Positions 1 through 64,000 of a stretch of 64,000 nucleotides of DNA are shown here, piece after piece. Positions within the stretch are counted from its first letter, which is position 1. The number at the start of each line of letters is the position of its first letter. This DNA comes from Candidatus Uhrbacteria bacterium (GTDB taxonomy: Bacteria > Patescibacteriota > Patescibacteriia > UBA9934), in NCBI GenBank assembly GCA_903827265.1, contig CAIKHN010000003.1:24392-88391 (forward strand), in the 5' to 3' direction. The position numbers were made by a program, and so were the translations under genes. The notes below the pieces were generated by a model, which had not been told where the DNA came from, made no database searches, and was given only the letters and a program-made list of their open reading frames with translations.

Positions 1-2
1 TT

Positions 3-194
3 CTCGAAAAGTATTTGCCAGCGCAAATGACCGATGGCGAGCTCGAGGAGAGAGTACGTGCAAAGCTTGCTGAGCTCGGTATTACCGACATGGCATCGGT
101 TGGCAAAGCAATGGGCGCGCTTATGGCGGATTTGAAGGAATTTGCTGACGGCTCTCGTATTAAGGCGACAGTCGATAAGATTCTCAAGAAGTAA
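3..194 (+). CDS. GatB/YqeY domain protein, C-terminal fragment (5' partial)
   Basis: Frame-3 translation ...LEKYLPAQMTDGELEERVRAKLAELGITDMASVGKAMGALMADLKEFADGSRIKATVDKILKK* matches the conserved C-terminus of YqeY/GatB-like proteins. The start lies outside the window. Confidence 0.6.
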   Translation, partial: LEKYLPAQMTDGELEERVRAKLAELGITDMASVGKAMGALMADLKEFADGSRIKATVDKILKK

Positions 195-377
195 TTGTCG
201 CGAGCTGGTGACTCGGGTACATGTTTCTTTGCTCACTCATCAACGGGTCCTGTCACCTCGGACCCCGTTACGGTGTCAGCTCGCACGTCACGTCTTCGAC
301 AATCATCATTGATATCTGTGCTCGTTGCGCTCCGTACGGGGGCCTCCCTCGGTGCCACCCGTTGATTCGTTCGCATC

Positions 378-1469
378 ATGTCCACTCCTCAAAAAACCAT
401 CCTTGCTGATCTCATTCATTTCCGCGCCAGTGCGCGGGAGGCTTCGGATAGGATGGAAGAGCTTGAGGAGCTTGTTCGAACATACGGTGGGGCAGTGGTG
501 GTGAAAAATATTCAGCGGAAGGAGAAGCCAGATGGCAGAACATTTATTGGCAAAGGAAAGGTTGAAGAAATTCTCGCAGATGCACAGGCGCTTGGCGCAA
601 CGCTTCTTGTGGTGAGCCATGTCCTCAAGCCAAGCCAGATTTTTCATTTGGAGGAGGAATTGAAGCCGGCAAAGATGCGTGTGTGGGATCGAACAGATCT
701 TATTTTGAATATTTTCGACAAGCACGCAAAAACCACGGAGGCGAAGCTTGAGATCGAACTTGCGCGTATTCGTCACATGGGGCCACGAATTTATGACATG
801 GGCGAGCAGCTTGGCCGTCAGCGCGGTGGAACCGGTACTCGTGGCGGAAGTGGAGAAGGAAACACGGAGGCGATGAAGCGGCACTTGAAGGAGCAGGAGC
901 GCGCAATCATGAAGAAATTGGAGACGTATCAGGGCGTTCGTGATCGGCAACGTGAGCGACGAGATAAAATGCGCCAACGGACGGTTGCTTTGGTCGGTTA
1001 CACGAATGCGGGGAAGACCTCATTGTTGAATGCGCTCACCAAGCGAAAGGAATACGCAGCGAACGCGTTATTTGCGACGCTTGATACTCGTGTTGGAACA
1101 ATGTATTTGCCGGCGCTCGAAGGCACGGCATTGCTTTCAGATACGATCGGATTTATTCAGGGCCTTCCGCCCGAACTGTTAGCGTCGTTTCGTTCAACGC
1201 TCTCTGAGGCGATCAGCGCCGATCTTTTGCTTCACGTCATCGATGCCGCCGACGACAAGCGCGAGGAGAAGATCGCAGTCGTCGATGATATTTTGAAAAA
1301 ACTTGGCGTAACAGACACTCCTGTTATTCGTGTGTTCAACAAGATTGACGCGTGGCATCAAGGTTCTTTTCCTATGGAGGAAGGAATGATCGCGGTGTCC
1401 GCAAAAACTGGTGAAGGACTTGAACACTTGCGTGACGCTATTGCACACATCTTTTCCCCAACGAAATAA
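378..1469 (+). CDS. hflX: GTPase HflX
   Basis: 363 aa. It has the HflX N-terminal domain, a glycine-rich segment and a G-domain with G1 GYTNAGKTSLLNALT and DTxGF (DTIGFIQ) motifs. Confidence 0.85.
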   Translation: MSTPQKTILADLIHFRASAREASDRMEELEELVRTYGGAVVVKNIQRKEKPDGRTFIGKGKVEEILADAQALGATLLVVSHVLKPSQIFHLEEELKPAKMRVWDRTDLILNIFDKHAKTTEAKLEIELARIRHMGPRIYDMGEQLGRQRGGTGTRGGSGEGNTEAMKRHLKEQERAIMKKLETYQGVRDRQRERRDKMRQRTVALVGYTNAGKTSLLNALTKRKEYAANALFATLDTRVGTMYLPALEGTALLSDTIGFIQGLPPELLASFRSTLSEAISADLLLHVIDAADDKREEKIAVVDDILKKLGVTDTPVIRVFNKIDAWHQGSFPMEEGMIAVSAKTGEGLEHLRDAIAHIFSPTK

Positions 1470-1474
1470 TCTTC

Positions 1475-3304
1475 GTGTTCGTTCCGGTGCGGTATACTAG
1501 TGCCATGGATTCATCATTGGTTCGCAAGATGCTTCGTCGCGGTTCCATGCTTGCTGCGGCGGTGCTCATGATTGGGGTGCCGTTCTTCGTTTTTGCTGCA
1601 GACGCAAACCTTTCGTCGGTTGCTTCTACATCAGGACTTGGAACCGACAGTCTCATGACGATTATCGGACGAATCATCAACGTCGTCCTTAGCGTTTTGG
1701 GCGTGATCTTTTTAATTCTCATGGTGTACGCCGGTGCAATCTGGATGACGGCTGGTGGCGACGGTAAGAAGGTCGACAAAGCAAAAGGGATTTTGATCAA
1801 CGCGGTCGTTGGTTTGATCATCACCATGTCGGCGTACGCAATTTCCGTATTCGTTATCAATCTCCTTTCCGATGCAACAGGCGGATCTGGCAACGGAAGC
1901 TCATCCGGAAGTGTTTCGGTCGAGGCCCTTTCAAACTCATTGGGCTCCGGCGTGATCCGCGATCACTATCCTGCTCGTGGAGCAACAGATGTTTCGCGCA
2001 ACACGCGAATCTTTGTGACGTTCCGTGATTCGATGGATCCGTCATCGTTCATTACCGGATATGACACAAATGGCACGCCATCAGATGTTTCTGACGATAC
2101 GTCTGCAACAGCAATTGAGAACAGCAATGTAAAAATCTATGCTCGTGCAAGCGGCGACACTGCGGCGCTTACTGATGTTTCCGTTTCGTTTACGGACGAC
2201 TTAAAAACATTCGTGTTTGACCCAACAGAATATCTCGGCTCTGCAACAGAAGACGTCACGTACGCCGTGTATCTGAGTGATTCCATTAAAAATACTGACG
2301 GCGATACTCCAATCGATTCTGGCGGGTATCTCTGGTACTTCACCACAGGAACAACTGTCGATATCACTCCGCCAACCGTTGAATACGTCATGCCGGCAGA
2401 CGGCACGACGAAAGATCGAAATATCGTTGTACAAGCGGTGTTTAGTGAGGCGATCGATCCAACGTCAGCAACCGGAACGCGTTTAAATGATAGTGGATTC
2501 TCAAATATTCAAATCGTTGGCACGTCATCGACTGCGCCAGTTGCCGGAGAATACGTTATAAGCAACTCGTACAAAACCGTCACATTCACCTCTACCGATG
2601 CGTGCGGAACAAATTCGTGCGGCGAAACCATTTACTGCTTGCCTGGTGGGGAATCGGTAACAGGAACCATCTCTTCCGCGACGCCAACAAGTAGCACCGA
2701 TGCCGCGGCCTCGGTGTTCCCATACGACGGCATCGTCGACACATCCGGTAACGCGCTCGATGGAAATGCAGACGGTTCGGTTGGTACTGATGACGACTAT
2801 TCGTGGGGCTTCACCACAACGAATGACATTAACCTCGATGCGCCGGCTATTGAGAGCATTATTCCAAATATTGAAGAAGAAGACGTTGCGCTCGATCAGC
2901 CGATTCAAATGACATTCGACGGAATCATCGATGCGTCAACAGCAAACTCGTCGAACATTATTGCGACAAATAAGGAAATGACGAGCGGGAAAAGTCATGA
3001 AATGTGGTACTCGTTCAAGGTAACATCGCTGACGTCTGACGGCGAGGAAGTTCTTGTCGCGTCGCAAACGCCAGCAAAATCGCTTGTCACAATTTCCCAC
3101 GGAACGTTCCTTGCATCCGACGCAACGGTGCCGCTGTCATACATGTACGGCATTTCTGCAAACGACGGCGTGCAAAATGAGTATCAAAACTGTTTTGTTC
3201 CAGGCGAAGGACCGGATGCTTCTGGGAATACTTGTGGAACAACAACAGCGGTTCCGTACTGTTGTAATGGTACTGCGCAGGCAGCTGCCTGCACGCTCTT
3301 CTAA
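1475..3304 (+). CDS. Surface protein with N-terminal VirB2/TrbC-like pilin membrane-anchor domain and Ig-like domains
   Basis: 609 aa. Signal peptide ending FAADA, then TM, then WMTAGGDGKKVDKAKGILINAVVGLII, then a second TM; this block is paralogous to the N-terminus of the 3314 gene. The rest is Ser/Thr/Asp-rich beta-type domain sequence. An alternative start is M at 1505. Confidence 0.7.
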   Translation: MFVPVRYTSAMDSSLVRKMLRRGSMLAAAVLMIGVPFFVFAADANLSSVASTSGLGTDSLMTIIGRIINVVLSVLGVIFLILMVYAGAIWMTAGGDGKKVDKAKGILINAVVGLIITMSAYAISVFVINLLSDATGGSGNGSSSGSVSVEALSNSLGSGVIRDHYPARGATDVSRNTRIFVTFRDSMDPSSFITGYDTNGTPSDVSDDTSATAIENSNVKIYARASGDTAALTDVSVSFTDDLKTFVFDPTEYLGSATEDVTYAVYLSDSIKNTDGDTPIDSGGYLWYFTTGTTVDITPPTVEYVMPADGTTKDRNIVVQAVFSEAIDPTSATGTRLNDSGFSNIQIVGTSSTAPVAGEYVISNSYKTVTFTSTDACGTNSCGETIYCLPGGESVTGTISSATPTSSTDAAASVFPYDGIVDTSGNALDGNADGSVGTDDDYSWGFTTTNDINLDAPAIESIIPNIEEEDVALDQPIQMTFDGIIDASTANSSNIIATNKEMTSGKSHEMWYSFKVTSLTSDGEEVLVASQTPAKSLVTISHGTFLASDATVPLSYMYGISANDGVQNEYQNCFVPGEGPDASGNTCGTTTAVPYCCNGTAQAAACTLF

Positions 3305-3313
3305 ACATCTTCT

Positions 3314-6300
3314 GTGAAACGTCGCATTGCAAAACTCTTTGCTACCGGATGCCTCAGCCTTCTTTTGGGCCTTGGGGCATTTGGCGTTCATCCTTCTGCT
3401 GTATTTGCTGCAGATGCAACGACGGACGCGCTTGCAACGGTTGGAGATCAGACGGGGCTGAGCACCACGGATCCAAAAATCATCGTCGGGAACATGATCC
3501 GAACCGGACTTGGCGTTCTCGGCATCATTCTTGTGTGCGTTATTGTGTACGGCGGTTTTGTGTGGATGACTGCTGCTGGCAGGCCAGATCAAGTTGACAA
3601 GGCAAAGAAGATCCTTGTAAACGCGGTCATTGGTTTGATCATCATTCTCTTGTCTTGGAGTATCGCGTCATTTATTGTTTCGTCATTAACGAATGCAACC
3701 GGTACGGGCGGTGGTAACGGTGGCGGCGGTTCGGGTGGAACTGGTGGATACGGCTTAGGCGGCGGAAGCGCGTCGGCATTCACGGTCACTGGCTTCTCTC
3801 CAGATGGCGCGGTGTCAATCCGCAACATTGTGCCGCGAATTACATTCAGTAAGTCTGTCGATAGTGCGACGGTCAATGGAAATGTTTCAATTGCGGACGC
3901 TTCTGGGACTGCGGTCGCTGGAGCATTCGTCGCGACCGGAAATACGGTGAAATTTACGCCGACGGCAACGTGTCCAGAGCCAAATGCAGATCGATTTTGT
4001 TTTGACGAAAGCGCAACATTTACCATCACCGTATCTGCAGGGCTCCTGAGTTCCGGCGGTACGCAGATCTCGTGCAGTACAACGGCGCCATGTACGGCAA
4101 CGTTTACATCAGGTTCTGTTGTCGATACGAAAAATCCTTCTGCAACAATTTCGTATCCTGATGGTACGGTTCCAACGGCATCAACAACAGATTTTCAAGT
4201 TATTGCAACCGACGACGCTGGCGTTTCTACCGGAGACTTCTTTGTTGATGACGAATGGCAGGACACGGTTCCTGGCACTGGTACGGTTGATGAAACGATT
4301 TCAACCATTATCGATACATCAAGTTTTGTTGATGGTACGCGGTACACATTTAAGGCAACGGTAACCGACCTTGCGGGCAACGAGGACTCTGACAGCGTTT
4401 CTGTCCGTGCGAAGCCAGAATGGTGCTACAACGGTGTCGCGGATACAGATCTTGGGGAGACCGGCATTGATTGTGGTGGCGATTCTTCGCTTACAACGTA
4501 TTGTGGCGCTTGTGATGGATCGAGTTGTACCGAAAGCAGTGAATGTTCGAGCGGATCATGTGTGAGCGGCGTTTGCGTGTCGAATCCGGCGATTACGGGA
4601 ATTTCTCCAGAGGATGGCGCTGTTGGAACGTATGTCACGATTTCCGGAACAGACTTTGGTTCAAGCACCGGAACGGTCTTCTTCACTGATGCTGCGGGTA
4701 CTGGAACGGTTGCCGCGAAAGTATTAACGAGTTGCGCTGATGGCTGGAGTGATACGCAAGTGGTTGTTGCGGTTCCATCAGGTGCTGGCGACGGACCAAT
4801 CACGCTCATGAATGGCAACGATGTTTCCGATAGCACGAATGACGACGCTGGCGAGCTGGTTCCGAATTTCGATGTGAACGATACGGTGCACCCAAGCTTG
4901 TGTTCGCTTTCAACATCTTCTGGAACATCAACATCGGCACTGACACTTTCTGGTGCAAATTTTGGCGATTCGCAAGGAACATCAGCGGTTTCCTTCTCTG
5001 CAACGGCTGCAGGATCATATACTTCATGGTCTGGAAGTGCGGTGAAGGTTACAGTTCCTTCTGCAGCGGCTGGCGATTACGATGTTGGCGTAACGGTTGG
5101 CGGCGAAACATCGAATACTCTCGCGTTCTCGCTCACAAAAGCAACGACTGATGCTTCAACGATTACTGATGTGAGTCCGTCAGAGGGCGGCATCGGCCAG
5201 TACGTCACTATCGCGGGAACGAATTTCGGGTCATCCGTTGGAACTGTGACGTTTACAAGCGCTTCCGGCGACACTGCAACAGGAAGCATCGATTTTCCAG
5301 CAGCGTGTAGTAGCGATTATTGGGACGCAGACCAAGTGATCATTATCGTCCCAGAGAAATTCGATAACGGTACTGCGCTGAGTACTGGTTTATACACCAT
5401 ATCGATTACCAATCAAAAAGGCGTGACGTCGTCGTCTGCGGATTTCACGGTAACCGATGCATCGCCTACACCTGGAATTTGTCGCATGACGTCGTCGGCC
5501 GATGTTGGAGATACCGTCACGATTTCTGGTGATCATTTTGCGCTTGCAACGGACACTGTTACGTTTTACAACGGCGTGAAAACATTAACCGCAACATCGT
5601 GGAACAATAGTGCGATTACTGTTGTTGTTCCAGAAGGATCGGTGACCGGTCCAGTAACGGTGACGGTTGCTGGCGTTGAGAGCAACTCTGCAAATTTGAG
5701 CGTTGGTACAACATCGACGTCATCAACATCGACGGTTGCTGCGGCGTATGCGTGGGATTTCTCCACCGGAACTATCGCGCGAGTGCCATCGGTGGTGAGC
5801 GAATGTTCTGCGGATACTGTTTCCGCAGTTCCAAACAGCCGCTATTCTGAACAGGCTGAGATCTGTGTGAATGCTGTCGTGTATGCAGAATTTACGACGC
5901 TCATGAACGAGGCAACGGTGGAAGATGCAATAACAGTTGAGAAGTGTACGGCTTCAGTGAGTAGCACGAGCGACGATCCTTGCGCGACTTCGGAAACGGT
6001 TTCTGGAACAGCGACCGCGGCTTCTGGTTCGTCGTCGACACACGTAACATGGATTCCCGATACTGATTTTTCTTCTGACACCACGTATCGCGTGACGATT
6101 TCTACGGGAGCGCTTTCGGCAGATAGCATTGCGATGGCAGCAGATGCGACATGGAAATTTACGACTTCGACCACAACGGACGCGTGTGTTGTTGATCGCG
6201 TAACGGTGACGCCTTCTGAAGATTCGCTTGCAGTTGATGGCGAAACAGCAGGATTCTCTGCAAACGCAGGAACAGGATGTGTTGTTGTTGATAGCTCCGA

Positions 6301-9300
6301 CTACGCGTGGGATTGGTCGGTTGATTCGTACTCTTATGTCGATTTTTCTTCGACCGCGGATTCGAAGTGCGTTGGCGATCCAACGGCGTGCGCAACACTT
6401 GAGGCGCTTGCCGAAGGAAAAACAACGGTTACCGCAACGGCAATAAACGCCGAAGGATCAGGAAGCGTTTCAGACGGCGCAACGCTTACCGTTAATTTTA
6501 CCGATCCATACATTGCAAGTTACGCCCCAAATTGTACTGAAGCCTGTACGAATGCTTCGGTGTACGCAACGTTTAATACGGCAATGACGGAATCAGACAT
6601 TACGGCGGGGGATCACGTCGTACTGTACGAATGCACCAACGAATTGTGTACAAACCTTACGCGCGTCGATGCAAATCCATCATGTACATTCGATTCGTCA
6701 GACACCGCGCGTTGCACCGGATTCGCATTTAATGCATCAACACTTTCTGCGGGAAAGTACTATCGTGTGGTGGTGTCCGGAGATGTCGCGAGTTCAAGCG
6801 GCGTTGCGCTGATTCGAACAAATTACGGCTCTGATTATTCATGGACCTTCCGTGTTCGTGAAGACGGAACTGCGTGTGCAGTGGAGCGAATCGATCTTTC
6901 TCCAACAAATCCAATCGTTTCTGCAGTTGGCGACGCAACGGCATTTACTGCTGAGGCTTTTGGTGCAGCTGATTCGTGTTCGACGTCTGGTCAGAAGCTT
7001 GCGGGCGCTGATTACAACTGGGGCTGGACCGATCCGATTCCTGATTCTGATCAAAATACTGAAACGACGGGCTACACTGCCGCATGGAGCACGATTTCTG
7101 GATCGCTGTTTGACGGCGGCGGTAGCGCTATCGTTGAGGGGTGTTCGGCATTGTGTACACCAATCGGTAGCTCGCCGTTCCAGGCAATTTGCGGCGATGG
7201 CGTTTTGGATCAAGATGCAGATGGAAGTGGTGAAGAATGCGATGACAGCAATACCACCGATCACGATGGTTGTTCATCGACGTGTTTATTTGAGGGCTCT
7301 GCCGCCTGCGCGATAGCTGGAGTTGGCACGAATTGCTGCGGCAACGGATCGATTGACGTTGCGTACGCAAGCGATGTCGCAGAAAGCTGTGACGACGGCA
7401 ATGTGGTAAACGGCGACGGCTGTTCTTCGACATGTTTAGCGGAAGGCTCTGCATCCGTCGGTGCAACGTGTGGAAATGACGATATTGCATTTGATGCAAC
7501 GACCCACGCTGGAGAGCTTTGTGATGATGGAAATAACGCAAGTGGCGATGGCTGTTCCCGTCAATGTTTGCCTGAAGGATCACGAAGCTTGGCATCGCTT
7601 GGTGGCGCATTGTGTGGCGACGGAACCATTACTTCGCCATACGAAACATGCGACGACGGCAATACCAAAAATGACGATGGCTGTTCTTCGACGTGTGTTC
7701 GCGAAGGATTGGCAGCATGTACTTCGGTGGTAAAAAACAATTGTTGTGGAAACGCGACGGTTGATCAAAATACAATTACTGGAGCGGGTGAGGATTGCGA
7801 TCCTTCCGCTGGCACGGAAGGCTGTACAAGTACGTGTACTTTTGAAGGATCATCTGTTGATTACGCGATGCCGTCAGTTTGTGGCGACGGCGTTGTAGGA
7901 CTTGGTGAATACAGTGCTTGCGAATCATCGAGTGCAACCGGTGACGGCAACGTTGATCCTATTCAGGTTGCATACATGTCGTCTGATGCGGTGAAGGAAG
8001 TAAATCCAACCACGAAAGAAGCGATTGCGACAGTGACGGTTTCCGAATCAACGTCTGGACTGTATGCAACGTCAGACTTTGCCTTAACGTGTGCTGCCTC
8101 GAGTGATCAAGACTGTTCTGACCCTGAAACAACCGGTGTCGGAACCTCGAATTGCTGTGTGGAGCGTCCAACATTAGAATCATCATCGCCGACTGGAGCG
8201 TCAGTTTGCCGAAATGCTGCAATCAATGGCGTGTTCTCTGAAGAAATGAACAAAGGTTCGTTTGCCTTCTCGGAAACATCTGGTTCAACCACCACGACAA
8301 CGCCGTACATGTACGTCAAATTGAATTTGGCGTCAGGACAGAGCTGTCCAAGCGGGTACACCACTCTCGCGGTTGCAAAGACGTCGCTGTTTGGCAGAGT
8401 TGTCGGTACAATCCGAACATTCTTCTTTGGTGAGAATGCCGAGGCCGCTGCAGCTGCTGGCGCTGCCGATTCTGGTGACTGCATTTTGCCAACAGACTCA
8501 TACACGCAAACGGACATGGGAGACGGAACGTTCAAAGTTTCACTCAACTACAGCACTGCGCTTGAGGCTGATTCGTCGTACACGCTGGTGATTGTTGGCG
8601 ACGACGATACGTCAGACGCCGCAACCGAGGGGGTAACGTCGAAACTTGGTGCAGGAATGAATGGCACGCAGTTCGCCACATTCACGACGGGAACCGATAT
8701 TTGTACGCTCGATGTCGTTTCTGTCGACGACACGAACGCTGACAGTCCAAACACATTCACCACAACGAACGAATCGCACACCTTTACTGCAACCCCGATG
8801 TCGTACAGCGGAAGCACCCGTCAGGAAATCACCAGCATTCCTGACGTGTATAGCTGGACATGGTCAGGTTGGAAGAGTAGTGATACCGCACTCTTCACCG
8901 CAACACAGGGCGACGCAACGGCGCTCGATACTGCCGCAGTTGTTGCAGTTGGCGATAACGGAGACGCAACCATCGTCGCAACAGCAACGGTGACCGATTC
9001 AACCGGAACAACGGCGAAAACATCAACAGTCGACGGTGCGGCAGACGTCACGGCACTCTTGTGTGAGGATCCATGGCCGGTGTTGTCGTCGTTCCCATGG
9101 ACTGACGACGGTTTTGGTGACAGTGGCGCAGCAGTTGGAACGAGTGGCTACATGAACTTCGCGGTTGCGTATTGTAAGGATTACGGCACGGATAATGATT
9201 TAACCGATAACTTGCCAGACGTGAAGGTTGTGTTGGCGCCGTCATCTCCGTCGTCAAAAGTCTTGAAGGAATATTTGTTTGAAATCGATCCTTCGTCGTC

Positions 9301-12300
9301 GACAGCATCAATTGGCGATGCGGGCGATGTCGTTGGTGTACGTATTTTGAGCAATGCCGATTACTTGAGCCCAATGGCGTGGTATGAGGCGCAAGGATTC
9401 ACTGGTAGCCCAACCGAAACAACGGTCGATGGATTCCAGGCTGTTACTGACGACCGATCGACGTACGTTGCGATGGCGAACTCCACAACGACGGGATTGT
9501 ATTCGAACATTTTCGTTGTTTCGTATAACGAAGGAGCATCGGATGTCACGAAGGAGGTATACAACCAAATCCTGAAAAACTTGAGTTTCTTAACAAACGT
9601 TACCGATACTCCAGTGTGTAGCGTCACGGCAAGCACGTCATGTTCGAAAGACGCTGACTGTCCGGCGGGCGAAGCATGTTTGGACGACAAAGCGAAAATC
9701 ATGCGCGACACTGCGCGTCTTGGGGATATAAAAGACATCGGCATCGCGGTTGATGCATACAGCGCCGACAACAAGACGTGTAGCAGTACGACGTCGCAAA
9801 GCTGTGATGCTGACAGCGATTGTCCGGGAGATGAAACATGTGAGGTAACGGTTCCTGCATTGTCGTCGGGGACATCGGTGCGGTCATTAGCATCAAGCGC
9901 GTGGAGTTCGTGGCAGGAAACGCTCGGTGGTGCGGTGGATGGCTCTGCACTTCCAACGGATCCGCTGAATACGTACGCGACATGTTCAGGCTATGACGCT
10001 GCAACATGTGTGAACCAAACAAGCGGTTCGTATTCCTGTCCAACCGGATCATTCGTGTATCACTATCGATCGGTTGGCGCTCGCGATTACGAAGTTGCAA
10101 CAGAATTGGAGTACACCGCGTTGTCATGGGTGAATGACGTTGATGCTGACGGCACTGACAACGTGACGTTCTACACGTCTTCCTATTGCGATGGCGATGT
10201 GTACGGTTCATCGAGCACCTGTGGCGATGGGATCATCGGAACGAGCAACAACGGAACATCGGATGACACAACGGATGATTACACCGAAACGTGTGAAATC
10301 GGCCAGGTTCATGCCGAGGCTTGTACAACAACCGACGGCGCAACAGGAACGGCGAATGCAACATGTAATAGCACGTGTACGGGTTACGACGCTGTCCCAT
10401 CTGACGCAGCATGTACGGCAACGTCGTGTGGCGATGGCATTGTGAATGGAGTTGAGGAATGTGACGATGGCGCAAAGAATGGGGAGTACGGCTATTGTGG
10501 TGATTCATGTACGTTCGCAAGCGGATCATATTGTGGCGATGGTGTTATTTCCGGTGGTGAGGCGTGTGATTGTGGCGATTCATCAACAACAGCAACAGCA
10601 AGTTCACGTCCATATGCCGGAAGCGCAGGATCATGTGCCGGATACAACGGAGCATACGATGCCGATCAGCATGCGACGTGTGCCTGGGACTGTACTGGCC
10701 CTGCGAGTTACTGTGGCGATACGACGGTGGATTCTGGCGAGTCATGCGACGGAAATGCCGACGCGTATACCGGAAAGATCTGTGCTGACGGTGTGACGAA
10801 ATGTACGACGGATACGGATTGTGGCGGCGCAACATGTGGAGGATTGCTCAACGGTGAATGTCCGTCGCAAGGCTACTTATGTAACGGCGGAACAAACGAT
10901 GGTTACGTATGTTACTCGCCATCATGGTCAATCGCTGCAAATTACGTTGGCGATTATTTCTGTGAAACACTCGGCGGGGGAACGTGTGAACGAAACGAGC
11001 GATCGTACCAGACGTATCACACACGAACCTGTGACGACGGATCATCAACGTCGATGTGTGGCTGGAACGCATGGGAATACTGCAATGCAAACGGTCAATC
11101 GTGTGGAAATGGCGTGGTTGATGGCGACGAAGAATGTGATGACGGAAATGACGTTGCAACAGATTCGTGTACAACCGCATGTACGGTAAACGTTTGTGGA
11201 GATGGATATTTGTACACGGGTTCAGAAGAATGTGATCAGGGCACGTCAAACGGCGCAGCATGTGACTCCGCCTATGAATCAACGTGCACGGCATGTTCAA
11301 CAACATGTCACTACACGGTGTCTTCCGGTGAATTCTGCGGTGACGGCGTGATTAATGGAACGGAATATTGCGATGGATCCGACGTTCCGTATGTTTGGTA
11401 CAACTATTACTCAAGCACAAATGGTCAACCGGTAAGCCTTGGATCATGTACCGCGGCACAGGCTGGCGATGGATACGTTGACGACATGGGCGGTCCGTAC
11501 ACCTACGTCGATTCTTCCGGAGCGACACAGTCGCTTACACAAATTGTCTGTGCTCAGGTTGGATTGTGTAACGGTGGAACGAATAATGGGGGAGACTGCG
11601 CTTCAGATAGTCAGTGTACGAATGGCGGAGACTGCGTAATGCCGGTGTGTAATGCATCGTGTAGCGCGTCGTGCCCAACGGCTGAAAGCAGTGTGGCGTT
11701 ACTCCTCACCACAAACCAGCCGGGTGCAATTGGTGCAGCGGATGTTGATGTGTACTCTTACAGCAGTTCAAGCTCCTCGAGTCTTCCGAATGCAGCAACG
11801 ATTATGGTTCCAGCGTGTACGGTTGCGGGAAACCTCGTTGCCGACGTGGACTTTAGTAACGTCACGCCTCCTGATGTGTACGTTGCATTCGTTACAGATC
11901 GATCAGGTTCGATGGGAACAAAGGATATGACTGGCGGAGAACAACGTTTGGCGGTTGCTCGCGACAGCATTACATCTGCAATAAAAACGTTGTTTGATGA
12001 ATTGGGCGAAACAGTACAGATCGGTTTGGCGAGCTTCGACTCGACGCTCTACACCTCGACAGCATTCACTACGAACGAACGAACGCTAACGGATGACGTT
12101 GCGGCATATACTGAAATTGGTGGTGGAACGAACACGTATCTTGGATTGAATGAAGCAAAATCCTTATTCGATGCAAAGGCTACTGGTTCGAATGTTGCGA
12201 AGATTGCGATTCTCTTAAGTGATGGTCAGCCATCGGATAGCTCGACGAGCTCGGTTGATGGTGTATCTGGCGCAACCGCATCAGCTGAAGCGCTCATCGC

Positions 12301-12727
12301 CGCAGGATACGAGGTGTATACGATCGCCTTAACGAGTGATTCGACGTTAATCGATAACATGAATGCATGGTCGTCCAACACCGTGTGTGATGCATCGACG
12401 GGGTCATGCACAACTGGTGGGGCATATAACACAAATAATCTTATCGATTACTCGTACGATGGAACATCGACGGCGGCAGTTTCTGGCGCATACGATTCGA
12501 TTGTCGATTCCATCGTGAACGCAACTGCTGCGCTCATCTCGTCGTCTGGCGGCGTCGTAACAGTCGATTCTGGTTCAGTAAGCGATTCGCATAACATCAC
12601 GCTTCCGTGGCCAAGTAACTTCAGCTGTAATGGCGTTAGCGAGCAAGAGGTGCCAATTCAGATTACATTCCGCGGCGAAGGAGAGATTAACGTCAGTAAT
12701 GTGCATATTGATTACTGCGCGCCGTAA
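3314..12727 (+). CDS. Giant (3137 aa) cell-surface protein: VirB2/TrbC-like pilin anchor, Gly-rich linker, Ig/IPT-like domains, about 12 cysteine-rich DUF4215/Myxococcus-type repeats, C-terminal vWA domain
   Basis: The N-terminus WMTAAGRPDQVDKAKKILVNAVIGLIIILL is paralogous to the 1475 gene. Repeats of the form CGDGxxDxxEECDDGNxxxGDGCSSTC recur. The C-terminus has a MIDAS-like DRSGSMG plus ...LLSDGQPSD, typical of von Willebrand A. It is a single uninterrupted ORF. Confidence 0.8.
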   Translation: MKRRIAKLFATGCLSLLLGLGAFGVHPSAVFAADATTDALATVGDQTGLSTTDPKIIVGNMIRTGLGVLGIILVCVIVYGGFVWMTAAGRPDQVDKAKKILVNAVIGLIIILLSWSIASFIVSSLTNATGTGGGNGGGGSGGTGGYGLGGGSASAFTVTGFSPDGAVSIRNIVPRITFSKSVDSATVNGNVSIADASGTAVAGAFVATGNTVKFTPTATCPEPNADRFCFDESATFTITVSAGLLSSGGTQISCSTTAPCTATFTSGSVVDTKNPSATISYPDGTVPTASTTDFQVIATDDAGVSTGDFFVDDEWQDTVPGTGTVDETISTIIDTSSFVDGTRYTFKATVTDLAGNEDSDSVSVRAKPEWCYNGVADTDLGETGIDCGGDSSLTTYCGACDGSSCTESSECSSGSCVSGVCVSNPAITGISPEDGAVGTYVTISGTDFGSSTGTVFFTDAAGTGTVAAKVLTSCADGWSDTQVVVAVPSGAGDGPITLMNGNDVSDSTNDDAGELVPNFDVNDTVHPSLCSLSTSSGTSTSALTLSGANFGDSQGTSAVSFSATAAGSYTSWSGSAVKVTVPSAAAGDYDVGVTVGGETSNTLAFSLTKATTDASTITDVSPSEGGIGQYVTIAGTNFGSSVGTVTFTSASGDTATGSIDFPAACSSDYWDADQVIIIVPEKFDNGTALSTGLYTISITNQKGVTSSSADFTVTDASPTPGICRMTSSADVGDTVTISGDHFALATDTVTFYNGVKTLTATSWNNSAITVVVPEGSVTGPVTVTVAGVESNSANLSVGTTSTSSTSTVAAAYAWDFSTGTIARVPSVVSECSADTVSAVPNSRYSEQAEICVNAVVYAEFTTLMNEATVEDAITVEKCTASVSSTSDDPCATSETVSGTATAASGSSSTHVTWIPDTDFSSDTTYRVTISTGALSADSIAMAADATWKFTTSTTTDACVVDRVTVTPSEDSLAVDGETAGFSANAGTGCVVVDSSDYAWDWSVDSYSYVDFSSTADSKCVGDPTACATLEALAEGKTTVTATAINAEGSGSVSDGATLTVNFTDPYIASYAPNCTEACTNASVYATFNTAMTESDITAGDHVVLYECTNELCTNLTRVDANPSCTFDSSDTARCTGFAFNASTLSAGKYYRVVVSGDVASSSGVALIRTNYGSDYSWTFRVREDGTACAVERIDLSPTNPIVSAVGDATAFTAEAFGAADSCSTSGQKLAGADYNWGWTDPIPDSDQNTETTGYTAAWSTISGSLFDGGGSAIVEGCSALCTPIGSSPFQAICGDGVLDQDADGSGEECDDSNTTDHDGCSSTCLFEGSAACAIAGVGTNCCGNGSIDVAYASDVAESCDDGNVVNGDGCSSTCLAEGSASVGATCGNDDIAFDATTHAGELCDDGNNASGDGCSRQCLPEGSRSLASLGGALCGDGTITSPYETCDDGNTKNDDGCSSTCVREGLAACTSVVKNNCCGNATVDQNTITGAGEDCDPSAGTEGCTSTCTFEGSSVDYAMPSVCGDGVVGLGEYSACESSSATGDGNVDPIQVAYMSSDAVKEVNPTTKEAIATVTVSESTSGLYATSDFALTCAASSDQDCSDPETTGVGTSNCCVERPTLESSSPTGASVCRNAAINGVFSEEMNKGSFAFSETSGSTTTTTPYMYVKLNLASGQSCPSGYTTLAVAKTSLFGRVVGTIRTFFFGENAEAAAAAGAADSGDCILPTDSYTQTDMGDGTFKVSLNYSTALEADSSYTLVIVGDDDTSDAATEGVTSKLGAGMNGTQFATFTTGTDICTLDVVSVDDTNADSPNTFTTTNESHTFTATPMSYSGSTRQEITSIPDVYSWTWSGWKSSDTALFTATQGDATALDTAAVVAVGDNGDATIVATATVTDSTGTTAKTSTVDGAADVTALLCEDPWPVLSSFPWTDDGFGDSGAAVGTSGYMNFAVAYCKDYGTDNDLTDNLPDVKVVLAPSSPSSKVLKEYLFEIDPSSSTASIGDAGDVVGVRILSNADYLSPMAWYEAQGFTGSPTETTVDGFQAVTDDRSTYVAMANSTTTGLYSNIFVVSYNEGASDVTKEVYNQILKNLSFLTNVTDTPVCSVTASTSCSKDADCPAGEACLDDKAKIMRDTARLGDIKDIGIAVDAYSADNKTCSSTTSQSCDADSDCPGDETCEVTVPALSSGTSVRSLASSAWSSWQETLGGAVDGSALPTDPLNTYATCSGYDAATCVNQTSGSYSCPTGSFVYHYRSVGARDYEVATELEYTALSWVNDVDADGTDNVTFYTSSYCDGDVYGSSSTCGDGIIGTSNNGTSDDTTDDYTETCEIGQVHAEACTTTDGATGTANATCNSTCTGYDAVPSDAACTATSCGDGIVNGVEECDDGAKNGEYGYCGDSCTFASGSYCGDGVISGGEACDCGDSSTTATASSRPYAGSAGSCAGYNGAYDADQHATCAWDCTGPASYCGDTTVDSGESCDGNADAYTGKICADGVTKCTTDTDCGGATCGGLLNGECPSQGYLCNGGTNDGYVCYSPSWSIAANYVGDYFCETLGGGTCERNERSYQTYHTRTCDDGSSTSMCGWNAWEYCNANGQSCGNGVVDGDEECDDGNDVATDSCTTACTVNVCGDGYLYTGSEECDQGTSNGAACDSAYESTCTACSTTCHYTVSSGEFCGDGVINGTEYCDGSDVPYVWYNYYSSTNGQPVSLGSCTAAQAGDGYVDDMGGPYTYVDSSGATQSLTQIVCAQVGLCNGGTNNGGDCASDSQCTNGGDCVMPVCNASCSASCPTAESSVALLLTTNQPGAIGAADVDVYSYSSSSSSSLPNAATIMVPACTVAGNLVADVDFSNVTPPDVYVAFVTDRSGSMGTKDMTGGEQRLAVARDSITSAIKTLFDELGETVQIGLASFDSTLYTSTAFTTNERTLTDDVAAYTEIGGGTNTYLGLNEAKSLFDAKATGSNVAKIAILLSDGQPSDSSTSSVDGVSGATASAEALIAAGYEVYTIALTSDSTLIDNMNAWSSNTVCDASTGSCTTGGAYNTNNLIDYSYDGTSTAAVSGAYDSIVDSIVNATAALISSSGGVVTVDSGSVSDSHNITLPWPSNFSCNGVSEQEVPIQITFRGEGEINVSNVHIDYCAP

Positions 12728-12729
12728 CT

Positions 12730-13554
12730 ATGCCAATCGATCCAAACAACCAGAACTACTTCTCCCTCGATGAACAGGCACCTGTTGCTGTTTCGTGGTG
12801 GAAAGAGCGACGATATCAAAAACAGATGCTTGTTGTTGCTGGAATTGTGGTCGGCGTCGGCTTGGTGGGGTATTACGGCTATCAAATGTACAGCTTAACG
12901 CATGTCGATAGCGCAAAAGTAGAGCAGGCGAACACGATGCTTACGAATGCTGCGGCGTCGTGCGCAACGGAATCAGATCCAAAGGCTTGCGAAGATCGTG
13001 CACGAGCTGATGCGGCTCGAACAACGGCGCAACCATCGGTATGTAAAGGGCTTTCCGACACGGCGCTTGCAGATTGCGTTTCATTGATTGCGCATGACAC
13101 CGCCGACGCCAATGCGTGCGATTCGCTTTCTGGTGCTGACGAAACCGCGTGTCGCGATGGCGCAACACTTGCTGCAGCAAATGCGGCGAAGAATTACGGA
13201 TTATGTGCAGCTATTGTTGATACCGATACGAAAGCTGCGTGTCAGAGTCAGTTGCTGAACGCCGTTATCGATGCGGGGCAATGCAGTACGTATAGCATTC
13301 CGCAGGACGTTTGCGACTACCCAAAAACACTCGCCGCAATTATCGCCGCAGGGAATCCTCAAGGGTGCTTGCAGCTCTCGGCCGATCGTCAGGACGGATG
13401 TAGCGACATGTTTTCATCCCTTGATCAGGATCACGATGGCCTCTCGCTTCTTGCGGAGTACAAACTTGGAACATCAGACGTGAAAGCAGATACTGACGGA
13501 GACGGGTATACTGATGGACAGGAGGTTTCCTCGGGACATGATCCGTTAAAATGA
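12730..13554 (+). CDS. Membrane protein with Cys-periodic extracytoplasmic domain and C-terminal TSP3-like Ca-binding repeat
   Basis: 274 aa with a single TM (VVAGIVVGVGLVGYYGY). Cys occurs every 19-20 residues (xxAC pattern). The C-terminus is DQDHDGLS...ADTDGDGYTDGQE, a DxDxDG thrombospondin-type-3-like motif. Confidence 0.6.
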   Translation: MPIDPNNQNYFSLDEQAPVAVSWWKERRYQKQMLVVAGIVVGVGLVGYYGYQMYSLTHVDSAKVEQANTMLTNAAASCATESDPKACEDRARADAARTTAQPSVCKGLSDTALADCVSLIAHDTADANACDSLSGADETACRDGATLAAANAAKNYGLCAAIVDTDTKAACQSQLLNAVIDAGQCSTYSIPQDVCDYPKTLAAIIAAGNPQGCLQLSADRQDGCSDMFSSLDQDHDGLSLLAEYKLGTSDVKADTDGDGYTDGQEVSSGHDPLK

Positions 13555-13561
13555 TATGAGA

Positions 13562-13688
13562 ACGTGGCTAATTTATTTTAGGCCAGTTTCGCCGAAGGAG
13601 GAGAAAAGCTTCCGAGGCGTACTTCATTGGTACGGTGAGGAAGTTTTCGACGAGTGAGGTGAAAATGGACAAAATAAATTAGCCACGT
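13562..13688. repeat. 18-bp perfect inverted repeat (acgtggctaatttatttt / aaaataaattagccacgt) flanking 91 bp, ending at the start codon of the 13689 gene
   Basis: Arms at 13562-13579 and 13671-13688. The ATG follows the right arm immediately. Confidence 0.7.
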
Positions 13689-14366
13689 ATGTTTGATGAA
13701 GAACCGAAAGACATGTTCGAGGGAGTCGATCCTGCCGCTGCGGCCCCAGCCCCAGCACCTGTCGCTGCGCCAGCCGAAGCACAAGCTCCGCAAGCACCAG
13801 CACCAATCGCACCTCCACCAACACGTTTGCCGCCATCATATGGCGCTGCGCCAACTCCTGTGCCGATGCCAATGGAGAGCCGTGGTGGTGGGATGAAGAT
13901 CGTGCTTATCGTTGTTGGAATTTTGGTGATTTTCGGTGTTTCGGGATTTTTTGCGTATCGTATTATGGTTCAGCCGGCATCGGATAGCGGTGTTGTAGAT
14001 GCTGTTCCAAGTACCGGCGTCACAAACACAAAACCAACAACGACGACGCCAGCAACAACTCCTGATTCGACCGCAACAGAAACGCCGTCAACACAAGCTC
14101 CAGTACAAACCACAAATCCTGCGTCGCTTCTTGATAGTGATGGCGACGGCCTCACCAACGCTCGTGAACTTGAGGTTGGAACGTCGGTGACGAAGGCTGA
14201 TACGGACGGTGACGGACTTGGCGACCGTGAAGAAGTTGAGGTGTACGGAACAGATCCACGCAAGCCGGATACTGATGGTGATGGATATTTGGACGGACAG
14301 GAAGTGTCGGGTGGTTATAATCCAAACGGTTCCGGAAAACTCTTTACCGTGCCACAAGGAAGCTAA
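13689..14366 (+). CDS. Pro/Ala-rich single-pass membrane protein with three TSP3-like Ca-binding repeats
   Basis: 225 aa. TM KIVLIVVGILVIFGVSGFFAY, a Thr-rich linker, then DSDGDGLTN...ADTDGDGLGD...PDTDGDGYLDGQE. Confidence 0.6.
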   Translation: MFDEEPKDMFEGVDPAAAAPAPAPVAAPAEAQAPQAPAPIAPPPTRLPPSYGAAPTPVPMPMESRGGGMKIVLIVVGILVIFGVSGFFAYRIMVQPASDSGVVDAVPSTGVTNTKPTTTTPATTPDSTATETPSTQAPVQTTNPASLLDSDGDGLTNARELEVGTSVTKADTDGDGLGDREEVEVYGTDPRKPDTDGDGYLDGQEVSGGYNPNGSGKLFTVPQGS

Positions 14367-14369
14367 ACT

Positions 14370-15344
14370 ATGGGTTTTTTTGGAGGAAAGAAATCAATGC
14401 CGGATGTGTCCTCCGAAGCTGGTATTCCAGTGAAGGAGGAAGACTTGGGCGTGGTAATCCACGTCATGCCGAAGGATTTCTTGGGAAAAGAAGCAAAACT
14501 TCGCGTTGAGCCAGTGCCTGTGTCGGCACCAGTATCGGCGCCGGCCGTACAGTCAGCTGCCGTTCCTCCAAAACCCGTTCCTGCCCCTCTTCCTCCAAAG
14601 CGTCACGTTTCTCCCGCGCTTTTGGTATTGTTCGCGCTCGTTGTTCTTCTTGGTGGTGGTGCCGTTGCGTACGTTATGCTCACGCAGTCGAAGCCGCAGA
14701 CTGTTGTAACGCCGGTGGTTACTACATCCACGTTGCCAACAACAACGCCAGTGAAAACCCCAGTTGTTGAAACCCCGACAGCGCCGGTGCAGTCAAAGGA
14801 CAGCGATAGTGATGGCTTAACCGATATTGAAGAGCGAATGTACGGAACAGATTATCGAAATCCTGATTCAGATGGCGATACGTTCCTTGATGGAAACGAG
14901 GTGTTTCATCGGTACGATCCAAATGGTCTCTCGCCATCGACGTTGCTCGATACAGGAGCGGTGAAGATGTTCACTGATGCGACGCTGCCATTCACTGTGT
15001 ATTACCCAACGAGCTGGAAATCGTCGGTAGATACCGCAAAAGGCACTGTCACATTCAAAACGCCGGCACTTGCAGCTGTTGCAGTGACCTGGGGAGCAAA
15101 AGAAAAGGATTTAACCGTAGAGGATTGGGTACTGAAAAACGTAAAAGATATTGATATTACGACATTAAAATCGTCGTATACGAAAGAAGGGTACTACACG
15201 TTGCGGAGTAAAGATGACCTTGTTGCGTATCTTGATTTAGGCACAATGGCGTATATCATGACGTACAGCTTGAATGGATCAACGGAAATTTCGTACATTC
15301 AGACGTTCGCCATGATGGTAAATAGCTTTCACGTTTCTCCATGA
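14370..15344 (+). CDS. Single-pass membrane protein with TSP3-like repeats and C-terminal globular domain
   Basis: 324 aa. Pro-rich, TM ALLVLFALVVLLGGGAVAYVML, Thr-rich linker, then DSDSDGLTDIEE...PDSDGDTFLDGNE. It is the third member of the same family. Confidence 0.6.
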   Translation: MGFFGGKKSMPDVSSEAGIPVKEEDLGVVIHVMPKDFLGKEAKLRVEPVPVSAPVSAPAVQSAAVPPKPVPAPLPPKRHVSPALLVLFALVVLLGGGAVAYVMLTQSKPQTVVTPVVTTSTLPTTTPVKTPVVETPTAPVQSKDSDSDGLTDIEERMYGTDYRNPDSDGDTFLDGNEVFHRYDPNGLSPSTLLDTGAVKMFTDATLPFTVYYPTSWKSSVDTAKGTVTFKTPALAAVAVTWGAKEKDLTVEDWVLKNVKDIDITTLKSSYTKEGYYTLRSKDDLVAYLDLGTMAYIMTYSLNGSTEISYIQTFAMMVNSFHVSP

Positions 15345-15763
15345 TTACCCTTGATATTGTTGACGACATTGTTCCGGAGTCATCCCGTTTGCCCGAAGGA
15401 ACGTACCATCGGATTGTTGAGGTTTTTGCAGATCGATTGCCAAATATTCAAGGAACAATTGGCGTTTCGTACGTGGATGACGCCGAAATTCGAAGGTTGA
15501 ATCGCGTCTATCGTCAGAAAGATGCTGTCACCGATGTTCTTTCGTTTGCATCAGATTTCGCCGATCACACTGGCGCGCTCGGTGACGTCGTCATTTCATT
15601 CGATCAAGCAGTCCGGCAAGCAGAAGAAGGCGATATTGAGCTTGAGCTGGTCGACCTCATTATTCACGGCATTCTTCATGTACTTGGTCATGATCACGAG
15701 AAGCCCGAGGATGCGGCAGTCATGTTCCCGTTACAAGATTCCCTTGTTGGCGCAACACTATGA
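15341..15763 (+). CDS. ybeY: rRNA maturation endoribonuclease YbeY
   Basis: 140 aa. It has the HGILHVLGHDHE zinc-binding H3 motif. Its start overlaps the upstream stop (ATGA). Confidence 0.85.
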   Translation: MITLDIVDDIVPESSRLPEGTYHRIVEVFADRLPNIQGTIGVSYVDDAEIRRLNRVYRQKDAVTDVLSFASDFADHTGALGDVVISFDQAVRQAEEGDIELELVDLIIHGILHVLGHDHEKPEDAAVMFPLQDSLVGATL

Positions 15764-16149
15764 TTTCCTTTTCGCGGTTTTGGAAAAGCTTTACGCACGC
15801 TGTTTCCGGGATTGTTCGTATCGCCGAGGAAGAACAGAGCTTTCGCTTGCAAATGCTCGCCGCCGCAGTCGTATTCGGATTGATGATTGTTATGCCGACG
15901 TTACAGATTTGGGAGCGAGTAACATTGACACTGATGGTTGGCGCGGTGTTGGTTTTAGAAATTATCAACAGTATTTTTGAGCGTTTAGCCGACGCAGTAG
16001 AGCCTCGAGTGAGCCCGATGGTGAAAGAAATCAAGGACATGATGGCCGGCGCTGTGCTTTTGACTGCAATCGCATCAGTGCTTGTTGGTTACCTTATTTT
16101 CTGGCCACACATGGAGCCGACCCTCTCCGCGCTCTGGAAAGCTTGGTAG
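15760..16149 (+). CDS. dgkA: Diacylglycerol kinase family protein
   Basis: 129 aa, three TM segments, EIINSIFERLADAVE motif typical of prokaryotic DgkA. Its start overlaps the ybeY stop. Confidence 0.75.
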   Translation: MISFSRFWKSFTHAVSGIVRIAEEEQSFRLQMLAAAVVFGLMIVMPTLQIWERVTLTLMVGAVLVLEIINSIFERLADAVEPRVSPMVKEIKDMMAGAVLLTAIASVLVGYLIFWPHMEPTLSALWKAW

Positions 16150-16296
16150 AACTTCCTCCTTCGGCCCATTTTCGACTCAGATCATCGGAAACTCACTCGA
16201 CGTACACATGAAGTACGCCTCGCGAGCTTTCCTTGACCTTCATCGAAACTGGTCGCGAATGAGAAAGTTCTACTATGTTATAATTCTGTTCGAGTT

Positions 16297-17556
16297 ATGG
16301 CGGACGAAATTCTCACTGGCCTTGATATTGGATCGTCGACGATTCGCGTCGCGGTCCTCCAAATGATGCCTGGCGAAGACGGAAAACCCCGTCTTCATGT
16401 GATTGGCGCTGTTTCATCGCCATCGTTTGGCGTGCATCGCGGTGCAATTTCAAGCCTCGAGGATGCGGTTTCGTCAGTTTCAAAGGCGCTCGAGAAAGCA
16501 GAGCGCATGACAGGCGTTGCAATTAACAGTGCTTGGGTTGGTATTGCTGGCCAGAGCATTTTGGTTCAGGAGAGCAGGGGAGTGATTGGTGTATCGCGAA
16601 CCGATGCGGAGATGCGAGAAGAAGACGTCGAGCGCGCTATGGAAGCGGCTCGCAGTGTTGCAACACCAACAAACTACGACATTCTTCATGTTATCCCAAA
16701 GAGCTTTACCGTCGACGGTCAGCGCGGCGTGAAAGATCCGGTGGGAATGAACGGTATTCGACTTGAGGTTGATGCGCTTATCATCGAGGCGCTTGCGTCG
16801 CATATCAAAAACCTCACCAAGAGCGTGTATCGCACCGGTCTTGATATCGATGATTTGGTGTATACGCCACTTGCAACTGCGGAGGCTGTGCTCACACAGC
16901 GGCAGAAAGAACTTGGTGTGTGCGTTTTGAACGTTGGAGCGTCGTCGACCACCCTCGCGGTTTTCGAAGAAGGTGATCTGCTTCATACTGCCGTGCTTCC
17001 ATTCGGCGGCGATCATATTACGAACGACATCGCTATCGGATTGCGAACTTCTATTGAGGTCGCGGAGAAAGTAAAACTTCAATACGGACAAGCGTTGCCA
17101 GATCGAGTCGATCGTAAGGCGCAATTCGCGTTGGCCGACTTCGGAATCGAGGGCGAGGAAATGGTAAAACAGCGATTCATCGCCGAGATTATCGAAGCTC
17201 GTTTGGAAGAGATTTTCGAGGCGGCCGATAACGAACTTCGGAAGATTGATCGCTCTGGCATGCTTCCAGTCGGCGCGGTGCTTACTGGCGGATCGGTAAA
17301 ACTCGAAGGCGTTGTCGAGGTTGCGAAACGTATTCTGCGTTTACCATGTTCTCTTGGAATTCCAACAAGTGTCTCTAGCGTTATCGATGAAGTTCACGAT
17401 CCTGCATTTGCGACCGCGATTGGCTTGGCTGTTTGGGGGAACGCGATTCGTGGCGTAGGAAAAGGGAAATTCTCCCTCGGCTCGCTTTTGAAGTTTAAAT
17501 CCGTGGACAAGGTCGCCGACCAGCTCCGAAAGTGGATGAAGTCATTGGTGCCATAA
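16297..17556 (+). CDS. ftsA: Cell division protein FtsA
   Basis: 419 aa. Actin-like ATPase with the GLDIGSSTIRVAV phosphate-1 motif and typical FtsA length and organisation. Confidence 0.85.
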   Translation: MADEILTGLDIGSSTIRVAVLQMMPGEDGKPRLHVIGAVSSPSFGVHRGAISSLEDAVSSVSKALEKAERMTGVAINSAWVGIAGQSILVQESRGVIGVSRTDAEMREEDVERAMEAARSVATPTNYDILHVIPKSFTVDGQRGVKDPVGMNGIRLEVDALIIEALASHIKNLTKSVYRTGLDIDDLVYTPLATAEAVLTQRQKELGVCVLNVGASSTTLAVFEEGDLLHTAVLPFGGDHITNDIAIGLRTSIEVAEKVKLQYGQALPDRVDRKAQFALADFGIEGEEMVKQRFIAEIIEARLEEIFEAADNELRKIDRSGMLPVGAVLTGGSVKLEGVVEVAKRILRLPCSLGIPTSVSSVIDEVHDPAFATAIGLAVWGNAIRGVGKGKFSLGSLLKFKSVDKVADQLRKWMKSLVP

Positions 17557-17621
17557 ACGTTCGGTAAAAGGTTGATCTTCGCCACGATTTGTGGTGTAAT
17601 TTTTGCGCTCACGGAGTGTTC

Positions 17622-18266
17622 ATGGTCCTCATCTTCGGTCGTTCCTCGTGGATCGGTCTCTTGTTGTCCCTTTTGATCTTTCCGGTCGGCATCTTCTGCG
17701 CCGTGAATCTGGGAACGAAGGATATCCCGTCCTGGCTTCAGAACATCGCGCATCCGGTCGTGGTCGGCGTCATCATGATCTACGGAATCATCACGGGCAC
17801 TTGGGCTGCGGAATACGGAGATATCCGTCGGAAGGAAAAGCTCGAGAGCCGGAACGAGAAAGAAATTCAGTCGTGGCGGGAATGGTGCGAGAACGCCTTT
17901 CCTGAAAATCAGAAGACGGTGGTCGAGGTCGTTGGGCATTTTGTGGAATATAAGGACGCTGATCGTCGAAACTTCCTTTTCTTCGATTGGCTGCGTTATC
18001 GTGCAATGTCGTATTCGGAAAACGGCACGGCAAAGGATAAAAAGTCCCGCCTGGCGTGCATTCACCGAATCATCTGGCTCGCCGAAAGAACCGGACACTG
18101 GCGTTTGATTGCCGATGAGGCAGTCTGGGCGCTGGTGAGTCCTGTGCTCAAGGGCGAGCTCCGCCGTCTGAACAAGACGTGCGCCTCCGACCAGGATTAC
18201 ATGCGACTCATGGAGTGGTTCGCGCACAACGGACCGCCGCCCCAGAAGCAGTCTGCGGCCGTCTAG
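17622..18266 (+). CDS. Hypothetical membrane protein (inserted between ftsA and ftsZ)
   Basis: The ORF track starts it at 17589. I prefer ATG 17622, which is preceded by a GGAG SD and a TTGATC-17-TGTAAT promoter-like site at 17563-17591. It has two N-terminal TMs. Codons are GC3-rich, unlike its neighbours. Confidence 0.5.
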   Translation: MVLIFGRSSWIGLLLSLLIFPVGIFCAVNLGTKDIPSWLQNIAHPVVVGVIMIYGIITGTWAAEYGDIRRKEKLESRNEKEIQSWREWCENAFPENQKTVVEVVGHFVEYKDADRRNFLFFDWLRYRAMSYSENGTAKDKKSRLACIHRIIWLAERTGHWRLIADEAVWALVSPVLKGELRRLNKTCASDQDYMRLMEWFAHNGPPPQKQSAAV

Positions 18267-18286
18267 CCGAGAAAATCCACCGTCAG

Positions 18287-18334
18287 AACGCTGCCCCGCG
18301 GCTCGAAAGAGCTTGCGGGGTGTGTCTTTTTCTG
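18287..18334 (+). terminator. Rho-independent terminator (copy A of a repeated terminator element)
   Basis: Hairpin ccccgcggctc-gaaa-gagcttgcgggg followed by tgtgtctttttctg. Confidence 0.6.
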
Positions 18335-18366
18335 ATGGAATTGCGTCCGCCAACCCAGAGGTACTC

Positions 18367-19080
18367 ATGCGATTCTGTCGCCGTCTCCACTCCTTCATCG
18401 TCCACCCCTCGACTCTCGTCGTTCTCGCGGTCGTCTACGGAGGGATGATCGCGTCGGAAAGCAAGAGCTTTCGTGACCTCACGATCGTCTTCTGTCGGCT
18501 CTTTCGGCCCGATATACTCGACATCGTGTTGCGGGGAGGTCTGTACTTCTTCGCATACGTGTTCCTCACGCAAATTCTGCAGAGCATGACGGACGCCATC
18601 AAGGCGTCTTCTCCAAGGGCGACGGCTCCGGCGTACGCAACGGAGTCTCTCGATGAAGGGTCCTACTGGGATTGGGTGAACGAGCGTCTTGAGCCGTGGC
18701 GTAGCTTCCTCATCCGGTATGGTTCACTCAATCTGTTCCCCGAGGTCTCGAAGCGATTTGGTGAAGAGCTGGATTCGAGCTCGACGCTGCTGACTGCGGC
18801 GAAGCATCAGGATCTCTGGATGATGGAATGGCTCGTCCAGAAGGCGATGACGTTTAGTTCTGACGGATCCGGCGACTTCGAGAACACGAAGGTCTTCGCC
18901 TTCGTGAGTGAGGCGCTGAACATTGCCGACGAGCAGGACGCCTGGCGACAGCTGATGGAAATTCCCAACGCAAAGCCGGTCATCGCTCCAGTGTTCGGTG
19001 CCCTGGTCAAGGATCTTGTCATCGACCGAGGTCCCGGAAGCCAGGCGTACCAGGACTTTGTCGCTTGGCTCGAGTCCTGA
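18367..19080 (+). CDS. Hypothetical protein (inserted between ftsA and ftsZ)
   Basis: The ORF track starts it at 18313, which overlaps the upstream terminator hairpin. ATG 18367 with an AGAGG SD is preferred. No recognisable domain. Codons are GC3-rich. Confidence 0.45.
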   Translation: MRFCRRLHSFIVHPSTLVVLAVVYGGMIASESKSFRDLTIVFCRLFRPDILDIVLRGGLYFFAYVFLTQILQSMTDAIKASSPRATAPAYATESLDEGSYWDWVNERLEPWRSFLIRYGSLNLFPEVSKRFGEELDSSSTLLTAAKHQDLWMMEWLVQKAMTFSSDGSGDFENTKVFAFVSEALNIADEQDAWRQLMEIPNAKPVIAPVFGALVKDLVIDRGPGSQAYQDFVAWLES

Positions 19081-19089
19081 ATTCACGTC

Positions 19090-19138
19090 AACCGCTGCCC
19101 CGCGGGTCCAAAAGGATCCGTGGGGCGTGTCTTTTTCT
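19090..19138 (+). terminator. Rho-independent terminator (copy B, compensatory stem changes relative to copy A)
   Basis: Hairpin ccccgcgggtcc-aaaa-ggatccgtgggg followed by cgtgtctttttctg. The flanks cgctgcccc and gtgtctttttctgat are shared with copy A. Confidence 0.6.
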
Positions 19139-19321
19139 GATACTTCTCCCCATTTCATGCACAGTGCTAATTGACCATAAAACACGCTATACTATACGGT
19201 GATCACATCCGGTGTTCGAGGAGAATTTTGATGAACACTATTTTATTAGCGCTTTTCCATTTGAGGTTAGTTTCGATGATCTGAATCGAAAATAGGCCAA
19301 AGGGGAATGTGCTATGCAGCT

Positions 19322-20647
19322 ATGGCGGAGATTAAGCCCGATATCGAAACCTGTGCCAAAATTAAGGTCATTGGTGTTGGAGGTGGTGGGGGATCGGCGC
19401 TCAACCGCATGATTGCAGCAAATTTGCGTGGCGTTGATTTTATTGCGGTCAATACTGATGCGCAGGCGCTTCATGCGAATTTGGCGGTAACGAAGATTCC
19501 TATCGGAAAAACCGTCACCCGTGGTTTGGGTGCTGGTATGAATCCGGAAATTGGCCGACGAGCAGCCGAAGAAAATGCAAACGATTTGCGCAACGCCATT
19601 TCTGGTGCGGACATGGTTTTCCTCACGTGTGGCCTTGGCGGCGGAACTGGAAGCGGTGCTGCGGCACAAATCGCCATGATCGCTCGCGAGGTTGGCGCGT
19701 TAACGATTGCGGTTGTTACAAAGCCGTTCGGATTTGAAGGTGCTCAGCGAAAGCGTATTGCAGAAGATGCATATCAGGAACTTTCTCAGCACGTCGATAC
19801 GGTTATTACCATTCCAAACGATCGCGTGCTTCAAATTATCGATAAAAAAACGTCGTTGCTTGATGCGTTTAAAATCGTCGACGATGTTTTGCGACAGGGT
19901 GTGCAAGGTATTGCCGAAATTATTACGCTTCCTGGATTGATTAACGTCGACTTTGCCGATGTGAAAGCGATCATGGCGAATGCTGGAAGTGCACTGATGG
20001 GCATTGGGCGATCGTCTGGAGAAAATCGCGCAGTCGATGCCGCGAAGCAGGCTATCGCAAGTCCGCTTTTGGAAATTTCAATCGATGGCGCGAAGGGCAT
20101 TTTGTTTACCGTGACCGGTGGTCCGGATTTGGCAATGTACGAAGTCGCAGAAGCAGCGAAGGTTATTACTGGGTCGGCCGACGACGACGCTCGCGTGATT
20201 TTCGGTGCGAATATCGACGAGTCGATGGGCGATGAAGTTCGCATTACCGTTGTTGCGACTGGATTTGATAATCGCGAAATGCGTCGTGCGCCAAGTTTGG
20301 CGGGCGATGTTGAAATTGCTCCGCGATCGACGTGGCAGCCAACGCCAGTTGCGCGCCGCGATGATTTCCGAGGAACGACGCGAATCGCTGCTCCATACGA
20401 AACACCATTTGAATCTCGAAAAGTTCCATCAACACCGGTGCAGCAAGAGCGCGAGGTGTATCAGGAGCCGCAACCACAGCGCGCTGCTCCAGCGCCAGAT
20501 CCTGCGCCAGCAGAGCCTCGCTTCCGTCAGCAGCCGTTAGCAACCCAGCCGCAGCAACAAGCACCGGCGCCAATTCAGCAGCCTCCGCAAAAAACTGAAG
20601 ATGATGATTTTGGGATTCCTGCATTCATCCGTCGAAAAATGATGTAA
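19322..20647 (+). CDS. ftsZ: Cell division protein FtsZ
   Basis: Tubulin-like GGGTGSG motif (GLGGGTGSGAA), a Pro/Gln-rich linker and the conserved C-terminal peptide DDDFGIPAFIRRK. The ORF track starts at 19307; ATG 19322 (MAEIKPD) is the likely start. Confidence 0.9.
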   Translation: MAEIKPDIETCAKIKVIGVGGGGGSALNRMIAANLRGVDFIAVNTDAQALHANLAVTKIPIGKTVTRGLGAGMNPEIGRRAAEENANDLRNAISGADMVFLTCGLGGGTGSGAAAQIAMIAREVGALTIAVVTKPFGFEGAQRKRIAEDAYQELSQHVDTVITIPNDRVLQIIDKKTSLLDAFKIVDDVLRQGVQGIAEIITLPGLINVDFADVKAIMANAGSALMGIGRSSGENRAVDAAKQAIASPLLEISIDGAKGILFTVTGGPDLAMYEVAEAAKVITGSADDDARVIFGANIDESMGDEVRITVVATGFDNREMRRAPSLAGDVEIAPRSTWQPTPVARRDDFRGTTRIAAPYETPFESRKVPSTPVQQEREVYQEPQPQRAAPAPDPAPAEPRFRQQPLATQPQQQAPAPIQQPPQKTEDDDFGIPAFIRRKMM

Positions 20648-20654
20648 CGGAGGT

Positions 20655-21119
20655 ATGCGTTGCCCAGTGTGCGATTATAAGTCCACAAAAGTTATCGATT
20701 CCCGTCTTTCACAGGACGGCATGGCGGTTCGTCGACGGCGAGAATGTGAAAAGGCGCGATGTGCGTTTCGTTTTAGCACGCAAGAGGAGGTGGAGCTCAT
20801 GGATTGTGCTGTGGTAAAGCGCAATGGTCGACGCGAACCGTATTTGCGAGAGAAGCTCGAATCCGGACTGAAGAAGTCGCTCGAGAAGCGACCGTACACG
20901 CAAAATCAATTTCATTCGCTCGTGCACAATATTGAGCGCGAAATTCAAAAAGTTCGTGGGGGAGAAATTACGTCTGCACAAGTCGGAGAGATCGTGATGC
21001 AACAGCTGAAGGGATTTGATAAGGTGGCATACATTCGTTTTGCGTCCGTGTACCATTCGTTTGAAGGACTTGAAATGTTTGAGAAGGAATTAAAGAATTT
21101 ATCGGGGAAAGAGATTTGA
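20655..21119 (+). CDS. nrdR: Transcriptional repressor NrdR
   Basis: 154 aa. N-terminal zinc ribbon CPVCDY...CEKARC followed by an ATP-cone domain. Confidence 0.85.
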   Translation: MRCPVCDYKSTKVIDSRLSQDGMAVRRRRECEKARCAFRFSTQEEVELMDCAVVKRNGRREPYLREKLESGLKKSLEKRPYTQNQFHSLVHNIEREIQKVRGGEITSAQVGEIVMQQLKGFDKVAYIRFASVYHSFEGLEMFEKELKNLSGKEI

Positions 21120-21138
21120 GTGCTATACTTTCCTTTGT

Positions 21139-22542
21139 ATGGCGCGGAGAACGCGAATTGTTTGTACTATTGGCCCAGCGTCGTCGACGCCATCTGTTTT
21201 GGTGCGCATGATGCGTTCCGGTATGGACGTTGCGCGATTGAACTTTTCTCATGGCACACATGCCGAGCATGAAGTGCTATTACGGAATATCCGATCAAGC
21301 GCAAAGAAGGCCGGCAAACACGTTTCGATTTTACAAGATTTACAAGGGCCGAAAATTCGTGTTGGCGCGCTTCCTGAAGATGGCGTCGAACTTCATAACG
21401 GTCAGTCGGTAAGCTTTTCAACGGCAATTGATACGTACGAGGCTCGCGGTTCGTTTCCGGTAACGTATAAACAGTTACACCGTGACATCAAGCCGGGCCA
21501 CCGAATTCTCCTTGATGACGGTTTCCTCGAGGCAACGGTCACAAGCGTGAAGGGAAAGGTTATTCACGCGAAAGTCAGCCATGGCGGCGTACTTAAATCA
21601 CGAAAAGGAATCAATCTTCCTGATACAAAAGTAAGTGTCGATCCATTTACGGAGAAAGATCACACGGATCTTTTGTTCGGCGTTGCGCATAATGTCGATT
21701 GGTTGGTGCTTTCGTTTATCGCAAAACCAGAAGTCGTGGAGCACGTTCGGAAAGTGGCAACTGTAGCGGCTCGTGCAAATGGTGTTACGTCGCCGTGGAT
21801 CATGGCGAAAATTGAAACCGCACTCGCGGTTGAGCGGTTTGACGAAATTCTCGATGTCGTCGACGGCATTATGCTTGGGCGCGGCGATTTGGGACTTGAA
21901 ATCCCCATGGAGGAAGTGCCAATTGTCCAAAAGGAAATTATCGAAAAATGCCGGAGGGCAGGGAAACCGATTATTATCGCAACGCACATGCTCGATTCGA
22001 TGGCTCGAAACCCACGAGCCACGCGTGCTGAGGTTTCTGATGTCGCAAATGCCGTTCTTGACCACACTGATGCGGTAATGCTTTCTGCGGAGTCTGCTTC
22101 CGGGCGTTATCCTGCAGCAACGGTGCAGGCGATGGCATCGGTAATCGACGAAGCAGAGAAATCGCGATTTGATTTAGTGGAAATGCCAATCGACGACGTC
22201 GACAGCCCTGTTCACGCATTCGCGCACAGCATTGCCGTTATGGCGTCGCGTGGACTGATTGACGCTGTGGTAAGTACATCCGCGCTTCCTGATGTTGCAT
22301 TCGCATTACCGCGGTATCGGCCGCATGTTCCAATTCTCGTTGGGTGCGACGCCACCGATGAAGCGCGTCGAGTGATGCTGTATGCAGGCGTGATGCCGTT
22401 TGTGCTTGAACTTGATGCTGGCACATTTGTTCCTCGGTCACACGCGTACCTTGTTCGACATGGATTTTTGCATGCTCGTAGCCGAGTTGCGTATGTGGTT
22501 GGCGGCGGCGGAACCCTTTCGCTCGTGATTCACGGCGGATAG
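21139..22542 (+). CDS. pyk: Pyruvate kinase
   Basis: 467 aa. RRTRIVCTIGPAS at the N-terminus, then NFSHG and the MLGRGDLGLEIP active-site region. Confidence 0.85.
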   Translation: MARRTRIVCTIGPASSTPSVLVRMMRSGMDVARLNFSHGTHAEHEVLLRNIRSSAKKAGKHVSILQDLQGPKIRVGALPEDGVELHNGQSVSFSTAIDTYEARGSFPVTYKQLHRDIKPGHRILLDDGFLEATVTSVKGKVIHAKVSHGGVLKSRKGINLPDTKVSVDPFTEKDHTDLLFGVAHNVDWLVLSFIAKPEVVEHVRKVATVAARANGVTSPWIMAKIETALAVERFDEILDVVDGIMLGRGDLGLEIPMEEVPIVQKEIIEKCRRAGKPIIIATHMLDSMARNPRATRAEVSDVANAVLDHTDAVMLSAESASGRYPAATVQAMASVIDEAEKSRFDLVEMPIDDVDSPVHAFAHSIAVMASRGLIDAVVSTSALPDVAFALPRYRPHVPILVGCDATDEARRVMLYAGVMPFVLELDAGTFVPRSHAYLVRHGFLHARSRVAYVVGGGGTLSLVIHGG

Positions 22543-22546
22543 CTCT

Positions 22547-23035
22547 ATGAAGCGATTCCTTTCCTTCGTCGGTATTTTTTCCATTCTTGGAGCTGGTTGT
22601 TATTCAGCTCCGATATCGACGAGCTCTCTGCCTGTTCCTCAGGCAGCGTTGCCTGTGGAATCTGTTTTACCAGATGTTTCATCGGCGCCTTCAGGTTTAG
22701 TCGACGTTGCGTTATCTAATACAGATACTGTTCCGGAAAATCCGGCTCCTCCAGCACCACAACAGGAGGCCCTTTTTATTTCGATGACGTCGGGAAATTT
22801 CTTTTTTGATCCTTCAGCAATTACGGCAAGTCCGGGGCAAACAGTGACCATTTCCTTTGTGGATTCTGAAGGTTCGCATACATTCGTGATTGATGAGCTC
22901 GGAATTCAGAAGGATGTTACGACTGGTACTGTCATCACGTTTGCTGCTCCAGAAACGCCAGGAAATTATGCGTACTATTGTGATACTGGCGCACATCGAA
23001 AATTAGGAATGGAAGGAATACTCACGGTAAAATAG
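22547..23035 (+). CDS. Secreted cupredoxin-domain (plastocyanin/azurin-like) copper protein
   Basis: 162 aa with a signal peptide. Type-1 Cu ligands H...YYCDTGAHRKLGM in the C-terminal beta-sandwich. Confidence 0.7.
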   Translation: MKRFLSFVGIFSILGAGCYSAPISTSSLPVPQAALPVESVLPDVSSAPSGLVDVALSNTDTVPENPAPPAPQQEALFISMTSGNFFFDPSAITASPGQTVTISFVDSEGSHTFVIDELGIQKDVTTGTVITFAAPETPGNYAYYCDTGAHRKLGMEGILTVK

Positions 23036-23050
23036 CGCAAAAATAAAACA

Positions 23051-23073
23051 CAGCCCTCGCGGGCTGCGTTTTT
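23051..23073. terminator. Bidirectional rho-independent terminator between convergent genes
   Basis: cagccc-tcgc-gggctg hairpin followed by cgttttt on the plus strand; the minus strand has an A/T tract upstream that mirrors it. Confidence 0.6.
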
Positions 23074-23079
23074 GAGATT

Positions 23080-23301
23080 TTACACCTTACATGATTTGCA
23101 CTTTCCGCAGAAAAGCATCGCAACCGCTGAAAGACCAACGAGCATGTAGACAATATTCTCAAGTGTGCCTCCGGAGATTCCTCCGAGAAGGGAATGAACG
23201 AGGTTCCACTGGAAGAAGCCCCAAAGTCCCCAGTTCAATGCACCGACCCAGACCAATACGCCAGCAACCTTGTGTACCGTACATTCGCCTTTGCCCATCA
23301 T
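23080..23301 (-). CDS. DUF378 family small membrane protein
   Basis: 73 aa. GALNWGLWGFF...VYMLVGLSAVAML matches the DUF378 consensus. Confidence 0.7.
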   Translation of the reverse strand: MMGKGECTVHKVAGVLVWVGALNWGLWGFFQWNLVHSLLGGISGGTLENIVYMLVGLSAVAMLFCGKCKSCKV

Positions 23302-23377
23302 AGGAAAACGATTAGGGATTAATTCCTAAAGAAAGCATACATGGAAAACGCCTATCACCCTGTTTGCCTGTGGAAAA

Positions 23378-24376
23378 CTATTTTCCGTATTGGCCCATGA
23401 TGAACGTGTCGACTGTTGTGGTGAGCGATGCGATAGTTTTTGCGAGCGTTGAAAGGTCTTTTCCTTCAGTCATGACGCAGATGACGTATGGTGATGTGTC
23501 GTACACAATGCCGCAATCATGGTGCTGATATGTTGTTGATCCATCGGTGTTTGTTGCTGAAGACTCGCCGAATTTATGCGCGACGATGTCTGACGGGTCT
23601 ACGCCGGCAACAAGAGCGTCCTTGTATGCGCTTTGAGAGAGCCACTCAAGTGAACGTTCTGAGTTCTGTTCAGAAATGAGTGTGCTGTTGTAGAGAATGC
23701 GAAGGAATCGCGAGTACAGCCGCGGGGAGATGGTGTAATTCGCATTGTCTGCGTATTGCGGAATTTCGAGGTCTTGCAGCGTTTTGTTGAGCACCCCCGG
23801 ATTGATATTCGCGATAAGCGTTCGTGACGCGTTGTTGTCTGAATAGACAATCATGAGCCGAAGCAGCTCCTCGACGGTATACGTCTTTCCAGCAATCGCC
23901 GTTTGTTCCGGAAGAATGTTCTGCTCGTTATCACTTGCGTATTCCTGAACCGCGAGCGTTTGTGAGAGGACTCCTGGATCGCTGTCTGCGCCTTCCATGT
24001 ACACCATGAGCGTCACGATTTTCATGAGACTTGCTGGCCGGAATTGGTCGTCGCCGTTTACTGCGGTCCAGGATCCATTCGCGAGACTTCTAACGTAAAT
24101 ACTTGCGCGAGAAATATCGCCAGACGCTTTTGCTCTATTAATTGCGTCATCGAGATTGTTTTTGAGTCCATCAAATTCTGTGCTCGGGGTTGCACTGTCA
24201 ATATTGCACGCGAGAAGCGGCTTTATGAGAGGGCGGGATGGAACAGTGATACGAAGCGAGTGTCCGGTGTTTTGGCTTGAATCTTGGCTGAGGATCTGGG
24301 CAACAGAAAAACCTGCAAGAAGTCCCGCTGCAAAAATCCCGGCACCATACCACGCAATTTTTCGTGAAGCCCGCAT
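23378..24376 (-). CDS. Serine hydrolase (class A beta-lactamase / PBP-like fold)
   Basis: 332 aa with signal anchor. SxxK motif (ASLMK), a later SDN-like motif (YSDN) and a KFG(E)S KTG-like triad. Confidence 0.6.
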   Translation of the reverse strand: MRASRKIAWYGAGIFAAGLLAGFSVAQILSQDSSQNTGHSLRITVPSRPLIKPLLACNIDSATPSTEFDGLKNNLDDAINRAKASGDISRASIYVRSLANGSWTAVNGDDQFRPASLMKIVTLMVYMEGADSDPGVLSQTLAVQEYASDNEQNILPEQTAIAGKTYTVEELLRLMIVYSDNNASRTLIANINPGVLNKTLQDLEIPQYADNANYTISPRLYSRFLRILYNSTLISEQNSERSLEWLSQSAYKDALVAGVDPSDIVAHKFGESSATNTDGSTTYQHHDCGIVYDTSPYVICVMTEGKDLSTLAKTIASLTTTVDTFIMGQYGK

Positions 24377-24435
24377 ATTTCTCTATTCTTGCATAACAAA
24401 AGTTCAAGAGCAAACCATGAGGCCGTACACCCGGA

Positions 24436-24933
24436 TTACATTGTTTGCTGATGCTCTTCTTGTAATGTTCGCATTGCTCGACTCAATGCGTCGGTATCAA
24501 AATAAAAATTCGTATCGCGATCAGCGCCTGTTGCCGGGTTCGAATCTTCATTGCCCATGTCGGCATCATGAAGTGTATGGAATATGGTCTCGCCACACAG
24601 TTTGGAGTCGGTAGCCCGTACTTGTGTACCACCAAAGCCTGTGCGTGCACGATTGAATAATGCCACCCGATCATCGGCTGCCTCCACCTCTTCCATTCGA
24701 CCTTCGAGTGCTTCGCGTGTCATATGAACGCCGAGTGCAGTCAGTTTTTCGGAAATCTGATCCAGGAGGATTTCTCGAATGTCATCGGATTCCTCATTCT
24801 CGACATACTCGTTCACTGCGAGACGAATTTCTTCGACTGCTTGAGCAATTTCCGGGATAATTTCGTGTGTAACGTGTCCTTCATCATTTGTGACGAGCAC
24901 TGCGTCTGGACGGGTTTCAAAATTTCCGAGCAT
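24436..24933 (-). CDS. Hypothetical acidic protein
   Basis: 165-aa ORF with coherent codon usage. No recognisable motif. Confidence 0.4.
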   Translation of the reverse strand: MLGNFETRPDAVLVTNDEGHVTHEIIPEIAQAVEEIRLAVNEYVENEESDDIREILLDQISEKLTALGVHMTREALEGRMEEVEAADDRVALFNRARTGFGGTQVRATDSKLCGETIFHTLHDADMGNEDSNPATGADRDTNFYFDTDALSRAMRTLQEEHQQTM

Positions 24934-25009
24934 ACATTCTTTAATGATTTAATGATAATCCTTACGAGTGTAATTCACTTGAGCAATTTCATGAAAGGAG
25001 CCGTGTTGA

Positions 25010-25426
25010 TTACGCGTTTTTTATCACTTTATTCTCGGGAAGGCTCGGGGTTCGCGCACTGAGCATTGTTGTTGTTTCGTAGACCTCAAGCACGGCTTCG
25101 TCGACGTTCGACCTCATAAATACAAAATCACCGTCACTCAAAATGCGCTCTTCACCGCCAATGAGATATTTCACTTTTCCGTGAATAATAAAATTTATTT
25201 CCGTGCCTTGAGGATGAAAGTGCGTGCCCTGCGTTTCGCCTGGCTGAAGCACGCTATATTTCACCTCGAGTTCGGAGGTTTTCATAGGGTGTCCTTCCGG
25301 GAGAAAATGTCCGCAAATCCATCCCCGCGTTGTAGAGCAGTTTTGTATATTGTCGATGACGTATTTTGTCATAATAAGTGGGGGAGTTTGAAAGATCTCG
25401 TTCATATTAACATGAAATTTGTGCAC
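25010..25426 (-). CDS. Cupin domain protein
   Basis: GETQGTHFHPQGTEINFIIHGKVKY...GDFVFM, the two cupin motifs G(x)5HxH...G...G. The start is uncertain; a shorter form starts at MKTSELEV (25285). Confidence 0.6.
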   Translation of the reverse strand: MHKFHVNMNEIFQTPPLIMTKYVIDNIQNCSTTRGWICGHFLPEGHPMKTSELEVKYSVLQPGETQGTHFHPQGTEINFIIHGKVKYLIGGEERILSDGDFVFMRSNVDEAVLEVYETTTMLSARTPSLPENKVIKNA

Positions 25427-25522
25427 AGATCATCTCTTGAAAATTTTTGGGGAAAAGAAGAGCGCGTCCCATCGGCAGAAAGCCGAGGGACGGCTTCTCT
25501 GTTTGGGGCGCGCGAGTTGTGA

Positions 25523-26158
25523 TTACGCGGATGTGGTTGGGGGCGTCAGGGTGAAGCGGTAGCCGGAAGAGATGAATGTGAACCCTCCCTCCGCCGTCCT
25601 GGACCCGTCCTTGCACGAACCGCTCATGTAGTCGACGTCGACCCACGAACACGGCTCATTGATTGGGTCCTCTACTTCCTGTGTAGCGAGAGTGGGCTCC
25701 TTGCTTCGCACGCAGTCCGGATCGATGTCCTTGATGCTGTATTTGCGGAAGAAGAGCCGCACACCGTGCTCACGCGGATGCCGGCCGACAACCGCCTCGT
25801 GCCACAGCACCCGCGCCCGCTTCTTCGGTCGCTTGATGGACACCGTCCACCCGACGACATCGCCTTCGCCCTTCATGAAGAGCACGGCGAGCGCGTCCAC
25901 GATGCCGGCCATGCTCTCGCGGTTGCGCGATGCTTCCGCCTGGCTCTTCTCCCACGCCAGGTGTATCTCACGCGGAACGTTGTCCATGGGGAACGTCGTC
26001 TGTCCTCGACCCATCATCTCGTTGAGCCCGTCGCTGATGATCTTCGCCTGCTGTTCTGGGCTCAGTGCATCCCATTGTTCGCGATATTTGCCGAGGATCT
26101 CCTGCGTCCGGGGGTTCACAACGTAACCCCCATTTTCCTTTGCTCTTTCCTTCGCCAT
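25523..26158 (-). CDS. Hypothetical protein in a high-GC (about 60%) segment
   Basis: Start MAKERAKE at 26158 is preceded by a GGAGGTG SD. No recognisable domain. GC is well above the window average. Confidence 0.45.
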   Translation of the reverse strand: MAKERAKENGGYVVNPRTQEILGKYREQWDALSPEQQAKIISDGLNEMMGRGQTTFPMDNVPREIHLAWEKSQAEASRNRESMAGIVDALAVLFMKGEGDVVGWTVSIKRPKKRARVLWHEAVVGRHPREHGVRLFFRKYSIKDIDPDCVRSKEPTLATQEVEDPINEPCSWVDVDYMSGSCKDGSRTAEGGFTFISSGYRFTLTPPTTSA

Positions 26159-26228
26159 TTGCACCTCCGAGTGCAGTATAAAGGTAGTGGGTTCACTCCG
26201 AAAAGTCAACAAAACGCGCGAGGCGAGA

Positions 26229-26495
26229 TTAGCGCTGGCCGCGAGGCCGGGGTCGATGGCCGCGCGGCGGGTGCTCTGTGAGGACGGTGTCGACGAAGGA
26301 GTCTCTGCAGCCTTCGTGCGCTACTCCATTGGCGTGTAGCTCAACCCGATGAGTGGGCCATTCGTCGGTGATTGGCTCGTTGCAGATCGTGCACGTGCTC
26401 GGAGGCGCAGGCGGCGTTGGTGCAGCCATGAATTCTGCAAGAGAGGTGAACGGGCTTGCCGCGATGAGTGAAGTAATACCAGATCGTGGAGACAT
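26229..26495 (-). CDS. Small zinc-ribbon protein (CxxC...HxxC)
   Basis: 88 aa, CTICNEP...HEGC. It lies in the same high-GC segment. Confidence 0.35.
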   Translation of the reverse strand: MSPRSGITSLIAASPFTSLAEFMAAPTPPAPPSTCTICNEPITDEWPTHRVELHANGVAHEGCRDSFVDTVLTEHPPRGHRPRPRGQR

Positions 26496-26580
26496 GGGAC
26501 CTCTTGGGTGATGATGAGATTATCATGATTGATGAAAGAGGGAAACGAACGTTGGCATTTCCCATTCGCCAATAGAAAAA

Positions 26581-26607
26581 CACGACCGGTGTGGTCGTGT
26601 TTTTCTG
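26581..26607. terminator. Bidirectional rho-independent terminator at the island boundary
   Basis: aaaaa-cacgacc-ggtg-tggtcgtg-ttttt. On the minus strand it terminates the 33787->26676 operon. Confidence 0.65.
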
Positions 26608-26615
26608 GCGGGACG
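26601..26615 (+). repeat. Distal att direct repeat (ttttctggcgggacg), a partial copy of the tRNA-Asp 3' end
   Basis: Perfect 15-bp match to 38370-38384, which spans the tRNA-Asp 3' terminus, in direct orientation. Confidence 0.6.
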
Positions 26616-26675
26616 TGGTGGAACGGGTAGGAATGCATTTTATGGCTATTTCAATTTAGAGGGGACAGCTTCTTC

Positions 26676-27212
26676 TTAATCTTCGTATTTTACAGTCCAA
26701 TGGGGTGAGCCAGTATGAAAGGAATTGGCAGAAACCTCAAAATCTCCAATACTTGTTATCTTATTTCCAAAAATGTCCTCGTAAGTTAAATTCAAGTCCA
26801 CGTTTTGTCCCCTAATCCCGTTCCAAACAGCTTCGTTCTCGGGAAGAGTCTCAGAGCGCGTCCAGGCGATGCTTCCATCTGGTTTGACAGAAGATGTGAG
26901 TTTTTTTGAGAAACCCAATTTAGGCACACTAAGGTTTATATTTTGAGCCAAACCTTGGCCTACGTTTTTGAAGCGAACCTCAAAGTAAAAATCTGTGCCT
27001 TGTCGTTCCGAGCCGACGACTATTTCGTCTGGCTCGAGAATCGGCATCAATGATGCCTGAGTTGCTCTTTTTGCTTCGAGGGCGGACTTAGCGGATTGTT
27101 TTGCGGAATACAAAGAGATAAATGCCGCAAGCACAGTTCCGATCGCTGCAATAACATCCCATGTATTGTTATTTTGCAGAGATACAAAGTGATGATGGAG
27201 ATTTTCGTACAT
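26676..27212 (-). CDS. Hypothetical membrane-anchored protein (third gene of the island operon)
   Basis: 178 aa, N-terminal TM WDVIAAIGTVLAAFISLY, low GC. It lies 42 bp downstream of the giant NTPase gene on the same strand. Confidence 0.5.
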   Translation of the reverse strand: MYENLHHHFVSLQNNNTWDVIAAIGTVLAAFISLYSAKQSAKSALEAKRATQASLMPILEPDEIVVGSERQGTDFYFEVRFKNVGQGLAQNINLSVPKLGFSKKLTSSVKPDGSIAWTRSETLPENEAVWNGIRGQNVDLNLTYEDIFGNKITSIGDFEVSANSFHTGSPHWTVKYED

Positions 27213-27253
27213 AGTTTCATTGTTGCAAAAAGGATCTGTATTCTGCCTTGCGT

Positions 27254-30200
27254 TTAGGGCGTACGCGGCGGAAGAAGGATGGGGCTTACATTTAATAAGC
27301 GATATTGTTCAATTTTCTTCACTTCTCCGTAGCCGTGTTCTTGATAGCGATACGTAGATTTTACCAGGTATCCCATCCTAAGTCCGTTTTGAGCTAGACA
27401 CTCTTCCAAAAACGCTTTATCGATTCGTAGCCACTGGCCGTAAGGCAAAGGCATATCGAAATTACTTCTCTCTTTCAGTCCCTCTATCCAGTCGCCATGC
27501 GTAATTTTCTCTCCGTTTTCATCGCTGTAGACATACTGAAAATCCTGAATTTCGCCTATGGAATCCCGTCTGATTCCTGGAGCGGGCAAGAGTTGAAGCT
27601 GGTAATCTCTGAAGTATTGCCAGAGATTTATGGTCAGATCTCGAGTCCGTGCAACTAGAGGGTAGACCATCAAGTCTTCTATTCGAGTCGGATCTAACCC
27701 AATCGGATATAGGCACGCCGCAGGATTGTCCAAAAAACTCAAAGGATAAGGAGTGTGTATTGGAATCAGGGCAAGACTTGATCTATCTAGTATTAATTCC
27801 GAAACCGCCTCCGCGGTTGGCATATTGGAGCCAACAACTTCGTAAGCAAAACCTATAAGAGAAATTGAATGAGAAGGATCGAGCTTTTCCGCAAGCGCAG
27901 GCATAACCGCGCCCTCAAAGGCCAAAAACGGTTTATCCTGGTTATTTGTGAGAATTGATTCAATTGGGATCTGCAGATCAATTTTAGTTAGATCCGTTTC
28001 CGCCATTTGACCTTCAGCTAGTCTCGGCCACCAGTCTGGAATTCTACCCACTAGTTTTTGCCAAATCCCCAGATCTACTGGCAATGTTGCATATGAGTAT
28101 TCAAGATAGAAATCTTCCGCGATCTTTCCATCCAAATAATACTGGTGGACTACTCTGAGAAACGCCGATCTGTATGCCTCGCTGAGAGATGTAGACATAC
28201 CTGGGATTGATGCCCCGCGTTCTCTTCCCTGGAAATACCCGGCGTCAGCGTTTAAGGAAATCCCGTTTTCTTGGATTAGGATCGATGAAGTGTACGCCCA
28301 TTGTTGAAGAAAACGACCACCGGTTTTTTTATCTATTTCTTTGGCCCGTTCGTGATAAATCGGAGCCAGAAAAGACCTGATGTGTCTATTGAAAAAGTTG
28401 TCAGCCAGAAAGGCGGAAGGCACGGCAGAAACCGCCCCAAAGGCGGGTAAAGCTTCATCGTCAAAATCTTCACCCAGAAGGAATGACAGCTCTACGAGCA
28501 ATTCTTGAATTACAACTGAATTTACACTCAAACTCAGAACGATGTCAGAAAACTTTATGTAAGAAAGCTCATCTCCCTTGCTTAGCGAGAAGGCTCTGAT
28601 CAAGGGTAAGAGGTGAATCGCAACAATGCTCTCAAGACAGATTTGCTTCAGGTTAGTTAAAAAATTTTTGTATAATTCCTCGCGCTTTGAAGAGAAGACG
28701 AATAATTGAGCGATTGCTGTTGCTGTTCGTTCGCGAACTAACGGACTTGGCCACGTCAGCCTTTGTATTAAAAGGTCAAATTCATCCGGTTCCTTCTCAG
28801 CATACTTAGCGTCCCCCCAGATGGGTTTGGCCAACTTAGTCTCAGCCATTAGCGATTCCGCGAAAGTGATTCCCGCCTCGGTGATTGCCACGGCATTTAC
28901 TAGATCCCCAAATAACACAAAGAAATCAACGGCACGCGCTATTGGCACAAAATATCTTAGACCACTGTCCCACCTATTACCTACAGCGATACTCCTTTCA
29001 AAAAATTCTAAATAACGCGTCGGATATTTATCTTGCAGAAACACCCAACGTGCCTCAGCTTTATTCTTATCCGTCCAATATAATTGCCAGCCATTGTCAT
29101 TAGCTTGCGCTCGACAAAGCAATTCGAATGCGCGTCCATTCTCGAATTCGTAGGCCAATGGATAGAGCACATCAAGTAGCTCGCCGCCCAGGTGATTTAG
29201 CTCCGTTTCAGGCACTGCCGCCATGAAACTCCTATAGATTTTTTCTTTATCATCATTCTCCAACCAATGAATAAGCCACCCATGTAAATATGTCTCCCGT
29301 TCCCAGGGGCTGCCGAAGGTTCTTTCTCTCAAGTTCTGCACTAATAGATCAGGAGAAACGCTACTAAAGTCCTCGGTGGAAGCCGGTCGAATGTATGGAG
29401 TCGAAGCATCTTTTTCTGGGTAAGTTATTTCTCCAAAGTAATCCGTAATAATACTCAAAGCTTTAGCAGCCCCTTCTTGTTTCTGTGCAAGGATGCCGAG
29501 CGACTTATATGAATCCTCATCAAGAGCTGTTGTTGCTAGTGCGGTAGATACGTCGGAATCATACGGCAATGACTGAACGATGACTTCGAAGATATCTTCT
29601 GCGTGAAATAAGTTCCCCGAGTCTGCATTTACATAGTAATCCTTATATAGAGCCGATCGATCAGATTTTCCAAAGATTTGAGCAAGATTCAGTGAAAGAT
29701 GATTAGTTTCATCTCCATCTGTATATTCAGTTACATTTTCTACAATCGGTGCAATCGATGCCAGCCAATGATGCATTTTTACTGCTTCAACACCTGCTGA
29801 TCCACAAGCCGAAATAGCATCCAGCACTCCATCTAGGTACATGTCCTTGTGATAGCCGTATCCGAGAAGATTTTTTGCAGAATCTAAAAGTAACTCTTTT
29901 GCACGTTCAGTGTCTCTCTGAATCCTGCAAAGTGCAGCAAGATCAGCGAAAGAGGTAGTCCTTTCTGAAAAATATCCGACTGATCCCTTAAGATTTTTAA
30001 CTTGCGTCTCGATAAATTGGATATGCGCATCGTCCACGAAGACAGGCTCACCCTGCTTAATGGAGAGTTCCAACAAATTAGCTGCATTAAAAAACGGAGT
30101 GCTCAGAATCGATGAGACGTCCCCGGGGGTAAATTGATACGAAGATCCAAGAGCCTTTTTTAGGATCAATAAATCTGAAAGATTTAAGGAAGTCGATGCC

Positions 30201-33166
30201 GTAAATGCCACTTGTAGTCCAAGTAAGTCGCGATCTTTCTCCCAGGTCAGTTTTCTGAGGGATTGCAGCGGCGCAAACAAGAGATGGTAGTCGATTTTGG
30301 ATTCACTTTTAATCTTTTGTGCAATCGCAAGACAACTACTTAGAAGAGCTGCAGATGCCTCAGATGCCCACATTTCCGGGGCAGCGTCTATCCAGCTTTT
30401 GACTTCTTCACCTTCATCTAGGAGCCCGTATAACAAGCCTGACAGGAATAGATCATGGAAAAATTTAGTCCACTTTTCTCTATCCAAATTCTGATACTCC
30501 TGAACTTTTATTGGAAGAGTTTCATACGCGGGGAGCGCTGGAAGTTTAACAGAAGGGTCTCCTTTTAACGCCCTGTAAACTTCATAGAGCGGAACAATAT
30601 GTCCAATCAGATTCTCTTTAAACTTTTCCGTTGCGTGAGTAACGTCGTATTTTGCGCATTTATCAAGGACGTCTCCAACCGTCTCGGGTGCAATTTTTTG
30701 TTGAAGAAGAAGTTTAACCTTCTCAACTTGATCGAGAGTTAAAAGCTGTGACGCATAAATAGCTAGTAAGTCTTGAGACCAACCCAAATCAGAAAATTGA
30801 GCTACGTATTTAGTTACCTTCTTCACCTCGTGTGTGCGGTCGTACGGAATCACCGTTACTAGAGCCTCGGTAATTTTTGGAATCTGGCCATTTTCTTTGT
30901 TCCGGTACTCCTGACGACCGTGCCTGCCCTGCAAGATCTCTATTACTTCCGGGATAATTACATCGCCAGACTTGTTGGCCATGTCAGCCGCGACAACAAG
31001 TGAAGTTGCGTCAAGATCCTTGAGCTTAAGTTCCTCGAGCATTCCTGGGTTCAGCCTTATCGCTTCAGCAAAAATACTTTTAGCCCCTTCTTCGGAAGAA
31101 TCCTTCGAGTTTGAGTAGTATTGTCGAAGATGGGAAAGCTGAAGAGCTTTGCCGAAATCCCGTTTTTTAAAAGCAGCCTCAGTTCCAAGTCGCAGGAGTT
31201 CTATGATCTGATAACTATTTCGAGGAAATGTAATTGCCTCAACAAGCCACTGTTTATCTAGCTTTAAAATGAGCTCAGGATTCCCGGTTTCGAATTCAAT
31301 TTTTGCTAGCTCCGCCCAGCGTAAAGAGTCGTAAGGGCACCCTACCAACCAGTCTTTAATTTGTTTCTTGAGAACTGCTTTACGCTCATCAAAATCAGGC
31401 TGTTGAAGAAGAAACACTTCAAAACTGTTGTGATAAATCGAGATTCGACCCTGTATATCAATCTTCGTGAGATGTTGTACATCTCTAAAGGCTTCAGCTA
31501 TATCCGAAGGGCTTGTCTCGAAGGAAGAAATGCAACCGATCAACTGTTCTTTTGTGAACGCAAAATTAACGCTCGCGATAGTGCAGAGAATGGTCTTCGC
31601 CTTATCGGAAAGATGCCACCATAAGGTCGTGTAGTAGCTCGCTATGTTGCCGCCGTATGGCAGGAGATCTTTGATGGTGTATTCGGTTATCAATGTATTA
31701 CCGTATCGCGACTTAATTTCGTTAAGAACGTAGCGAAGGTGAAGCGGATTGCCTTGGGTGAGGCTGAAGATTTTACTAACTACCTCTTTCAAAGCGCTTT
31801 CTTCCGACGGAAGATTAATGTTCACCGAGTTTTTTCTAATGATTCTATTTGCAGCATCATGGCTCAGTCCAGTGATCTTGATCCATTCTGCAACTGGGCA
31901 CTTTTGCAAGATTATTAGTGGTAGGTGTTCAGAGATCTGTTCTTGTGTACCCAAAATAATCCATAGGCCTCTTTGGGGGAAGCAGACGCTTTGCAGGAAC
32001 TTTTTCAGTTCCTCAATGTCGGCGTGTCTAACTACATGATCAAGGCCATCAACAATTAAAATAAAAGCTTTATTTTTTTGATTTGCAAAAGAAGCCGCAG
32101 CATTAATAAATTCTACTGGCGGAATTGATTGAGAATTTTTATGGGCAAGATCTCCCAAGGCATCCGGATATTCCTTGAATTGTGCCTTAATGGCTTCAAT
32201 AACCCTCTCCGCATTTAATCTTTCTTGTGAGTTAGTTTCCTCAGGCGAAAGATGGTAATGATGCCTTACGGACATTACTTCTTTATCCTCAAGAGTTGAG
32301 TATAATTTTGAAAGGTAGACACTTTTGCCCGTCCCTGGATTTCCAGTAAATACCTTGATCCCACCTTCAACTTTTTCTAAATCCTGAAGGATATTTTCAT
32401 GCACTGTCTCGTCAAAGAATTCAAAATCATTAGGGACAAAAAAGTCCTCTTCTAAACTTCTGGGAGCATCAAACTCGCACCAATCACGTAACTGGCCAAG
32501 GCTAATCGGTTGCGTCGGACTTTTTCTACTCTCTTTTTTTATCTGATTAAGGAGATTGACGACACCATTCTCTGTTGCGTTTAGATCCTTGTAGAAACGT
32601 TCAAAAATTTCCCTTTCGAATTCATCCAGGACTTTTTGTCCAAAATTAAAACTAAACTGTTCAAAGAAACTAGCCGCAACATCTTCTTCACCGATAGCTG
32701 CAATAATCTTTGCAAACAGATCGCTATCCGATGCTTTTATTGCACCGAGGTTGATCTTTTTATCGTCGCCTAAGAAACGGACTATATCAGCCTCAGCTCC
32801 GCTATCCGTGACCAGGCCCGCATACTTTATTTTGCCTTTAAGATCCCCCTGCTCGATAGAGTCAGCCCATTTTTTGAGCCAGGATGGTTTTCTTTTTTTC
32901 CCTACGAGCAGATCATCCCAAGACCATAGATTTTGCGGATCTTGTCGGTGTTTGACTTGATAAAAGTGGTAAAAGTCATCCTTGTCACGCAATATTATGT
33001 CGTCTAAATAAAAACCATCTGTACCGGATTCCTCGGGCGCAGCTTCAAATCGGATCGACCTAAAAGAATCGGGGTCGACTAGCCAATCGCGGCACAGTTT
33101 CAACCCCCAAAGATCCTGATAATCAAATCCGCTTCTAATCGAACTTGTAGTATTTCTTCGGGTCAT
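27254..33166 (-). CDS. Giant STAND/NACHT-type P-loop NTPase with N-terminal PD-(D/E)xK-like nuclease domain and about 1400-aa C-terminal helical repeat region (Avs-like antiviral candidate)
   Basis: 1970-aa uninterrupted ORF. The N-terminus is SGFDYQDLWGLKL...IRFEAAP...GFYLDDIIL...HFYQVKH (a D...QxK restriction-endonuclease-fold pattern). Walker A is GNPGTGKS; Walker B is AFILIVDGLDH, followed by GTQ. The rest is a long alpha-helical sensor-like region. GC is about 40% against about 50% in the flanks. Confidence 0.7.
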   Translation of the reverse strand: MTRRNTTSSIRSGFDYQDLWGLKLCRDWLVDPDSFRSIRFEAAPEESGTDGFYLDDIILRDKDDFYHFYQVKHRQDPQNLWSWDDLLVGKKRKPSWLKKWADSIEQGDLKGKIKYAGLVTDSGAEADIVRFLGDDKKINLGAIKASDSDLFAKIIAAIGEEDVAASFFEQFSFNFGQKVLDEFEREIFERFYKDLNATENGVVNLLNQIKKESRKSPTQPISLGQLRDWCEFDAPRSLEEDFFVPNDFEFFDETVHENILQDLEKVEGGIKVFTGNPGTGKSVYLSKLYSTLEDKEVMSVRHHYHLSPEETNSQERLNAERVIEAIKAQFKEYPDALGDLAHKNSQSIPPVEFINAAASFANQKNKAFILIVDGLDHVVRHADIEELKKFLQSVCFPQRGLWIILGTQEQISEHLPLIILQKCPVAEWIKITGLSHDAANRIIRKNSVNINLPSEESALKEVVSKIFSLTQGNPLHLRYVLNEIKSRYGNTLITEYTIKDLLPYGGNIASYYTTLWWHLSDKAKTILCTIASVNFAFTKEQLIGCISSFETSPSDIAEAFRDVQHLTKIDIQGRISIYHNSFEVFLLQQPDFDERKAVLKKQIKDWLVGCPYDSLRWAELAKIEFETGNPELILKLDKQWLVEAITFPRNSYQIIELLRLGTEAAFKKRDFGKALQLSHLRQYYSNSKDSSEEGAKSIFAEAIRLNPGMLEELKLKDLDATSLVVAADMANKSGDVIIPEVIEILQGRHGRQEYRNKENGQIPKITEALVTVIPYDRTHEVKKVTKYVAQFSDLGWSQDLLAIYASQLLTLDQVEKVKLLLQQKIAPETVGDVLDKCAKYDVTHATEKFKENLIGHIVPLYEVYRALKGDPSVKLPALPAYETLPIKVQEYQNLDREKWTKFFHDLFLSGLLYGLLDEGEEVKSWIDAAPEMWASEASAALLSSCLAIAQKIKSESKIDYHLLFAPLQSLRKLTWEKDRDLLGLQVAFTASTSLNLSDLLILKKALGSSYQFTPGDVSSILSTPFFNAANLLELSIKQGEPVFVDDAHIQFIETQVKNLKGSVGYFSERTTSFADLAALCRIQRDTERAKELLLDSAKNLLGYGYHKDMYLDGVLDAISACGSAGVEAVKMHHWLASIAPIVENVTEYTDGDETNHLSLNLAQIFGKSDRSALYKDYYVNADSGNLFHAEDIFEVIVQSLPYDSDVSTALATTALDEDSYKSLGILAQKQEGAAKALSIITDYFGEITYPEKDASTPYIRPASTEDFSSVSPDLLVQNLRERTFGSPWERETYLHGWLIHWLENDDKEKIYRSFMAAVPETELNHLGGELLDVLYPLAYEFENGRAFELLCRAQANDNGWQLYWTDKNKAEARWVFLQDKYPTRYLEFFERSIAVGNRWDSGLRYFVPIARAVDFFVLFGDLVNAVAITEAGITFAESLMAETKLAKPIWGDAKYAEKEPDEFDLLIQRLTWPSPLVRERTATAIAQLFVFSSKREELYKNFLTNLKQICLESIVAIHLLPLIRAFSLSKGDELSYIKFSDIVLSLSVNSVVIQELLVELSFLLGEDFDDEALPAFGAVSAVPSAFLADNFFNRHIRSFLAPIYHERAKEIDKKTGGRFLQQWAYTSSILIQENGISLNADAGYFQGRERGASIPGMSTSLSEAYRSAFLRVVHQYYLDGKIAEDFYLEYSYATLPVDLGIWQKLVGRIPDWWPRLAEGQMAETDLTKIDLQIPIESILTNNQDKPFLAFEGAVMPALAEKLDPSHSISLIGFAYEVVGSNMPTAEAVSELILDRSSLALIPIHTPYPLSFLDNPAACLYPIGLDPTRIEDLMVYPLVARTRDLTINLWQYFRDYQLQLLPAPGIRRDSIGEIQDFQYVYSDENGEKITHGDWIEGLKERSNFDMPLPYGQWLRIDKAFLEECLAQNGLRMGYLVKSTYRYQEHGYGEVKKIEQYRLLNVSPILLPPRTP

Positions 33167-33232
33167 TCATTGCTGTTAATGCAGATGTAGATTATCTCGT
33201 TTTAATGTCTTTGTCTTCTTGATTGTGATTAA

Positions 33233-33787
33233 TTAGAAAGATAGCTCCGTTTGCTTTCCATTCAAGCCTTGCGGGTGATAGACGAATTCCTCGTAGTCAG
33301 TGCTCGAATTCAAGCTATACAAGGCCATAAAATTCGCGTCGTAAGCCCCGTCCAATTTCTTTGAGTACAGGTCTTTCTGTGCCTCGGCAAAGAGCACGGC
33401 AGATTCCTCCGTCTTGAACACTGCTATCTTGGCAAACGTGTTGTTTCCGAATTCGGTGTGCAACTGCTTTCCTAGCGCCGTCATGGACTCATTGTTTAGA
33501 TACTGCTCCTGCACGACGATGGATTTCCAAATATAACCATTCTCCGAGTTGTCCCAGACGACCTCGTAAGGAATTTTTACCTGTGCCACTTCGTGTTTTT
33601 CTTCTGAACTCTCTATCATTCCAACCATGGCTATTGGCAAGAAAAACATAACCATCAAAACAGTGAGAATTGGATGTCTCCAAAACCATGATCCCAATTT
33701 CGCCCGGCAGTAGGGACAGCGTCTCGCCTTTGTATCAACCTCTTTACGGCACGATGAACAGGTCTTCACCTTTGGTGCGTCACTCAT
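33233..33787 (-). CDS. Zinc-ribbon membrane protein (first gene of the island operon)
   Basis: Preferred start is MSDAPKV at 33787; the ORF track extends to 33844. CSSCRKEV...CPYCRAKL zinc ribbon, then TM ILTVLMVMFFLPIAMVGMI, then a 130-aa extracytoplasmic domain. It lies 66 bp upstream of the NTPase on the same strand. Confidence 0.5.
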   Translation of the reverse strand: MSDAPKVKTCSSCRKEVDTKARRCPYCRAKLGSWFWRHPILTVLMVMFFLPIAMVGMIESSEEKHEVAQVKIPYEVVWDNSENGYIWKSIVVQEQYLNNESMTALGKQLHTEFGNNTFAKIAVFKTEESAVLFAEAQKDLYSKKLDGAYDANFMALYSLNSSTDYEEFVYHPQGLNGKQTELSF

Positions 33788-34099
33788 ATTGGCTCGATAA
33801 ATATTTATTAAGATTGAAAGGCGCGCAAAAACAAAAAGCGACACCCGGTGGTGTCTCTACCCAACCCATGCACGGATAGTGCACAGACTGTTTTAACCGG
33901 ATGCCGCTTTATGGGCGCTATCCGGAAATAGGCAAAAAAATGCCCTGTACGGGTTGAGTAGAGACTTCCGAAGTGTATAACAATGATCAAGGTTATTCAA
34001 CATCACGCAACATTTACCAACAGTGGTGTCAAAATTTGCGTGAGTTTACAAAAGAGGAGAAAATTACCGTAATCTAAATAAGAATGCGAATAAGAATCT

Positions 34100-34801
34100 A
34101 TGAGGAATGATGGTGTACGTGACCTGCATCTTGCGGTCGCATGGTCGTGTCGACGATTGGAAAAATTACTTGCGCTTGACCCTAAGTGCAGTGAGGTGAC
34201 TTATTGGTTCGCTCCCGACACGTCGGATGAAAAAGCTCCGCCACTCGGGGATCAAGTATTAGCCTTGAGCTATCTGGAAAACCAACAGGCGCTCGAGATC
34301 GGGCAAGCTGTCTATCGAAATGAGCTCTATAATCGCGTCGGTGCTCCAGAAATGTTCGGCGCGAAATCTGATGGCTATCGCGTGGAAATAGTTTCTAAGA
34401 GCTTCGAGAGAATCTGCAAAGAGTTACGTCCACTCATAGATAAGCTTGGTGTCTACCTTGTTCGCGCTGACCATGATTTTAATGACTTGAAACAGCCGAT
34501 TCTTGTTTTTGAGAATAAAGGCGCGGATTTTTACGTAGAGTTCAGCGGCGAACGAGTATCCATCAAACAACACTCTCGACAATTTGGCCTATTGGCGGCA
34601 TTAAAAGAACAGCGAGGACGTCATCTACCGGAAAAGGAATGTATTGAGGCGGCAAATCATTACGTGACCAAAGGGAAAACATTTATTACGGGCAAAGATA
34701 TTTACTTCACTCTTCGTGACATTAAGAAAAAGTTAAAAGTTGGAAAAAGTTGCGTTTTTCCAATCGAGCTAGAGAATAATCAGTATATTTGGCGCAAGTA
34801 A
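34100..34801 (+). CDS. Hypothetical protein (island cargo)
   Basis: 233 aa, divergently transcribed from the NTPase operon. No recognisable motif. Confidence 0.4.
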   Translation: MRNDGVRDLHLAVAWSCRRLEKLLALDPKCSEVTYWFAPDTSDEKAPPLGDQVLALSYLENQQALEIGQAVYRNELYNRVGAPEMFGAKSDGYRVEIVSKSFERICKELRPLIDKLGVYLVRADHDFNDLKQPILVFENKGADFYVEFSGERVSIKQHSRQFGLLAALKEQRGRHLPEKECIEAANHYVTKGKTFITGKDIYFTLRDIKKKLKVGKSCVFPIELENNQYIWRK

Positions 34802-34859
34802 ATAAAAACTCAACTCTCTCAACAAAACCTTCCACAATCGTAAATAGAGCCAACATGAA

Positions 34860-35132
34860 ATGCTCTCGGTGCAAAACATCGTGAGCATTTTTATGTCTGA
34901 TACATATACGACCACCAACTTCTATCTCGCCGCATTCCTCTGTGCATCAGGGGTTGTTTTTGTGTCGGGAGAGCGGTTGGCGGATACACGCCAGACAGCT
35001 TTTCACTTCGAAGAATCAATGAAACGCAAAGAGCTTTCAAGTGCGTTTCTTGTTGGTGAAGAAGTGGAAGTGAATGTTCATGCGTTTATTGCGCAGCTCA
35101 AACGTTTGAAATCAATCATTCACGACGGATAG
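34860..35132 (+). CDS. Small hypothetical protein (island cargo)
   Basis: 90 aa. An alternative start is MSDTYTT at 34893. Confidence 0.3.
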   Translation: MLSVQNIVSIFMSDTYTTTNFYLAAFLCASGVVFVSGERLADTRQTAFHFEESMKRKELSSAFLVGEEVEVNVHAFIAQLKRLKSIIHDG

Positions 35133-35440
35133 CTCGAATAATACTGGCCGATCAGGGTGCGCGAACCACTGTGCCCCGGCTGGATGCGACTTAAATCAGT
35201 GGATACATGAACCCGCGCCGATCCCCGCGTTATCCCGGGATGCGTCATAGGCAGTAAGGGCATGAACGTCACGAAGCGCTGATATGCCAAGGCGCACGTG
35301 CGTAAACGAAGTTAGCTCTACCGGGCGCTTCGATAGCAGGCATTGCAGGACGTCGGAGAGAAATCCGATCAACGTCCGAAGTATTCGCGTGATACCGCTT
35401 TATTCCCCATTTTGCGTCTCGGCAGTAAGGCAGAAAGAAT

Positions 35441-35830
35441 ATGAAAGACAATCGATTCCAAAAGATCATCTCGGACTACTTAGGACAATTGATCGGTACG
35501 AACGAAGAGGAAGCTTGGAACGTTCGTATGAACGGAAAACGGGCGCAAGTCACCATCCGTGGGCCTACGGGAATCTTGAAGAAAACCATCTCTCATCCCG
35601 GCTCACTTCTAAAGAAAAACTTTCACGATGAGCTAAAAAAGATAGGGAATGTTCAAAAAAAGGCCAATGTCATTTCATACCCGTTAATACAGCGGATTAA
35701 AGCGTTTCGGTTGGTAAAGCTGACCAGAAAACGCGGGAAAAGACAGTCATTAAAGTACGCAATAAAAAAACAGAGTGAGGAGACGGAAAGTAACAGGACA
35801 CGTGCACGTTTTCGAAATCAAAAGATTTAA
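35441..35830 (+). CDS. Small basic hypothetical protein (island cargo)
   Basis: 129 aa, Lys/Arg-rich C-terminus. Confidence 0.3.
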   Translation: MKDNRFQKIISDYLGQLIGTNEEEAWNVRMNGKRAQVTIRGPTGILKKTISHPGSLLKKNFHDELKKIGNVQKKANVISYPLIQRIKAFRLVKLTRKRGKRQSLKYAIKKQSEETESNRTRARFRNQKI

Positions 35831-35849
35831 AATCATAACAAGTAAAAAT

Positions 35850-36245
35850 ATGCATTCAGAACATCGAGAGCCCACAAAAGAAGAGGTGAGTGTAATAGAA
35901 AAGATCGACCTCGATTTGTGCGGAAGGGCTTTGGCAGGCGCTCTTTGGTTTCATGCCTACGATCAAGAGACATTGGTGCTGGATAAGGATGGTCTGGAAT
36001 GGTTGGTGTGGGAGCTTCTTGATGAACTCAGTCTTTCCGGCTTCATGTACCAAACAGTTTCTACCTTTGCAGAAAATAGCAAAATAAAACCTGTGGAATG
36101 TGCTGAGTGCAAAAAAGAAAATGGAGATGAAGAAGACGGAGATGGAATCAACTCACCATGCCCTAGCTGCGAACAGCCTCTGACCGCAGAGGCGGAATTA
36201 CCGCCTCTACCGCCACCGGGTTGTTCTGAGAAATCTGATTTTTAA
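35850..36245 (+). CDS. Small zinc-ribbon protein, paralog 1 (AYDQE-LxLDxxGL family)
   Basis: MHSEHREP start. WFHAYDQETLVLDKDGLEWLV core. C-terminal CAECKK...CPSCEQ. Confidence 0.45.
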   Translation: MHSEHREPTKEEVSVIEKIDLDLCGRALAGALWFHAYDQETLVLDKDGLEWLVWELLDELSLSGFMYQTVSTFAENSKIKPVECAECKKENGDEEDGDGINSPCPSCEQPLTAEAELPPLPPPGCSEKSDF

Positions 36246-36249
36246 ACCT

Positions 36250-36621
36250 ATGCACATCACGGATCCGAAAGGCTCGGAAGAATGCTCGGCCTGTTACGGA
36301 ACGGGGATCATTCCTAAATCGTCCGCAACCTCTGACCACTCGACCGAACCAATTTCGCACATCTCAGATTACATGCAGGAAATGCGCTCGATCTTCCTAA
36401 ACACAAAGAATAGGACGGTTTTTCAGCGAGTAGATTTAGCCGAAGATCTTTGGATCATTGCCTATGACCAAGAAGATTTAATTCTAGATGACGAAGGGCT
36501 CAAGGATCTCTTAAACATTTTCCTGTTCGGCTCTCATTATTACGATTCAATTCGTGACGCAATTAGTAAGTATATCGATAAATACGTTATGAACCGCGAT
36601 GCAGAAGAAGTGAACGAGTAA
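36250..36621 (+). CDS. Small zinc-ribbon protein, paralog 2 (AYDQE-LxLDxxGL family)
   Basis: N-terminal CSACYGTG. WIIAYDQEDLILDDEGLKDLL core homologous to the preceding gene. Confidence 0.45.
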   Translation: MHITDPKGSEECSACYGTGIIPKSSATSDHSTEPISHISDYMQEMRSIFLNTKNRTVFQRVDLAEDLWIIAYDQEDLILDDEGLKDLLNIFLFGSHYYDSIRDAISKYIDKYVMNRDAEEVNE

Positions 36622-36778
36622 ACAAAAGTTGCCTGTGCATCTCCCTAACGAAATCAAGACAGAAATCCGATTGCTGTTCTCCCGCCCCGGAGAGCAGCTT
36701 TCGGATTCTGACGTTGAGGAGATTGCACAGAACCTTTTGTCATTCGCCCTTCATCTATCACCTGCAAAGGGATAGAAT

Positions 36779-38416
36779 ATGACCATGAAGTATTTCATCT
36801 ATTGTCGCCGATCAAGTGACCGGGAAGACAAACAAACGCTCTCCATCGATGCTCAAATTCGTGAGCTAAAGGTGCTCGCAGAAAAAGATCATCTAGAAAT
36901 CGTTGACACCATCGTGGAATCACAATCCGCCTACAAAACAGGGCGGCCATTTTTCAATTCAATGCTTGAGCGCATCGAGCTTGGACAAGCAGACGGGATC
37001 ATCGTATGGCAACCAAATCGTCTTGCCCGTAATTCCTTAGATGGAGGGCGGCTGATCTACATGATGGATCAAGGGTCATTGAAAGAGATCCGCACCATGT
37101 CCAAGCTCTTCACGCGATCCGGTAACGACAAGTTCTTTTTGCAAATCGAATTTGGCATGGCAAAGAAGTCATCCGATGACACTTCGGATTACATGAAGCG
37201 TGATGCTCAATCCAAACTTCTCAAAGGCGAATGGACGGGTATGGCTCCCGTTGGTTATTTGAACGTTGATGCGCAAGGAAAGATTGCGGGCAACTTTTAT
37301 GATCACGACAAGCAGACACAACTATTAAAGCTTGGCAGGCCATTGCGCCGAATTGAAAAAGACCCGGTGCTAGCGCCCCTTATACGTCAGTTTTTTGATT
37401 ACTATCTTGCAGAGTACCGAACCTTGAAAGAGGCGGCGGCTTTCATGAATTCTCTCGGGGTTAAAAGTATCCGCCGTCATGGTCGCTATTCCATCAGCAT
37501 GGTGGAGAGAATTTTAAAGAATCCTTTTTACACCGGGCAGCTTCGGTATGAGGGGGAGCTTTTTGCTGGTGTACATGACCCCATCATTAGCACGAAGGAA
37601 TTTGAATTGATTTCGCAACGGTTTAACGGACACTCTCACCCAAAAGTAGTGAGTTACGATTTTGTGTATCGAGGGCTCGTGCGATGCGCTGAATGCGGTT
37701 GTTCCGTGGTGGGAGTCCACAAGGTAAAGCCTTCCGGTAAGGAGTACGAATACTACACGTGTAGTAAGCGCAAAGGTGAATGCGGCCAGAGACCATCAAA
37801 ACCTGCAGACATCGATATTCAGGTCGAAGAGCGTCTTCGTGCCATTCAAATAGATGAACGCGTGTGGGAGCTGTGCAAGAAGCTCTTACACCTTCATTAC
37901 GCGGAGCAAGTGGATAGCCAAGTCCTCATTCGTGAAAAGTGGCAAAAGGATCTCGGCAATGTCGATAAACGTACAAATGCCTTGTTGGAACTCTATATCT
38001 CGGGTTTGCTCGATAAAGAGGACTACACTAAGAAGAAAAACGAGTTGTTGTCTGAAAAGATGGCTCTGACAGAGAAGCTTAGTGACAGCGGGCAAGCGAC
38101 GACCAATTGGCTGCAGCAGACCGAAGACTTCTTTGGGTTGGCTCATGCCGCGTATGAGATATTTAAGAGCCCTCAGACGACGTTGGCACGCAAGAAACAG
38201 ATTGTGCAGGACATCGGTTGGAACTTAGAGATTTCCGAGGGAAAGCTTAATTGGCAATACAAAAAGCCGTTTGATTTTCTTGTAGAGCGACAACCAGCGA
38301 AAGTTTCGGTTGGAACTCGTAAATATGGCTTAGCTAAAAAGAAAAACACCTCTCTCGAAAGAGAAGTGGTTTTCTGGCGGGACGGACGGGACTCGAACCC
38401 GCAACCTCTGCCGTGA
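36779..38416 (+). CDS. Large serine recombinase (integrase)
   Basis: 545 aa. Resolvase catalytic domain YCRRSSDREDKQTLSIDAQ, then VWQPNRLARN, then a recombinase domain, then zinc ribbon CAECGCSV...YYTCSKRKGECGQ, then coiled coil. The 3' end runs 42 nt into tRNA-Asp. Confidence 0.8.
   Translation: MTMKYFIYCRRSSDREDKQTLSIDAQIRELKVLAEKDHLEIVDTIVESQSAYKTGRPFFNSMLERIELGQADGIIVWQPNRLARNSLDGGRLIYMMDQGSLKEIRTMSKLFTRSGNDKFFLQIEFGMAKKSSDDTSDYMKRDAQSKLLKGEWTGMAPVGYLNVDAQGKIAGNFYDHDKQTQLLKLGRPLRRIEKDPVLAPLIRQFFDYYLAEYRTLKEAAAFMNSLGVKSIRRHGRYSISMVERILKNPFYTGQLRYEGELFAGVHDPIISTKEFELISQRFNGHSHPKVVSYDFVYRGLVRCAECGCSVVGVHKVKPSGKEYEYYTCSKRKGECGQRPSKPADIDIQVEERLRAIQIDERVWELCKKLLHLHYAEQVDSQVLIREKWQKDLGNVDKRTNALLELYISGLLDKEDYTKKKNELLSEKMALTEKLSDSGQATTNWLQQTEDFFGLAHAAYEIFKSPQTTLARKKQIVQDIGWNLEISEGKLNWQYKKPFDFLVERQPAKVSVGTRKYGLAKKKNTSLEREVVFWRDGRDSNPQPLP
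38370..38384 (+). repeat. Proximal att direct repeat overlapping the tRNA-Asp 3' end
   Basis: ttttctggcgggacg is identical to 26601-26615. It covers the 3' terminal 10 nt of the tRNA (including CCA) plus 5 nt of flank. Confidence 0.6.
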
Positions 38417-38451
38417 CAGGGCAGCGCTCTAACCAGTTGAGCTACCGACCC
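38375..38451 (-). tRNA. tRNA-Asp (anticodon GTC)
   Basis: Reverse complement GGGTCGGTAGCTCAACTGGTTAGAGCGCTGCCCTGTCACGGCAGAGGTTGCGGGTTCGAGTCCCGTCCGTCCCGCCA. It has a cloverleaf, a CTGTCAC anticodon loop and an encoded CCA. It is close to E. coli tRNA-Asp. Confidence 0.85.
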
Positions 38452-38607
38452 AAAAGAATGTTTCCATGCTTTTTGAGTCTGTTTGAAGCGCTGATAGGAT
38501 ATCAATAGGGGGATTTTTTGACAAGTATTGGTGTGAGGAAATGTGTAGAAAAGACGTGTGCCCGACTCTCCGGAGAGAATCGGGCACAGTGTAGCCCTTG
38601 CGTGGAG

Positions 38608-39060
38608 CTACTTGGTCGTCGCGGTGTCGGTGCCGGTATCGGTCCCGGTGTCGGCCGGGGGGTCACCGCACTCGCCACCATCCCATGCGATGATGCATCG
38701 GACGGTCAGCCCGGTCGCGAGGACGACCGGCTCCGTGGAGCTGGCGACGAGGTCGCTCTCGACCACCCAGTACGGGGCGCCATCCGCGGCCACCGACATC
38801 GCCCACTTGGACGGCTTCCCGTCCTTGTCCGCCCCGCGGACGATCCCTTCCGCCAGCACAGCTCGCGGGGTGGTTCCGTCGCAGTAGAAGAGCGGCGCCT
38901 TGCCGGAGGCGAGGTCGTCGGTCCACAGCAGGTGGCCGGCGGCGAACGTGGTCATCGTCACCCCTGGGGGCGGGGTGCACGAGGGGCCGGTGGCCTTGGG
39001 GATGTCGCCGTTGCAGGCAACGAGGAGGATGGTGAGAGGCAGCGGCGCGATGATGCGCAT
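38608..39060 (-). CDS. Lipoprotein in a high-GC (about 70%) patch with C-terminal DTGTDTGTDT repeat
   Basis: Start MRIIAPLPLTILLVAC (lipobox), GGAG SD. The overlapping plus-strand ORF is judged to be an antisense artefact of the high GC. Confidence 0.5.
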   Translation of the reverse strand: MRIIAPLPLTILLVACNGDIPKATGPSCTPPPGVTMTTFAAGHLLWTDDLASGKAPLFYCDGTTPRAVLAEGIVRGADKDGKPSKWAMSVAADGAPYWVVESDLVASSTEPVVLATGLTVRCIIAWDGGECGDPPADTGTDTGTDTATTK

Positions 39061-39298
39061 GGGAACTCCGTTCTTCGTGGGACGCGCCGGCATAGGGGAA
39101 TCCCTTTGCAGACGACTCAGAATTATGCCAGAAAATCGTGATTTGGTCAACTATACGTTATAAAAACGATGTATTTTTCTTGCGGTAAAACGGGGGTATA
39201 ACTCCGCTGAGTGTGCTCGATTTTCTGGTACAATAGTTGCGTATCTGCGCAACTCTTTTTGTATGCACGTGTGCTGATATCTGGATTTTGCGTCGCCT

Positions 39299-42200
39299 AT
39301 GCTCAGGGGAATATTCCGAAAGGATTCGAAGGGCTCGGAAGGGGTGGTTCGACGTGATGCAGACAGGCTCGAGCGAACGTATCGGCACCATGATGCAATC
39401 CGAAAGGAGGCTGTAGCATACGTCGTAAGCCAAGACCAGTCGTTTCATCCACTTCGAAGGCTCTTTGCCACAGTGCGCCATGTTTTTGCATTTGCAGCAA
39501 AATTGGTGTTGCCAGATTTTATTGTTGGGCATCCGAATCTTTGGGACAACTTGAAAGTATTAGTGTCTGAGCGGTCATTTCGTCCGTTGCGTAGCGCGGT
39601 GGTTGCGTGGCTGATTTTCTCCATCATCGTCATGTCTTCAGGACTTTATGCGGTTATTCGTCCGCAGCGAGCCGAGGCGTCGGGAACGTTCTCGATGAAA
39701 ACGGGGTACTACATGGGTACTGGTGCCTCGCTTTCCATTTCTGGTGTCGGCTTTCGTCCGGAAGTGCTTATTATTAAGGCCGATACCGCTGCGGGTTCCA
39801 TGATCTGGAAAACGTCCACCATGCCGTCGGCGACGACGTCGTATCTTGGTGTTGCAACGGCCGACAACAACGACAGCGAAATCTCTCTTGATAGCGACGG
39901 GTTTTCCGTGTCGACAGCGCTTGAAGTAAATACGGTGAACGTGCGGTATGTCTATGCCGCGTATTACGGATCAGATTGCTCGTCGAGTGGCGTTATGTGC
40001 GTGGGGTCGTATACCGGTTCTGGTGCAGCGAGCCAGGTTATTTCAACAGGATTCCAGCCAGATTTAGTTATTGCAAAACGTACGAGCGCAGTAGTAGCGA
40101 ACTTCCGTACGTCGTCGATGCCGGCAAGCAACGCGGCGTTTTTTTCAGCAGCCGTGAACGATGCAACCGGTGTGTACTTCCAGACGCTCGATGTGGGCGG
40201 AAGTTTTACGGTTGGTGCAACAAACAACGGTTTAGCCGGCGTGTTTAACTATGTCGCGTTTAAAAACCTCGCGGGAAGCATGTATGTTGGAACGTTTACC
40301 GGCGACGGTCTTGATAACAAAAACATCGCTGGTGTGGGATTCGAGCCTGACTTTGCGCTCGTAAAACAAAACAGTGCTAACGCGGCGGTATTTAATACAA
40401 CGGAAACGTGGGGAGATAACTCCTCGGTTGCAACGGCAACGGCAAACACCGTGAACAACATTCAAAGTCTTGATGCGGATGGTTTTCAGGTCGGTAACTC
40501 CGTGAACGTGAATGCGAACACGGTGGTGAGTTTTTATTTTGCCATGGGTGGAGCTCCAGACCCAGCGCCGGCCGGGACGTTTTTAATGGAGCGTGGTTCA
40601 TATACCGGTACTGGAGTTGCACAGTCTATTACCACAACGTTCCGACCAGATTTGGTCATGATTAAAGCGAACGCAACGCAATACGGTGTGTGGTCGACGA
40701 GCATGGAAAACAACCTCACGCATTATTTTGCGAACTCTGCGGTTGGATTTGCTGACGGTATTAAGTCCATGGCCGCTACAAGCTTTACTGTTGGTGCAAA
40801 CGCAACGGTGAACGGCTTAGGAAATACGTATGAGTACACGGTGTACGGCAACGCAACGACGCCACAACGTGGTGCCGGTGCTGCAGACTTCATGATTGGA
40901 ACGCATACCGGAAATGGTATTACCGCGCGAAGCATTGACCATCTTGGCATAACGCCGAGCATGATTACCATGACACGTACCATTACGACCGCTGCGCTGA
41001 CCATGTGGAAAGCTGCAAGTCCAACAATGGCCGACAATACTGCGGCATATTTTTCTGCGACTGCTGACGTTACCGACGGAACGGCATTCGCGGCGATAGG
41101 AACAACAGCATTTAGCCTTGGGACTGCTGCGACAACCAATGCGGCGGCCGGTTCTTACGTGTGGTTTGCATTTAAAGAAGGCGCACAGTTCGACATTGGA
41201 AGTTATACAGGTAGTGGTATTTCAGGAAAAAACGTGACCGGTCTTGGATTTAACCCTGCGTTTGTTTGGACAAAGGGTGCTACGGCAGTACAGGGTTCAC
41301 ACCGTTCAACGTCAACAACTATTTCTGGAGCAACCGCGCAGTATTATACGAACATCGTGAACGCCGCTGCGGTAATTATTGCCTTCGTGAGTGACGGATT
41401 TACTGTGGGTACTGCCGCAGAAGCCAACTCAAACACCGTATCGTACCGTTATTCGGCATGGAAGAGTACGTCTTCTGCAAACGCTCCGAGTACGCCAACG
41501 AATAGTTCTCCTGCATCGAGCGCAACCGGGCAAGGCTTAACCGTCACGCTTACGGGCTCTGCGTACAGTGACCCGGATTCAAATGCGCAGACTGATGCTA
41601 TGTGGCAGGTGGACGACGACGCCGATTTTGCGACTCCTGTGTGGTCTCGAACAGCGGGAGCGGCAGAAGCAACCACATCGGTTACGTCAGGAAACGGAAC
41701 GTTTGCGAATGAACTTGCAGGAGATACCGCCCTCGACCACAACACAACATACTATTGGCGCGTGAAATATTCCGATGGAATGTGGTCGAGTTGGTCGACG
41801 GGAACGTCGTTTACCACAAACACTATCTCGACGCCAACACATTCGTCGCCAAGCGATGGTGGAACGGTAACAACACTCACGCCAACCTTAACAGCATCAG
41901 CATTTTCTGATGCGCAAGGTGGGCATTCGAGCGCGTATGCACAGTGGCAAATTGATACGGGTAGTACATTTACGTCGCCTTTGTATGACTCGGGAACGGT
42001 AAGCTACGGAAATTCTCTTGCGGTTCCAGCGGCAACGCTTTCCGACAAGACCACGTATTATTGGCGCGTTCGTTACGAAGACTCCACAAACCAGTGGTCG
42101 CCATACTCAACAGCAACGAGGTTTTACGTTGCGCAATCGCTTGTAGCGGTGTACCCGCTGTTTAGTGGCTCTGTTGTCGACCAAGGCGATTCGGTGAATT

Positions 42201-45200
42201 TGGATGTTCAAGTAAAGCTTACCGACGGAACAGCAATTAACGACGCGACCGTCACAGTAAACGTGTATAACCCTTCGGGGACAAAAATTGTGACTGCGCA
42301 GGCCATGAGCTATTTATCTGGTTCAAGCGGAGTTTATCGGTACACCTATACGGTTCCAAGCACGAGCGGAAGTTATTTGTATGAAGTTTCAGCAACGTCT
42401 GGAAGTGTTTCCGGAACGGGAGCAGCGAACTTTGCTGCGAGAACAATTTCGCATGATATTTCGGCAATTTCATCGGCAGTGACATTGAATGAGGCGGCAG
42501 CAGCGGCAGAACGTGCCGCGGCATCTGCAGAGCGCGCGGCGCAGTCAGCGTCACGTGCAGTCGTGTTGAGTTTGCAGACTGATATTACTGGCCTTGTTTC
42601 AGAAATTGGAACTGGCAGAATTTCGGCAATTAAAACTGCGACTGATAGCATCGACTGGGCAGACGTGACGGGGATCGTGACGGATACTGGGGCAATTAAA
42701 CTGAAGACTGATACCATCAACTGGTCACATGTGACGGCCATTAAGACGGCGACCGATACTATCAATTGGGGTGACGTTACAGGAATCGCGACCGCTGTTT
42801 CGAGTTTACAAACAAGCCTCGCATCGCTGATTACAGAAATCGGAACCGGGAACATCGCCGCAATCAAAACAAAGACAGATACTATTTCTTGGGGGAATGT
42901 GACGAGTCTTGTCACAGAGTCCGGAGCGATTAAAACAAAAACCGACAGTATCGATTGGACGCAAGTTGCCGCAATCAAAACGACGACCGATACGATTGAC
43001 TGGGGTGATGTGACAGGAATCGATGTAAAGATTACCGCGTTGCAATCGAGCCTTGCGGATCTTATTACTGAAGTTGGAATTGGGAGTATCGCCGCTATTA
43101 AAACCGCGACCGATACAATTGATTGGGGAGATGTTACAAGTATTCTCACTACCACCGGTGCAGTGAAAACGACGACAGACACGATTGACTGGTCACAGGT
43201 TGCCGCAATCAAGACCTCGACAGATACGATTGATTGGAGCGACGTGACAGGAATCGCTACTGCGGTTTCGGCGCTTCAAACGAGTCTAGCCTCATTGATT
43301 ACGGAAATCGGAACGGGAAATATTGCCGCAATTAAGACTGCGACGGATTCAATCAACTGGAGCAACGTCACGACGATCGTCACGAACACGGGCGCGATTC
43401 AAACAAAGACCGACACGATCGATTGGGGTGACGTTGCGTTAATTAAGTCAGCAACAGACACGATTGATTGGACCGACGTTACGGGGATCGATGTAAAAGT
43501 TTCGGCGGTTCAAACAAGCATTGCGGGCGTGGTTTCGGAGATTGGAACCGGAAATATTGCCGCAATCAAAACAAAGACTGACACCATTGATTGGGCGGAT
43601 GTTTCAGAGGTGGTAACAACAACCGGTACCATTCGAACCTCGACGGATGCTATTAGCTGGGCTGATGTTGCGGCGATTAAAACAAAGACTGACACGATTG
43701 CGTGGGGAGATGTCACGGGCATTAAATTAAAAACGGACACGATCGCGTGGGGAGACATTACAACAATCAAAGCGAACGTTGCGTCGCTCATGACCGAGAT
43801 TGGGACCGGGAATATCTCGGCAATCTTAACGTCAACGTCGGCGATCCCTATTGAAGATTTAACATCACTCGTCACAACAACTGGGCAAATTAAGGCGGCA
43901 ACCGATACGATTGATTGGGCCGACATTGCGGCAATCCAAACCAAGACTGACACGATTGATTGGGATGCGGTTACTGGTATTAAAGTGAAGACAGACACTA
44001 TTGCGTGGGGAGACGTTGCAGCGATCGCTACACAGCTCACCGCGGTGCAGAACAATCTTGATGTCTTGATTGGTGCAATGATTGTGACGCGTTCGACGGT
44101 GAGTGATGCGTCGGCAACGTCGACGTCGTTTGTGACTGCGCTGTCAAACACGACAGACAATTTTTATACGAATGCCGTCTTGACGTTCACGAGCGGAACG
44201 TTAAACGGACAGGTTCGTCGTATTTCGGCATACAACGGAACAACAAAATCCATTACCGTCAGTCCTGCGCTTTCACTTGCACCAGGGAATGGCGACGCAT
44301 TCACGATTGCAAAGCAAAATGTCTACATTGAGCAGCTTGCGGCGGCGAACGAAGCGACGCAAGCATCGTTCCGTTCAGACGTCACATCGCGCTTAACGTC
44401 GATTGAAGGAAAAGTCGATACCTTAACAACAATGCTTTCACGTGTTGAGACGAATTTGGACAGTTTGCAAACCACGGTTGATGCACTTCGTGCGTCGCAA
44501 GACATGGCGTACACCGTCATACTTTCTGATGTTTCAGAAGTTCAGGCTGGAGAGACGTATCGCGCAAAACTCACAATCTCGAATTTTGAATCAGATCCCG
44601 CAGACGCGTCGTCGACTCCAACAATAACTATTTACGATTCCACGCGGACGGTGATTGTTTCTGAGGCAAGCATGACGAAGCTCTCGACCGGTGTGTATGA
44701 ATACACGTCATCTGTTTCGTCAGATGCAACGGGTGGACTATGGGAGTCTGTCGTTTCTGTTGATGCGGGCGGTGCACAGAATTTAACGCGAAACGATTAT
44801 TGGCAAGTGTCCGGTGCGCCATCGCAGGTGCTTATTACGGCAATGACCGATCTCGTCATTCCAGATATTTCGGCGGCGGTGACTATCACGAACGAGGGTG
44901 GCGCAGAATATGAATATCATTACGAGTGGTGCGTGGTGTCGTCGATGGATAATGATTGCGGCGGCGATGACGACGTGTACTACGCGTCCGCGGCAAAGCT
45001 CATTGATGTTGGCGATAGTTTTCATACAACGCTGACGGCAACGGTCGCAACAACGGGCTCGTATTGGTTTAAGGTGATGGTGTATTTCGGCACGCAAGGA
45101 AGTGGAGCATCACGAACGTTCGTCGCGGTTGCTGCTGACGGAGGTGATGGCGGTGAAACAAGCAGTTCGTCTGGTTCAAGCGGCGGAAGTTCATCGCATG

Positions 45201-46729
45201 TCACTCCAGATATCAGTTTGGCAACGAATGAAACTATTTACGCAGAAATCACCGCTACTCGGCAGGAGCTGGCGCTGAATGCTGCAAATCTCACGAGCGT
45301 TTTGTCGACGGTCGGCGTTCTGTCGTCGAGTTTGGAAACGTTGCTTGCGGTGGGAAATGAAAATACGCAAGGTTTGCAGGATGTGCAAAATAAGATTGCG
45401 GATTTACGTGCGGTTGCGGCAACGACGCAGCAACTTATCGCAAGTAATTCTGTGCAGCCAATTGTGCAAACGTACATGAAGTTCAATTCTGTTGAAATTC
45501 ATTTCCTCATTACGAATCCTGCAGACATTGAACAAACCGTGCACTTTAGCGCCTTCTTGCCGGAGGAGGCAAAGCCGGAGGATGTTCTGGATTTGAGTGG
45601 TTTGAGTATTGATTACGATGCAACAGCAAGCGCGTATCGCGTGTATGGCGACGTCACACTCGGACCAAAAGAAACCATCACAAAGAAAGTGGAAATGAAG
45701 GATATTTGGGTGTACGCAGAAGAGGATATTGCGGCGATGCGCAAGCAGATTGCATCGCTTGTTCCGTCACTTACTGGCACGCAATACGCAGCGCAGGCAT
45801 CGCTTCTTCAGAGTGATATTACTGCCGCACTCGATCAGATTACATCGTCACAGAACGCGAGCTATTCATCGCCGCAGGAGCATATTGTGACGTATCGCAG
45901 TAATGCCGATGTGATGGCGCGTGCACAAACGGCGGTGGAGAAATTGAAAGATCTCGTTGTTGAGGCGGGTGCATCACAGGGTGTTGTTGGAAAGATTGGT
46001 GGCATTCAAACATTCACAACGTGGGGGATTATTCTTGCATTGGTGTTTGGATTCGGACTTTTAGCGGCGGTTATTTTCTCGATGTGGCGACATCAGACGG
46101 TGTTGGCGGCAATGTCGCTGGGAATGTCGCAGCAGGAAGCGATGGCGATGATTTCTGGGAGATCCGTCGCGCGAAGCGTTCGGTCTTCTCGACCTGCTCG
46201 CATTTCTCGGAAACGAACGTACGTTACAAGCGTGCCGTGTGAAAATTCATTGTGGGATCGGATAAAAGCCTGGCCGTGTGCAGCGACTCGTTCGCGGATC
46301 GTACTCGGAATAATATTTTTGGTACTTGTGGGCGTTGCAGTGTTTTCTATTTACACCGCGATGAAAGGTCGGTCGGTTTCGTCTTCAAAAGAAGAGCAAA
46401 ACGATATCACCAACATAACCGAGGCACCGATTGTTATGGCTCAAGATATTCCTGCTCCTGTAGATCCAGAGCCAGAGCCAATTATCCCTCCTGTTGAGGT
46501 GCCCGTCGTTGTTACGCCTTCGGTTCCGTATGTTGTTATCTTAGATACCCCAACAGGATGGCTAAACGTTCGTGACCGTGCGGATTTGAGTGGGGGAGTT
46601 GTCGCGAAGGCGTTGCCGGGTGAGAAATACTCGTATCAGAAAACGGAAAATGGATGGGATGCTATCGTTCTGTCGAATGGAACGATCGGTTGGATTTTAG
46701 GAAACTATGCGACGATCGTCTCAGAATAA
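39299..46729 (+). CDS. Giant (2476 aa) multi-domain surface protein: N-terminal cytoplasmic region plus signal-anchor TM, repeated beta-domains, FnIII-like domains, long 11-residue tandem array, two late TMs, C-terminal SH3b domain
   Basis: Uninterrupted ORF. Roughly 120-aa modules recur (GSYTGTG...FRPDLV...). The array is AIKTxTDTIDWxDVTGI with a superperiod of about 80 aa (...LQTSLASLITEIGTGNIA). TMs IILALVFGFGLLAAVIF and IVLGIIFLVLVGVAVFSIY. C-terminal SH3b (GWLNVRDRADLSG...GWDAIVL). Confidence 0.75.
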   Translation: MLRGIFRKDSKGSEGVVRRDADRLERTYRHHDAIRKEAVAYVVSQDQSFHPLRRLFATVRHVFAFAAKLVLPDFIVGHPNLWDNLKVLVSERSFRPLRSAVVAWLIFSIIVMSSGLYAVIRPQRAEASGTFSMKTGYYMGTGASLSISGVGFRPEVLIIKADTAAGSMIWKTSTMPSATTSYLGVATADNNDSEISLDSDGFSVSTALEVNTVNVRYVYAAYYGSDCSSSGVMCVGSYTGSGAASQVISTGFQPDLVIAKRTSAVVANFRTSSMPASNAAFFSAAVNDATGVYFQTLDVGGSFTVGATNNGLAGVFNYVAFKNLAGSMYVGTFTGDGLDNKNIAGVGFEPDFALVKQNSANAAVFNTTETWGDNSSVATATANTVNNIQSLDADGFQVGNSVNVNANTVVSFYFAMGGAPDPAPAGTFLMERGSYTGTGVAQSITTTFRPDLVMIKANATQYGVWSTSMENNLTHYFANSAVGFADGIKSMAATSFTVGANATVNGLGNTYEYTVYGNATTPQRGAGAADFMIGTHTGNGITARSIDHLGITPSMITMTRTITTAALTMWKAASPTMADNTAAYFSATADVTDGTAFAAIGTTAFSLGTAATTNAAAGSYVWFAFKEGAQFDIGSYTGSGISGKNVTGLGFNPAFVWTKGATAVQGSHRSTSTTISGATAQYYTNIVNAAAVIIAFVSDGFTVGTAAEANSNTVSYRYSAWKSTSSANAPSTPTNSSPASSATGQGLTVTLTGSAYSDPDSNAQTDAMWQVDDDADFATPVWSRTAGAAEATTSVTSGNGTFANELAGDTALDHNTTYYWRVKYSDGMWSSWSTGTSFTTNTISTPTHSSPSDGGTVTTLTPTLTASAFSDAQGGHSSAYAQWQIDTGSTFTSPLYDSGTVSYGNSLAVPAATLSDKTTYYWRVRYEDSTNQWSPYSTATRFYVAQSLVAVYPLFSGSVVDQGDSVNLDVQVKLTDGTAINDATVTVNVYNPSGTKIVTAQAMSYLSGSSGVYRYTYTVPSTSGSYLYEVSATSGSVSGTGAANFAARTISHDISAISSAVTLNEAAAAAERAAASAERAAQSASRAVVLSLQTDITGLVSEIGTGRISAIKTATDSIDWADVTGIVTDTGAIKLKTDTINWSHVTAIKTATDTINWGDVTGIATAVSSLQTSLASLITEIGTGNIAAIKTKTDTISWGNVTSLVTESGAIKTKTDSIDWTQVAAIKTTTDTIDWGDVTGIDVKITALQSSLADLITEVGIGSIAAIKTATDTIDWGDVTSILTTTGAVKTTTDTIDWSQVAAIKTSTDTIDWSDVTGIATAVSALQTSLASLITEIGTGNIAAIKTATDSINWSNVTTIVTNTGAIQTKTDTIDWGDVALIKSATDTIDWTDVTGIDVKVSAVQTSIAGVVSEIGTGNIAAIKTKTDTIDWADVSEVVTTTGTIRTSTDAISWADVAAIKTKTDTIAWGDVTGIKLKTDTIAWGDITTIKANVASLMTEIGTGNISAILTSTSAIPIEDLTSLVTTTGQIKAATDTIDWADIAAIQTKTDTIDWDAVTGIKVKTDTIAWGDVAAIATQLTAVQNNLDVLIGAMIVTRSTVSDASATSTSFVTALSNTTDNFYTNAVLTFTSGTLNGQVRRISAYNGTTKSITVSPALSLAPGNGDAFTIAKQNVYIEQLAAANEATQASFRSDVTSRLTSIEGKVDTLTTMLSRVETNLDSLQTTVDALRASQDMAYTVILSDVSEVQAGETYRAKLTISNFESDPADASSTPTITIYDSTRTVIVSEASMTKLSTGVYEYTSSVSSDATGGLWESVVSVDAGGAQNLTRNDYWQVSGAPSQVLITAMTDLVIPDISAAVTITNEGGAEYEYHYEWCVVSSMDNDCGGDDDVYYASAAKLIDVGDSFHTTLTATVATTGSYWFKVMVYFGTQGSGASRTFVAVAADGGDGGETSSSSGSSGGSSSHVTPDISLATNETIYAEITATRQELALNAANLTSVLSTVGVLSSSLETLLAVGNENTQGLQDVQNKIADLRAVAATTQQLIASNSVQPIVQTYMKFNSVEIHFLITNPADIEQTVHFSAFLPEEAKPEDVLDLSGLSIDYDATASAYRVYGDVTLGPKETITKKVEMKDIWVYAEEDIAAMRKQIASLVPSLTGTQYAAQASLLQSDITAALDQITSSQNASYSSPQEHIVTYRSNADVMARAQTAVEKLKDLVVEAGASQGVVGKIGGIQTFTTWGIILALVFGFGLLAAVIFSMWRHQTVLAAMSLGMSQQEAMAMISGRSVARSVRSSRPARISRKRTYVTSVPCENSLWDRIKAWPCAATRSRIVLGIIFLVLVGVAVFSIYTAMKGRSVSSSKEEQNDITNITEAPIVMAQDIPAPVDPEPEPIIPPVEVPVVVTPSVPYVVILDTPTGWLNVRDRADLSGGVVAKALPGEKYSYQKTENGWDAIVLSNGTIGWILGNYATIVSE

Positions 46730-47177
46730 TTCTCGTGCGCGTTTTGCGCTGAACTTTGGGCCGTCGCCGTTGTGGCTTCCTGCGCTCGCGGCGATTGTTG
46801 TTGGTGCAATACTCCCGGTGTTGCTTATTCCTGTGATTCGCGTGACGGGGTTTTCTGAAGGCGTTGAGGAGGTCGCGAAAGGTATTGTGGTTTGGATTCT
46901 TGCGTTGTATTCCGTCCGTACGTGCGATCGTCTTGGATTTGCCTTGGCGTTTGGCACGATGTTCGGACTTTCTGAATCGATGCTGTACGCGAATCAAATC
47001 GCGCAGCTTGGAGACTGGTCGGTACTTTGGCTGCGTATATCGCTAACGATTCCTCTTCATGCGCTCACGGCACTGTGCGTTGCTTGGGGTATTGGACGAG
47101 GAAGAATGTGGGGGGCGCTTCTTGGTGTTGGTGTAGCGATTGTTTTGCATTTGGCATTTAATGCGCAGGGTTTTTAA
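46707..47177 (+). CDS. PrsW-family intramembrane protease
   Basis: EEVAK (EExxK), FGLSE (FxxxE) and two His (HALTAL, HLAFN) in a polytopic membrane protein. It overlaps the giant gene's 3' end by 23 nt. Confidence 0.55.
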   Translation: MRRSSQNNSRARFALNFGPSPLWLPALAAIVVGAILPVLLIPVIRVTGFSEGVEEVAKGIVVWILALYSVRTCDRLGFALAFGTMFGLSESMLYANQIAQLGDWSVLWLRISLTIPLHALTALCVAWGIGRGRMWGALLGVGVAIVLHLAFNAQGF

Positions 47178-47216
47178 ACAAAAAATCACTCCTCGATTGC
47201 TCGAGGAGTGATTTTG

Positions 47217-47561
47217 TTATTTCGCTGCGGAAACAATCTTTGCGAATACTTCTGGGTGCTTTTCTGCAACCTGCGCAAGGATCTTGCGGTCGATCGCGAT
47301 GTTAGACACTTTCAGCATGTTGATGAACCGTGAGTACGAAAGGCCGAGTTCATGAACAGCGGCGTTGATCTTCACAGTCCAAAGTGCTCGGAAGGTGCGC
47401 TTCTTGGCACGGCGGTCGCGGAATGCGTACACACCAGCCTTGAGCATTGCCGGACGAGCAAGACGGATCTTGCTCTTACGACCCCACTTGTAGCCTTTAA
47501 CACGGGCAAGCAGGTTCTTTCGGCGTTTTGTATGTTGGGTACCTCGTTTAACTCGTGGCAT
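47217..47561 (-). CDS. rplT: 50S ribosomal protein L20
   Basis: MPRVKRGTQHTKRRKNLL..., full-length bL20. Confidence 0.9.
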   Translation of the reverse strand: MPRVKRGTQHTKRRKNLLARVKGYKWGRKSKIRLARPAMLKAGVYAFRDRRAKKRTFRALWTVKINAAVHELGLSYSRFINMLKVSNIAIDRKILAQVAEKHPEVFAKIVSAAK

Positions 47562-47562
47562 A

Positions 47563-47763
47563 TTAGGAAAGATTGTATGGCATCATCGCTTTCAAGGCGC
47601 GACGGATGGTGACGCCAAAGGAGACGTCAGTGCGCTTGTTGCGCGTGGTGTTGCCGGATTCGCGGGAATTGAAGTGGCCTTGGCCAGCTTTTCGCTTCAC
47701 AACCTTACCCGTTCGGGTGATCCGGACGCGCTTGGTCATCGCTTTATGTGTCTTCATTGCCAT
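47563..47763 (-). CDS. rpmI: 50S ribosomal protein L35
   Basis: MAMKTHKAMTKRVRITRTGKV..., 66 aa bL35. Confidence 0.85.
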   Translation of the reverse strand: MAMKTHKAMTKRVRITRTGKVVKRKAGQGHFNSRESGNTTRNKRTDVSFGVTIRRALKAMMPYNLS

Positions 47764-47833
47764 ACTTGGGTTTCTAAGATGTGCGAAGGTTAGTGGAAAA
47801 CTGAGGTTTGGTCAAGGACAAGTGGGGAAGATT

Positions 47834-48391
47834 CTACGTTTGACGAGCAAGAATCATGTTCATGCGTCCATCGACTGCTTTTAATGGGCTTTCGACGCGA
47901 ATTGGGTAATGCGTTCCCAATTGCTTCACAAAGTCGTCAAATACGGCTCGGGCAACGTCTCCGTGGGCACGTTCGCGGCCTCGGAGGATCATTTCTACCT
48001 TTACCTTGTCGCCTTGTTCGAAGAACTTTGCTGCCTGCTCGACGCGGATCTGTAAGTCGCCGGAGCCGATGCGCATGGAAAGGCGGATACCCTTGATTTC
48101 CACTTCTTTGCTCTGCGCGCGCTGCTTTCGCATCTCCTTCTCCTTTTGGTATTTGAAATGGCTGTAGTTGGCGAACTTACACACCGGAGGCTCGGCTAAT
48201 GGTGAAACCTCGATAAGGTCCATGCCTTTTTCCCGAGCGAGTTCGATCGCTTTTACGGTGGCTATAACGCCGAGCGCATTGCCTTCGTCGTCAATAACTC
48301 GCACTTCTGGGGCGAGAATATTGTGGTTTGCCTTATATTCCTGAATTTCGAACTTCGGCTTTTGGAAACGGCGGTGGCGGTGAATGCGCAT
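47834..48391 (-). CDS. infC: Translation initiation factor IF-3
   Basis: IF3 N- and C-terminal domains (APEVRVIDDEGN...IRLSMRIGSGDLQIRV). The start is uncertain (IF3 often uses a non-ATG start); ATG 48391 is chosen, while the ORF track extends to 48433. Confidence 0.8.
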   Translation of the reverse strand: MRIHRHRRFQKPKFEIQEYKANHNILAPEVRVIDDEGNALGVIATVKAIELAREKGMDLIEVSPLAEPPVCKFANYSHFKYQKEKEMRKQRAQSKEVEIKGIRLSMRIGSGDLQIRVEQAAKFFEQGDKVKVEMILRGRERAHGDVARAVFDDFVKQLGTHYPIRVESPLKAVDGRMNMILARQT

Positions 48392-48454
48392 GGCAGTAGG
48401 GTTAAAGTTGCTGAAATGATAGACCAAAACCAAAAATTATGCTAGTATTTGCGC

Positions 48455-48853
48455 GGGCCTGACGGGTTTCGATACTCTTCGGATCCTCACAAATCACGCC
48501 GGAAGGGCACCATATTCCGAAATCCCGTGGTGCAACGAGATACTTGCAAACGCATTCTCAAAGGTGAAGGCAGCTATCGCTTCGGCGTTTAGCGTTCCTT
48601 CATTCTCATTGGTTACCGCCTAAGGGCCGCAACCCATCCACTTCGCAATGCCTCATAGCGGAGTTCGGGTGCAATATTATGAGACTATAGGCGTTCTCTT
48701 GTTCGCTCAGAGAACGTAACCCGTTGCAGCGAAATCGTGTCGATGATTCTTGTTCCGTCTTATCATCGCCCCGTACTTGACGGAACTGCGCGTGGAACAA
48801 ATTTGTTTGGTGAGGTGGGGTAGACGAGGGTTCAACTCCCTCCAGGTCCACCA
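48455..48853 (+). ncRNA. ssrA: tmRNA (ssrA)
   Basis: 5' GGGCCUG pairs with 3' CAGGUCC-A-CCA to give a tRNA-Ala-like acceptor stem with G3:U70. T-arm GGGTTCAACTCCC. Length is about 400 nt. smpB is 1.6 kb downstream. Overlapping protein ORFs are rejected. The tag reading frame was not resolved. Confidence 0.65.
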
Positions 48854-48855
48854 GA

Positions 48856-48886
48856 AAAAGACGACTCGCAAGAGTCGTCTTTTTCT
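48856..48886 (+). terminator. Rho-independent terminator after tmRNA
   Basis: aagacgactc-gcaa-gagtcgtctt hairpin followed by ttttct. Confidence 0.65.
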
Positions 48887-48928
48887 GTATATTGAGGTAT
48901 AGTAGGAATATCTTACTTTCATACTTCT

Positions 48929-49174
48929 ATGACAACGATTGTAAAAGCTACGAGCAAGGGCCAAGTGACGCTTCCAGCAAAGTGGCGCAGACTTTGTGAA
49001 ACAAATCGATTCACACTTAAGGAGAGTGGTGATTCACTTTTGATCACGCCGTTACATGTTGATGCTTTGGAAGACGAGAAATGGGATACGGTTTTTGATG
49101 CGAAGCGTGACAATGAGGGGAGAGGGATCCCAATTAACGATTTCATCAAGGTGCTGAAGAAGTCCTTGAGGTAG
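48929..49174 (+). CDS. AbrB/MazE/SpoVT-family antitoxin
   Basis: 81 aa with SpoVT-AbrB swapped-hairpin motif KGQVTLPAKWR. It lies 2 nt upstream of the toxin gene. Confidence 0.65.
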   Translation: MTTIVKATSKGQVTLPAKWRRLCETNRFTLKESGDSLLITPLHVDALEDEKWDTVFDAKRDNEGRGIPINDFIKVLKKSLR

Positions 49175-49176
49175 AT

Positions 49177-49416
49177 ATGGATGAAATCGAAAAACTTCTT
49201 CGAAAAATGAAGAAGGCAGATCGCGAGCGATTGATTTCAGTAATGGTGGCCCTGATTGCGGGAGCGACTGAGGGGCTTCACATTAAGAAGCTTTCCGGTT
49301 CGAATTTGTACCGTGTTCGTGTTGGCGACTTCCGGATTGTGTTTTCTATTGATCGCGCAACAAAGAAGATTCTTATCGAATCCGTTCGTTTGCGAAATGA
49401 GGGAACATGTCGATAA
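49177..49416 (+). CDS. RelE/ParE-family toxin
   Basis: 79 aa. LYRVRVGDFRIVFSIDRATKKILIESVRLRNE matches the RelE/ParE C-terminal core. Confidence 0.6.
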   Translation: MDEIEKLLRKMKKADRERLISVMVALIAGATEGLHIKKLSGSNLYRVRVGDFRIVFSIDRATKKILIESVRLRNEGTCR

Positions 49417-49419
49417 CTT

Positions 49420-50529
49420 TTGAATATGAAACTTCCTCTTCTCACTTTCACATCTACGCTGTATTCGGATATCGACCTCTCGAACGTGACGATCGTCGCC
49501 TGTCAGCATATTCTTGGCACGACGGTCGATCTTTTTGGGACGCTTTTTGCGAAGGGCTTGAAACCTGAAAACTGTTATGTTTTGGGAAAATGCTATTCAA
49601 CACATTGGGGAACGCTGAATGGACTTCGGAAGATGGGAATAAAAGTTTCGGATCTCAGCGCCGCGTTTGACGGGGCTAGGAGTTACGATGAACAGTTTTC
49701 GGAGTATGTGAAACGATTCGCTGATGACGCGAAGGCAGACGGTGCTTTTGACCCGAGTCGGAAAACCATTGTTCTTGATGACGGAGGATTTCTTCTTCGA
49801 TACGTTCAGGACCATATCGAGGAGGGCGTTCGTATTTCTGGAGTTGAACAGACAACCTCCGGTTTTGAGAAGATCAAGAGTGAGGGATTGCGGTTCGGAG
49901 TGATAAATGTTGCTCGATCAAGAGCGAAGCTTGGAATCGAGTCTCCGTTTATCGCGGAAGGCGTGATTCACGAGATGGAAAAGAGAATGAGGATCGATGC
50001 CGGAACTCGAGTTTTTATTGTTGGTCAAGGCGCGATTGGTCGAGCGATTAAGGCCCTTCTTAAGGATCGATGTAGCGTCTCCGGTTGCGACTCCGATGAA
50101 GGACTGTGCGATTTTGGGGGACAATACCATGATCAAATTCCGACATTCGATGTCATCATCGGAACAACGGGGAAGTCCATTCTGCGAATCGCTGATCTCC
50201 CGAGTCTGAAGAAAGGAGCTGTGCTTGTGAGTGCATCGTCTTCCGATCGAGAGTTTTCGGCTGTAGAAATGCGCGTTGCTTCCGGTGCCACCGACGATTG
50301 TCACTCCGATATTGAAGTTGAGGGTATACGTCTGCTCAATGGCGGCTTTCCTGTGAACTTTGCAGGGCAAGAAGATCCAACGCCACCGGAAAAGATTCAG
50401 CTCACTCGTGCGCTGTTGTTTGCCGGGGTCTGCGAAGCTTCGCAATCAATACCGCCGGGATTCCACGACCTCTCCGACACACAAGATCGTGTTGCGGAAG
50501 AATTTCTTAGTTATTCCAAATCTCGTTGA
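49420..50529 (+). CDS. Divergent S-adenosyl-L-homocysteine hydrolase-like NAD-binding protein
   Basis: The N-terminus ACQHILGTTVDLFGTLFAKGLKPENCYVLGKCYSTH aligns to the SAHH pattern GCLHMTIQTAVLIETL...CNIFSTQDH. Rossmann motif IVGQGAIGRAIKAL. At 369 aa it is shorter than canonical AhcY. Confidence 0.4.
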   Translation: MNMKLPLLTFTSTLYSDIDLSNVTIVACQHILGTTVDLFGTLFAKGLKPENCYVLGKCYSTHWGTLNGLRKMGIKVSDLSAAFDGARSYDEQFSEYVKRFADDAKADGAFDPSRKTIVLDDGGFLLRYVQDHIEEGVRISGVEQTTSGFEKIKSEGLRFGVINVARSRAKLGIESPFIAEGVIHEMEKRMRIDAGTRVFIVGQGAIGRAIKALLKDRCSVSGCDSDEGLCDFGGQYHDQIPTFDVIIGTTGKSILRIADLPSLKKGAVLVSASSSDREFSAVEMRVASGATDDCHSDIEVEGIRLLNGGFPVNFAGQEDPTPPEKIQLTRALLFAGVCEASQSIPPGFHDLSDTQDRVAEEFLSYSKSR

Positions 50530-50948
50530 ATTGCGCGGTCCAGATCTCGCATTTTGATCGTTTCTCGTTTCTCGTACTTTCTCTTTCCTCGCGCCAACGC
50601 AATTTCGAGCTTTACTCTATTTCGAGTCACGAACAATGCGATTGGCACAATGGTGAGGCGGTCGGCCTCGCGCTTCGCTCGAAGATAATCGATTTGGCGT
50701 TTGTGGAGGAGGAGCTTTCGAGTGCGAGTTGGGTCGTCGGAATCTTTTGCTGGAGCTTTCGCGTATTGCCCAATGTGCATGTTGGTGACGTAGGCTTCGT
50801 CGTTGCGCACTGTCACGAATGCACCTTTTAAATTGACGCTCCCAGCTTTCGCGGCTTTTGTTTCTGCGCCAGTGAGCACTAATCCTGCCTCGAATTTCTC
50901 GAGGATCTCGTAGTCGTGGAAGGCTTTTTTGTTCTGTGCAAGACTCAT
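50511..50948 (-). CDS. smpB: SsrA-binding protein SmpB
   Basis: 145 aa. NKKAFHDYEILEKFEAGLVLTGAE..., and a basic C-terminal tail. Confidence 0.85.
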   Translation of the reverse strand: MSLAQNKKAFHDYEILEKFEAGLVLTGAETKAAKAGSVNLKGAFVTVRNDEAYVTNMHIGQYAKAPAKDSDDPTRTRKLLLHKRQIDYLRAKREADRLTIVPIALFVTRNRVKLEIALARGKRKYEKRETIKMRDLDRAIQRDLE

Positions 50949-50983
50949 ATCGTTGTGAGATCATGATACACTAATGGTGATTT

Positions 50984-52033
50984 ATGACCACACGCAAAAT
51001 TGACGGAACGCCGGGGGTGAAGTCTATCGCTATTTCGAGCGGAACCATGTTTCGTGTTGTCATTATTGCTGCCGTTGCGGCGTTCCTGTACATGATTCGT
51101 GACGTTGTTGCTATGACGTTGGTTGCGGCGTTCCTTGCTTCGCTTATCGATCCATTTGCGGACATGTTTACACGATGGAGGATTCCACGCGCGCTTGCGG
51201 TGCTCGTGGTGTACGTTCTTGGTTTGGCGTTTTTTGTGCTGGTCACGCTCCTTATTGTTCCTCCGCTTCTGACGGAATTAAGCGAGCTTGCAACAGCGCT
51301 TTCACCGTTCATTGCTGGTGCAAGTGGATGGACGCAAGTAGATACGTTTTTTGCGGGCGTATGGAGCTCGAATATTGGCAGCATTATTTCGACGGTGCGC
51401 GACAGTGGAATTGTTGGTGCGTTTCCAAAAATCGCTGCAGTTGGTTCGTCGGCATTCGATGCCGCGTTGAGCGTTGGTGTTGTTCTCATTTTGGCGTTTT
51501 ACTTTGTTGTTGAGAAAAACGAGATGATTCGCGGCATTGGCATTGTTGCGCCGGCCGAGTATCAGCCGTTTGTGATGCACATTGCGCTGAAGGCTCGAGA
51601 GCAGATGGGAGTCTGGCTTCGTGGACAGCTTGCACTCATGGGATCAATCTTCGTGCTTATTTACGGTGCGCTTACGATTCTTGGCATTCCATACGCACTT
51701 GTTCTTGCGTTGCTCGCGGGCCTTTTAGAAATTATTCCGTTCGTTGGGCCAATGGTGTCGGCAATTCCTGCAATTGTTCTTGCGCTTGCGGTGTCGCCGC
51801 TTCATGCATTACTCACTGCACTTGCGTATTTAGTCATTCAACAGATTGAGGGGAATATTCTTGTGCCAAAAATCATGCAAAAGGTTGCGGGTATTAATCC
51901 TATCGTGAGCGTTCTTGCGGTCTTGATTGGCTGGCGTGTGGGCGGTATCGTGGGCGCGGTACTTTCGATTCCACTTGCAATGGCGGTTATGGTCTTTACA
52001 CACGATGTGTTTCATCCTAAAGAATCTCTATGA
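50984..52033 (+). CDS. AI-2E family transporter (PerM/UPF0118)
   Basis: 349 aa, 8 TMs. Conserved IQQIEGNILVPKIMQK motif. Confidence 0.7.
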   Translation: MTTRKIDGTPGVKSIAISSGTMFRVVIIAAVAAFLYMIRDVVAMTLVAAFLASLIDPFADMFTRWRIPRALAVLVVYVLGLAFFVLVTLLIVPPLLTELSELATALSPFIAGASGWTQVDTFFAGVWSSNIGSIISTVRDSGIVGAFPKIAAVGSSAFDAALSVGVVLILAFYFVVEKNEMIRGIGIVAPAEYQPFVMHIALKAREQMGVWLRGQLALMGSIFVLIYGALTILGIPYALVLALLAGLLEIIPFVGPMVSAIPAIVLALAVSPLHALLTALAYLVIQQIEGNILVPKIMQKVAGINPIVSVLAVLIGWRVGGIVGAVLSIPLAMAVMVFTHDVFHPKESL

Positions 52034-52431
52034 GTGACAACGACGTATCGCAGCGAAATTGGTTTCCGGTGATTGTTGGAGGATTAACGATTGTTCTTGC
52101 AATTGCATTTTATGCAAAGTTCCGTCCTGAAGATTTTTCAGGATTCATGCATCGCGACGTTGATGATCGATCGTCTGCGGAGTTGGTAGTGAATGAAGAT
52201 GGATATATCGCTGCCGTGAAAACGATCTTTACTGCCTACGACGCAAGTAAGAATGCGGGCGAGGCATACGATACGCTCATCCAGCTTCACGCTCCTGCGT
52301 CAATGAAACAGTTTCACATTGATTGCATTATTGCGTTAGGAAAACTTGTTGAAGGCGGCGCCACAAACACTGATGACGCGACGGCTCGATTCAATGCTAT
52401 TCACGCACAATACTCTTGGTTTAGCCTGTGA
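52030..52431 (+). CDS. Hypothetical membrane-anchored protein
   Basis: 133 aa with one N-terminal TM. Start overlaps upstream stop. Confidence 0.4.
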   Translation: MSDNDVSQRNWFPVIVGGLTIVLAIAFYAKFRPEDFSGFMHRDVDDRSSAELVVNEDGYIAAVKTIFTAYDASKNAGEAYDTLIQLHAPASMKQFHIDCIIALGKLVEGGATNTDDATARFNAIHAQYSWFSL

Positions 52432-53192
52432 TCCTTCTTCATCGCATCACACCGTTCGGCATTGCGTTCGTGAGTATCGCGTCGTTTGCGTCGCTGATTG
52501 CTTCGCCGTTCTTTGGTATGAAGTTATTAGTTCCAGCGATTGCGATTCTGGCGTTTTCATTTGCGCGATTGTTGTTATGGGAATTTCGTCGACCAGCATT
52601 TTGGGTGTTTTTAGGGACACCGATGTTGTTGTGGTGTTCGTCGCTGATTTTCTTTTTCTTTCTTGAAGACCCTGTAAGTAAATGGATTATCGCAACGACT
52701 GTGACGTTTGCAGTTGCGTTGTATGCCGAGAATGTCTTTACGTTTTATCATTTGCCGAGCGCATATCAGGCGTACGCTCTTGAGAATCTTTCTTTGGTGC
52801 TGTACGTGCTGAGCGCATTTTTCTTTACGAGTGGAGCGTTCGGTGCGCAGTTATTCTTGCTGTTGCCGGTATGGATTCCGATGCTTGTCGTGTGTGTTGC
52901 GGTGCTTCTTGCGACGGTTGCGGTGTTTTGGGTGAGTAAAATTGGATTTGAAACCGGGCGACCTTATGCGATTGTTGGCTCGATACTTATGGCCGAGTTG
53001 TACGGCGTGCTCTCGACGTGGCCAACAAGTTTTGTGACGAACGCGGCAACATTTGCGGTGTTGCTGTATGCGTTTCTTGTTCTTTCTCGCGCGAACGTTC
53101 TTGAGCGACTTACCAAAAAGTCTGTCATGCGGTCCGTGGCGTTTGTTGCTGTCCTTTTGATTATTATTCTCGGCTCTGCACGCTGGCTCTAA
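52428..53192 (+). CDS. Hypothetical polytopic membrane protein
   Basis: 254 aa, about 8 TMs. Start overlaps upstream stop. Confidence 0.4.
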   Translation: MILLHRITPFGIAFVSIASFASLIASPFFGMKLLVPAIAILAFSFARLLLWEFRRPAFWVFLGTPMLLWCSSLIFFFFLEDPVSKWIIATTVTFAVALYAENVFTFYHLPSAYQAYALENLSLVLYVLSAFFFTSGAFGAQLFLLLPVWIPMLVVCVAVLLATVAVFWVSKIGFETGRPYAIVGSILMAELYGVLSTWPTSFVTNAATFAVLLYAFLVLSRANVLERLTKKSVMRSVAFVAVLLIIILGSARWL

Positions 53193-53201
53193 TATTTTTC
53201 T

Positions 53202-54335
53202 ATGAACACCCCTTCGCACTATTGGTGGAACATGAGCAAGCTGTTACTCCTTGGCCTCACTGCGGGAGCAGGAGCAGGGATTGTTGCTGCGGTATGGACG
53301 TCGCGAGCGTTGGACGATTACGCCGCGTCGCTGCTCGCCGATCGTCAGTTACCGCAAGTTTCAACGGAGCATCCAACGCCAATTCCGGGAACGTATGAAG
53401 AAGCGCTTTCTCGAGTTCGCGAGAACGCAAAAACAGGAATCGCAACACTCATGCAGACGTCGACAGATAGTTTTGCGGCAAAAGCGTGGCTTACAGGCGA
53501 TAACGCTTTTGGATACGGCGCTGTTGTTAGTGACGACGGATGGGTTGCGGTTGATCGAAGCGTGCTTGAAGACGTCAAAAATCCACTGAAGGACGTTGAG
53601 GTGTGGATTGGTGGAAAACGATACACGGTACTTGCGGTTGTGAATGCTTCGCAGACGAGCGTTGCCATGATTCATACGAGCGCGACTGGCGTTGCGCCAC
53701 TTGGGTTTGCTGCGGCGAATGCGGTGCGTTCTGGTGAAATGATGTTTGCGGTTGACGGTGCTGGGGGAGTGTTACCAACAGCGGTTGCGGAGAGTGAGGC
53801 TGAAGTATTTTCCGGTGCACAGAACGCGGAAACATTCGCAACAGACTGGCTTCTTTCGTCGTCGGCGTTTGTGCGTTCCGGTCCGTTGTTGAATTCCGCC
53901 GGAGAACTTTCCGGGTTTGTTCGTGCATCAGATGGTCATGCGGTGCCGCTGCATCATGCGCTTCATGCGATTCGTACCATTGTGAAAACTGGAATTGATG
54001 CGGTGCCGCTGTTTGGCGCATATACCGTCGATCTTGCTCGTGCGTATAATATTGATGCTGATCTACGCCAAGGATTGCGCGCTGGAGCATTGGTGTTTCA
54101 TCCTGATCCATCGATGCATGCAACGGTGCGCGGTGGGCCTGCGTCAGAGGCGGGTTTTGCAAGCAAGGATATTATTCTCGCAGTCGATGGGGAATCGGTT
54201 ACGGACGCAACGTCGCTGTCGGAAATTCTTGCTGAGTATGATCCGGGAGATGTCGCACGCTGCACCGTGCTTCGCGCTGGCCAAACGATGACGATTTCCG
54301 TAACGCTGAGCGATATATCGAAGCTGGTATACTAA
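53202..54335 (+). CDS. PDZ-domain protein with trypsin-like (HtrA/S1C-like) N-terminal domain
   Basis: 377 aa with an N-terminal TM. C-terminal PDZ (GLRAGALVFH...DIILAVDGESVTD...). I could not fully confirm the catalytic triad. Confidence 0.5.
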   Translation: MNTPSHYWWNMSKLLLLGLTAGAGAGIVAAVWTSRALDDYAASLLADRQLPQVSTEHPTPIPGTYEEALSRVRENAKTGIATLMQTSTDSFAAKAWLTGDNAFGYGAVVSDDGWVAVDRSVLEDVKNPLKDVEVWIGGKRYTVLAVVNASQTSVAMIHTSATGVAPLGFAAANAVRSGEMMFAVDGAGGVLPTAVAESEAEVFSGAQNAETFATDWLLSSSAFVRSGPLLNSAGELSGFVRASDGHAVPLHHALHAIRTIVKTGIDAVPLFGAYTVDLARAYNIDADLRQGLRAGALVFHPDPSMHATVRGGPASEAGFASKDIILAVDGESVTDATSLSEILAEYDPGDVARCTVLRAGQTMTISVTLSDISKLVY

Positions 54336-54339
54336 CGCT

Positions 54340-54984
54340 ATGGCATACCGATACGCACAACTTTCGCCGTTATTGAGTGGGTGGGTCACTATAGTGCTTG
54401 CTGGAGTGATCGGCATGGCACTTGCGGTTGGCTTGTCGTTTTTGCGTCCACTCGAATACAGCTCGACGACGCAAATTCTCATTACTCAAGAACTCGGTGC
54501 GGTTGATGCGTATACCGCGAGCCGTTCTGCGGAGCGTATTGCTGACGGCTTGGCGAGCGCAGTGTATTACTCAACATTTTTCCAGAAGGTGATGGAGTCC
54601 GGATACGGAATTGATGCAACATATTTTTCCGATGACGCGATAACCCTTCGAAAGCAATGGCAAAAAACAGTAGAGGCAACGGTGTCGCGAAGCAGCGGAT
54701 CGTTATCTATTACCGCGTACCATACCGATGTCGATCAGGCAAAGAAAATCGCGCAAGCTGTTGCGTATGTGTTGACGAACGAAGGATGGACGTACACGTC
54801 TGGTGGAAATATTACGGTGCAAGTTGTCGATGACCCGTTGAACTCTCGATACCCCGTTCGTCCGAATTTATTGGTGAACGGATGTTCTGGTTTGGCGCTT
54901 GGTCTTCTTGGTGGCGCCGGATACATCATGATCGCCGCAGAACGCACACGTCGCCGACATCAGTTTATGCATGACGAGGATTAA
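54340..54984 (+). CDS. Wzz/chain-length-determinant-like membrane protein
   Basis: 214 aa. TMs at both the N- and C-terminus with a periplasmic alpha/beta region between them. Ends in GCSGLALGLLGGAGY. Confidence 0.35.
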   Translation: MAYRYAQLSPLLSGWVTIVLAGVIGMALAVGLSFLRPLEYSSTTQILITQELGAVDAYTASRSAERIADGLASAVYYSTFFQKVMESGYGIDATYFSDDAITLRKQWQKTVEATVSRSSGSLSITAYHTDVDQAKKIAQAVAYVLTNEGWTYTSGGNITVQVVDDPLNSRYPVRPNLLVNGCSGLALGLLGGAGYIMIAAERTRRRHQFMHDED

Positions 54985-55801
54985 ACCTCTCCCCCTTACG
55001 AAGGGGGAGTCGGATGGGGTCCTTGAACTAATTCTTGGAAGGGGGGGTGCGGGAGGGACGAAAACGTTGGGAGAGTATGGGTGTTTGATTTTAAAAGGGG
55101 TGTTTTGTTAACGCAACTCATTTGCATTAAGGAATCGCTGGTTGGTTTTGGTGACGTGCAAGGAAGCTGATGGCGCTGTACGCAATTACCGATGATGTAT
55201 TTTTGAGTTTGAAGCGATCATTTCTGAATTTCCGATTCAGATCGCGTTGTGACGCGAAGTTTAAAAGGGTCAAAAAACGACAGTAGTGTTTCAAAATGAG
55301 GATACCGACCCGGACGATTCACCTCCCCCCGACCCCCTCCTTCGTAAGGAGGGGGAGATTCTTAGTGAATCAGGGGTCCCTGTTGATAGATTCTTGACGC
55401 TTGCGTCTGCTTTTGGTTCCCTTTGCTCACGAAAACCCCTTGAGGGGACCCTACGGAACGGTTGTGACGCCTCCTCCTCGTTGCAATTTGTCACCATAGG
55501 GTCTCCTGAGGGGGTTTTATTTTGGCCATTTTCGGCTTGCTGCGTCGCAAATTCGCGCGACGTACCGAGAAGTACGCCTTGCGAATTATTTCTCTAATCT
55601 TAATAAACACTTGACTTTTTTGGTGTTTTTTGGTATGATGATCTGTCCTTGAATAAAGGATTCCGAGTGGAAAGGGCCTGTATGTAGTAGCTTTCTGTTC
55701 TTCAGTAGTTTGGTGTTCTGGGTGCTCCCTCCAGCATCCGGTTGACGCCAAACTTCTGAAGCGCAGAATCCTCTGCGCCAGCGCTCACCCTCGGAGTAAC
55801 C

Positions 55802-56719
55802 ATGCTCGCCCTTTTCCTCTCGACCGCTCTCGCCGATGACGCCGCCGTCACCACCCCCGATCCGACCGACCCCACGGCGCAGACCACGGCCCTCTCGGGC
55901 CCGGCCTTGACATGGTACGTCCAGAAGGCGGAGGAGAAGCCGGCGTGTCCGGCCCCGGCGCCCGTTGTTAAGCACCACAAGCGCAAGCACGTGGTGGCCT
56001 CGACTCCCGTGGCCCCGGTGTCCGACCCGGTCCTGCCCGTCGTGAAGCCCGATCCGATCCCTCCGGTTCCCGTGACCCCCGCGGTCACGCCGGCCACCGA
56101 GAACGACGACAGCGACCTCGCCGTCAAGTTCTCGGAGGACTGGGAAGAACTCGATCACTTCGGTGACAACGAGAAGGAGGAGGCCTCCGAGCCCCCGCCG
56201 GCCGAGCGCGAAGAACCCACGTTCTCCCCGAACCGAGCCCAGCTCGGCATCGGGGCGATGGTGGTCATCGCGCCGCCGCTGCCTTCGGCGCAAGCCTGGG
56301 CCGCGGACCAGCTCAATGCCTTCGGGCGGTACGAGTTCGGCGTCAGCAACGGCTTCTCGGTGGGGTTCGAAGCGATGGCTGGCTACGGCATCAGCGCGGA
56401 CGCCACGAGCTTCCGCGCCGCCCCCGTCCTCGCCTGGGACATCGGACCCCGCACCGGCCTCACGGTCGGCGCAGGGCCTTCGGTCCTGTGCGAGCGTGCT
56501 TTCACCGCTGGGCCTCTCTGCTCGGTCACCCGCACGGGTGGCTTCGCCGAGATGGGCATCTCCGTCCAGGCGGCCGGCCCCGTCGGCCTCGAGTTCCTCC
56601 TCGGTGGCGGCTACGACGTCATCGAAAGCGTGAAAGATGGACCCGGCGCGATCGGCAACGGCTACGCGGGGATGCGGCTCTTCTTCGGGAGGGTCGGCAC
56701 CGGCGAAACCGTGGAGTGA
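55802..56719 (+). CDS. Secreted protein with Pro-rich linker and beta-barrel-like C-terminal domain (high-GC segment)
   Basis: Signal peptide MLALFLSTALA. TTGACT-18-TATGAT promoter at 55611-55640 and a GGAG SD. The longer minus-strand ORF is low-complexity antisense. Confidence 0.5.
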   Translation: MLALFLSTALADDAAVTTPDPTDPTAQTTALSGPALTWYVQKAEEKPACPAPAPVVKHHKRKHVVASTPVAPVSDPVLPVVKPDPIPPVPVTPAVTPATENDDSDLAVKFSEDWEELDHFGDNEKEEASEPPPAEREEPTFSPNRAQLGIGAMVVIAPPLPSAQAWAADQLNAFGRYEFGVSNGFSVGFEAMAGYGISADATSFRAAPVLAWDIGPRTGLTVGAGPSVLCERAFTAGPLCSVTRTGGFAEMGISVQAAGPVGLEFLLGGGYDVIESVKDGPGAIGNGYAGMRLFFGRVGTGETVE

Positions 56720-56791
56720 CGCAGTACGGTTCGGCTGGGAGGGAAGAGGGTAAAACCTCGACTCTCCCGGCCGAACGCCCAACCCTACACA

Positions 56792-56820
56792 TTGACATTT
56801 TCCCAAATTTCTGCTATAGT
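56792..56820 (+). promoter_or_regulatory. Consensus sigma70 promoter TTGACA-17-TATAGT (copy 1), followed by a 172-nt conserved leader
   Basis: Exact -35 and -10 hexamers with a 17-nt spacer. It is duplicated at 57681-57709. Confidence 0.6.
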
Positions 56821-56992
56821 ATTTTGTTCACAATTGATGCCTTTTCAAGTCCAGTCCATGCAAGCAGTGAAGCGAAATCTTCACTTCTGTCATGGTCTGG
56901 GTCTTACTCCCGACGCCGCTTAATTCTGAGCGCGTGAGGGGTGTCCCTCGATCAACGTTCTCGTCCGAAACCCCAAGGCCATAGGAGCCATC

Positions 56993-57571
56993 ATGTCCAA
57001 GATCGTCCCGTTCTTCCTCCTCGTCCTCGCCACCGCCTGCACGACCTACACCGACAACCAGGATCAGCCCGGGTTCCAGGACAAGGTCGAGGGCGCGGGG
57101 ATCGTGCCCCCCGACTTCGGCTTCAAGCCCTACGACGACGGCATGTTCCTCTGGTCCAGCCAGAGCGCCCCGGACATCGCGAACCCGAACCAGGTTCTCG
57201 GGACCCGCGGTGCCGATCGCGCCCGCAACTGGGTGTGGGATCGCACGAACGTCAGCATGTTCCCCCTCCTCGAAGGGAGCATGGCGGTGGCCTTCGGTGG
57301 CCAGCTCGCGTTCGACAACACCTACCTCTTCACCTTCGCCGCGGACTACGCGGTGCCGGGTGAGGACGAGGGGTGGGCGATCGACAACGAGAGCACCGAG
57401 GAACAGGAGTACGTCTTCTACCGCTCCGACGAGTGCGGTTACCCGGTGGTGGACATCTGCCTCCACGTCGACAAGGACGGCAAGCCCGGTCCCGACGACT
57501 GCGACGGCATGTACGTCGCCCCCGACCCCTGCCCCAACGGGTACGTCGAGGAGGAAGACACCGGCGAGTGA
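56993..57571 (+). CDS. Lipoprotein (variable-body family, copy 1)
   Basis: MSKIVPFFLLVLATAC lipobox, AGGAG SD, high GC, Cys-rich C-terminus. Confidence 0.6.
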   Translation: MSKIVPFFLLVLATACTTYTDNQDQPGFQDKVEGAGIVPPDFGFKPYDDGMFLWSSQSAPDIANPNQVLGTRGADRARNWVWDRTNVSMFPLLEGSMAVAFGGQLAFDNTYLFTFAADYAVPGEDEGWAIDNESTEEQEYVFYRSDECGYPVVDICLHVDKDGKPGPDDCDGMYVAPDPCPNGYVEEEDTGE

Positions 57572-57680
57572 TCGCCCGGTCGCGTGACCGATTCACGCAC
57601 CTTACGTCCCGGCATTCTTCCAACACACGGTTGGTGAATGTCCGGGGCGTTTGCATTTTGGAAAAACAGCAAGAAACATA

Positions 57681-57709
57681 TTGACATTTCCCCAAATTTC
57701 TGCTATAGT
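57681..57709 (+). promoter_or_regulatory. Consensus sigma70 promoter TTGACA-17-TATAGT (copy 2)
   Basis: Identical hexamers and spacing to copy 1, followed by a 95%-identical leader. Confidence 0.6.
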
Positions 57710-57881
57710 ACTTTGTTCACAACTGATGCCTTTTCAAGTCCAGTCCATACAAGCAGTGAAGCGAAATCTTCACTTCTGTCATGGTCTGGGTTTCACTCCC
57801 GACGTCGCTTAATTCTGAGCGCGTGAGGGGTGTCCCTCGATCAACGTTCTCGTCCGAAACCCCAAGGCCATAGGAGCCATC

Positions 57882-58583
57882 ATGTCCCAGAACCTCGTCC
57901 CGTTCTTCCTCCTCGTCCTCGCCACCGCCTGCTCCATCGACACCGTGCCGCCGACCACCGGTAGCAATGCCGGCGAATCCCAGTACACCTGGGGCACGCC
58001 CGGCACCAGCACCGGCAACAACTCGTCCTCGGACGAGGACACCGGCGAGGCGGCCGACACCGCGGACACCTCCGACACCGGTGACAGCGCCGAGGTGATC
58101 GACACCGCGGACACGGCCGACATCGACACCGGTGTCGAGGCCATCACGGCCACCGTTTACATCTGGCCGAAGGCCAAGTGGAACGAGTCCGTCTCCATGT
58201 CGGGGTGCCCGACCGTGTCCTTCCTCACCCCCGCGAACATCAGCGAGGGCGAAGGGTTCGACGGAACCATCGCCGACACGGATAGCAGCTGCGGCTACGT
58301 CCAGGCCACGATCACCTACATCCCCGGCCAGGTCATCACGACCGAAGCCAAGTGGAATGATGGCGTCCGCGACCGGTTCCTCGCTGAGAAGGGCAACGTG
58401 GTCAACTCGTTGTCCACCGCGGTCCTCATCGGCTACAGCAACGGCTGTCTCGCCGAGTTGGCAATCGACTCCACGGGAACGGACACCGCGGAGGGCAGTG
58501 CCTACTGGCACAGCAACTGGGACAGCTCGGGTGGGGAGCTCTACCTCCACACCCCGACCGACACCAGCGACTGTTCGTTCTAG
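57882..58583 (+). CDS. Lipoprotein (variable-body family, copy 2) with DTADTxDTGD repeats
   Basis: MSQNLVPFFLLVLATAC shares its signal peptide with copy 1. The mature domain is unrelated. Confidence 0.6.
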   Translation: MSQNLVPFFLLVLATACSIDTVPPTTGSNAGESQYTWGTPGTSTGNNSSSDEDTGEAADTADTSDTGDSAEVIDTADTADIDTGVEAITATVYIWPKAKWNESVSMSGCPTVSFLTPANISEGEGFDGTIADTDSSCGYVQATITYIPGQVITTEAKWNDGVRDRFLAEKGNVVNSLSTAVLIGYSNGCLAELAIDSTGTDTAEGSAYWHSNWDSSGGELYLHTPTDTSDCSF

Positions 58584-58928
58584 TCCAAGCCTTCCGCGGC
58601 ACGCGCGGTCGGCTCGCTCACACCTCATCTGGCTTCGGCTGGGTGAGGTGTTCGCATTTGAGAGCACTCGTTCTCTTTTATTTCGAGCAAGTGCATAATT
58701 TTCGACCAGTTTCGGTGCGCGACGAAGGCGGGAGCGTCAAGACGTACGTTGCGGTACGTCGTCGATCACGCCGAGGACGCAAGCCGAAAGTGGGCAAAAT
58801 TATGCGCTTGCTTCTTTACTTTTCCCCAATTTTCCGCTAATATTCCTTGTCCCTCAAGTGGGGGAATGACACACTGTCATTAGGCCACCTGGCCTCACGT
58901 TCCTGAAACCTTCCCGTTCGGAGTTCCC

Positions 58929-61253
58929 ATGAACCGCTCCTTCGTTCTCACGCTTCTCGTTTCCTTCGGCTGTGCGGATCCCGTCGGCAAGTGCACGCAA
59001 CGCAACGACGACGGAAGCATGTCCATCGTGGCGGAGTGCGTCAGCAGCAATCGCTCCCTGATCGTCGACACCGGCGACACGGGCGACTCCGGAACCATCG
59101 ACAGCACCGACTCGGATTCGGGCGGTGACAGCGATTCGGTTCCGGACACCGCCGACACCGGCGATACTGCGGATACGTCCGACACCGCTGTCATCGAAAC
59201 CGGCGACTCGGATACCGACACCGCGGACACGTCTGACACCGGCGACACCGGCGACACCGCGGACATCATCGATGTGGACGGCGACGGCTTCGCGGCCGAC
59301 GTCGACTGCGACGATACGGATGCCGGAATCAACCCCGATGCCGTGGAAATGTGCGACAACGTCGACAACAACTGCGACGGCGTCATCGACAATGATGCCG
59401 CGGATCGGACGACGTACTACGTCGATGCCGACAGCGATGGCTACGGCGATGTCTCCCTCAGCGTGTTGTCGTGCGACCCGGTTCCGGGTTCCGTTCTCGA
59501 CGGGACGGACTGCGACGATAGCGACTCGACCGTTTATCCGTATGCCGTTGAAGATTGCACGGACACCGTCGATCTCAACTGCGATGGCTCCGTCGGCGCG
59601 TCTGATCTGGACGGCGATGGAACGATCGCCTGCGAGGATTGCGACGACGTCGATGCGTCCGCGTATCCCGGTAACACGGAAACGTGCGATGGTGTCGACA
59701 ACGACTGCGACAAAACCGTCGACAACGATGCTTCGGACGCGCTCATCTGGTACGCCGACAGCGACGGTGACAGCTACGGCGATGCATCTGTGACCGACGT
59801 TGCGTGTTCGGCCTCGGCCGGGTACGTGGCGGACAACGCGGATTGCAACGACACTCGCGCCGATGTGAATCCTGGCGAGACGGAGCTGTGCGATGGAAGC
59901 GCCGTGGACGAGGACTGCAACGGTCTCGTGAACGACGCGGATCCGGGCATGGATCCGTCCGGGCTGTTCTACCTCTACGAGGACATGGACGGCGACGGGT
60001 ACGGCGACGTGGCGACCGAAGCGCAGTACTGTGAGTCGCCCGATTCCTCGTGGATCGGCGATAGCTCGGACTGCGACGACGCGGATGCCGGAATCAACCC
60101 CGGTGCCGTCGAGTGGTGCGACGGTGTGGATGACGACTGTGACGGCGCGGTTGACGAAAGCGGATCCGCGGGCGAAAGCACGTGGTACGCCGACGTGGAC
60201 AGCGACGGCTACGGCGATGTGTCGAGCTTCGAGAGCGCGTGCGATCAGCCGATCGGCTTCGTCGCCGACAGTGCGGACTGCGATGACGGGGACGCCTCGG
60301 CGTATCCCGGCGCCGCGGAGATCGTGGCGGACGGCATCGACCAGGACTGTGACGGAAGCGACCTCGCCAATCCGGATGCGGATAGCGATGGGTACGACGA
60401 CGTCATCTACGGCGGTACGGACTGCAACGACTCGGATGCGAGTGTCAGCCCCGGCGTCATCGAGTCCTGCGACAGCATCGACAATGATTGCGACGGGGAC
60501 GTCGACGAAAGCGGATCCGCGGGCGAAAGCACGTGGTACGCCGACGTGGACAGCGACGGCTATGGTGACGTGATGTCTTCGGAAGACGCCTGTGATCAGC
60601 CGATCGGCACCGTGAGCGACAGCTCGGACTGCGACGACACGGATACGACGGTGTACCCCGGCGCCGCGGAAATTGTGGCGGACGGCATCGACCAGGACTG
60701 CGACGGCGCGGACAGCACGCTGCCGGACAGCGATGGCGATGGCGACGCGGACGTCACCGACTGCAACGACGCCGACGCCACGGTGTATACCGGGGCAACG
60801 GAAGTTGAGGGCGACGGGATCGATAATGATTGCGACGGTGTCGAGCTGGTGTACGACGAGGACTTCGGGACCACGACCGGCCCCTGTACGGTGGGGAGCT
60901 TCGTCCGTTCGGACGGTGGTTCCATTCATCAGATGGGATCGTGCGTGATCCTCATCCAGGAAGGTGGAAGCCTCACGGCTCCGAGCGTTTCGGACGACGT
61001 CACCCTCACGGGGCTGACGGTCGGACAGACGTACACCTTCCAGTGGGATGTGGAGAACCAGTTCTCGGCAACGGTGACGATTGTCGCAGACGTGAACCGT
61101 GGAGCCCCTGACACGGTCACGATCCTCCGTGGAGGATCCGATGTCCTCGAAGTGACGTGGGCTGCGACGAGCACGTCCACCACCGCCCGCGTCTGGACCA
61201 CTGGCACGAGTTACTACGACGGAATGCTGGATGGCTTTACGGTCACCCGGTGA
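58929..61253 (+). CDS. Lipoprotein with about 10 MopE-type putative metal-binding repeats (CDGxDNDCDG...DE)
   Basis: 774 aa. LLVSFGC lipobox, DTGDTGD tracts, and repeats such as DCDDTDAGINPDAVEMCDNVDNNCDGVIDND and DADSDGYGD. GC is about 67%. The antisense 691-aa ORF is rejected as low-complexity. Confidence 0.65.
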   Translation: MNRSFVLTLLVSFGCADPVGKCTQRNDDGSMSIVAECVSSNRSLIVDTGDTGDSGTIDSTDSDSGGDSDSVPDTADTGDTADTSDTAVIETGDSDTDTADTSDTGDTGDTADIIDVDGDGFAADVDCDDTDAGINPDAVEMCDNVDNNCDGVIDNDAADRTTYYVDADSDGYGDVSLSVLSCDPVPGSVLDGTDCDDSDSTVYPYAVEDCTDTVDLNCDGSVGASDLDGDGTIACEDCDDVDASAYPGNTETCDGVDNDCDKTVDNDASDALIWYADSDGDSYGDASVTDVACSASAGYVADNADCNDTRADVNPGETELCDGSAVDEDCNGLVNDADPGMDPSGLFYLYEDMDGDGYGDVATEAQYCESPDSSWIGDSSDCDDADAGINPGAVEWCDGVDDDCDGAVDESGSAGESTWYADVDSDGYGDVSSFESACDQPIGFVADSADCDDGDASAYPGAAEIVADGIDQDCDGSDLANPDADSDGYDDVIYGGTDCNDSDASVSPGVIESCDSIDNDCDGDVDESGSAGESTWYADVDSDGYGDVMSSEDACDQPIGTVSDSSDCDDTDTTVYPGAAEIVADGIDQDCDGADSTLPDSDGDGDADVTDCNDADATVYTGATEVEGDGIDNDCDGVELVYDEDFGTTTGPCTVGSFVRSDGGSIHQMGSCVILIQEGGSLTAPSVSDDVTLTGLTVGQTYTFQWDVENQFSATVTIVADVNRGAPDTVTILRGGSDVLEVTWAATSTSTTARVWTTGTSYYDGMLDGFTVTR

Positions 61254-61322
61254 ATGCTCGAGCCCCTGGCCCGCTTCGGCGGTGTCCAGGGGCTCTTCAC
61301 GTTCTCCTGATATACTTCACGC

Positions 61323-62855
61323 ATGATCCCGAATTTCCGTTCGTTATATCAGGCGTCTGAAGAGCAAACGCGTCTTGCATTCTTTGGTTTTACTGCGCTT
61401 CTTGCGCTTGGGTTCCTTGGAACGATTTTCTTTTCTCCAACGCTGGTTGTCGCGACAGTTCTCGGTGTTCTTGCTGTCGCATTCGCGTTTGCTCGTCCAA
61501 CGTGGGCATTGTGTGTGTTTGCCGTGTACCTTCCGTTCGAACCATTTTTGTTAAAGTGGGTTGCGGATGATGTGTATGTATTTGCACGATACGGGTCAGA
61601 GCTTGTGGTGTATCTCTTGCTTGCGGTGGTGTGTTGGCGAATGCTGACGGGAACCATCGTGTTTAAACGCACGCCACTTGATGTTGCATTTTGTGTGGTG
61701 GTGTTTCTTGCGCTTGTGTCTGTTGTGATGAACGCCGTGTCTCCGTGGGTTGCACTGTTGGGGTTGCGCCAGATATTCCGATTTGTTTTGCTTTTCTTTA
61801 TTGTTGTTTACCTCGCACCATCAAAAAATATTGTTCGAAAACTGCTGATCACCATGAGTATTGTTGTTGCGATTCAAGCAGGACTCGGCTATGCACAGCG
61901 TGTGATTGGAGAACCGCTTGATTCATTCTTGTTGCCGTCGGCGCAACGCACGCTTGGCGGACTGCAGCTGACGTCTGGAACAACAGAATTTTGGGATCCT
62001 GGTCAGCGGGTGTTTGGGACGCTAGGAAGGTACGATCAGTTGGGAACATTCATGGCGTTCTTTCTTGTGCTTCTTGTGGCGTTTTTGTATGAGCGATCGC
62101 TCTCGCCGTCAGAAGAATTACCGGCGTGGGCTATTCTCCTTTTCTCGCTTCCTGTTGTTGGTCTTGCATACTCGCGCTCTGCTTGGTTTGGCTTTGCGCT
62201 CGCATTTTTCTTTATTGCACTCATCATCAAGCGCGATAAACGTGTGCTCGCGGCGTCAGTTGCAGGTGGAATATTCCTTGTGGGCTATTTAATTGTTTCT
62301 GGACTTGCGGTGAATCAACTTCAAGATTCCGCGAATCAAACATTTGCGAATCGTTTCTTTGAAGCGTTCTCTGTTGCACGATGGCAAGGTGAATATTTTG
62401 GTCTTGGGCGCGTGTATTGGATGGCGCAAACCGTGTGGACTGTTGTTCCGTCGTCTCCGCTTTTTGGTCATGGACCAGGAACGTATGGCGGGGGAGCGGT
62501 TGCTGCGTTAGGGAATACAAAATTATACGATGAACTTGGCTTGCCGTTTGGTGTGTACGGCACCGAAGGATATATCGACAACAATTGGTTTAGCATGTGG
62601 GGCGAGCTTGGAACGGTTGGGCTTGGGGCGTATCTTGTGATGTTCGTGACACTCTTTTCGGCATGTATGCGAATATACCGTGAGTCGAAAGATCCTGAAG
62701 TTCGCGCACTCGCGCTTGGGGTTGCTGCGGCAATGCTCGCGGTGTCCGTCAATGCACTTCTCGCAACGTATCTTGAAGCGCGAACTCTTGCGCCGTATTT
62801 GTGGATGACAGGTGGTATGGTAGTCGCATTCGGAAAGAAAGAGGGGATTGTTTAG
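61323..62855 (+). CDS. O-antigen ligase/polymerase-like (Wzy/WaaL family) polytopic membrane protein
   Basis: 510 aa, at least 10 TMs with a large periplasmic loop. GC is native (about 50%). Confidence 0.5.
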   Translation: MIPNFRSLYQASEEQTRLAFFGFTALLALGFLGTIFFSPTLVVATVLGVLAVAFAFARPTWALCVFAVYLPFEPFLLKWVADDVYVFARYGSELVVYLLLAVVCWRMLTGTIVFKRTPLDVAFCVVVFLALVSVVMNAVSPWVALLGLRQIFRFVLLFFIVVYLAPSKNIVRKLLITMSIVVAIQAGLGYAQRVIGEPLDSFLLPSAQRTLGGLQLTSGTTEFWDPGQRVFGTLGRYDQLGTFMAFFLVLLVAFLYERSLSPSEELPAWAILLFSLPVVGLAYSRSAWFGFALAFFFIALIIKRDKRVLAASVAGGIFLVGYLIVSGLAVNQLQDSANQTFANRFFEAFSVARWQGEYFGLGRVYWMAQTVWTVVPSSPLFGHGPGTYGGGAVAALGNTKLYDELGLPFGVYGTEGYIDNNWFSMWGELGTVGLGAYLVMFVTLFSACMRIYRESKDPEVRALALGVAAAMLAVSVNALLATYLEARTLAPYLWMTGGMVVAFGKKEGIV

Positions 62856-62877
62856 ATTTTGTCTTCGCCCCTTCGTT

Positions 62878-62915
62878 ATTGCGAGGAAGGTAATCCCGAC
62901 GAAGCAATCTAGGTG
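62878..62915 (+). repeat. 38-bp direct repeat, copy 1, flanking the GIY-YIG gene
   Basis: attgcgaggaaggtaatcccgacgaagcaatctaggtg is identical to 63278-63315. The repeat has an internal palindrome (attgc...gcaat). Confidence 0.7.
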
Positions 62916-62916
62916 T

Positions 62917-63210
62917 ATGGATGATCGACAATTTTTTGTATATATTCTTTCGAATGTTTCAAATTCGGTTTTGTATATCGGAGTGACAAATAATCTTCCA
63001 AGGCGAATCGAGGAACATCGATCGGGTTTTGTAGAGGGTTTTACTAAAAAGTATCATTGCCATAAGTTAGTCTATTACGAGGTCCTCGAAACAGCGTATG
63101 ATGCTATCAGTCGAGAAAAGCAATTAAAGGGAGGATCGAGAAAGAAAAAAGAAGCGCTTATTGTATCGCTGAATCCGACCTGGAAGGACCTTGTGAGTGA
63201 TTTAATCTAG
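62917..63210 (+). CDS. GIY-YIG nuclease family protein
   Basis: 97 aa. FFVYILSNVSNSVLYIGVTNNLPRRIEEHR is the GIY-YIG core. The ORF track starts at 62848, but ATG 62917 follows the repeat. Confidence 0.7.
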   Translation: MDDRQFFVYILSNVSNSVLYIGVTNNLPRRIEEHRSGFVEGFTKKYHCHKLVYYEVLETAYDAISREKQLKGGSRKKKEALIVSLNPTWKDLVSDLI

Positions 63211-63277
63211 ATTGCTTCGTCGAACGATTACGTTCTTCTCGCAAAGACTGAGTTAAAGATTGATCAGATCTTCAGTC

Positions 63278-63315
63278 ATTGCGAGGAAGGTAATCCCGAC
63301 GAAGCAATCTAGGTG
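63278..63315 (+). repeat. 38-bp direct repeat, copy 2
   Basis: Perfect copy of 62878-62915. A degenerate inverted copy lies at 63207-63245 and overlaps the GIY-YIG stop codon. Confidence 0.7.
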
Positions 63316-63342
63316 ATACGAGAACAATAAAGGGAGGCTAAT

Positions 63343-64000
63343 ATGAAAATCATCCACGTCCATAAATATTTTCATTCTCGCGATGGCGCAAGCCGGTATG
63401 AACGAGGACTGATGCGGCTTCAGGAAGAAGCTGGGCATGTTGTTGCTCCGTTTGCAATGCACGACGAGAGAAATGAACCAACGCCGTGGAGCGAATATTT
63501 TGTTTCAAATCTTGAAACGAAACACGTTGCCTTTGGCTTGAACGCGATTCGTCAATTTTTCCGCGCGGCGTGGTCCAGAGAAGCTGAGAAGAAATTTACG
63601 CAACTTCTTGACGTGTTCCGACCAGATATTATTCACGTACATAATATTTACACGCATATTTCGCCATCGATTCTTGCGGTTGCAAAACGGAGAAATATTC
63701 CTGTCGTCATGACTGTTCATGATTACGCGCTGTTGAGCGCGAATTATTCGCTGTGGGATGCATCGAACATGCGTTCTATGGATTTGCGCGATATTGGTGT
63801 TCTCGCAACGGCACGAACGCGATTTATTAAAGGATCGTTTCTTGCGACGTTGCTTCTTGAACTTGTGTTAAAAGCGCATCACGCGAAGCGACTGTATGAT
63901 GGCGCGATTGCCGAGTACACAACGTACTCGCAGTTTGTGAAAGATGTGATGGTTGGCGCGGGATTTGATGCAAAGAGAATCTCTGTGCTCGGCGCGTATG
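63343..64000 (+). CDS. Glycosyltransferase (GT4-like N-terminal domain), 3' partial
   Basis: AAGGGAGG SD then ATG. MKIIHVHKYFHSRDGASRYE...IIHVHNIYTHISPSIL. The ORF continues past the window end. Confidence 0.6.
   Translation, partial: MKIIHVHKYFHSRDGASRYERGLMRLQEEAGHVVAPFAMHDERNEPTPWSEYFVSNLETKHVAFGLNAIRQFFRAAWSREAEKKFTQLLDVFRPDIIHVHNIYTHISPSILAVAKRRNIPVVMTVHDYALLSANYSLWDASNMRSMDLRDIGVLATARTRFIKGSFLATLLLELVLKAHHAKRLYDGAIAEYTTYSQFVKDVMVGAGFDAKRISVLGAY

Follow-up and report, generated by a model that had tools for sequence, protein, structure and literature searches.

The locus analysed here raises two connected questions, namely what the long tandem repeat array within a giant surface protein of the CPR/Patescibacteria is for, and whether this protein is a substrate of the PrsW-type protease whose gene overlaps the end of its own. 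CPR/Patescibacteria represent a large share of bacterial diversity and their cultivated members are attached to host cells; to our knowledge, the way in which they build attachment structures is largely unknown. The window, by which we mean the whole stretch of DNA that was analysed, comprises 64,000 nucleotides from a Candidatus Uhrbacteria bacterium, and the giant gene with its parts and the PrsW gene are encoded by its forward strand.

The giant gene (39299..46729), as defined by its open reading frame and translation, specifies a membrane-anchored protein of 2476 aa. The same protein was found on at least 17 independently assembled public contigs (ENA, NCBI and Logan) that derive from several samples and two assemblers. 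A first-pass annotation of this DNA had proposed a cytoplasmic N-terminus, a transmembrane (TM) helix, an ectodomain of about 2100 residues and two late TM helices flanking a basic loop. This topology is supported by hydropathy and charge, and by helices at TM2 and TM3 in AF2 models. The N-terminal 100 residues contain 19 K/R versus 11 D/E. TM1 (aa 102-120; 39602-39658), identified by hydropathy, belongs together with the cytoplasmic juxtamembrane motif LVLPDFIVGHPNLWDNLK to a conserved N-terminal module (aa 56-125; 39464..39673). It is followed by repeated modules of DUF7483 that resemble phage tail-fibre proteins (aa 126-760; 39674..41578). In Pfam, DUF7483 (PF24299) scores 68.4 bits in five stretches of the giant protein, the gathering cut-off being 27 bits, and the region matches the PHROGs family phrog_24898, 'tail fiber protein', with an E-value of 1.3e-23; a description of DUF7483 was not found in our literature search. 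An MG2 (Ig-like) domain (42185..42394; PF01835, 34.5 bits) is located directly 5' of the array, and an architecture comparison revealed that MG2 also abuts the array in homologues of the dockerin class. The Ala-rich lead-in to the array (AAAAAERAAASAERAAQSASRA; 42446..42568) is predicted to be helical from its sequence and from the AF2 array model, where residues 2-21 form a helix of low confidence. Behind the array, a post-array segment (44069..44533) consists of a small domain (FYTNAVLTFTSGTLNGQVRRISAYNG...) and a heptad coiled coil (SIEGKVDTLTTMLSRVETNLDSLQTTVDAL) assigned from the a/d spacing in the sequence; all Pfam matches of this segment, to Phage_BR0599 (E 0.018) and several coiled-coil families, are sub-threshold. 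A second Ig-like (MG2-like) domain with a weak MG2 match (E 5.5e-4) and a Cys-containing domain (YEYHYEWCVVS...C) then occupy 44534..45148. These two domains are common to the dockerin-class homologues and are kept in 24 locus ORFs.

The C-terminal part of the protein starts with a conserved module of 247 aa (aa 2027-2273; 45377..46117), a predicted beta-sandwich plus helical hairpin that ends in GGIQTF-TM2-MWRHQ. Its alignment is gapless with a mean column identity of 64%, and its AF2 pLDDT values are mostly 80-95. The GGIQTF motif (45998-46015) precedes TM2 (aa 2244-2262; 46028-46084), which is indicated by both hydropathy and an AF2 helix. The loop between TM2 and TM3 (46085..46297), modelled by AF2 with low confidence, is predicted to be cytoplasmic and is basic, with 12 K/R versus 2 D/E. 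It leads to TM3 (aa 2334-2352; 46298..46354; hydropathy score 2.89, AF2 helix), a Pro-rich linker and an SH3b domain (aa 2410-2476; 46526..46726). The presence of a C-terminal SH3b domain, already proposed in the first-pass annotation, is supported at the level of the fold although the Pfam scores are sub-threshold: the SH3b profile (PF08239) is below its threshold and SH3_3 scores 22 bits with a cut-off of 27 bits. The AF2 model of this region has pLDDT values of 93-97 and superimposes on bacterial SH3 domains with an rmsd of 1.5-1.9 Å and a Foldseek probability of 1.0, the matches being 4krt (rmsd 1.5 Å over 69 columns), 2krs (TM-score 0.76), 9ovi (TM-score 0.74) and 2kt8, and the SH3b domain of the orthologue P0024 scores 42.3 bits. 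As had also been noticed at first pass, a PrsW gene overlaps the 3' end of the giant gene, and we place this mini-PrsW gene of 156 aa at 46707..47177, with an overlap of 23 nt. It matches PF13367 with 31.4 bits (gathering cut-off 23.5 bits; E 1.7e-7) and carries EEVAK, FGLSE, LHALT and HLAFN; at least 90% of 51 relatives retain the corresponding motifs EE..K, SE, H..T and H...N.

The array itself was found at 42569..44023 (aa 1091-1575), essentially where it had been reported (42560-44030). It contains 20 copies of the core [A/G]-I-K-T-x-T-D-T-I-D-W-x-D-V-T, a motif that did not occur in any of 2000 shuffles of the array region. The consensus of the unit is A-I-K-T-K/A-T-D-T-I-D-W-G-D-V-T, with T6 and I9 being invariant and I2, D7 and W11 present in 19 of the 20 units. 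Roughly 40 copies of an 11-residue unit had been claimed before. Our count gives 20 intact cores, or about 30 when degenerate units are included, and the unit recurs with a basic spacing of 15 aa, of which the 11 residues are no more than the conserved core; units of 22 aa and degenerate variants also occur. The previously suggested superperiod does exist, but its value is exactly 78 aa and not 80 aa, since the core start-to-start spacing of 22, 15 and 41 residues recurs four times over. Six super-repeats were delineated with nucleotide starts at about 42566, 42800, 43034, 43268, 43502 and 43760; each of the first four spans 78 aa, and the final two are irregular, with about 86 aa. A super-repeat profile matched six consecutive units, each with an E-value between 1e-32 and 1e-37. 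The stretch LQTSLASLITEIGTGNIA, which had been taken for a separate punctuating spacer, is better read as one degenerate core unit together with what an 8-aa deletion has left of another, as judged from an alignment to homologues with an 86-aa superperiod. Among themselves, the super-repeats show 45-81% amino acid identity and 50-72% nucleotide identity, and at conserved residues only 24-53% of the codons are identical. These comparisons indicate that the repeat is genuine and that selection acts on it at the level of the protein.

No credible match of the array was obtained in Pfam, PHROGs, NCBIfam or the PDB sequences, and a tblastn search against 50,697 phage genomes returned nothing, which agrees with the earlier impression that the array belongs to no known repeat family. 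Likewise, our literature search gave no description of the repeat. The only PHROGs match was phrog_18725 (function unknown), with an E-value of 0.002. CDK5RAP3 (PF05600) reached 40 bits on the array, which is above its cut-off, by covering about 60 of the 502 profile positions in three repeated stretches. We judge this match to be a compositional false positive and, with its score above the Pfam threshold on a repeat, a likely annotation trap. The profile match to the designed armadillo protein 4rzp (summed E 1e-5, 4-8 bits per repeat) and the match to SdeC (E 0.018) were attributed to chance.

A profile of the repeat retrieved 101 clusters among 1.84 billion representatives (1.84e9), 50 of them at E≤1e-10. 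These are mostly surface proteins of CPR/Patescibacteria and Omnitrophota with 2-35 cores, and the same range of cores per array was observed across 66 species-representative loci. Besides, there is one phage tail protein: only 1 of 2.9 million IMG/VR contigs contains the repeat, within a tail protein of an uncultured phage. A match of the unit to a known phage tail-fibre repeat had been named beforehand as an observation that would speak against the first-pass annotation. Such a match was not found, and the occurrence of the unit in a phage tail protein supports a fibre and does not refute it. In P0044, a collinear orthologue with 52-56% identity, 15 cores recur with a period of 71 aa, compared to 20 cores at 78 aa in the present protein. 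Altogether, the array was encountered in three settings, namely proteins with a signal peptide, MG2 and a dockerin, TM-anchored proteins, and the phage tail protein. This variety of settings and the variable copy number imply that the array is a portable, length-variable cassette. We refer to it as the KTD-W repeat, which is a previously undescribed, apparently fibrous repeat with a 15-aa unit and super-repeats of 71, 78 or 86 aa. The locus provides a new and rare fibrous repeat that is common to surface proteins of CPR and Omnitrophota and to a phage tail protein, and its copy number appears to set the length of a stalk.

The structure of the array was approached with an AF2 monomer model of three super-repeats based on an 11-row alignment. 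This model had a pLDDT of 50.5 and a pTM of 0.26, which is too poor for a fold search, and it displayed, at low confidence, 20-residue helices at every spacer and some short strands. Within the 15-mers, the hydrophobic periodicity has its peaks at 2.5, 3.0 and 7.5 residues, and no peaks were detected at 3.5-3.75 residues (helix) or about 2.1 residues (strand). This pattern supports no simple beta structure and no coiled coil of the canonical type, and the latter was rejected for the 15-mers. Low confidence of AF2 monomers is typical of obligate oligomeric fibres. Indeed, the context of the array, with its tail-fibre PHROG match, coiled-coil flanks and failed AF2 monomer, suggests a fibre, and we infer that the array is extended and probably oligomeric. 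The domain types of the protein would be compatible with a role in adhesion.

Alternatively, a single chain of the array might fold into a beta-solenoid in which every turn takes up 15 residues, with a Thr-rich face (T-x-T-x-T) and the Trp residues stacked as a ladder. Such a solenoid would serve as a binding surface or as a rigid rod made of one chain, and not as part of an oligomeric fibre. The strict recurrence of K-T-K-T-D-T with a period of 15 aa, the small residues at positions 1 and 12, the near-invariance of I2, I9 and W11 (I9 in 20 of 20 units, I2 and W11 in 19 of 20), the short strands in the AF2 model and the strong 2.5/3.0-residue periodicity, which would fit the short sides of a polygonal turn, would all suit such a structure, and insect antifreeze beta-helices have turns of 12 to 15 residues with T-x-T. 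However, solenoids are usually predicted with confidence by AF2 from the monomer, whereas here a pLDDT of 50 and 20-residue helices at the spacers were obtained. The irregular unit lengths (15, 22 and 19-26 aa), the coiled coils that flank the array and the presence of the repeat in a phage tail protein also argue against a solenoid, and we consider it unlikely. Some parallels can be drawn with the alpha/beta coiled coils, homotrimers in which hexads or nonads with the consensus [aliphatic]-A-T-K-[polar]-[DE] introduce beta-layers into a heptad coiled coil (Hartmann et al. 2016, PMC4786415). Like these fibres, the array has a short period, is flanked by heptad coiled coils and varies in copy number as a spacer would. 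Its IKTKTD agrees with the beta-layer consensus at 5 of 6 positions and its unit length of 15 equals 6 + 9. On the other hand, position 3 varies, the would-be N-cap position is variable within the family (T, A, L, V or S), and the hydrophobic periodicity of the array is not helical. The stalk repeats of tail fibres and trimeric adhesins, including 15-residue fibre shafts, gave no sequence or profile match to the array, although a phage tail protein is among the carriers of the array repeat as well.

We then consider the relationship with PrsW. Among 49 metagenome loci selected by the C-terminal module alone, a PrsW-like gene of about 157 aa follows the module in 46, which corresponds to 46 of the 47 evaluable loci, as two of the three loci without PrsW have less than 360 nt of downstream sequence. 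Only 4 of the 49 loci contain the repeat, which is therefore an optional cassette. Conversely, all 11 distinct CPR-type loci that were selected by the repeat have PrsW within 1.1 kb, and L074 has it also. PrsW is found at 0 of about 18 dockerin-class loci, and the Omnitrophota-type loci have a related C-terminal module with flanks devoid of PrsW. PrsW is also present in relatives without TM3 and SH3b. The PrsW partner tracks the 247-aa C-terminal module, and neither the repeat nor the SH3b domain. In most of the C-module loci, the start of PrsW overlaps the giant gene or is located within 55 nt of it. Co-transcription is not universal: about 8 of the 49, together with several of the loci selected by the repeat, have their PrsW gene in convergent orientation at a distance of 0.9-1.9 kb. 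Conservation is much higher in TM2 and its flanks than in the loop or in TM3. About 20 short-form relatives carry GGIQTF, the TM helix and a basic tail of 14-52 aa at their extreme C-terminus, while the equivalent segment of the giant protein is internal, with TM3 and SH3b behind it. A word-indexed search with PrsW retrieved only 2 proteins, and no description of the pairing of a giant protein with PrsW was encountered in our literature search. The conserved adjacency strongly supports the functional link between the giant protein and PrsW that the overlap of their genes had suggested at first.

Our preferred interpretation, to which we assign a probability of roughly 60%, is that the array is a fibrous, length-tunable stalk and that the C-terminal module is paired with a dedicated mini-PrsW that cleaves at the TM2 segment. 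The KTD-W array would then be a stalk or spacer cassette of tunable length in the surface fibres of both CPR/Patescibacteria and Omnitrophota; at least one phage tail protein contains it as well. In the present protein it lies mid-way in the 2,100-residue ectodomain, where it would space the DUF7483 and Ig modules from the membrane-proximal C-terminal module. The ectodomain would be held to the membrane at both ends, by the N-terminal signal-anchor and by the C-terminal TM hairpin with its putative wall-binding SH3b domain. The C-terminal module (GGIQTF-TM-MWRHQ plus basic tail) and the mini-PrsW encoded at the 3' end would represent the invariant part of the system, in which PrsW would most probably recognise the conserved juxtamembrane/TM2 segment, cut there, and so mature or release the fibre. 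From the gene linkage we infer that PrsW may process the giant protein in this way. It should be noted that cleavage at TM2 would split SH3b from the fibre, which is awkward for a model with a wall-bound fibre.

The proposed pair resembles known sorting signals that have a dedicated enzyme, such as MYXO-CTERM/MrtX, LPXTG/sortase, PEP-CTERM/exosortase and GlyGly-CTERM/rhombosortase. The C-terminal module is also tripartite (GGIQTF, a TM helix and a K/R-rich cytoplasmic tail), and its partner is likewise a predicted membrane protease, from the superfamily that includes CPBP, with tight genomic linkage. In contrast to these systems, which use a tag of about 30 aa, a whole ecto-module of 247 aa is conserved here; the pairing is one-to-one and adjacent instead of many-to-one; and the signal of the giant protein is internal instead of C-terminal. 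Myxosortase, a protease of the CPBP family, cuts a C-terminal signal that is composed of three parts (PMC11980579). That signal has an invariant Cys, whereas GGIQTF..TM has no Cys or lipidation site, and the enzyme in the present system, with about 157 aa, matches PrsW and not CPBP. By these features, the GGIQTF module and mini-PrsW are to be regarded as an analogue and not as a member of MYXO-CTERM/myxosortase. PrsW domains have been predicted to process filamentous toxins, and a relationship between PrsW and CPBP has been noted (Zhang et al. 2012, PMC3482391). These PrsW-linked polymorphic toxins similarly combine PrsW with large, filamentous, modular surface proteins and predicted proteolytic release. 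However, their PrsW is fused at the N-terminus and their cargo is a C-terminal toxin, whereas PrsW is a separate downstream gene at the present locus, where Pfam and profile searches detected no toxin or immunity domains. The dockerin-cohesin surface proteins, which are cellulosome-like, include about 18 homologues with the same array and Ig/Cys domains that end in a type I dockerin, and a cohesin gene is located 2 kb from one related locus. The giant protein differs from them by having no dockerin and by its TM helices and SH3b as anchors.

A more specific and more tentative version of our interpretation, for which we see less than an even chance, would be that the C-terminal module and the adjacent PrsW of about 157 aa form a new sorting or maturation system specific to CPR/Patescibacteria. 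In such a system, one enzyme would serve one substrate and cut phage-fibre-like giant proteins at or in TM2, releasing either a C-terminal assembly module or the free fibre, and KTD-W would be an interchangeable stalk cassette exchanged with phages. In this respect, the very tightly conserved combination of a giant modular surface protein with a minimal PrsW looks like a dedicated processing system of the sortase/myxosortase kind that employs a different enzyme family. This hypothesis is directly testable, since the small size of the module and of the 156-aa enzyme would permit their co-expression in E. coli.

The PrsW pairing could also reflect regulated proteolysis. The giant protein would then be a contact sensor similar to RsiW, PrsW would perform a site-1 cleavage upon engagement so that the N-terminal cytoplasmic module is released as a signal, and the repeat would be a force-transmitting tether. 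RsiW of B. subtilis is the only characterised PrsW substrate that we know of, and mini-PrsW shares the family PF13367 and the conserved motifs with B. subtilis PrsW. Like RsiW, the candidate substrate has a cytoplasmic N-terminus and a single TM helix in front of a large extracytoplasmic part. A PrsW gene also adjoins the gene of the candidate substrate. In addition, the module of about 70 aa that comprises the cytoplasmic motif and TM1 is kept in distant relatives (L007, L077, L074/75, P0051 and L004; E-values of 1e-18 to 1e-35), which suggests a cytoplasmic function. Against this, mini-PrsW is only about 157 aa long with fewer TM helices than its B. subtilis counterpart, and RsiW is an anti-sigma factor of 208 aa, whereas the candidate substrate is a putative fibre of 2,476 aa with no sigma factor nearby. 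The N-terminal 134 aa gave no match to a Pfam family, an anti-sigma domain or a DNA-binding domain, and neither a sigma factor gene nor a site-2 protease gene was seen adjoining the locus. Moreover, PrsW co-varies with the C-terminal module and not with the N-terminal module, which was found in only about 6 lineages, many of the C-module loci being too short to show it. A signalling function of this kind therefore seems improbable to us.

Alternatively, the adjacency might be incidental, or PrsW might serve a different purpose, for example in immunity or in the quality control of the membrane, with the giant protein not being its substrate. CPBP/Abi relatives can be immunity proteins, and both the convergent orientation in several lineages and the Omnitrophota relatives of the module that have no adjacent PrsW could be seen in this light. 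However, the presence of PrsW at 46 of 47 evaluable loci that were selected independently of it, with a start overlap or a distance of at most 55 nt in most of them, and the retention of its catalytic residues make this explanation quite improbable. A passive anchor would also hardly account for the extreme degree to which TM2 and its flanks are conserved.

Lastly, although short-read metagenome assemblies can mis-assemble tandem repeats, it is very improbable that the array arose artificially, whether by the collapse or chimerism of a repeat during assembly or by a wrongly called ORF, as the copies are only 50-72% identical in their DNA and therefore unique to k-mers of 141, TRF reports no more than one weak 66-nt array, the identical product recurs across the 17 or more contigs described above, the frame of the giant ORF is intact over 7.4 kb, and homologous arrays exist in 66 genomes. 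The first-pass annotation had itself voiced a concern about repeat collapse, which the divergence of the copies and these contigs make unlikely; the array DNA is identical in L001-L003. A serine recombinase upstream of the giant gene was considered as a means of its mobilisation and rejected, since the 3' end of tRNA-Asp faces the low-GC side (27-38 kb), which places the giant gene outside the recombinase element. A recombinase is located at the equivalent position in only 2 loci.

The giant gene (39299..46729, + strand, from ORF calling and translation) encodes a membrane-anchored protein of 2476 aa, in which aa 1091-1575 (nt 42569-44023) form a tandem array. The first-pass annotation had placed this array correctly, but its counts were wrong, and the observation is therefore partly confirmed. 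A regular expression for the repeat core identified 20 copies instead of about 40 (0 matches in 2000 shuffles of the array region), and the unit comprises 15 rather than 11 residues, A-I-K-T-(K/A)-T-D-T-I-D-W-(G/S/A)-D-V-T, in which T6 and I9 never vary and I2, D7 and W11 are kept by 19 of the 20 units. The start-to-start spacing of the cores is 22, 15 and 41 residues four times over, followed by 22, 15, 15, 34, 22, 15 and 15. Five super-repeat starts are spaced by exactly 78 aa, close to the 80 aa reported before, and a super-repeat profile matched six successive units in the array with E values of 1e-32 to 1e-37 each. The spacer, previously taken for a separate punctuating element, aligns with a degenerate unit in homologues (LQTSLASLITEIGTGN of the window spacer with IKTNVATLITEVGTGN). 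The homologous super-repeat usually measures 86 aa (19+22+15+15+15), and relative to it that of the window carries an 8-aa deletion with loss of the core of one unit. Two antisense ORFs run across the array (42373-43212, -, 279 aa; 43510-44160, -, 216 aa); they are probably by-products of the repeat codon composition and not genes.

An assembly artefact is unlikely as the origin of the array, since its copies are diverged and the same product recurs in other assemblies. The super-repeats share 45-81% protein identity versus only 50-72% DNA identity, identical codons are used at only 24-53% of their conserved residues, and Tandem Repeats Finder reported just one weak 66-nt array. This indicates that the copies are old, that they have been maintained by selection at the protein level, and that they are distinct enough to survive short-read assembly. 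ENA, NCBI and Logan assemblies contain at least 17 contigs that encode an identical 2476-aa product, and three of these loci match the window base for base across the array. In the three public assemblies L001-L003 of this locus, exactly 7 positions differ from the window in 11-13 kb, all of them synonymous third-codon positions within 43 nt of the SH3b-coding region (46579-46621), which may represent a short patch of between-strain recombination.

The earlier view that the array belongs to no known repeat family holds, as neither Pfam, PHROGs, NCBIfam nor the PDB sequences provide credible cover. The sole Pfam hit was CDK5RAP3 (PF05600; 40 bits versus a gathering threshold of 22.6 bits), but this match (42560-44068) extends over only about 60 of the 502 profile positions, and we regard it as compositional, probably a false positive, which automatic pipelines might propagate. 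PHROGs returned one family of unknown function (E 0.002), NCBIfam nothing, and the PDB sequences chance-level matches only. Relatives of the array are few: 42 proteins were found by a word-indexed search, and only 101 among 1.84 billion cluster representatives by an exhaustive profile search (50 at E≤1e-10). Scanning a single genome from each species yielded 66 loci, most of them from Patescibacteria (Falkow-, Nomura-, Curtiss-, Moranii-, Taylor- and Gottesmanbacteria, Paceibacterota, Saccharibacteria) and Omnitrophota, besides a few Zixibacteria or Lentisphaerales and one Bathyarchaeia, while several automatic 'Gammaproteobacteria/Planctomycetales' labels look doubtful. The repeat varies in length, from 2 to 35 cores per protein, and is spread in a modular manner: it occurs in proteins like that of the window, with both ends membrane-anchored, in secreted proteins (signal peptide, MG2, array, Ig, Cys-domain, type I dockerin), and, as 2-3 units, in large Omnitrophota proteins. 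The closest collinear orthologue, P0044, is 52-56% identical end to end and has 15 cores with a 71-aa superperiod, versus 20 cores and 78 aa in the window protein. About 2 kb from a related locus with a giant protein and PrsW, L005 has a cohesin-domain gene (15890-16567, -), whose product is potentially a receptor for the dockerin-bearing proteins with the same repeat.

A fibre or stalk role of the array is supported by three observations. Firstly, the repeat is used in one of 2.9 million IMG/VR contigs, L073, which is a true phage and a relative of the Flavobacterium psychrophilum FpV4 group (61% amino acid identity in a structural protein). Its tail protein (6099-8444, +, 781 aa, phrog_17517) has an N-terminal F5/8-type-C domain and five repeat units close to the C-terminus. 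Secondly, the N-terminal DUF7483 modules of the giant protein match a tail-fibre PHROG and, thirdly, predicted heptad coiled coils flank the array. Yet the array does not correspond to a known phage tail-fibre repeat, and tblastn did not find it in 50,697 sequenced phage genomes. In the phage tail protein the repeat is accompanied by FWEALTSS..GSFGKL and PLLTTDSRLNNLDATISS motifs; the cellular homologues P0016, P0001 and P0002 have similar ones, VWDE..GHTAGTFGKYLD and VW..RTLTS, next to the repeat or interspersed with it.

The AF2 model of aa 1084-1345 (11 aligned rows) reached a pLDDT of 50.5 and a pTM of 0.26, with a 20-residue helix at each spacer and short strands near VTGIVT and AIK. In the 15-mers, hydrophobic periodicity is highest at 2.5, 3.0 and 7.5 residues and weak at 3.75 and 2.14, which does not match a canonical amphipathic helix or a plain strand. 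IKTKTD resembles the beta-layer consensus of alpha/beta coiled coils, [aliphatic]-A-T-K-[polar]-[DE] (PMC4786415), although the would-be capping position is variable in the repeat, and the unit shares its 15-residue length with fibre shafts and small beta-helices. These likenesses are leads only.

Hydropathy and charge agree with the topology proposed earlier: a K/R-rich N-terminus of about 100 aa, TM1 (aa 102-120), an external part of about 2,120 residues, TM2 (aa 2244-2262), a basic loop (12 K/R versus 2 D/E), TM3 (aa 2334-2352), and a Pro-rich linker followed by the final domain. For aa 1960-2476 (18 rows), AF2 gave a mean pLDDT of 75, with helices at TM2 and TM3, a beta-sandwich and helical hairpin preceding TM2, and a C-terminal beta-barrel (pLDDT 93-97). 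This barrel superposes on bacterial SH3 domains (4krt of phiSM101 endolysin, 2krs, 9ovi, 2kt8), so that the proposed SH3b domain, for which the Pfam score was sub-threshold, is supported by its fold. Two anchor modules are conserved. The N-terminal one (aa 56-125), with LVLPDFIVGHPNLWDNLK ahead of TM1, recurs in L007, L077, L074/75, P0051 and L004; the C-terminal one (aa 2027-2273) is a gapless 247-aa module ending in GGIQTF(A/T)TWGI, TM2 and MWRHQ, and conservation is far stronger in TM2 with its flanks than in the loop or TM3. In L077 (2148-2804) a second giant gene starting with the same N-terminal module directly follows the first, and in L076 (3268-6736) a gene of >1293 aa follows the PrsW gene; giant genes can thus sit in tandem.

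As noted in the first-pass annotation, a PrsW gene overlaps the 3' end of the giant gene. This mini-PrsW (46707..47177, +, 156 aa) overlaps it by 23 nt, scores above the PF13367 threshold and carries the motifs EEVAK, FGLSE, LHALT and HLAFN; by profile and motifs, the predicted enzyme is a member of the PrsW family. A PrsW-like ORF was present within 1.1 kb of the 3' end in all 11 distinct membrane-anchored loci of the CPR (Patescibacteria) type found through the repeat, and in 0 of about 18 loci of the dockerin class. In a repeat-independent test, metagenome contigs were scanned with the C-terminal module alone, and 46 of the resulting 49 loci had a PrsW-like ORF immediately downstream, mostly on the same strand and overlapping or ≤55 nt away, with about 8 in convergent orientation 0.9-1.9 kb away; of the three loci without one, two have <360 nt of downstream sequence. 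The repeat was present in only 4 of the 49. The invariant system in CPR is therefore the C-terminal module with its mini-PrsW, and the repeat is one optional ectodomain cassette. In about 20 module-found loci (e.g. P0131) the protein ends 14-52 aa past TM2 with a K/R-rich tail, lacking TM3 and SH3b. The catalytic motifs are retained: among 51 distinct mini-PrsW proteins (median about 157 aa), EE..K, SE, R, H..T and H...N are kept in ≥90%. The PrsW gene next to P0021 was overlooked by the public gene call. Omnitrophota-type loci have a related, internally duplicated module, and PrsW was not found nearby; in L009, L041, L046, L047 and L067, which bear this label, the module is a separate downstream ORF without PrsW in the flanks, and its beta-sandwich part (profile positions ~37-200) is duplicated.

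We infer that the array forms an extended, probably oligomeric stalk tuned in length by unit gain and loss, that the giant protein would mediate attachment, and that mini-PrsW would recognise the conserved juxtamembrane/TM2 segment and cleave there. Cleavage could release the fibre from an assembly module at the C-terminus, leave it attached by TM1 or be part of RsiW-like signalling. As cleavage at TM2 of the giant protein would part SH3b from the ectodomain, the term 'cell-wall-bound fibre' is unsafe for the mature product. The earlier interpretation is partly supported. The short-form relatives are laid out like C-terminal sorting signals, with a motif, a TM and a basic tail, and such a signal was recently shown to be cleaved by myxosortase, a CPBP protease (PMC11980579). 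The CPBP family is distantly related to PrsW, and filamentous toxins have been predicted to be released by PrsW domains fused to them (PMC3482391). Among known systems, the nearest are sortase-like signal/enzyme pairs, especially MYXO-CTERM/myxosortase, PrsW/RsiW, PrsW-linked polymorphic toxins, phage and adhesin stalk repeats, and dockerin-anchored surface proteins. The giant protein and its module are members of none of the known substrate families. Both the fibrous repeat family and the coupling of a conserved C-terminal module to an intramembrane protease appear to be new, and we found no paper on DUF7483, the repeat or the module/PrsW pairing.

Elsewhere in the window, a low-GC block (27254-38451; 0.42-0.46 versus about 0.50 outside it) includes a gene for a 1970-aa protein, part of which is Avs1b-like, and is closed by the gene of a large serine recombinase (36779-38416), the 3' end of which overlaps tRNA-Asp (38375-38451, -). 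The block resembles an integrated element that carries a defence gene, and it lies just upstream of the giant gene without including it. In the Curtissbacteria relative L004, a different serine recombinase (1268-3013; E 1.8e-19 to that of the window) overlaps tRNA-Leu (2782-2867) directly upstream of the orthologous DUF7483/giant gene, and this recurrence at another tRNA may be a coincidence or mark an integration hotspot. Between tRNA-Asp and the giant gene, public annotations call a gene for a 207-aa ORF with a TTG start (38518-39141, +), which has no family match and contains a 12-nt tandem repeat (38618-38654). A high-GC block (56000-62000; 0.59-0.63) includes a 774-aa ORF (58929-61253, +) with nine putative metal-binding motifs of the MopE type (PF11617, E 4e-81), fully overlapped on the opposite strand by a 691-aa ORF without a family match. 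A 3137-aa ORF (3314-12727, +) combines an N-terminal Mbov_0395-like, pilin-like conjugal-transfer region with five cysteine-rich acidic repeats (TIGR02232). Lastly, the tmRNA gene (48455-48853, +) has an unusually long predicted tag peptide of 25 residues, ANAFSKVKAAIASAFSVPSFSLVTA.

Follow-up and report, generated by a model that had tools for sequence, protein, structure and literature searches.

A conserved, probably ancient envelope-protein locus with a distinct codon dialect between the Wzz and Wzy genes of Candidatus Uhrbacteria

The window analyzed here is a 64,000-nucleotide stretch of a Candidatus Uhrbacteria contig, in which a segment at 55650-61260 has a GC content of 62.9% vs. 49.5% in the remaining window; the other 5.6-kb windows (n = 101) have a mean of 49.5%, a standard deviation of 2.6 and a maximum of 52.3%. 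A high-GC segment in surroundings of approximately 50% GC, as claimed in an earlier note on this DNA, is thus borne out, and the figure of 65-70% given there fits the coding sequences (64-70%; A, 70%; B, 66%; C, 65%; D, 64%) but not the entire segment, because its four intergenic spacers are of 50-55% GC. The segment is filled by four ORFs of the + strand, genes A to D (55802-56719, 56993-57571, 57882-58583, and 58929-61253), with GC3 values of 0.87, 0.93, 0.92, and 0.80, against a background of approximately 0.48. Two glycan genes of the + strand form the conserved anchors of the locus. On the left is a Wzz-like chain-length determinant gene (54340..54984; Pfam PF02706; GC3 0.50), which in lineages L008-L010 is 89-90% identical and immediately adjoins the left side of the island, and on the right is a gene for a Wzy_C (O-antigen ligase/polymerase-like) membrane protein (61323..62855; PF04932; GC3 0.46), which served as the query for recovering related loci. 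The locus itself comprises four genes that are transcribed separately, and each of them has a promoter of its own, a long 5' leader with RNA structure, and a hairpin at the 3' end.

The product of gene A (305 aa) is predicted to be secreted and to comprise a Sec signal peptide, a helical, proline-rich acidic linker and a C-terminal OmpA/OmpX-like barrel. The AlphaFold (AF2) model shows an 8-stranded beta-barrel with amphipathic strands at aa 145-295 (pLDDT ~90), and the best Foldseek matches in the PDB, namely NspA, OpcA, OmpA, Ail, OmpW, and OmpX, are 8-10-stranded outer-membrane barrels; both support the description of this product as beta-barrel-like. The family is small, with nine representatives among 1.84 billion in an exhaustive HMMER search. 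All representatives checked lie in a mid-GC context, and in those examined the flanking mid-GC spacers carry a promoter and leader of the Uhrbacteria type. The gene A promoter (55611..55639, + strand; TTGACT-17-TATGAT with an extended -10 TG) is kept in all seven lineages carrying the gene, and the 5' leader (55646..55801, + strand) is better conserved than the protein. This leader begins with a 5'-terminal hairpin (55646-55660) and contains a long hairpin with covariation (55700-55761), the CCCUCC loop of which (55727-55732) is invariant, as well as a basal stem in which 55661-55670 is paired with the Shine-Dalgarno GGAG (55793-55796). Its minimum free energy is -78.7 kcal/mol (z = -8.1), both sides have changed in 13 of 27 pairs with 95% of cells paired, and the observed covariation values were reached in 0 of 500 shuffles; no match to the leader was found in Rfam. 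Farther upstream, a conserved non-coding element (55391..55518, + strand) is a candidate small RNA, also without a match in Rfam, with an identity of 85-93% in L006, L008, L009, and L010 that exceeds that of the adjacent coding DNA. It has a long terminator-like hairpin (55431-55518) with a U-run at its end and an invariant CCUCCUCCU apical loop at 55469-55480, and RNAalifold predicted 35 pairs, five of them with compensatory changes. Downstream of gene A, a GC-rich, terminator-like hairpin without a clear U-run (56728..56776, + strand) was read from the sequence, and similar hairpins lie at this position in L014 and L021.

Genes B (56993..57571, + strand; 192 aa; lipobox LATAC) and C (57882..58583, + strand; 233 aa) encode acidic lipoproteins, the latter with a DTG/DTA tract at aa 53-70. 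The promoter and approximately 170-nt leader of gene B (56792..56992, + strand; promoter TTGACA-17-TATAGT with TG at 56792-56820) include a conserved hairpin, GUGAAG-N-CUUCAC, followed by UUCUGYCA (56867-56884). In this genome, the promoter/leader/signal-peptide module of gene C (promoter and leader at 57681..57881, + strand) is a 94%-identical copy of the B-type module, and the leader in the C slot of L007-L010 is a different, C-type one. The B and C slots are occupied by unrelated lipoprotein families in different lineages, with at least three such families in slot B, and the relationships in both slots are incongruent with those of Wzy. No relatives of gene B were found in other lineages (blastp, E<=1e-3), and gene C is most closely related to its counterpart in L008 (35% identity, E = 8e-34). 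A fifth member of the class is a monocistronic gene on the - strand at 38608..39060 (unit 38608..39150), which adjoins tRNA-Asp and encodes a 150-aa lipoprotein with the lipobox LLVAC and a C-terminal DTGTDTGTDT; its GC3 is 0.84-0.91, and its promoter is TTGACC-17-CATAAT (TG) at 39150-39122. A search of the protein database found no homologs of B, C, or this 38.6-kb lipoprotein. A patch at 25440-26600, which had been mentioned alongside this gene, does have approximately 60% GC, with an ORF at 25523-26212 of GC3 0.76, but neither a lipobox nor a strong promoter was found there; it is therefore a different kind of thing.

Gene D (58929..61253, + strand) encodes a 774-aa lipoprotein with the lipobox VSFGC and a net charge of -183, which consists of a D/T-rich linker (tract at aa 90-111), nine MopE-type Cys/Asp repeats and an all-beta C-terminal domain (AF2 pLDDT 40). 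The gene has a weaker promoter (58815..58843, + strand; TTTACT-17-TAATAT), and its RBS context, CGGAGTTCCCATG (58919-58931), is the same as that at the 38.6-kb lipoprotein gene. The repeats match PF11617 in nine stretches (E = 4e-81), and the ortholog in L007 is 66-71% identical. B, C, and D each carry a lipobox, and the lipoproteins, the acidic D-T-G tracts, the MopE repeats, and the second lipoprotein gene beside tRNA-Asp, all of which had been read from the sequence, proved to be real.

Only four sites in the 64 kb combine at least 10 of 12 sigma-70 matches with a 17-nt spacer and an extended -10, and they are the promoter sites of genes A, B, and C and of the 38.6-kb lipoprotein gene. All lineages have kept these promoters, the leaders of the same four genes are long, structured and better conserved than the proteins, and within its locus gene D always shows the lowest GC3. 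Such promoters do speak for genuine, expressed genes, as had been proposed, but, as the only near-consensus sites in the window, they do not bear out the label “native type.” Four long ORFs on the - strand (55586-56806, 56828-57466, 57717-58667, and 58854-60929; within 55586..60929) were chosen in the public gene call on an identical contig (L003 gene table). They remain open only because the sense genes avoid the codons TTA, CTA, and TCA (usage 0.00), and we rejected them as spurious: the + frames are backed by substitution periodicity (including that of gene A), the Pfam match, the lipoboxes, and the AF2 model. The public annotation thus reads the locus on the wrong strand.

The GC excess is almost entirely an effect of third codon positions. 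Island genes (n = 25) have GC1 0.62, GC2 0.49, and GC3 0.88 ± 0.06, vs. 0.59, 0.46, and 0.52 ± 0.03 in flank genes (n = 14). GC steps up at the ATG and returns to 0.43-0.55 in the spacers, remaining high for approximately 60 nt past the stop codons in the meta-profile. Codons ending in A or T are almost absent over the full length of the genes, the preference for C at third positions tracks the coding strand on both replication strands, and the dialect is nearly identical across five lineages. At four-fold sites of conserved residues in gene A, third-position identity between lineages equals the chance expectation, and in genes B and C it is near chance, with small counts of 21-48 sites. As GC3 of A-C nevertheless stays at 0.8-1.0 in the lineages despite this synonymous saturation, the dialect is maintained rather than residual; in the flanks, synonymous sites are unsaturated and GC3 is approximately 0.5. 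In the comparison of the window with L007, genes A and D have a dS no higher than that of Wzy but a dN that is higher by 2-3 times. The codon usage of the infC-rpmI-rplT operon leans the same way as the island, with C-ending codons at 0.71 in two-fold Y boxes and four-fold C at 0.39. However, the ribosomal-protein and infC genes use CCA for 7 of 12 prolines and CCC for 0 of 12 and prefer GAA, in conflict with the island (CCC 0.46, CCA 0.00, GAG 0.64), and plain tRNA adaptation is therefore not the whole cause. CCC accounts for 2% of proline codons in background genes vs. 46% in the island, a switch conserved in seven lineages. The island dialect closely matches the genome-wide usage of L013, a relative of 64% GC.

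The earlier note had raised two possibilities for the segment, a chimeric assembly or a recent transfer across phyla, possibly from a host or prey organism; a Myxococcota-like one would be an example. Codon usage resembling that of a high-GC diderm, the diderm-type barrel of gene A, and MopE repeats, which are most abundant in proteins labeled Deltaproteobacteria or Pseudomonadota, all speak for such a reading, yet the independent assembly ERZ27313425 reproduces window 51323-64000, including both GC transitions, at 99.976% identity, the left transition is also spanned by Logan contigs from single runs, and similar neighbors occur on 14 further contigs. Moreover, Wzz and Wzy also flank this four-gene cluster, with its GC3 contrast, in the relatives L007, L008, L009, L010, and L021, and a reduced version of it in L011 and L012. 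It is thus syntenic in at least six other lineages, which are distinct Uhrbacteria with a Wzy 52-93% identical to that of the window. No integrase, tRNA or direct repeat was found at the segment borders, and no foreign homologs of A, B, and C were found. The comparison proposed for the 774-aa protein yielded no close donor, as the best matches outside Uhrbacteria are 36-50% identical and confined to the repeats. Both the “recent” transfer and the “chimeric” contig are refuted, and we regard the reading as a whole as extremely improbable; the MopE-repeat gene may nonetheless be of ancient foreign origin.

Our best reading is that the segment is an ancient, conserved envelope-protein locus of Candidatus Uhrbacteria (Patescibacteria/CPR). 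Most likely, active selection at synonymous sites sustains its dialect; tied to very high, long-lived expression, this selection would favor mRNA stability and translation efficiency for the products of A-D, which would probably be the most abundant surface proteins of the cell and may function at the surface or in host contact. The proteins also diversify rapidly: entire mature domains of slots B and C are swapped between lineages, probably through recombination at the conserved leader/signal-peptide modules. To this account in full, a native, hypervariable and very highly expressed locus whose dialect is kept by expression-linked selection, we give an even chance; CPR bacteria are generally thought to be slow-growing and under weak selection on codon usage, which counts against it. 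The main rival is gene flow, in which alleles recurrently imported from high-GC relatives (~65% GC Patescibacteria such as L013) or an unsampled high-GC pool keep GC3 high. As domains of B and C have demonstrably been replaced between close lineages, such refreshment is a live alternative: their mature domains and the N-terminal half of A are wholly different from those of L006/L007, the Wzy of which is 93% identical, allele relationships are incongruent with those of Wzy, and the conserved modules could be recombination anchors. It would account for the agreement with L013 codon usage, and also for the lowest GC3 in D, the most vertically inherited gene, as partial amelioration predicts. However, no family A representative examined comes from surroundings of uniformly high GC; no database match was obtained for B, C, or the 38.6-kb lipoprotein, although gene calling should work properly in high-GC genomes; the L013 lipoproteins show no homology to either B or C; and the C-terminal part of A, together with D, has diverged in step with the rest of the genome since the split from L007, with undiminished GC3. 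We consider import unlikely.

Less likely still is GC-biased gene conversion, proposed for recombining genes in many bacteria, in which intense homologous recombination at a hypervariable locus raises GC. The 94%-identical B-to-C leader module and mosaic alleles are signs of recombination, and GC enrichment is common to unrelated families in the same slots, but the enrichment is limited to third positions of coding sequences while the converted leader module and spacers are at 43-55% GC; GC1 and GC2 have hardly shifted despite fast protein evolution, C is preferred on the coding strand of either replication strand, and the separate 38.6-kb gene has the same dialect. A comparably small chance attaches to deliberate use of otherwise avoided codons (CCC, GCC, and CTC), either for slow translation aiding Sec/lipoprotein export or under a conditional tRNA set (cf. 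bldA/TTA in Streptomyces), which, if true, would couple surface-protein synthesis to physiological state. The conserved proline-codon switch fits this idea, every class member is an exported protein, and the sequestered Shine-Dalgarno of gene A in a very stable leader points to translational control. Near-consensus promoters and stabilizing hairpins suggest maximal rather than throttled output, however, translation genes also prefer C-ending two-fold codons, and the other exported proteins of the window (giant surface proteins and TSP3 proteins) have ordinary GC3.

Our preferred reading of a native locus under expression-linked selection can be set against several known systems. Classical horizontally acquired islands, which reportedly undergo amelioration, share the sharp compositional anomaly and foreign-looking codon usage, but this locus was found, in synteny, in every relative examined, has no mobility genes, border repeats or donor, and shows no amelioration despite synonymous saturation, the anomaly ending at each stop codon. 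Gene D resembles the “putative metal-binding motif” repeat proteins (PF11617) of Myxococcota/Deltaproteobacteria-type MAGs in its nine repeats (36-50% identical to those of many MopE-related proteins of 880-1350 aa), its lipoprotein anchor, and its strong acidity; in contrast, its N- and C-terminal parts are specific to Uhrbacteria orthologs, it lacks C-type lectin and fibrinogen domains, and its match to MopE* of Methylococcus capsulatus (PDB 2VOV) is limited to residues 4-52, the N-terminal Cys/Asp motif and not the copper site. Borrelia vls/vlsE, which encodes variable surface lipoproteins and is much richer in GC than the AT-rich genome around it, is similar in its long-standing compositional contrast and recombination-driven variability; the present locus, however, has no silent cassette array, inverted repeats, G4 motifs or simple-sequence tracts, and its variation is seen between lineages. 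The abundant envelope-protein genes ompA and lpp of E. coli combine extreme codon bias with strong promoters, and the long ompA 5' UTR reportedly has a 5'-terminal hairpin that stabilizes the mRNA. Our locus differs in that its bias extends to nearly all codons ending in A or T (GC3 0.88 vs. 0.52) and partly contradicts ribosomal-protein codon choice, in that its proteins are hypervariable and their high expression is what we infer, and in that its host is a CPR bacterium, a group generally regarded as lacking an outer membrane. As in ompA and lpp, however, an 8-stranded barrel protein and lipoproteins are encoded by genes with the strongest codon bias of the genome region, near-consensus promoters, and, as in ompA, a long leader beginning with a 5'-terminal hairpin.

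The stretch between the genes for Wzz (54340–54984) and Wzy (61323–62855) stands apart from the rest of the window in composition, with a GC content of 62.9% at 55650–61260 against 49.5% elsewhere, and the highest value among 101 other 5.6-kb windows is 52.3%; the window as a whole averages about 50%. Its plus strand carries four genes, A (55802–56719, 305 aa), B (56993–57571, 192 aa), C (57882–58583, 233 aa) and D (58929–61253, 774 aa), with GC3 values of 0.87, 0.93, 0.92 and 0.80, respectively, compared with about 0.48 in ordinary genes of the window, and in the spacers that separate them GC returns to 50–55%. The 65–70% GC reported in the earlier note thus holds for the coding sequences but not for the segment as a whole (62.9%). 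The features that it had read from the products were recovered: the MopE-type repeats as nine PF11617 repeats in D (E = 4e-81), the lipoproteins as lipoprotein signal peptides in B, C and D, and the DTGDT-type stretches as D-T-G/A acidic tracts in C and D. A similar lipoprotein that it had placed at 38608–39060 was found to be a fifth member of the class, on the minus strand and with a lipobox, a DTGTDTGTDT tail and a GC3 of 0.84–0.91. The patch at 25440–26600 that it had also pointed out has indeed about 60% GC but falls outside the lipoprotein class, its ORFs (25523–26212 and 26229–26495, minus strand; GC3 about 0.76) having no lipobox, no Pfam match and no strong promoter. This patch lies at the edge of a low-GC block (40–47%; 27254–38451), which ends at a tRNA-Asp gene (38375–38451, minus strand), contains a 1970-aa Cap4-nuclease/NACHT ATPase protein of the anti-phage defence type (27254–33166, minus strand) and a large serine recombinase (36779–38416), and is probably an integrated defence island.

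A segment of this kind could be a chimeric assembly or a recent acquisition from another phylum, as had been suggested for it, and we reject both explanations. A 67-kb contig that was assembled independently from another sample (L003) matches the window at 99.976% identity over 12,678 bases (window 51323–64000), both GC transitions included, and two Logan contigs from single runs (L004 and L005) cross the left junction, with 55527–56890 at 100% identity; within the reach of sequence data, this rules out chimerism. Besides L003, 14 further similar places were found. Scanning species-representative genomes with the neighbouring Wzy_C protein recovered seven loci, most of them titled Candidatus Uhrbacteria or Patescibacteria, and the window itself has CPR-compatible features, such as T4SS-pilin-fused giant proteins and a DUF5667 protein nearby. 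The order Wzz, A, B, C, D, Wzy is common to four lineages with Wzy 82–93% identical (L007–L010) and to a fifth with 71% (L021), reduced versions with D-like or A-like genes are retained at 77% Wzy identity (L012) and in a 39%-GC genome at 52% (L011), and one further locus (L006) holds a fragment of the cluster. Neither an integrase, a tRNA gene nor direct repeats were found at the 55.6-kb and 61.3-kb borders; the tRNA-Asp gene and the serine recombinase adjoin only the separate 38.6-kb gene. A search with the 774-aa protein retrieved its L007 orthologue as the closest match (71%), the other matches listed being 36–50% identical in the repeats only, and matches outside Uhrbacteria reach at most 50%, again only in the repeats, so that no close donor homologue is apparent. 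With this synteny, recent transfer is ruled out, and the locus is native, old and conserved. It runs counter to the usual rule by which a compositional island is read as recent horizontal transfer, and it demonstrates that a GC jump of 13–20 points can be an old, native, codon-level feature.

Two side observations concern the relatives and the right flank. The closest relative of the locus, L007 (CAYROW010000023.1; Wzy 93% identical), is a 13-kb contig in a MAG titled “uncultured Gammaproteobacteria bacterium”, and it is probably mis-binned, perhaps owing to its GC-rich half. Directly 3′ of Wzy lies a GIY-YIG nuclease gene (62848–63315), which is flanked by a 41-nt direct repeat (62875–62915 and 63275–63315, 98% identical) and is missing from this position in L007 and L010, where a glycosyltransferase comes after Wzy; it looks like a small mobile insertion.

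The GC anomaly is almost purely synonymous. Across 25 island genes of the lineages, GC1 is 0.62, GC2 0.49 and GC3 0.88 ± 0.06 (range 0.75–0.97), whereas 14 flanking genes have 0.59, 0.46 and 0.52 ± 0.03, so that GC3 differs from the flanks while GC1 and GC2 barely do, which also rules out amino-acid composition as the source of the excess. In the 39%-GC genome, the GC3 contrast is 0.75 versus 0.32. The excess begins at the ATG (0.82 in codons 2–21) and stops soon past the stop codon. Moreover, this codon dialect, confined to coding sequences, has been maintained over time. Where the window and distant A–C orthologues have conserved residues, third-position identity at the four-fold sites of A equals the chance expectation (0.43 vs 0.45; 0.39 vs 0.35), and in B and C, with just 21–48 sites, it scatters around the chance value, while GC3 at these sites is 0.8–1.0 in every lineage; Wzy, Wzz and a PDZ protease keep signal at such sites (0.42–0.50 vs 0.26) with a GC3 of about 0.5. 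The flank dS among lineages is about 0.8–1.0, and by a rough calculation with an amelioration model, this level under the genome's own substitution regime should erode a GC3 of 0.9 substantially. The dialect is nonetheless near-identical in five lineages (Pro CCC 0.46–0.53 and CCA about 0; Leu CTC 0.52–0.74; Thr ACC 0.55–0.65). As the synonymous sites are saturated and GC3 is still high and so uniform, something keeps or renews the dialect. A parsimony-polarised test of gene D gave an excess of GC-to-AT changes (46 vs 10; about 1:1 in the Wzy control), which carries no information because saturated GC-rich outgroups bias the inference toward “GC ancestral” and predict that very excess.

Comparison with other genes of the window indicated what the dialect is not. 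The infC-rpmI-rplT operon (47217–48433, minus strand; GC3 0.56–0.70), the only internal proxy for translationally preferred codons, leans toward C-ending codons as the island does, with 0.71 in its two-fold Y boxes against a background of about 0.40 and a four-fold C of 0.39, but it does not share the island's use of CCC, GAG and NNG codons, taking CCA over CCC and GAA over GAG. The dialect therefore exceeds tRNA adaptation: codons ending in A or T are almost excluded. C is preferred to G on the coding strand whichever replication strand this is, which speaks against mutation at the replication or regional level as the cause. The giant surface proteins of the window (609, 3137 and 2476 aa; 1475–12727 and 39299–46729), with T4SS-pilin, Big_5, VWA, DUF7483 and SH3 domains and a 234-nt tandem repeat array at 42572–43999, have an ordinary GC3 of 0.47–0.51, so that export alone does not give the GC-rich dialect.

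The island genes also have exceptional promoters. When both strands of the whole window were scanned for sigma-70 sites with at least 10 of 12 matches, a 17-nt spacer and an extended −10 TG, just four sites passed, namely the promoters of A (55611), B (56792), C (57681) and the 38.6-kb gene (39150), and all four are conserved in every lineage. The earlier note was right that the promoters argue for real, expressed genes. Gene D, with a weaker TTTACT-17-TAnnAT promoter that is likewise conserved, always has the lowest GC3 of its locus. Each gene is preceded by a leader of about 150–240 nt, and the leaders are structured and covarying. That of A starts with a conserved hairpin at its 5′ terminus and forms a rod (−78.7 kcal/mol, z = −8.1), at the base of which a 5′ UUCCGAG is paired with the region of the Shine-Dalgarno sequence; in its core hairpin, both sides have changed in 13 of 27 pairs, with 95% of cells paired, values that none of 500 shuffles attains, and the loop CCCUCC is invariant. 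The B and C leaders have another conserved hairpin in common, GUGAAG-N-CUUCAC-UUCUGCCA, and 3′ hairpins are present at island genes. The leaders are better conserved than the proteins, leader A being recognisable in two lineages (L014 and L016) at 29–30% protein identity. A leader DNA pattern scan of metagenome contigs found only four contigs, two of them duplicates of other loci in the set (L017 is the same as L015, and L018 is the L010 contig) and two (L019 and L020) representing one new lineage.

A conserved non-coding element on the plus strand (55391–55518), between Wzz and the promoter of gene A, has a long hairpin, a terminal U-run and an invariant, anti-Shine-Dalgarno-like loop, CCUCCUCCU; it is 85–93% identical in four other lineages and inverted in L021. 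We regard it as a candidate small RNA, and it might base pair with the GGAG sites of the island genes. Rfam 15 gave zero matches in 55000–61400 even at E ≤ 1 and only tmRNA and tRNA in the whole window, and the two leader types together with the candidate small RNA, with their anti-Shine-Dalgarno-like loops, constitute three covarying RNA elements new to description. The tmRNA gene (48455–48853, plus strand) has an unusually long predicted tag of 25 aa, ANAFSKVKAAIASAFSVPSFSLVTA. Other repeats were also noted, including an intergenic repeat of about 70 nt that occurs in both orientations (55515–55595; 13601–13678; 13583–13653/16182–16252) and in intergenic spacers of L008, L009, L010 and L012, including inside the islands of other lineages, and a separate palindromic element between C and D (58693–58805).

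The protein of gene A has a Sec signal peptide and a helical, Pro-Ala-Lys-rich linker with a conserved Cys, followed by a domain (aa 145–295) that AF2 models as eight antiparallel strands with a pLDDT of about 90, in support, at the level of prediction, of the beta-barrel-like protein noticed earlier. In a Foldseek search of the PDB, the best matches were all small outer-membrane barrels (NspA, OpcA, OmpA, Ail, OmpW, OmpX and PagL), with NspA first (E = 7.8e-6; target-normalised TM-score 0.58, with 0.61 for OmpX and 0.59 for Ail). A hydrophobic face alternates with a Gly/polar face along the strands, and the last strand, where a C-terminal aromatic beta-signal would be looked for, ends in GMRLFF but has a 10-residue tail behind it. 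The predicted fold therefore fits the small outer-membrane barrel type (OmpA-TM/OmpX/NspA/Ail), a type not expected of a presumed monoderm. Neither Pfam nor NCBIfam gave a match to A at E ≤ 0.01, an exhaustive search of 1.84 billion representatives returned only nine family members, and a protein-pattern scan of metagenome contigs yielded no confirmed match; the members examined all lie behind the same promoter and leader, with mid-GC spacers, in Uhrbacteria-type loci.

Protein D matches PF11617 (Cu-binding_MopE), a family of tandem Cys/Asp-rich motifs some 30 aa long, over nine stretches with 267 bits (cut-off 27). Of MopE* (2VOV), only residues 4–52 align with D, and the copper site with its His/kynurenine ligands does not, and the AlphaFold model of the C-terminal domain is unusable (pLDDT 40). 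The few foreign matches with a named source are labelled Deltaproteobacteria or Pseudomonadota, and viral contigs gave weak repeat matches only (24–34% identity). The lipoboxes (LVLATAC in B and C, LLVSFGC in D and ILLVAC in the 38.6-kb gene), which are also present in the orthologues, mark these four products as predicted lipoproteins, presumably substrates of Lgt and LspA. All five proteins are acidic, D with a net charge of −183. These protein features, together with the position between Wzz and Wzy, suggest a function at the cell surface, with Ca-dependent adhesion or contact with a host as the probable role.

On the identical contig L003, the public gene call replaces A–D by four minus-strand ORFs of 406, 212, 303 and 691 aa (L003 4264–9607, corresponding to window 55586–60929). 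The GC3-rich sense genes never use TTA, CTA and TCA, the complements of stop codons (0.00), and the antisense frames are open for this reason. The plus frames have a Pfam match (D), lipoboxes, a confident structure model of A, Shine-Dalgarno and ATG signals 3′ of the promoters, and a substitution periodicity among orthologues of position 3 > position 1 > position 2, so that the antisense ORFs are ruled out as true genes by Pfam, the AF2 model, codon usage and the periodicity. Accordingly, the 774-aa protein is absent from the database record, and a query with B, C and the 38.6-kb lipoprotein had zero matches, itself included, among 5.8 billion clusters. The wrong-strand calls have left spurious proteins of these four lengths in protein databases, from which the real A–D products are missing, and the lack of database homologues of B and C is in part an artefact of this calling. 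Wrong-strand calling affects at least one public annotation, and genes of this kind in mid-GC CPR genomes may be affected systematically. The ftsA-ftsZ interval (17394–19185) may be a further case: two plus-strand ORFs (17589–18266 and 18313–19080; GC3 0.70–0.73) overlap a 334-aa minus-strand ORF, and the public calls there are on the minus strand (324 and 144 aa).

What keeps the dialect is a matter of inference from the 64 kb of genome and about 10 related loci examined here. The explanation that we favour, with belief and doubt about evenly balanced, is that A–D belong to a class comprising the most strongly and durably expressed envelope proteins of the cell, in which selection at synonymous sites keeps the dialect. 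The strong promoters and the 5′ and 3′ hairpins are traits of a highly expressed, codon-biased gene class. Such selection would act via mRNA longevity, through fewer AU-rich cleavage sites and the 5′ and 3′ hairpins, and also via translation efficiency. Its main rival, to which we give markedly less credence, is refreshment by recombination with alleles of high-GC relatives. Across its whole genome, a 64%-GC Patescibacterium (L013) has the codon usage of the dialect, and D, which is more vertically inherited, has the lowest GC3, both in line with refreshment; however, no A–D allele was found in a uniformly high-GC context among the loci and databases searched. GC-biased conversion appears improbable, since the GC excess is limited to coding sequences and third positions. 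The use in the island of CCC, a codon nearly banned in the rest of the genome, suggests a rare-codon or tRNA-gated design, which we consider similarly unlikely.

A bolder combination, which we put forward as a long shot, is an Uhrbacteria envelope “codon-dialect regulon” together with a barrel-and-MopE host anchor that is gated by dialect and RNA and is invisible in databases. Over a span of more than one synonymous substitution per site, a defined set of envelope genes would have stayed in a private, GC-ending code, with CCC among its codons; the barrel on its coiled-coil/proline-rich stalk and the Ca-binding MopE lipoprotein would anchor the ultra-small cell in the outer membrane of a host bacterium; and the dialect, together with the candidate small RNA and the leader with its CCUCC loop, would act as a gate on synthesis of the regulon proteins. 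If so, a lineage presumed to lack an outer membrane has an eight-stranded barrel of the diderm type, and protein databases lack the dominant surface proteins of these organisms because gene callers read them on the wrong strand. A–D are probably the major surface proteins of a CPR lineage that is uncultured, and the locus is a useful test case for whether selection, biased conversion or gene flow maintains GC3 in bacteria. Our literature search found no description of the phenomenon, which is not proof of novelty.

The island proteins, finally, diverge much faster than their neighbours and turn over in a cassette-like manner. D is 66, 57, 47 and 46% identical to its orthologues in L007, L008, L009 and L010, whereas Wzz is 89–90% identical in the three of these loci that hold it (L008–L010), and in conserved blocks of the island proteins dN is 2–3 times that of Wzy, with dN/dS of 0.1–0.4. 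Slot B is occupied by at least three families without detectable similarity (that of the window; that of L007, L010 and L021; and that of L008 and L009), and in slot C the window pairs with L008, and L007 with L010, so that the groupings of both slots conflict with the Wzy relationships. In addition, promoter, leader and signal peptide of the window's C gene are a B-type module, copied with 94% identity, whereas the slot in L007–L010 has a distinct C-type leader. These conflicts and the B-type module of C indicate that mature domains have been exchanged at conserved 5′ modules. The programmed variation loci vls, pilE/pilS and vsp employ silent cassettes, invertible elements, G4 motifs or simple-sequence tracts; unlike these, the island has no silent cassettes, invertible repeats, G4 motifs, homopolymers or simple-sequence tracts in 55.6–61.3 kb. 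For the selection on mRNA longevity and translation efficiency that we favour as the keeper of the dialect, the model would be found in the ompA and lpp genes of E. coli.

Follow-up and report, generated by a model that had tools for sequence, protein, structure and literature searches.

Two adjacent predicted lipoprotein genes in a Patescibacterium begin almost identically and then encode unrelated mature proteins. This arrangement raises the questions of whether a whole gene or only its 5' module was duplicated, and of what the long conserved leader RNA in that module may do. The analysed stretch of DNA (the window, 64 kb in length) belongs to the Uhrbacteria-like chromosome of an uncultivated groundwater bacterium, and the two genes are part of an island at 55.6-61.3 kb whose four genes encode secreted proteins and lipoproteins.

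All genes of the island are co-oriented on the plus strand, to which the island coordinates below refer, and their GC3 is 0.8-0.93 against a genome GC3 of ~0.5. Each gene appears to be transcribed separately: it starts from a predicted strong promoter of the sigma-70 type and combines a long and structured 5' UTR and a signal peptide with a very-high-GC3 body and a terminator-like hairpin; a promoter scan of the region returns five sites against 1.4 expected. The first gene, orf305 (55802..56719; GC3 0.87), encodes a signal peptide, a variable Pro-rich linker and a conserved Gly-rich C-terminal domain with no match in Pfam. It is preceded by a TG-extended promoter-like site, TTGACT-17-TATGAT (55611..55639), and by its own leader of roughly 160 nt, which is conserved in L007 and L012. 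The strong terminator-like hairpin 3' of orf305, T0 (56729..56776; -39.5 kcal/mol), is kept in other lineages, with about 90% identity to L007 and L009. Likewise, the two terminator-like hairpins 3' of gene A (57578..57650) are homologous to post-gene hairpins in other lineages. The last gene, gene C (58929..61253), encodes a large secreted or lipo-protein of 774 aa with nine MopE-type putative metal-binding repeats (PF11617: 267 bits against a cutoff of 27, E = 4e-81), a Pfam assignment that is obtained for gene C and not for A or B. Among the neighbouring ORFs scanned at 49.4-63.2 kb (all except a few short ones), Pfam matches comprise AI-2E transporter, PDZ, Wzz, Wzy and GIY-YIG, the rest being without match.

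The duplicated module contains a promoter, a 5' leader, a Shine-Dalgarno sequence and a lipoprotein signal peptide, and extends to the Cys codon at which copy A (56787..57040) ends and copy B (57676..57932) is fused to the gene-2 body. The preliminary description had reported a module of about 95% identity before two lipoprotein genes, which is borne out by blastn (95.3% over 257 columns, E = 1e-116) and by MAFFT (identity in 245 of 254 ungapped columns, and a single 3-nt indel); window shuffles gave no match to either of two test segments. The anatomy that it had listed is likewise found in both copies: TTGACA-17-TATAGT promoters at 56792..56820 (upstream TG) and 57681..57709 (TG extension), each with 11/12 consensus matches; a leader of 172 nt, which is the distance between the -10 hexamer and the ATG; the hairpins AGTGAAG-CGAAAT-CTTCACT and GAGGG-GTGT-CCCTC, the latter at 56936-56949 and 57825-57838; a Shine-Dalgarno AGGAG five nt 5' of the ATG (56983-56987 for gene A, 57872-57876 for gene B); and the signal peptides MSKIVPFFLLVLATAC and MSQNLVPFFLLVLATAC. 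Promoter and leader together are 96% identical between the copies and the signal peptide 98%, and identity then falls from 96-98% to none at the Cys codon. The repeat is genuine and not an assembly artefact, since both copies recur in L020, an independently made assembly that differs by 3 mismatches over 12,678 nt; two short-read contigs (L010 and L011) end inside copy A, as a repeat would give. No further copy of the module was found in the 64-kb window. The "third, degraded copy" that had been proposed near 58795 does not hold up, as the similarity there is confined to the promoter level (75% over 36 nt; 84% over 25 nt, E = 0.07). Instead, the C-type promoter TTTACT-17-TAATAT and the short C-type leader with three small hairpins (58815..58928) belong to a distinct, separately conserved class.

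Gene A (56993..57571; 192 aa; GC3 0.93) is a predicted lipoprotein of the gene-1 family, alpha type, with its signal peptide at 56993-57040, while gene B (57882..58583; 233 aa; GC3 0.92) is a predicted lipoprotein of the gene-2 family, in which the signal peptide (57882-57932) is followed by a D/T-rich linker and a variable C-terminal domain. Inspection finds the lipobox sequences MSKIVPFFLLVLATA|C and MSQNLVPFFLLVLATA|C, as in substrates of SPase II, and a hydrophobic stretch with terminal [AG]C is present in 14/14 homologues. An N-terminal extension of either protein is ruled out, 56993 and 57882 being the first start codons after an in-frame stop. As the preliminary description had claimed, the coding sequences downstream are unrelated: similarity between A and B in BLASTP is confined to the signal peptide, and gene-1 and gene-2 bodies from eight lineages give no cross-family match at E <= 1e-3. 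An AlphaFold2 model of protein A, built on a 3-sequence alignment, has a pLDDT of 39.6 and is unusable. An exact-protein look-up of protein A gave no match, very likely because gene callers use the antisense strand in the island; its genes are called on the wrong strand in public assemblies, so that the proteins are largely absent from protein databases. Two near-identical assemblies show just 3 differences in 12.7 kb, all of them nonsynonymous and in the mature parts of A and B, an outcome with a chance probability of about 8e-4.

The same four-gene, high-GC3 island occurs in eight related lineages represented in public assemblies, with syntenic islands in L006/L009, L007/L008, L012, L015, L016, L018 and L019. 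A scan of a genome collection with a 20-mer yielded one true relative and five chance matches, and a metagenome scan added one more lineage; viral contigs searched for H1, the main leader hairpin, gave no match. The label 'Gammaproteobacteria' carried by L006 is contradicted by its FtsZ relatives, which are named Patescibacteria or Uhrbacteria (77-80% identity).

Comparison of 14 modules from 8 lineages reveals a common core, consisting of a TTGACA-17-TATAGT-like promoter of each module's own, a +1 box (UCAAGAUUUCACA or GUUCACA), H1 (an imperfect hairpin of 46-51 nt) and then a second hairpin, H2. In leader A, H1 (56851..56900) reads CCAG-u-CCAUG-ca-AG-c-AGUGAAG-cgaaau-CUUCACU-u-CU-gu-CAUGG-u-CUGG and is identified by a covariance-model match (80.3 bits), by pair counts and by RNAalifold, which returns the same structure. 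H1 of leader B (57740..57789; 76.6 bits) differs from it by one A.C mismatch. H2 of leader A (56895..56914) reads GUC(U)GGG-ucuuacu-CCCGAC; it lies directly 3' of H1, shares its CUGG strand with the H1 base, competes for the basal 3' strand of H1 and also has compensatory variants. Two more hairpins in leader A (56915..56949), GCCGCUUAAUUCUGAGCGC and GAGGG-gugu-CCCUC, are specific to this leader subtype and absent from short leaders, and the 3' half of the window leader is not conserved in other modules. Outside the window pair, the modules of other lineages share only the promoter, the +1 box and H1/H2. In 107 kb searched, the H1 covariance model finds 14 plus-strand matches and no others; each lies 5' of gene 1 or of gene 2. 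In an alignment that was fitted to the model, 98.6% of H1 cells are paired, against 36-50% in slid controls, and the H1 score is reached by 0/500 shuffles. Four pairs carry double changes (15 cells) and one of the pairs shows four pair types, although the 14 modules are related and several compensatory states may each stem from one event. Type II hairpins add AAUGAA/UUCAUU and CAUGAG/CUCAUG variants, the loop varies from 3 to 6 nt, and the apical stem sequence is almost invariant. The sense RNA strand is favoured by 6 G.U cells against 2 A.C cells. Together, these features indicate that the conserved leader core is a structured RNA element with compensatory pairs on the transcribed strand, within a small sample of related sequences. 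A small leader ORF (28 codons in W_A, the window's copy A, where it spans H1) was rejected as an explanation; its ATG is missing from most modules, and the reading frame is shifted where loops differ in length by 1-3 nt.

The earlier proposal of a cis-regulatory RNA therefore stands as regards a conserved structured core, with compensatory changes in H1 across the lineages, while its specific candidates, a riboswitch or a thermometer, find no specific support in the form of an Rfam match, an intrinsic terminator or a common sequestration of the Shine-Dalgarno sequence. The role favoured for H1 and H2 would be post-transcriptional control or mRNA stabilisation. Acting in the mRNA, they would stabilise it, serve as a processing site for a dsRNA nuclease or bind a common regulator, and the variable surface proteins would thereby be co-regulated. 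A ligand- or signal-sensing riboswitch or attenuator, in which the H1 basal helix and H2 form mutually exclusive conformers that switch lipoprotein expression, is considered unlikely. It draws on the observation that in 14/14 modules the CUGG strand can pair either with the 5' CCAG at the H1 base or with a downstream CCAGG-like strand in H2, and that the minimum-free-energy fold picks the one or the other about equally often; moreover, the window leader is more stable than its shuffles (z = -3.1). In one module (S7_m1), where the middle strand reads CUGA instead of CUGG, both partners have changed to match (UCAG and CUCAGG), and in another (S7_m2) CCGG is matched in H2 (CCGGG), but this three-strand covariation comes from one or two sequences. 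Rfam 15 at the gathering threshold reports only a tmRNA and one tRNA in the whole window, and even at E <= 10 only chance-level matches at 55400-59100. Furthermore, no multi-helix junction with conserved unpaired nucleotides is present (it is the stem bases that are conserved, and the terminal loop varies), H2 is not followed by a U-tract, and GGAG is predicted to be unpaired with a probability of anywhere from 0.03 to 0.87, depending on the module.

The almost invariant apical stem also fits a sequence-specific DNA site. H1 has been considered in this respect as a palindrome serving either as the operator of a dimeric repressor 3' of the transcription start or as the core site at which a site-specific recombinase would cut out and reshuffle units, in programmed antigenic variation of the Mycoplasma Vpma/Vsp or an integron-like kind, a reading that is judged quite improbable. 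The AGTGAAG/CTTCACT arms are nearly invariant across lineages and resemble inverted binding arms with a 5-6-bp spacer, and the recombination sites of the Mycoplasma vpma and vsp loci also sit in conserved 5' UTRs (PMC2268961). However, neither strand exchange nor a dimer of fixed geometry could accommodate the spacer, whose sequence and length (3-6 nt) vary even within the pair of sites of a single genome. Each arm, moreover, is complementary over about 20 bp, in which compensatory changes and G.U wobbles occur. The genes all lie in direct orientation with a promoter each, and the 64-kb window contains neither silent cassettes nor further repeats of the module. No recombinase is found in the island or its flanks, the sole one in the window being a large serine recombinase (36779-38416) beside tRNA-Asp, 18 kb away. 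A CRP/FNR-type operator (GTGA...TCAC) is rejected by its wrong and variable spacing, and slipped-strand phase variation by the lack of any homopolymer > 5 nt and by a promoter spacer that is 17 nt long in all modules whose -10 hexamer can be recognised. An integron cassette array is likewise discounted, there being no integrase, units with promoters of their own and a palindrome 5' of each ORF. A diversity-generating retroelement was also dismissed; no TR/VR-like direct repeat with A or B occurs in the 64-kb window, and the 28 of the window's ORFs that were scanned against Pfam include no match to a reverse transcriptase. A phase-variable locus of the Vpma/Vsp type was rejected as well, in that the island has the conserved 5' UTR and signal peptide of such loci but not the single promoter, the tyrosine recombinase or the inversion.

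The origin of the A/B repeat can be approached through the gene-2 loci of the other lineages. Near-identical gene-1 and gene-2 modules (about 95%) occur in the window lineage only; in L006 and L007, which were compared directly, the two modules are about 70-80% identical, and in other lineages the gene-1 and gene-2 leaders are of visibly different types. In S2, the closest relative of the window, and in S3 and S6, gene 2 has a short 'Ic' leader and a signal peptide of its own, so that by parsimony the window's gene-2 module is the derived one. The module/body junction falls exactly at the Cys codon, after which the window's protein B reads SID, like that of S2. The repeat therefore appears to be a gene-conversion-like copy of the 5' module alone rather than a gene duplication, because the closest relative has a different gene-2 module and the near-identity is seen in the window lineage alone. 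According to this model, a tract of ~257 bp, starting 5 nt 5' of the -35 hexamer and reaching the lipobox Cys codon, would have been copied from gene 1 to gene 2, displacing the ancestral gene-2 module in the window lineage, and two unrelated mature proteins would have 95-96% identical 5' ends because of this copying. The direction from gene 1 to gene 2 is inferred by parsimony, and homologous recombination is the presumed mechanism. In promoter and leader, W_A has diverged as much from W_B (3.9%) as from its orthologue S2_A, which implies that the copy is not very recent, and the donor could have been the allele of another strain. A plain recent tandem duplication of the whole lipoprotein gene followed by ordinary divergence, to which the adjacency, co-orientation and similar size of A and B and the clearly ancient paralogy of all gene-1 and gene-2 modules might point, is highly improbable given that the mature parts share no similarity, that they form two families, each of which keeps its own position across 7-8 lineages, that identity stops abruptly at the Cys codon and that the orthologous gene-2 loci of the closest relatives have a different module. 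The case that the preliminary description had named against itself, a recent gene duplication with an artefactual divergence of the mature domains, is rejected on the same grounds of two distinct body families and a different gene-2 module in the closest relatives.

Protein bodies are reassorted behind these modules, as the same leader types precede different body families in different lineages. Leader type Ia is joined to alpha, beta and gene-2 bodies, type Ib to beta, gamma and gene-2 bodies, and type II to alpha and beta bodies; sister lineages differ in gene-1 body type. Between the window lineage and S2, the flanks have 89% nucleotide identity and orf305 has 83% identity over the 59% of the protein that was matched (58% when aligned over its full length by BLASTP), while the gene-1 bodies have no detectable similarity and the gene-2 bodies are 31% identical. 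In turn, gene 1 of the window is 62% identical to gene 1 of a distant lineage, S4, so the phylogeny of the bodies is incongruent with that of the flanks. Part of the 'replacement' could nevertheless reflect extreme divergence within one family, since the alpha and beta types of gene 1 are weakly linked via S5 (E about 1e-7). The earlier idea of a cassette system is thus upheld at the population level, with one leader type serving different body families by lineage, and fails as an intragenomic switch, each gene having its promoter in a single orientation with no silent copies or nearby recombinase found. Bodies would be swapped behind conserved modules across lineages by population-level recombination rather than by programmed switching, in view of the lack of a recombinase, a silent cassette or an invertible arrangement. 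The conserved 5' modules and the similar terminators would serve as homology arms, allowing bodies to be exchanged or replaced between paralogues and strains with expression and export signals kept, and the diversity of the bodies is presumably driven by selection at the cell surface.

Taken as a whole, the explanation that combines a module copy from gene 1 to gene 2, the exchange of bodies and the action of H1 and H2 in the mRNA is regarded as fairly probable. A bolder version is put forward tentatively and is rather unlikely to hold in full: H1/H2 would be a new lineage-specific two-state cis-regulatory RNA, with a dedicated protein or nuclease, coordinating a recombination hot-spot island of hypervariable lipoproteins for host or phage interactions of an episymbiotic Patescibacterium, in which modules and terminators act as portable homology arms and the extreme GC3, upheld over long periods, is a by-product of this recombination through GC-biased gene conversion.

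An attached life on host cells is generally assumed for Patescibacteria (CPR), and to our knowledge almost nothing is known of the identity, variation and regulation of their surface molecules. The locus provides a concrete set of fast-evolving, separately promoted predicted lipoproteins together with a conserved leader RNA motif, which lends itself to searches of further genomes and to tests with compensatory mutants. It also offers a natural case in which expression and export modules are kept and protein bodies appear to be exchanged, and it flags a practical annotation problem, namely the wrong-strand gene calls in the island.

Among known systems, the variable lipoprotein loci of Mycoplasma, which further include vlp of M. 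hyorhinis and vsa of M. pulmonis, are similar in their clustered lipoprotein genes, conserved 5' UTR and signal peptide, and differing mature parts, as well as in small genomes and dependence on surface contact with a host. The M. agalactiae vpma and M. bovis vsp families have family-wide conserved 5' UTRs and signal-peptide regions with differing, repeat-bearing mature parts, and their loci rely on a single promoter alongside silent genes, genes in inverted orientation and a neighbouring Xer-type tyrosine recombinase acting at sites within the 5' UTR (PMC2268961). In contrast, the genes of the island each have a near-consensus promoter and are co-oriented, with no nearby recombinase and no homopolymer tract in the promoter, and their variation is seen between lineages and not as switching within a genome.

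Host-interacting lipoprotein loci of Borrelia, reportedly diversified by natural selection and recombination, resemble the island in being lipoprotein loci diversified by recombination, and Borrelia lipoprotein paralogues have conserved upstream regions and leader peptides. These loci are mostly plasmid-borne, with vls/vlp systems that use silent cassettes and an expression site; here, the island is small and chromosomal, its genes are autonomous and the leader RNA motif is different.

At the RNA level, the riboswitches and leaders in Rfam are comparable as conserved structured 5' UTR elements on functionally related genes with possible alternative pairings, but the present leader has a simple two-hairpin architecture in which neither junction nor loop nucleotides are conserved and an expression platform cannot be recognised. 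Stabilising or processed 5' stem-loops are exemplified by the 5' hairpins of E. coli ompA, the RNase III sites in the rnc and pnp leaders, and phage T7 early mRNAs. H1 is likened to these by its predicted fold, without sequence relationship, as a long and imperfect helix, of 18 pairs with internal loops or roughly two turns, near the 5' end of mRNAs for presumably abundant envelope proteins, with a conserved structure and a variable loop. Unlike them, H1 has an unusually invariant apical stem, a feature that suggests sequence-specific recognition.

Two direct repeats (56787-57040 and 57676-57932; 95.3% identity over 257 columns, E = 1e-116, blastn) precede the neighbouring lipoprotein genes A (192 aa) and B (233 aa), and their MAFFT alignment contains 245 identical positions among 254 ungapped columns plus one 3-nt indel. 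Each of two test segments of the repeat is present in just two copies in the window and in no shuffle. Each copy comprises in turn a TG-extended TTGACA-17-TATAGT promoter that agrees with the consensus at 11 of 12 positions, a stretch of 172 nt between the -10 hexamer and the ATG that carries the hairpins AGTGAAG-CGAAAT-CTTCACT and GAGGG-GTGT-CCCTC, an AGGAG Shine-Dalgarno sequence (SD) with the ATG five nt downstream, and a lipoprotein-type signal peptide of 16 or 17 codons that ends in LATAC. Identity between the copies ends at the Cys codon, and the mature A and B proteins show no BLASTP similarity. The duplicated module of about 260 bp described preliminarily, roughly 95% identical and placed ahead of unrelated coding sequence, is real in all these components, and it has more structure than a simple duplication. 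An assembly artefact is ruled out because an independent 67-kb contig (L020), which differs from the window at 3 of 12,678 aligned nt, holds both copies, and the short-read contigs L010 and L011 terminate within copy A, as repeats cause.

The window is chromosomal and encodes HflX, FtsA, FtsZ, pyruvate kinase, IF3, tmRNA, giant surface proteins and a T4SS-pilin-like protein; the closest named relatives of its FtsZ are 'Patescibacteria group' and 'Candidatus Uhrbacteria' (77-80% identity). A and B lie in a compositional island (55.8-61.25 kb) of four co-oriented genes (55802-61253; counterpart in contig L007, 321-5816), which opens with orf305 (no Pfam match) and closes with a 774-aa protein containing nine MopE-type repeats (PF11617, E = 4e-81). 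A separate promoter-like site precedes each of the four, and a strong hairpin follows each. Coding sequence in the island has 64-70% GC and a GC3 of 0.80-0.93, the intergenic promoters and leaders have 48% GC, and GC3 is 0.40-0.53 in every non-island gene tested (0.46-0.53 without an inserted GIY-YIG gene). The related lineage S3 displays the same contrast, so the extreme codon bias persists even where orf305 proteins share just 23-35% identity between lineages. No high-GC donor of the island was found in an exhaustive search; GC-biased gene conversion, an unsampled donor pool and selection on codon usage are candidate explanations of the bias. A lower-GC stretch (27000-38450; 40-47%) resembles an integrated element, with a large serine recombinase gene (36779-38416) at its end, directly next to tRNA-Asp (38375-38451, minus strand). 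It is unrelated to the lipoprotein island.

The same island was recovered in seven further lineages, gathered through pattern scans, HMMER, a profile search with orf305 orthologues and contig look-ups: S2 (contigs L006/L009), S3 (L007/L008; contig named Hain-H41), S4 (L012-14), S5 (L015), S6 (L016), S7 (L018) and S8 (L019). Gene order is constant as far as the contigs reach (orf305-like, gene 1, gene 2, MopE protein, Wzy-like), with a PDZ protease and Wzz upstream in the relatives whose contigs extend that far. The orf305 proteins divide the lineages into the window with S2, S3 with S6, and S4 with S8 and S7. S2 is the closest relative of the window, with flanks 89% identical at the nucleotide level and orf305 83% identical over the 59% of its length that matched (58% by full-length BLASTP). 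L006 (CAYROW010000023.1) is titled 'uncultured Gammaproteobacteria bacterium', yet it is syntenic and 82-89% identical to the Patescibacteria-like window; the record was probably misbinned or mislabelled. With protein A as query, exhaustive HMMER searching returned only 3 matches among 1.84 billion representatives. L020 represents the same strain in a public assembly, where gene calling put every island gene on the antisense strand (4264-9607, corresponding to window about 55586-60929, minus strand; calls of 406, 212, 303 and 691 aa), and these calls are long spurious ORFs typical of high-GC DNA. The lack of a record for protein A is very likely due to such antisense calling, and the lipoprotein family is therefore under-represented in protein databases.

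All 14 regions upstream of genes 1 and 2 share ATTGACA, a 17-nt spacer whose 3' end reads TGCTATAGT or nearly so, a box directly after the -10 hexamer (TAGTCAAGATTTCACA; GTTCACA in the window) and H1, an imperfect hairpin of 46-51 nt. A covariance model built on six H1 copies yields 14 plus-strand matches in 107 kb, every one upstream of gene 1 or 2 and none elsewhere. Among the 12 best matches of the 14, 98.6% of cells form standard pairs, both-side changes occur at four pairs (15 cells), and one pair appears as GC, AU, GU and UA; neither the pairing nor the covariation score was reached by any of 500 shuffles, slid controls were 36-50% paired, and RNAalifold independently returned the same helix. 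The three type II leader hairpins (S4_m1, S7_m1 and S8_m1) add the compensatory states AAUGAA/UUCAUU, CAUGAG/CUCAUG and UCAG/CUGA. A second hairpin, H2, can form directly 3' of H1 in every module (CCUGGG/CCCAGG, CCUGAG/CUCAGG, CCCGG/CCGGG or CCUGG/CCAGG), and its CUGG strand also closes the base of H1; minimum-free-energy folds split evenly, seven modules adopting H2 and seven the H1 base. Farther 3' the leader is subtype-specific, and in short leaders H2 is followed almost at once by the SD, so of the window leader only the initial 100 nt or so falls in the conserved core.

A small ORF spanning H1 in the window was discarded, its frame being broken by loop-length variation. A fixed-geometry DNA site is disfavoured because the terminal loops (3-6 nt) differ in both sequence and length, and the sense strand is favoured by six G.U against two A.C cells. 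Action of H1 and H2 in the mRNA is the favoured reading. Near the 5' end H1 provides about two helical turns of imperfect dsRNA, its apical stem almost invariant and its loops free to vary; it would fit a 5' stabiliser, a processing site for a dsRNA nuclease or a binding site for a shared regulator. No Rfam family matches the leader. Of the cis-regulatory RNA proposed in the preliminary description, a conserved, structured leader motif is supported and the riboswitch reading is not. Gene-1 modules from four lineages (L016 4470-4510; L012 1385-1420; L018 2415-2450; L019 1735-1775) contain a palindrome of the form ATGATTGAT-N4-ATCAATCAT, with minor variation, overlapping the -35 hexamer; this may be an operator and is absent from the window's module copies.

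The region before the 774-aa gene, once read as a third, degraded copy, resembles the A/B module only in its promoter (75% over 36 nt; TTTACT-17-TAATAT with a similar spacer). Its short leader is unlike that of A and B, contains three small hairpins and is conserved with compensatory changes in six lineages. It represents a separate leader class and is no decayed A/B module. The long leader of orf305 (55640-55801) has a conserved long-range helix, AGTTTGGTG ... CGCCAAACT, common to the window, L007 and L012, so all four island genes carry long, conserved, structured 5' UTRs of three types.

Gene-1 and gene-2 modules are about 70-80% alike when compared directly within S2 and within S3, and in the other lineages their leaders are of visibly different subtypes and their signal peptides differ too. 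S2 gene 1 has a window-type module (96% identical in promoter and leader, 82% in signal peptide), S2 gene 2 a short module of leader type Ic with its own signal peptide, MHRSLFVSFTLLASAC, and S3 and S6 are arranged likewise. Because gene 2 is arranged in this way in all three, the gene-1 module would, by parsimony, have overwritten the gene-2 module in the window lineage. The copy is confined to its homologous limits: the tract runs from 5 nt before the -35 hexamer to the Cys codon, after which B continues with SID, as does S2 gene 2. Non-coding divergence between the window copies (3.9%) equals that between window A and S2 gene 1, so the copy is not very young.

Gene-1 bodies (the mature proteins) are of three types: alpha in the window, S4 and S7 (58-69% identity) and more distantly in S5, beta in S2, S3 and S8, and gamma in S6. 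Since these types cut across the orf305 groups, sister lineages carry unlike gene-1 types; the window's alpha body shares 62% identity with the one in distant S4, and similarity to its sister S2 is undetectable. Gene-2 bodies are all homologous (24-56% identical; window versus S2, 31%). Leader and body types combine freely across lineages, leader Ia being joined to alpha, beta and gene-2 bodies, Ib to beta, gamma and gene-2 bodies, and II to alpha and beta bodies. The terminator 3' of A is like those after S2 gene 2 and S4 gene 1 and unlike that of S2 gene 1, which suggests that bodies travel together with their terminators. The sole three differences between the window and L020 (57159, 57440 and 58497) are nonsynonymous and fall in mature parts (S56N and Y150H in A; S206G in B), a placement with a chance probability of about 8e-4; L021, a third contig, shows two more differences, both synonymous and in B.

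An imperfect palindromic, MITE- or REP-like intergenic family (about 120-135 nt; -49 to -69 kcal/mol; common ends TTTTxGGCCAxTTTCG ... CGAAAxTGGxCAAAAT) has window copies at 13565-13685, 16145-16280 and 58680-58815, a half copy at 55510-55590, and L007 copies at 3388-3495, 9955-10072 and 12471-12591; the copy at 58680-58815 is missing from the orthologous site in L006. The GIY-YIG nuclease gene (62848-63341) has a 41-nt direct repeat on either side (62875-62915 and 63275-63315) and is inserted when compared with S3; L007 positions 7449/7451 join window 62849/63342. In one lineage (L012), a small low-GC two-gene insert (3590-4040), whose second product looks by eye like a RelE/ParE-type toxin, sits between gene 2 and the module of the MopE-repeat gene, suggesting that island intergenic regions accept insertions.

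The lipoprotein genes are autonomous units with conserved 5' modules and a structured leader element. Sequence comparison supports population-level exchange of bodies behind fixed expression and export modules; the programmed cassette system proposed earlier is not supported, no silent copies or nearby recombinase having been found. Homologous recombination could perform both processes, with module copying as gene conversion within a genome and body swapping as allelic replacement between strains. The conserved promoter/lipobox and terminator sequences would serve as recombination arms, and diversifying selection on surface-exposed bodies may drive the pattern. Integrons, DGRs and riboswitches are set aside, as the locus failed their defining tests. 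Its closest analogues are the variable lipoprotein loci of Mycoplasma, in which 5' UTRs and signal-peptide regions are conserved within a family and the 5' UTR houses the recombination sites (PMC2268961). The machinery that defines those loci, namely a single promoter with silent genes, inverted orientation and an adjacent tyrosine recombinase, is missing here; the window locus thus resembles them in outcome and differs in mechanism.
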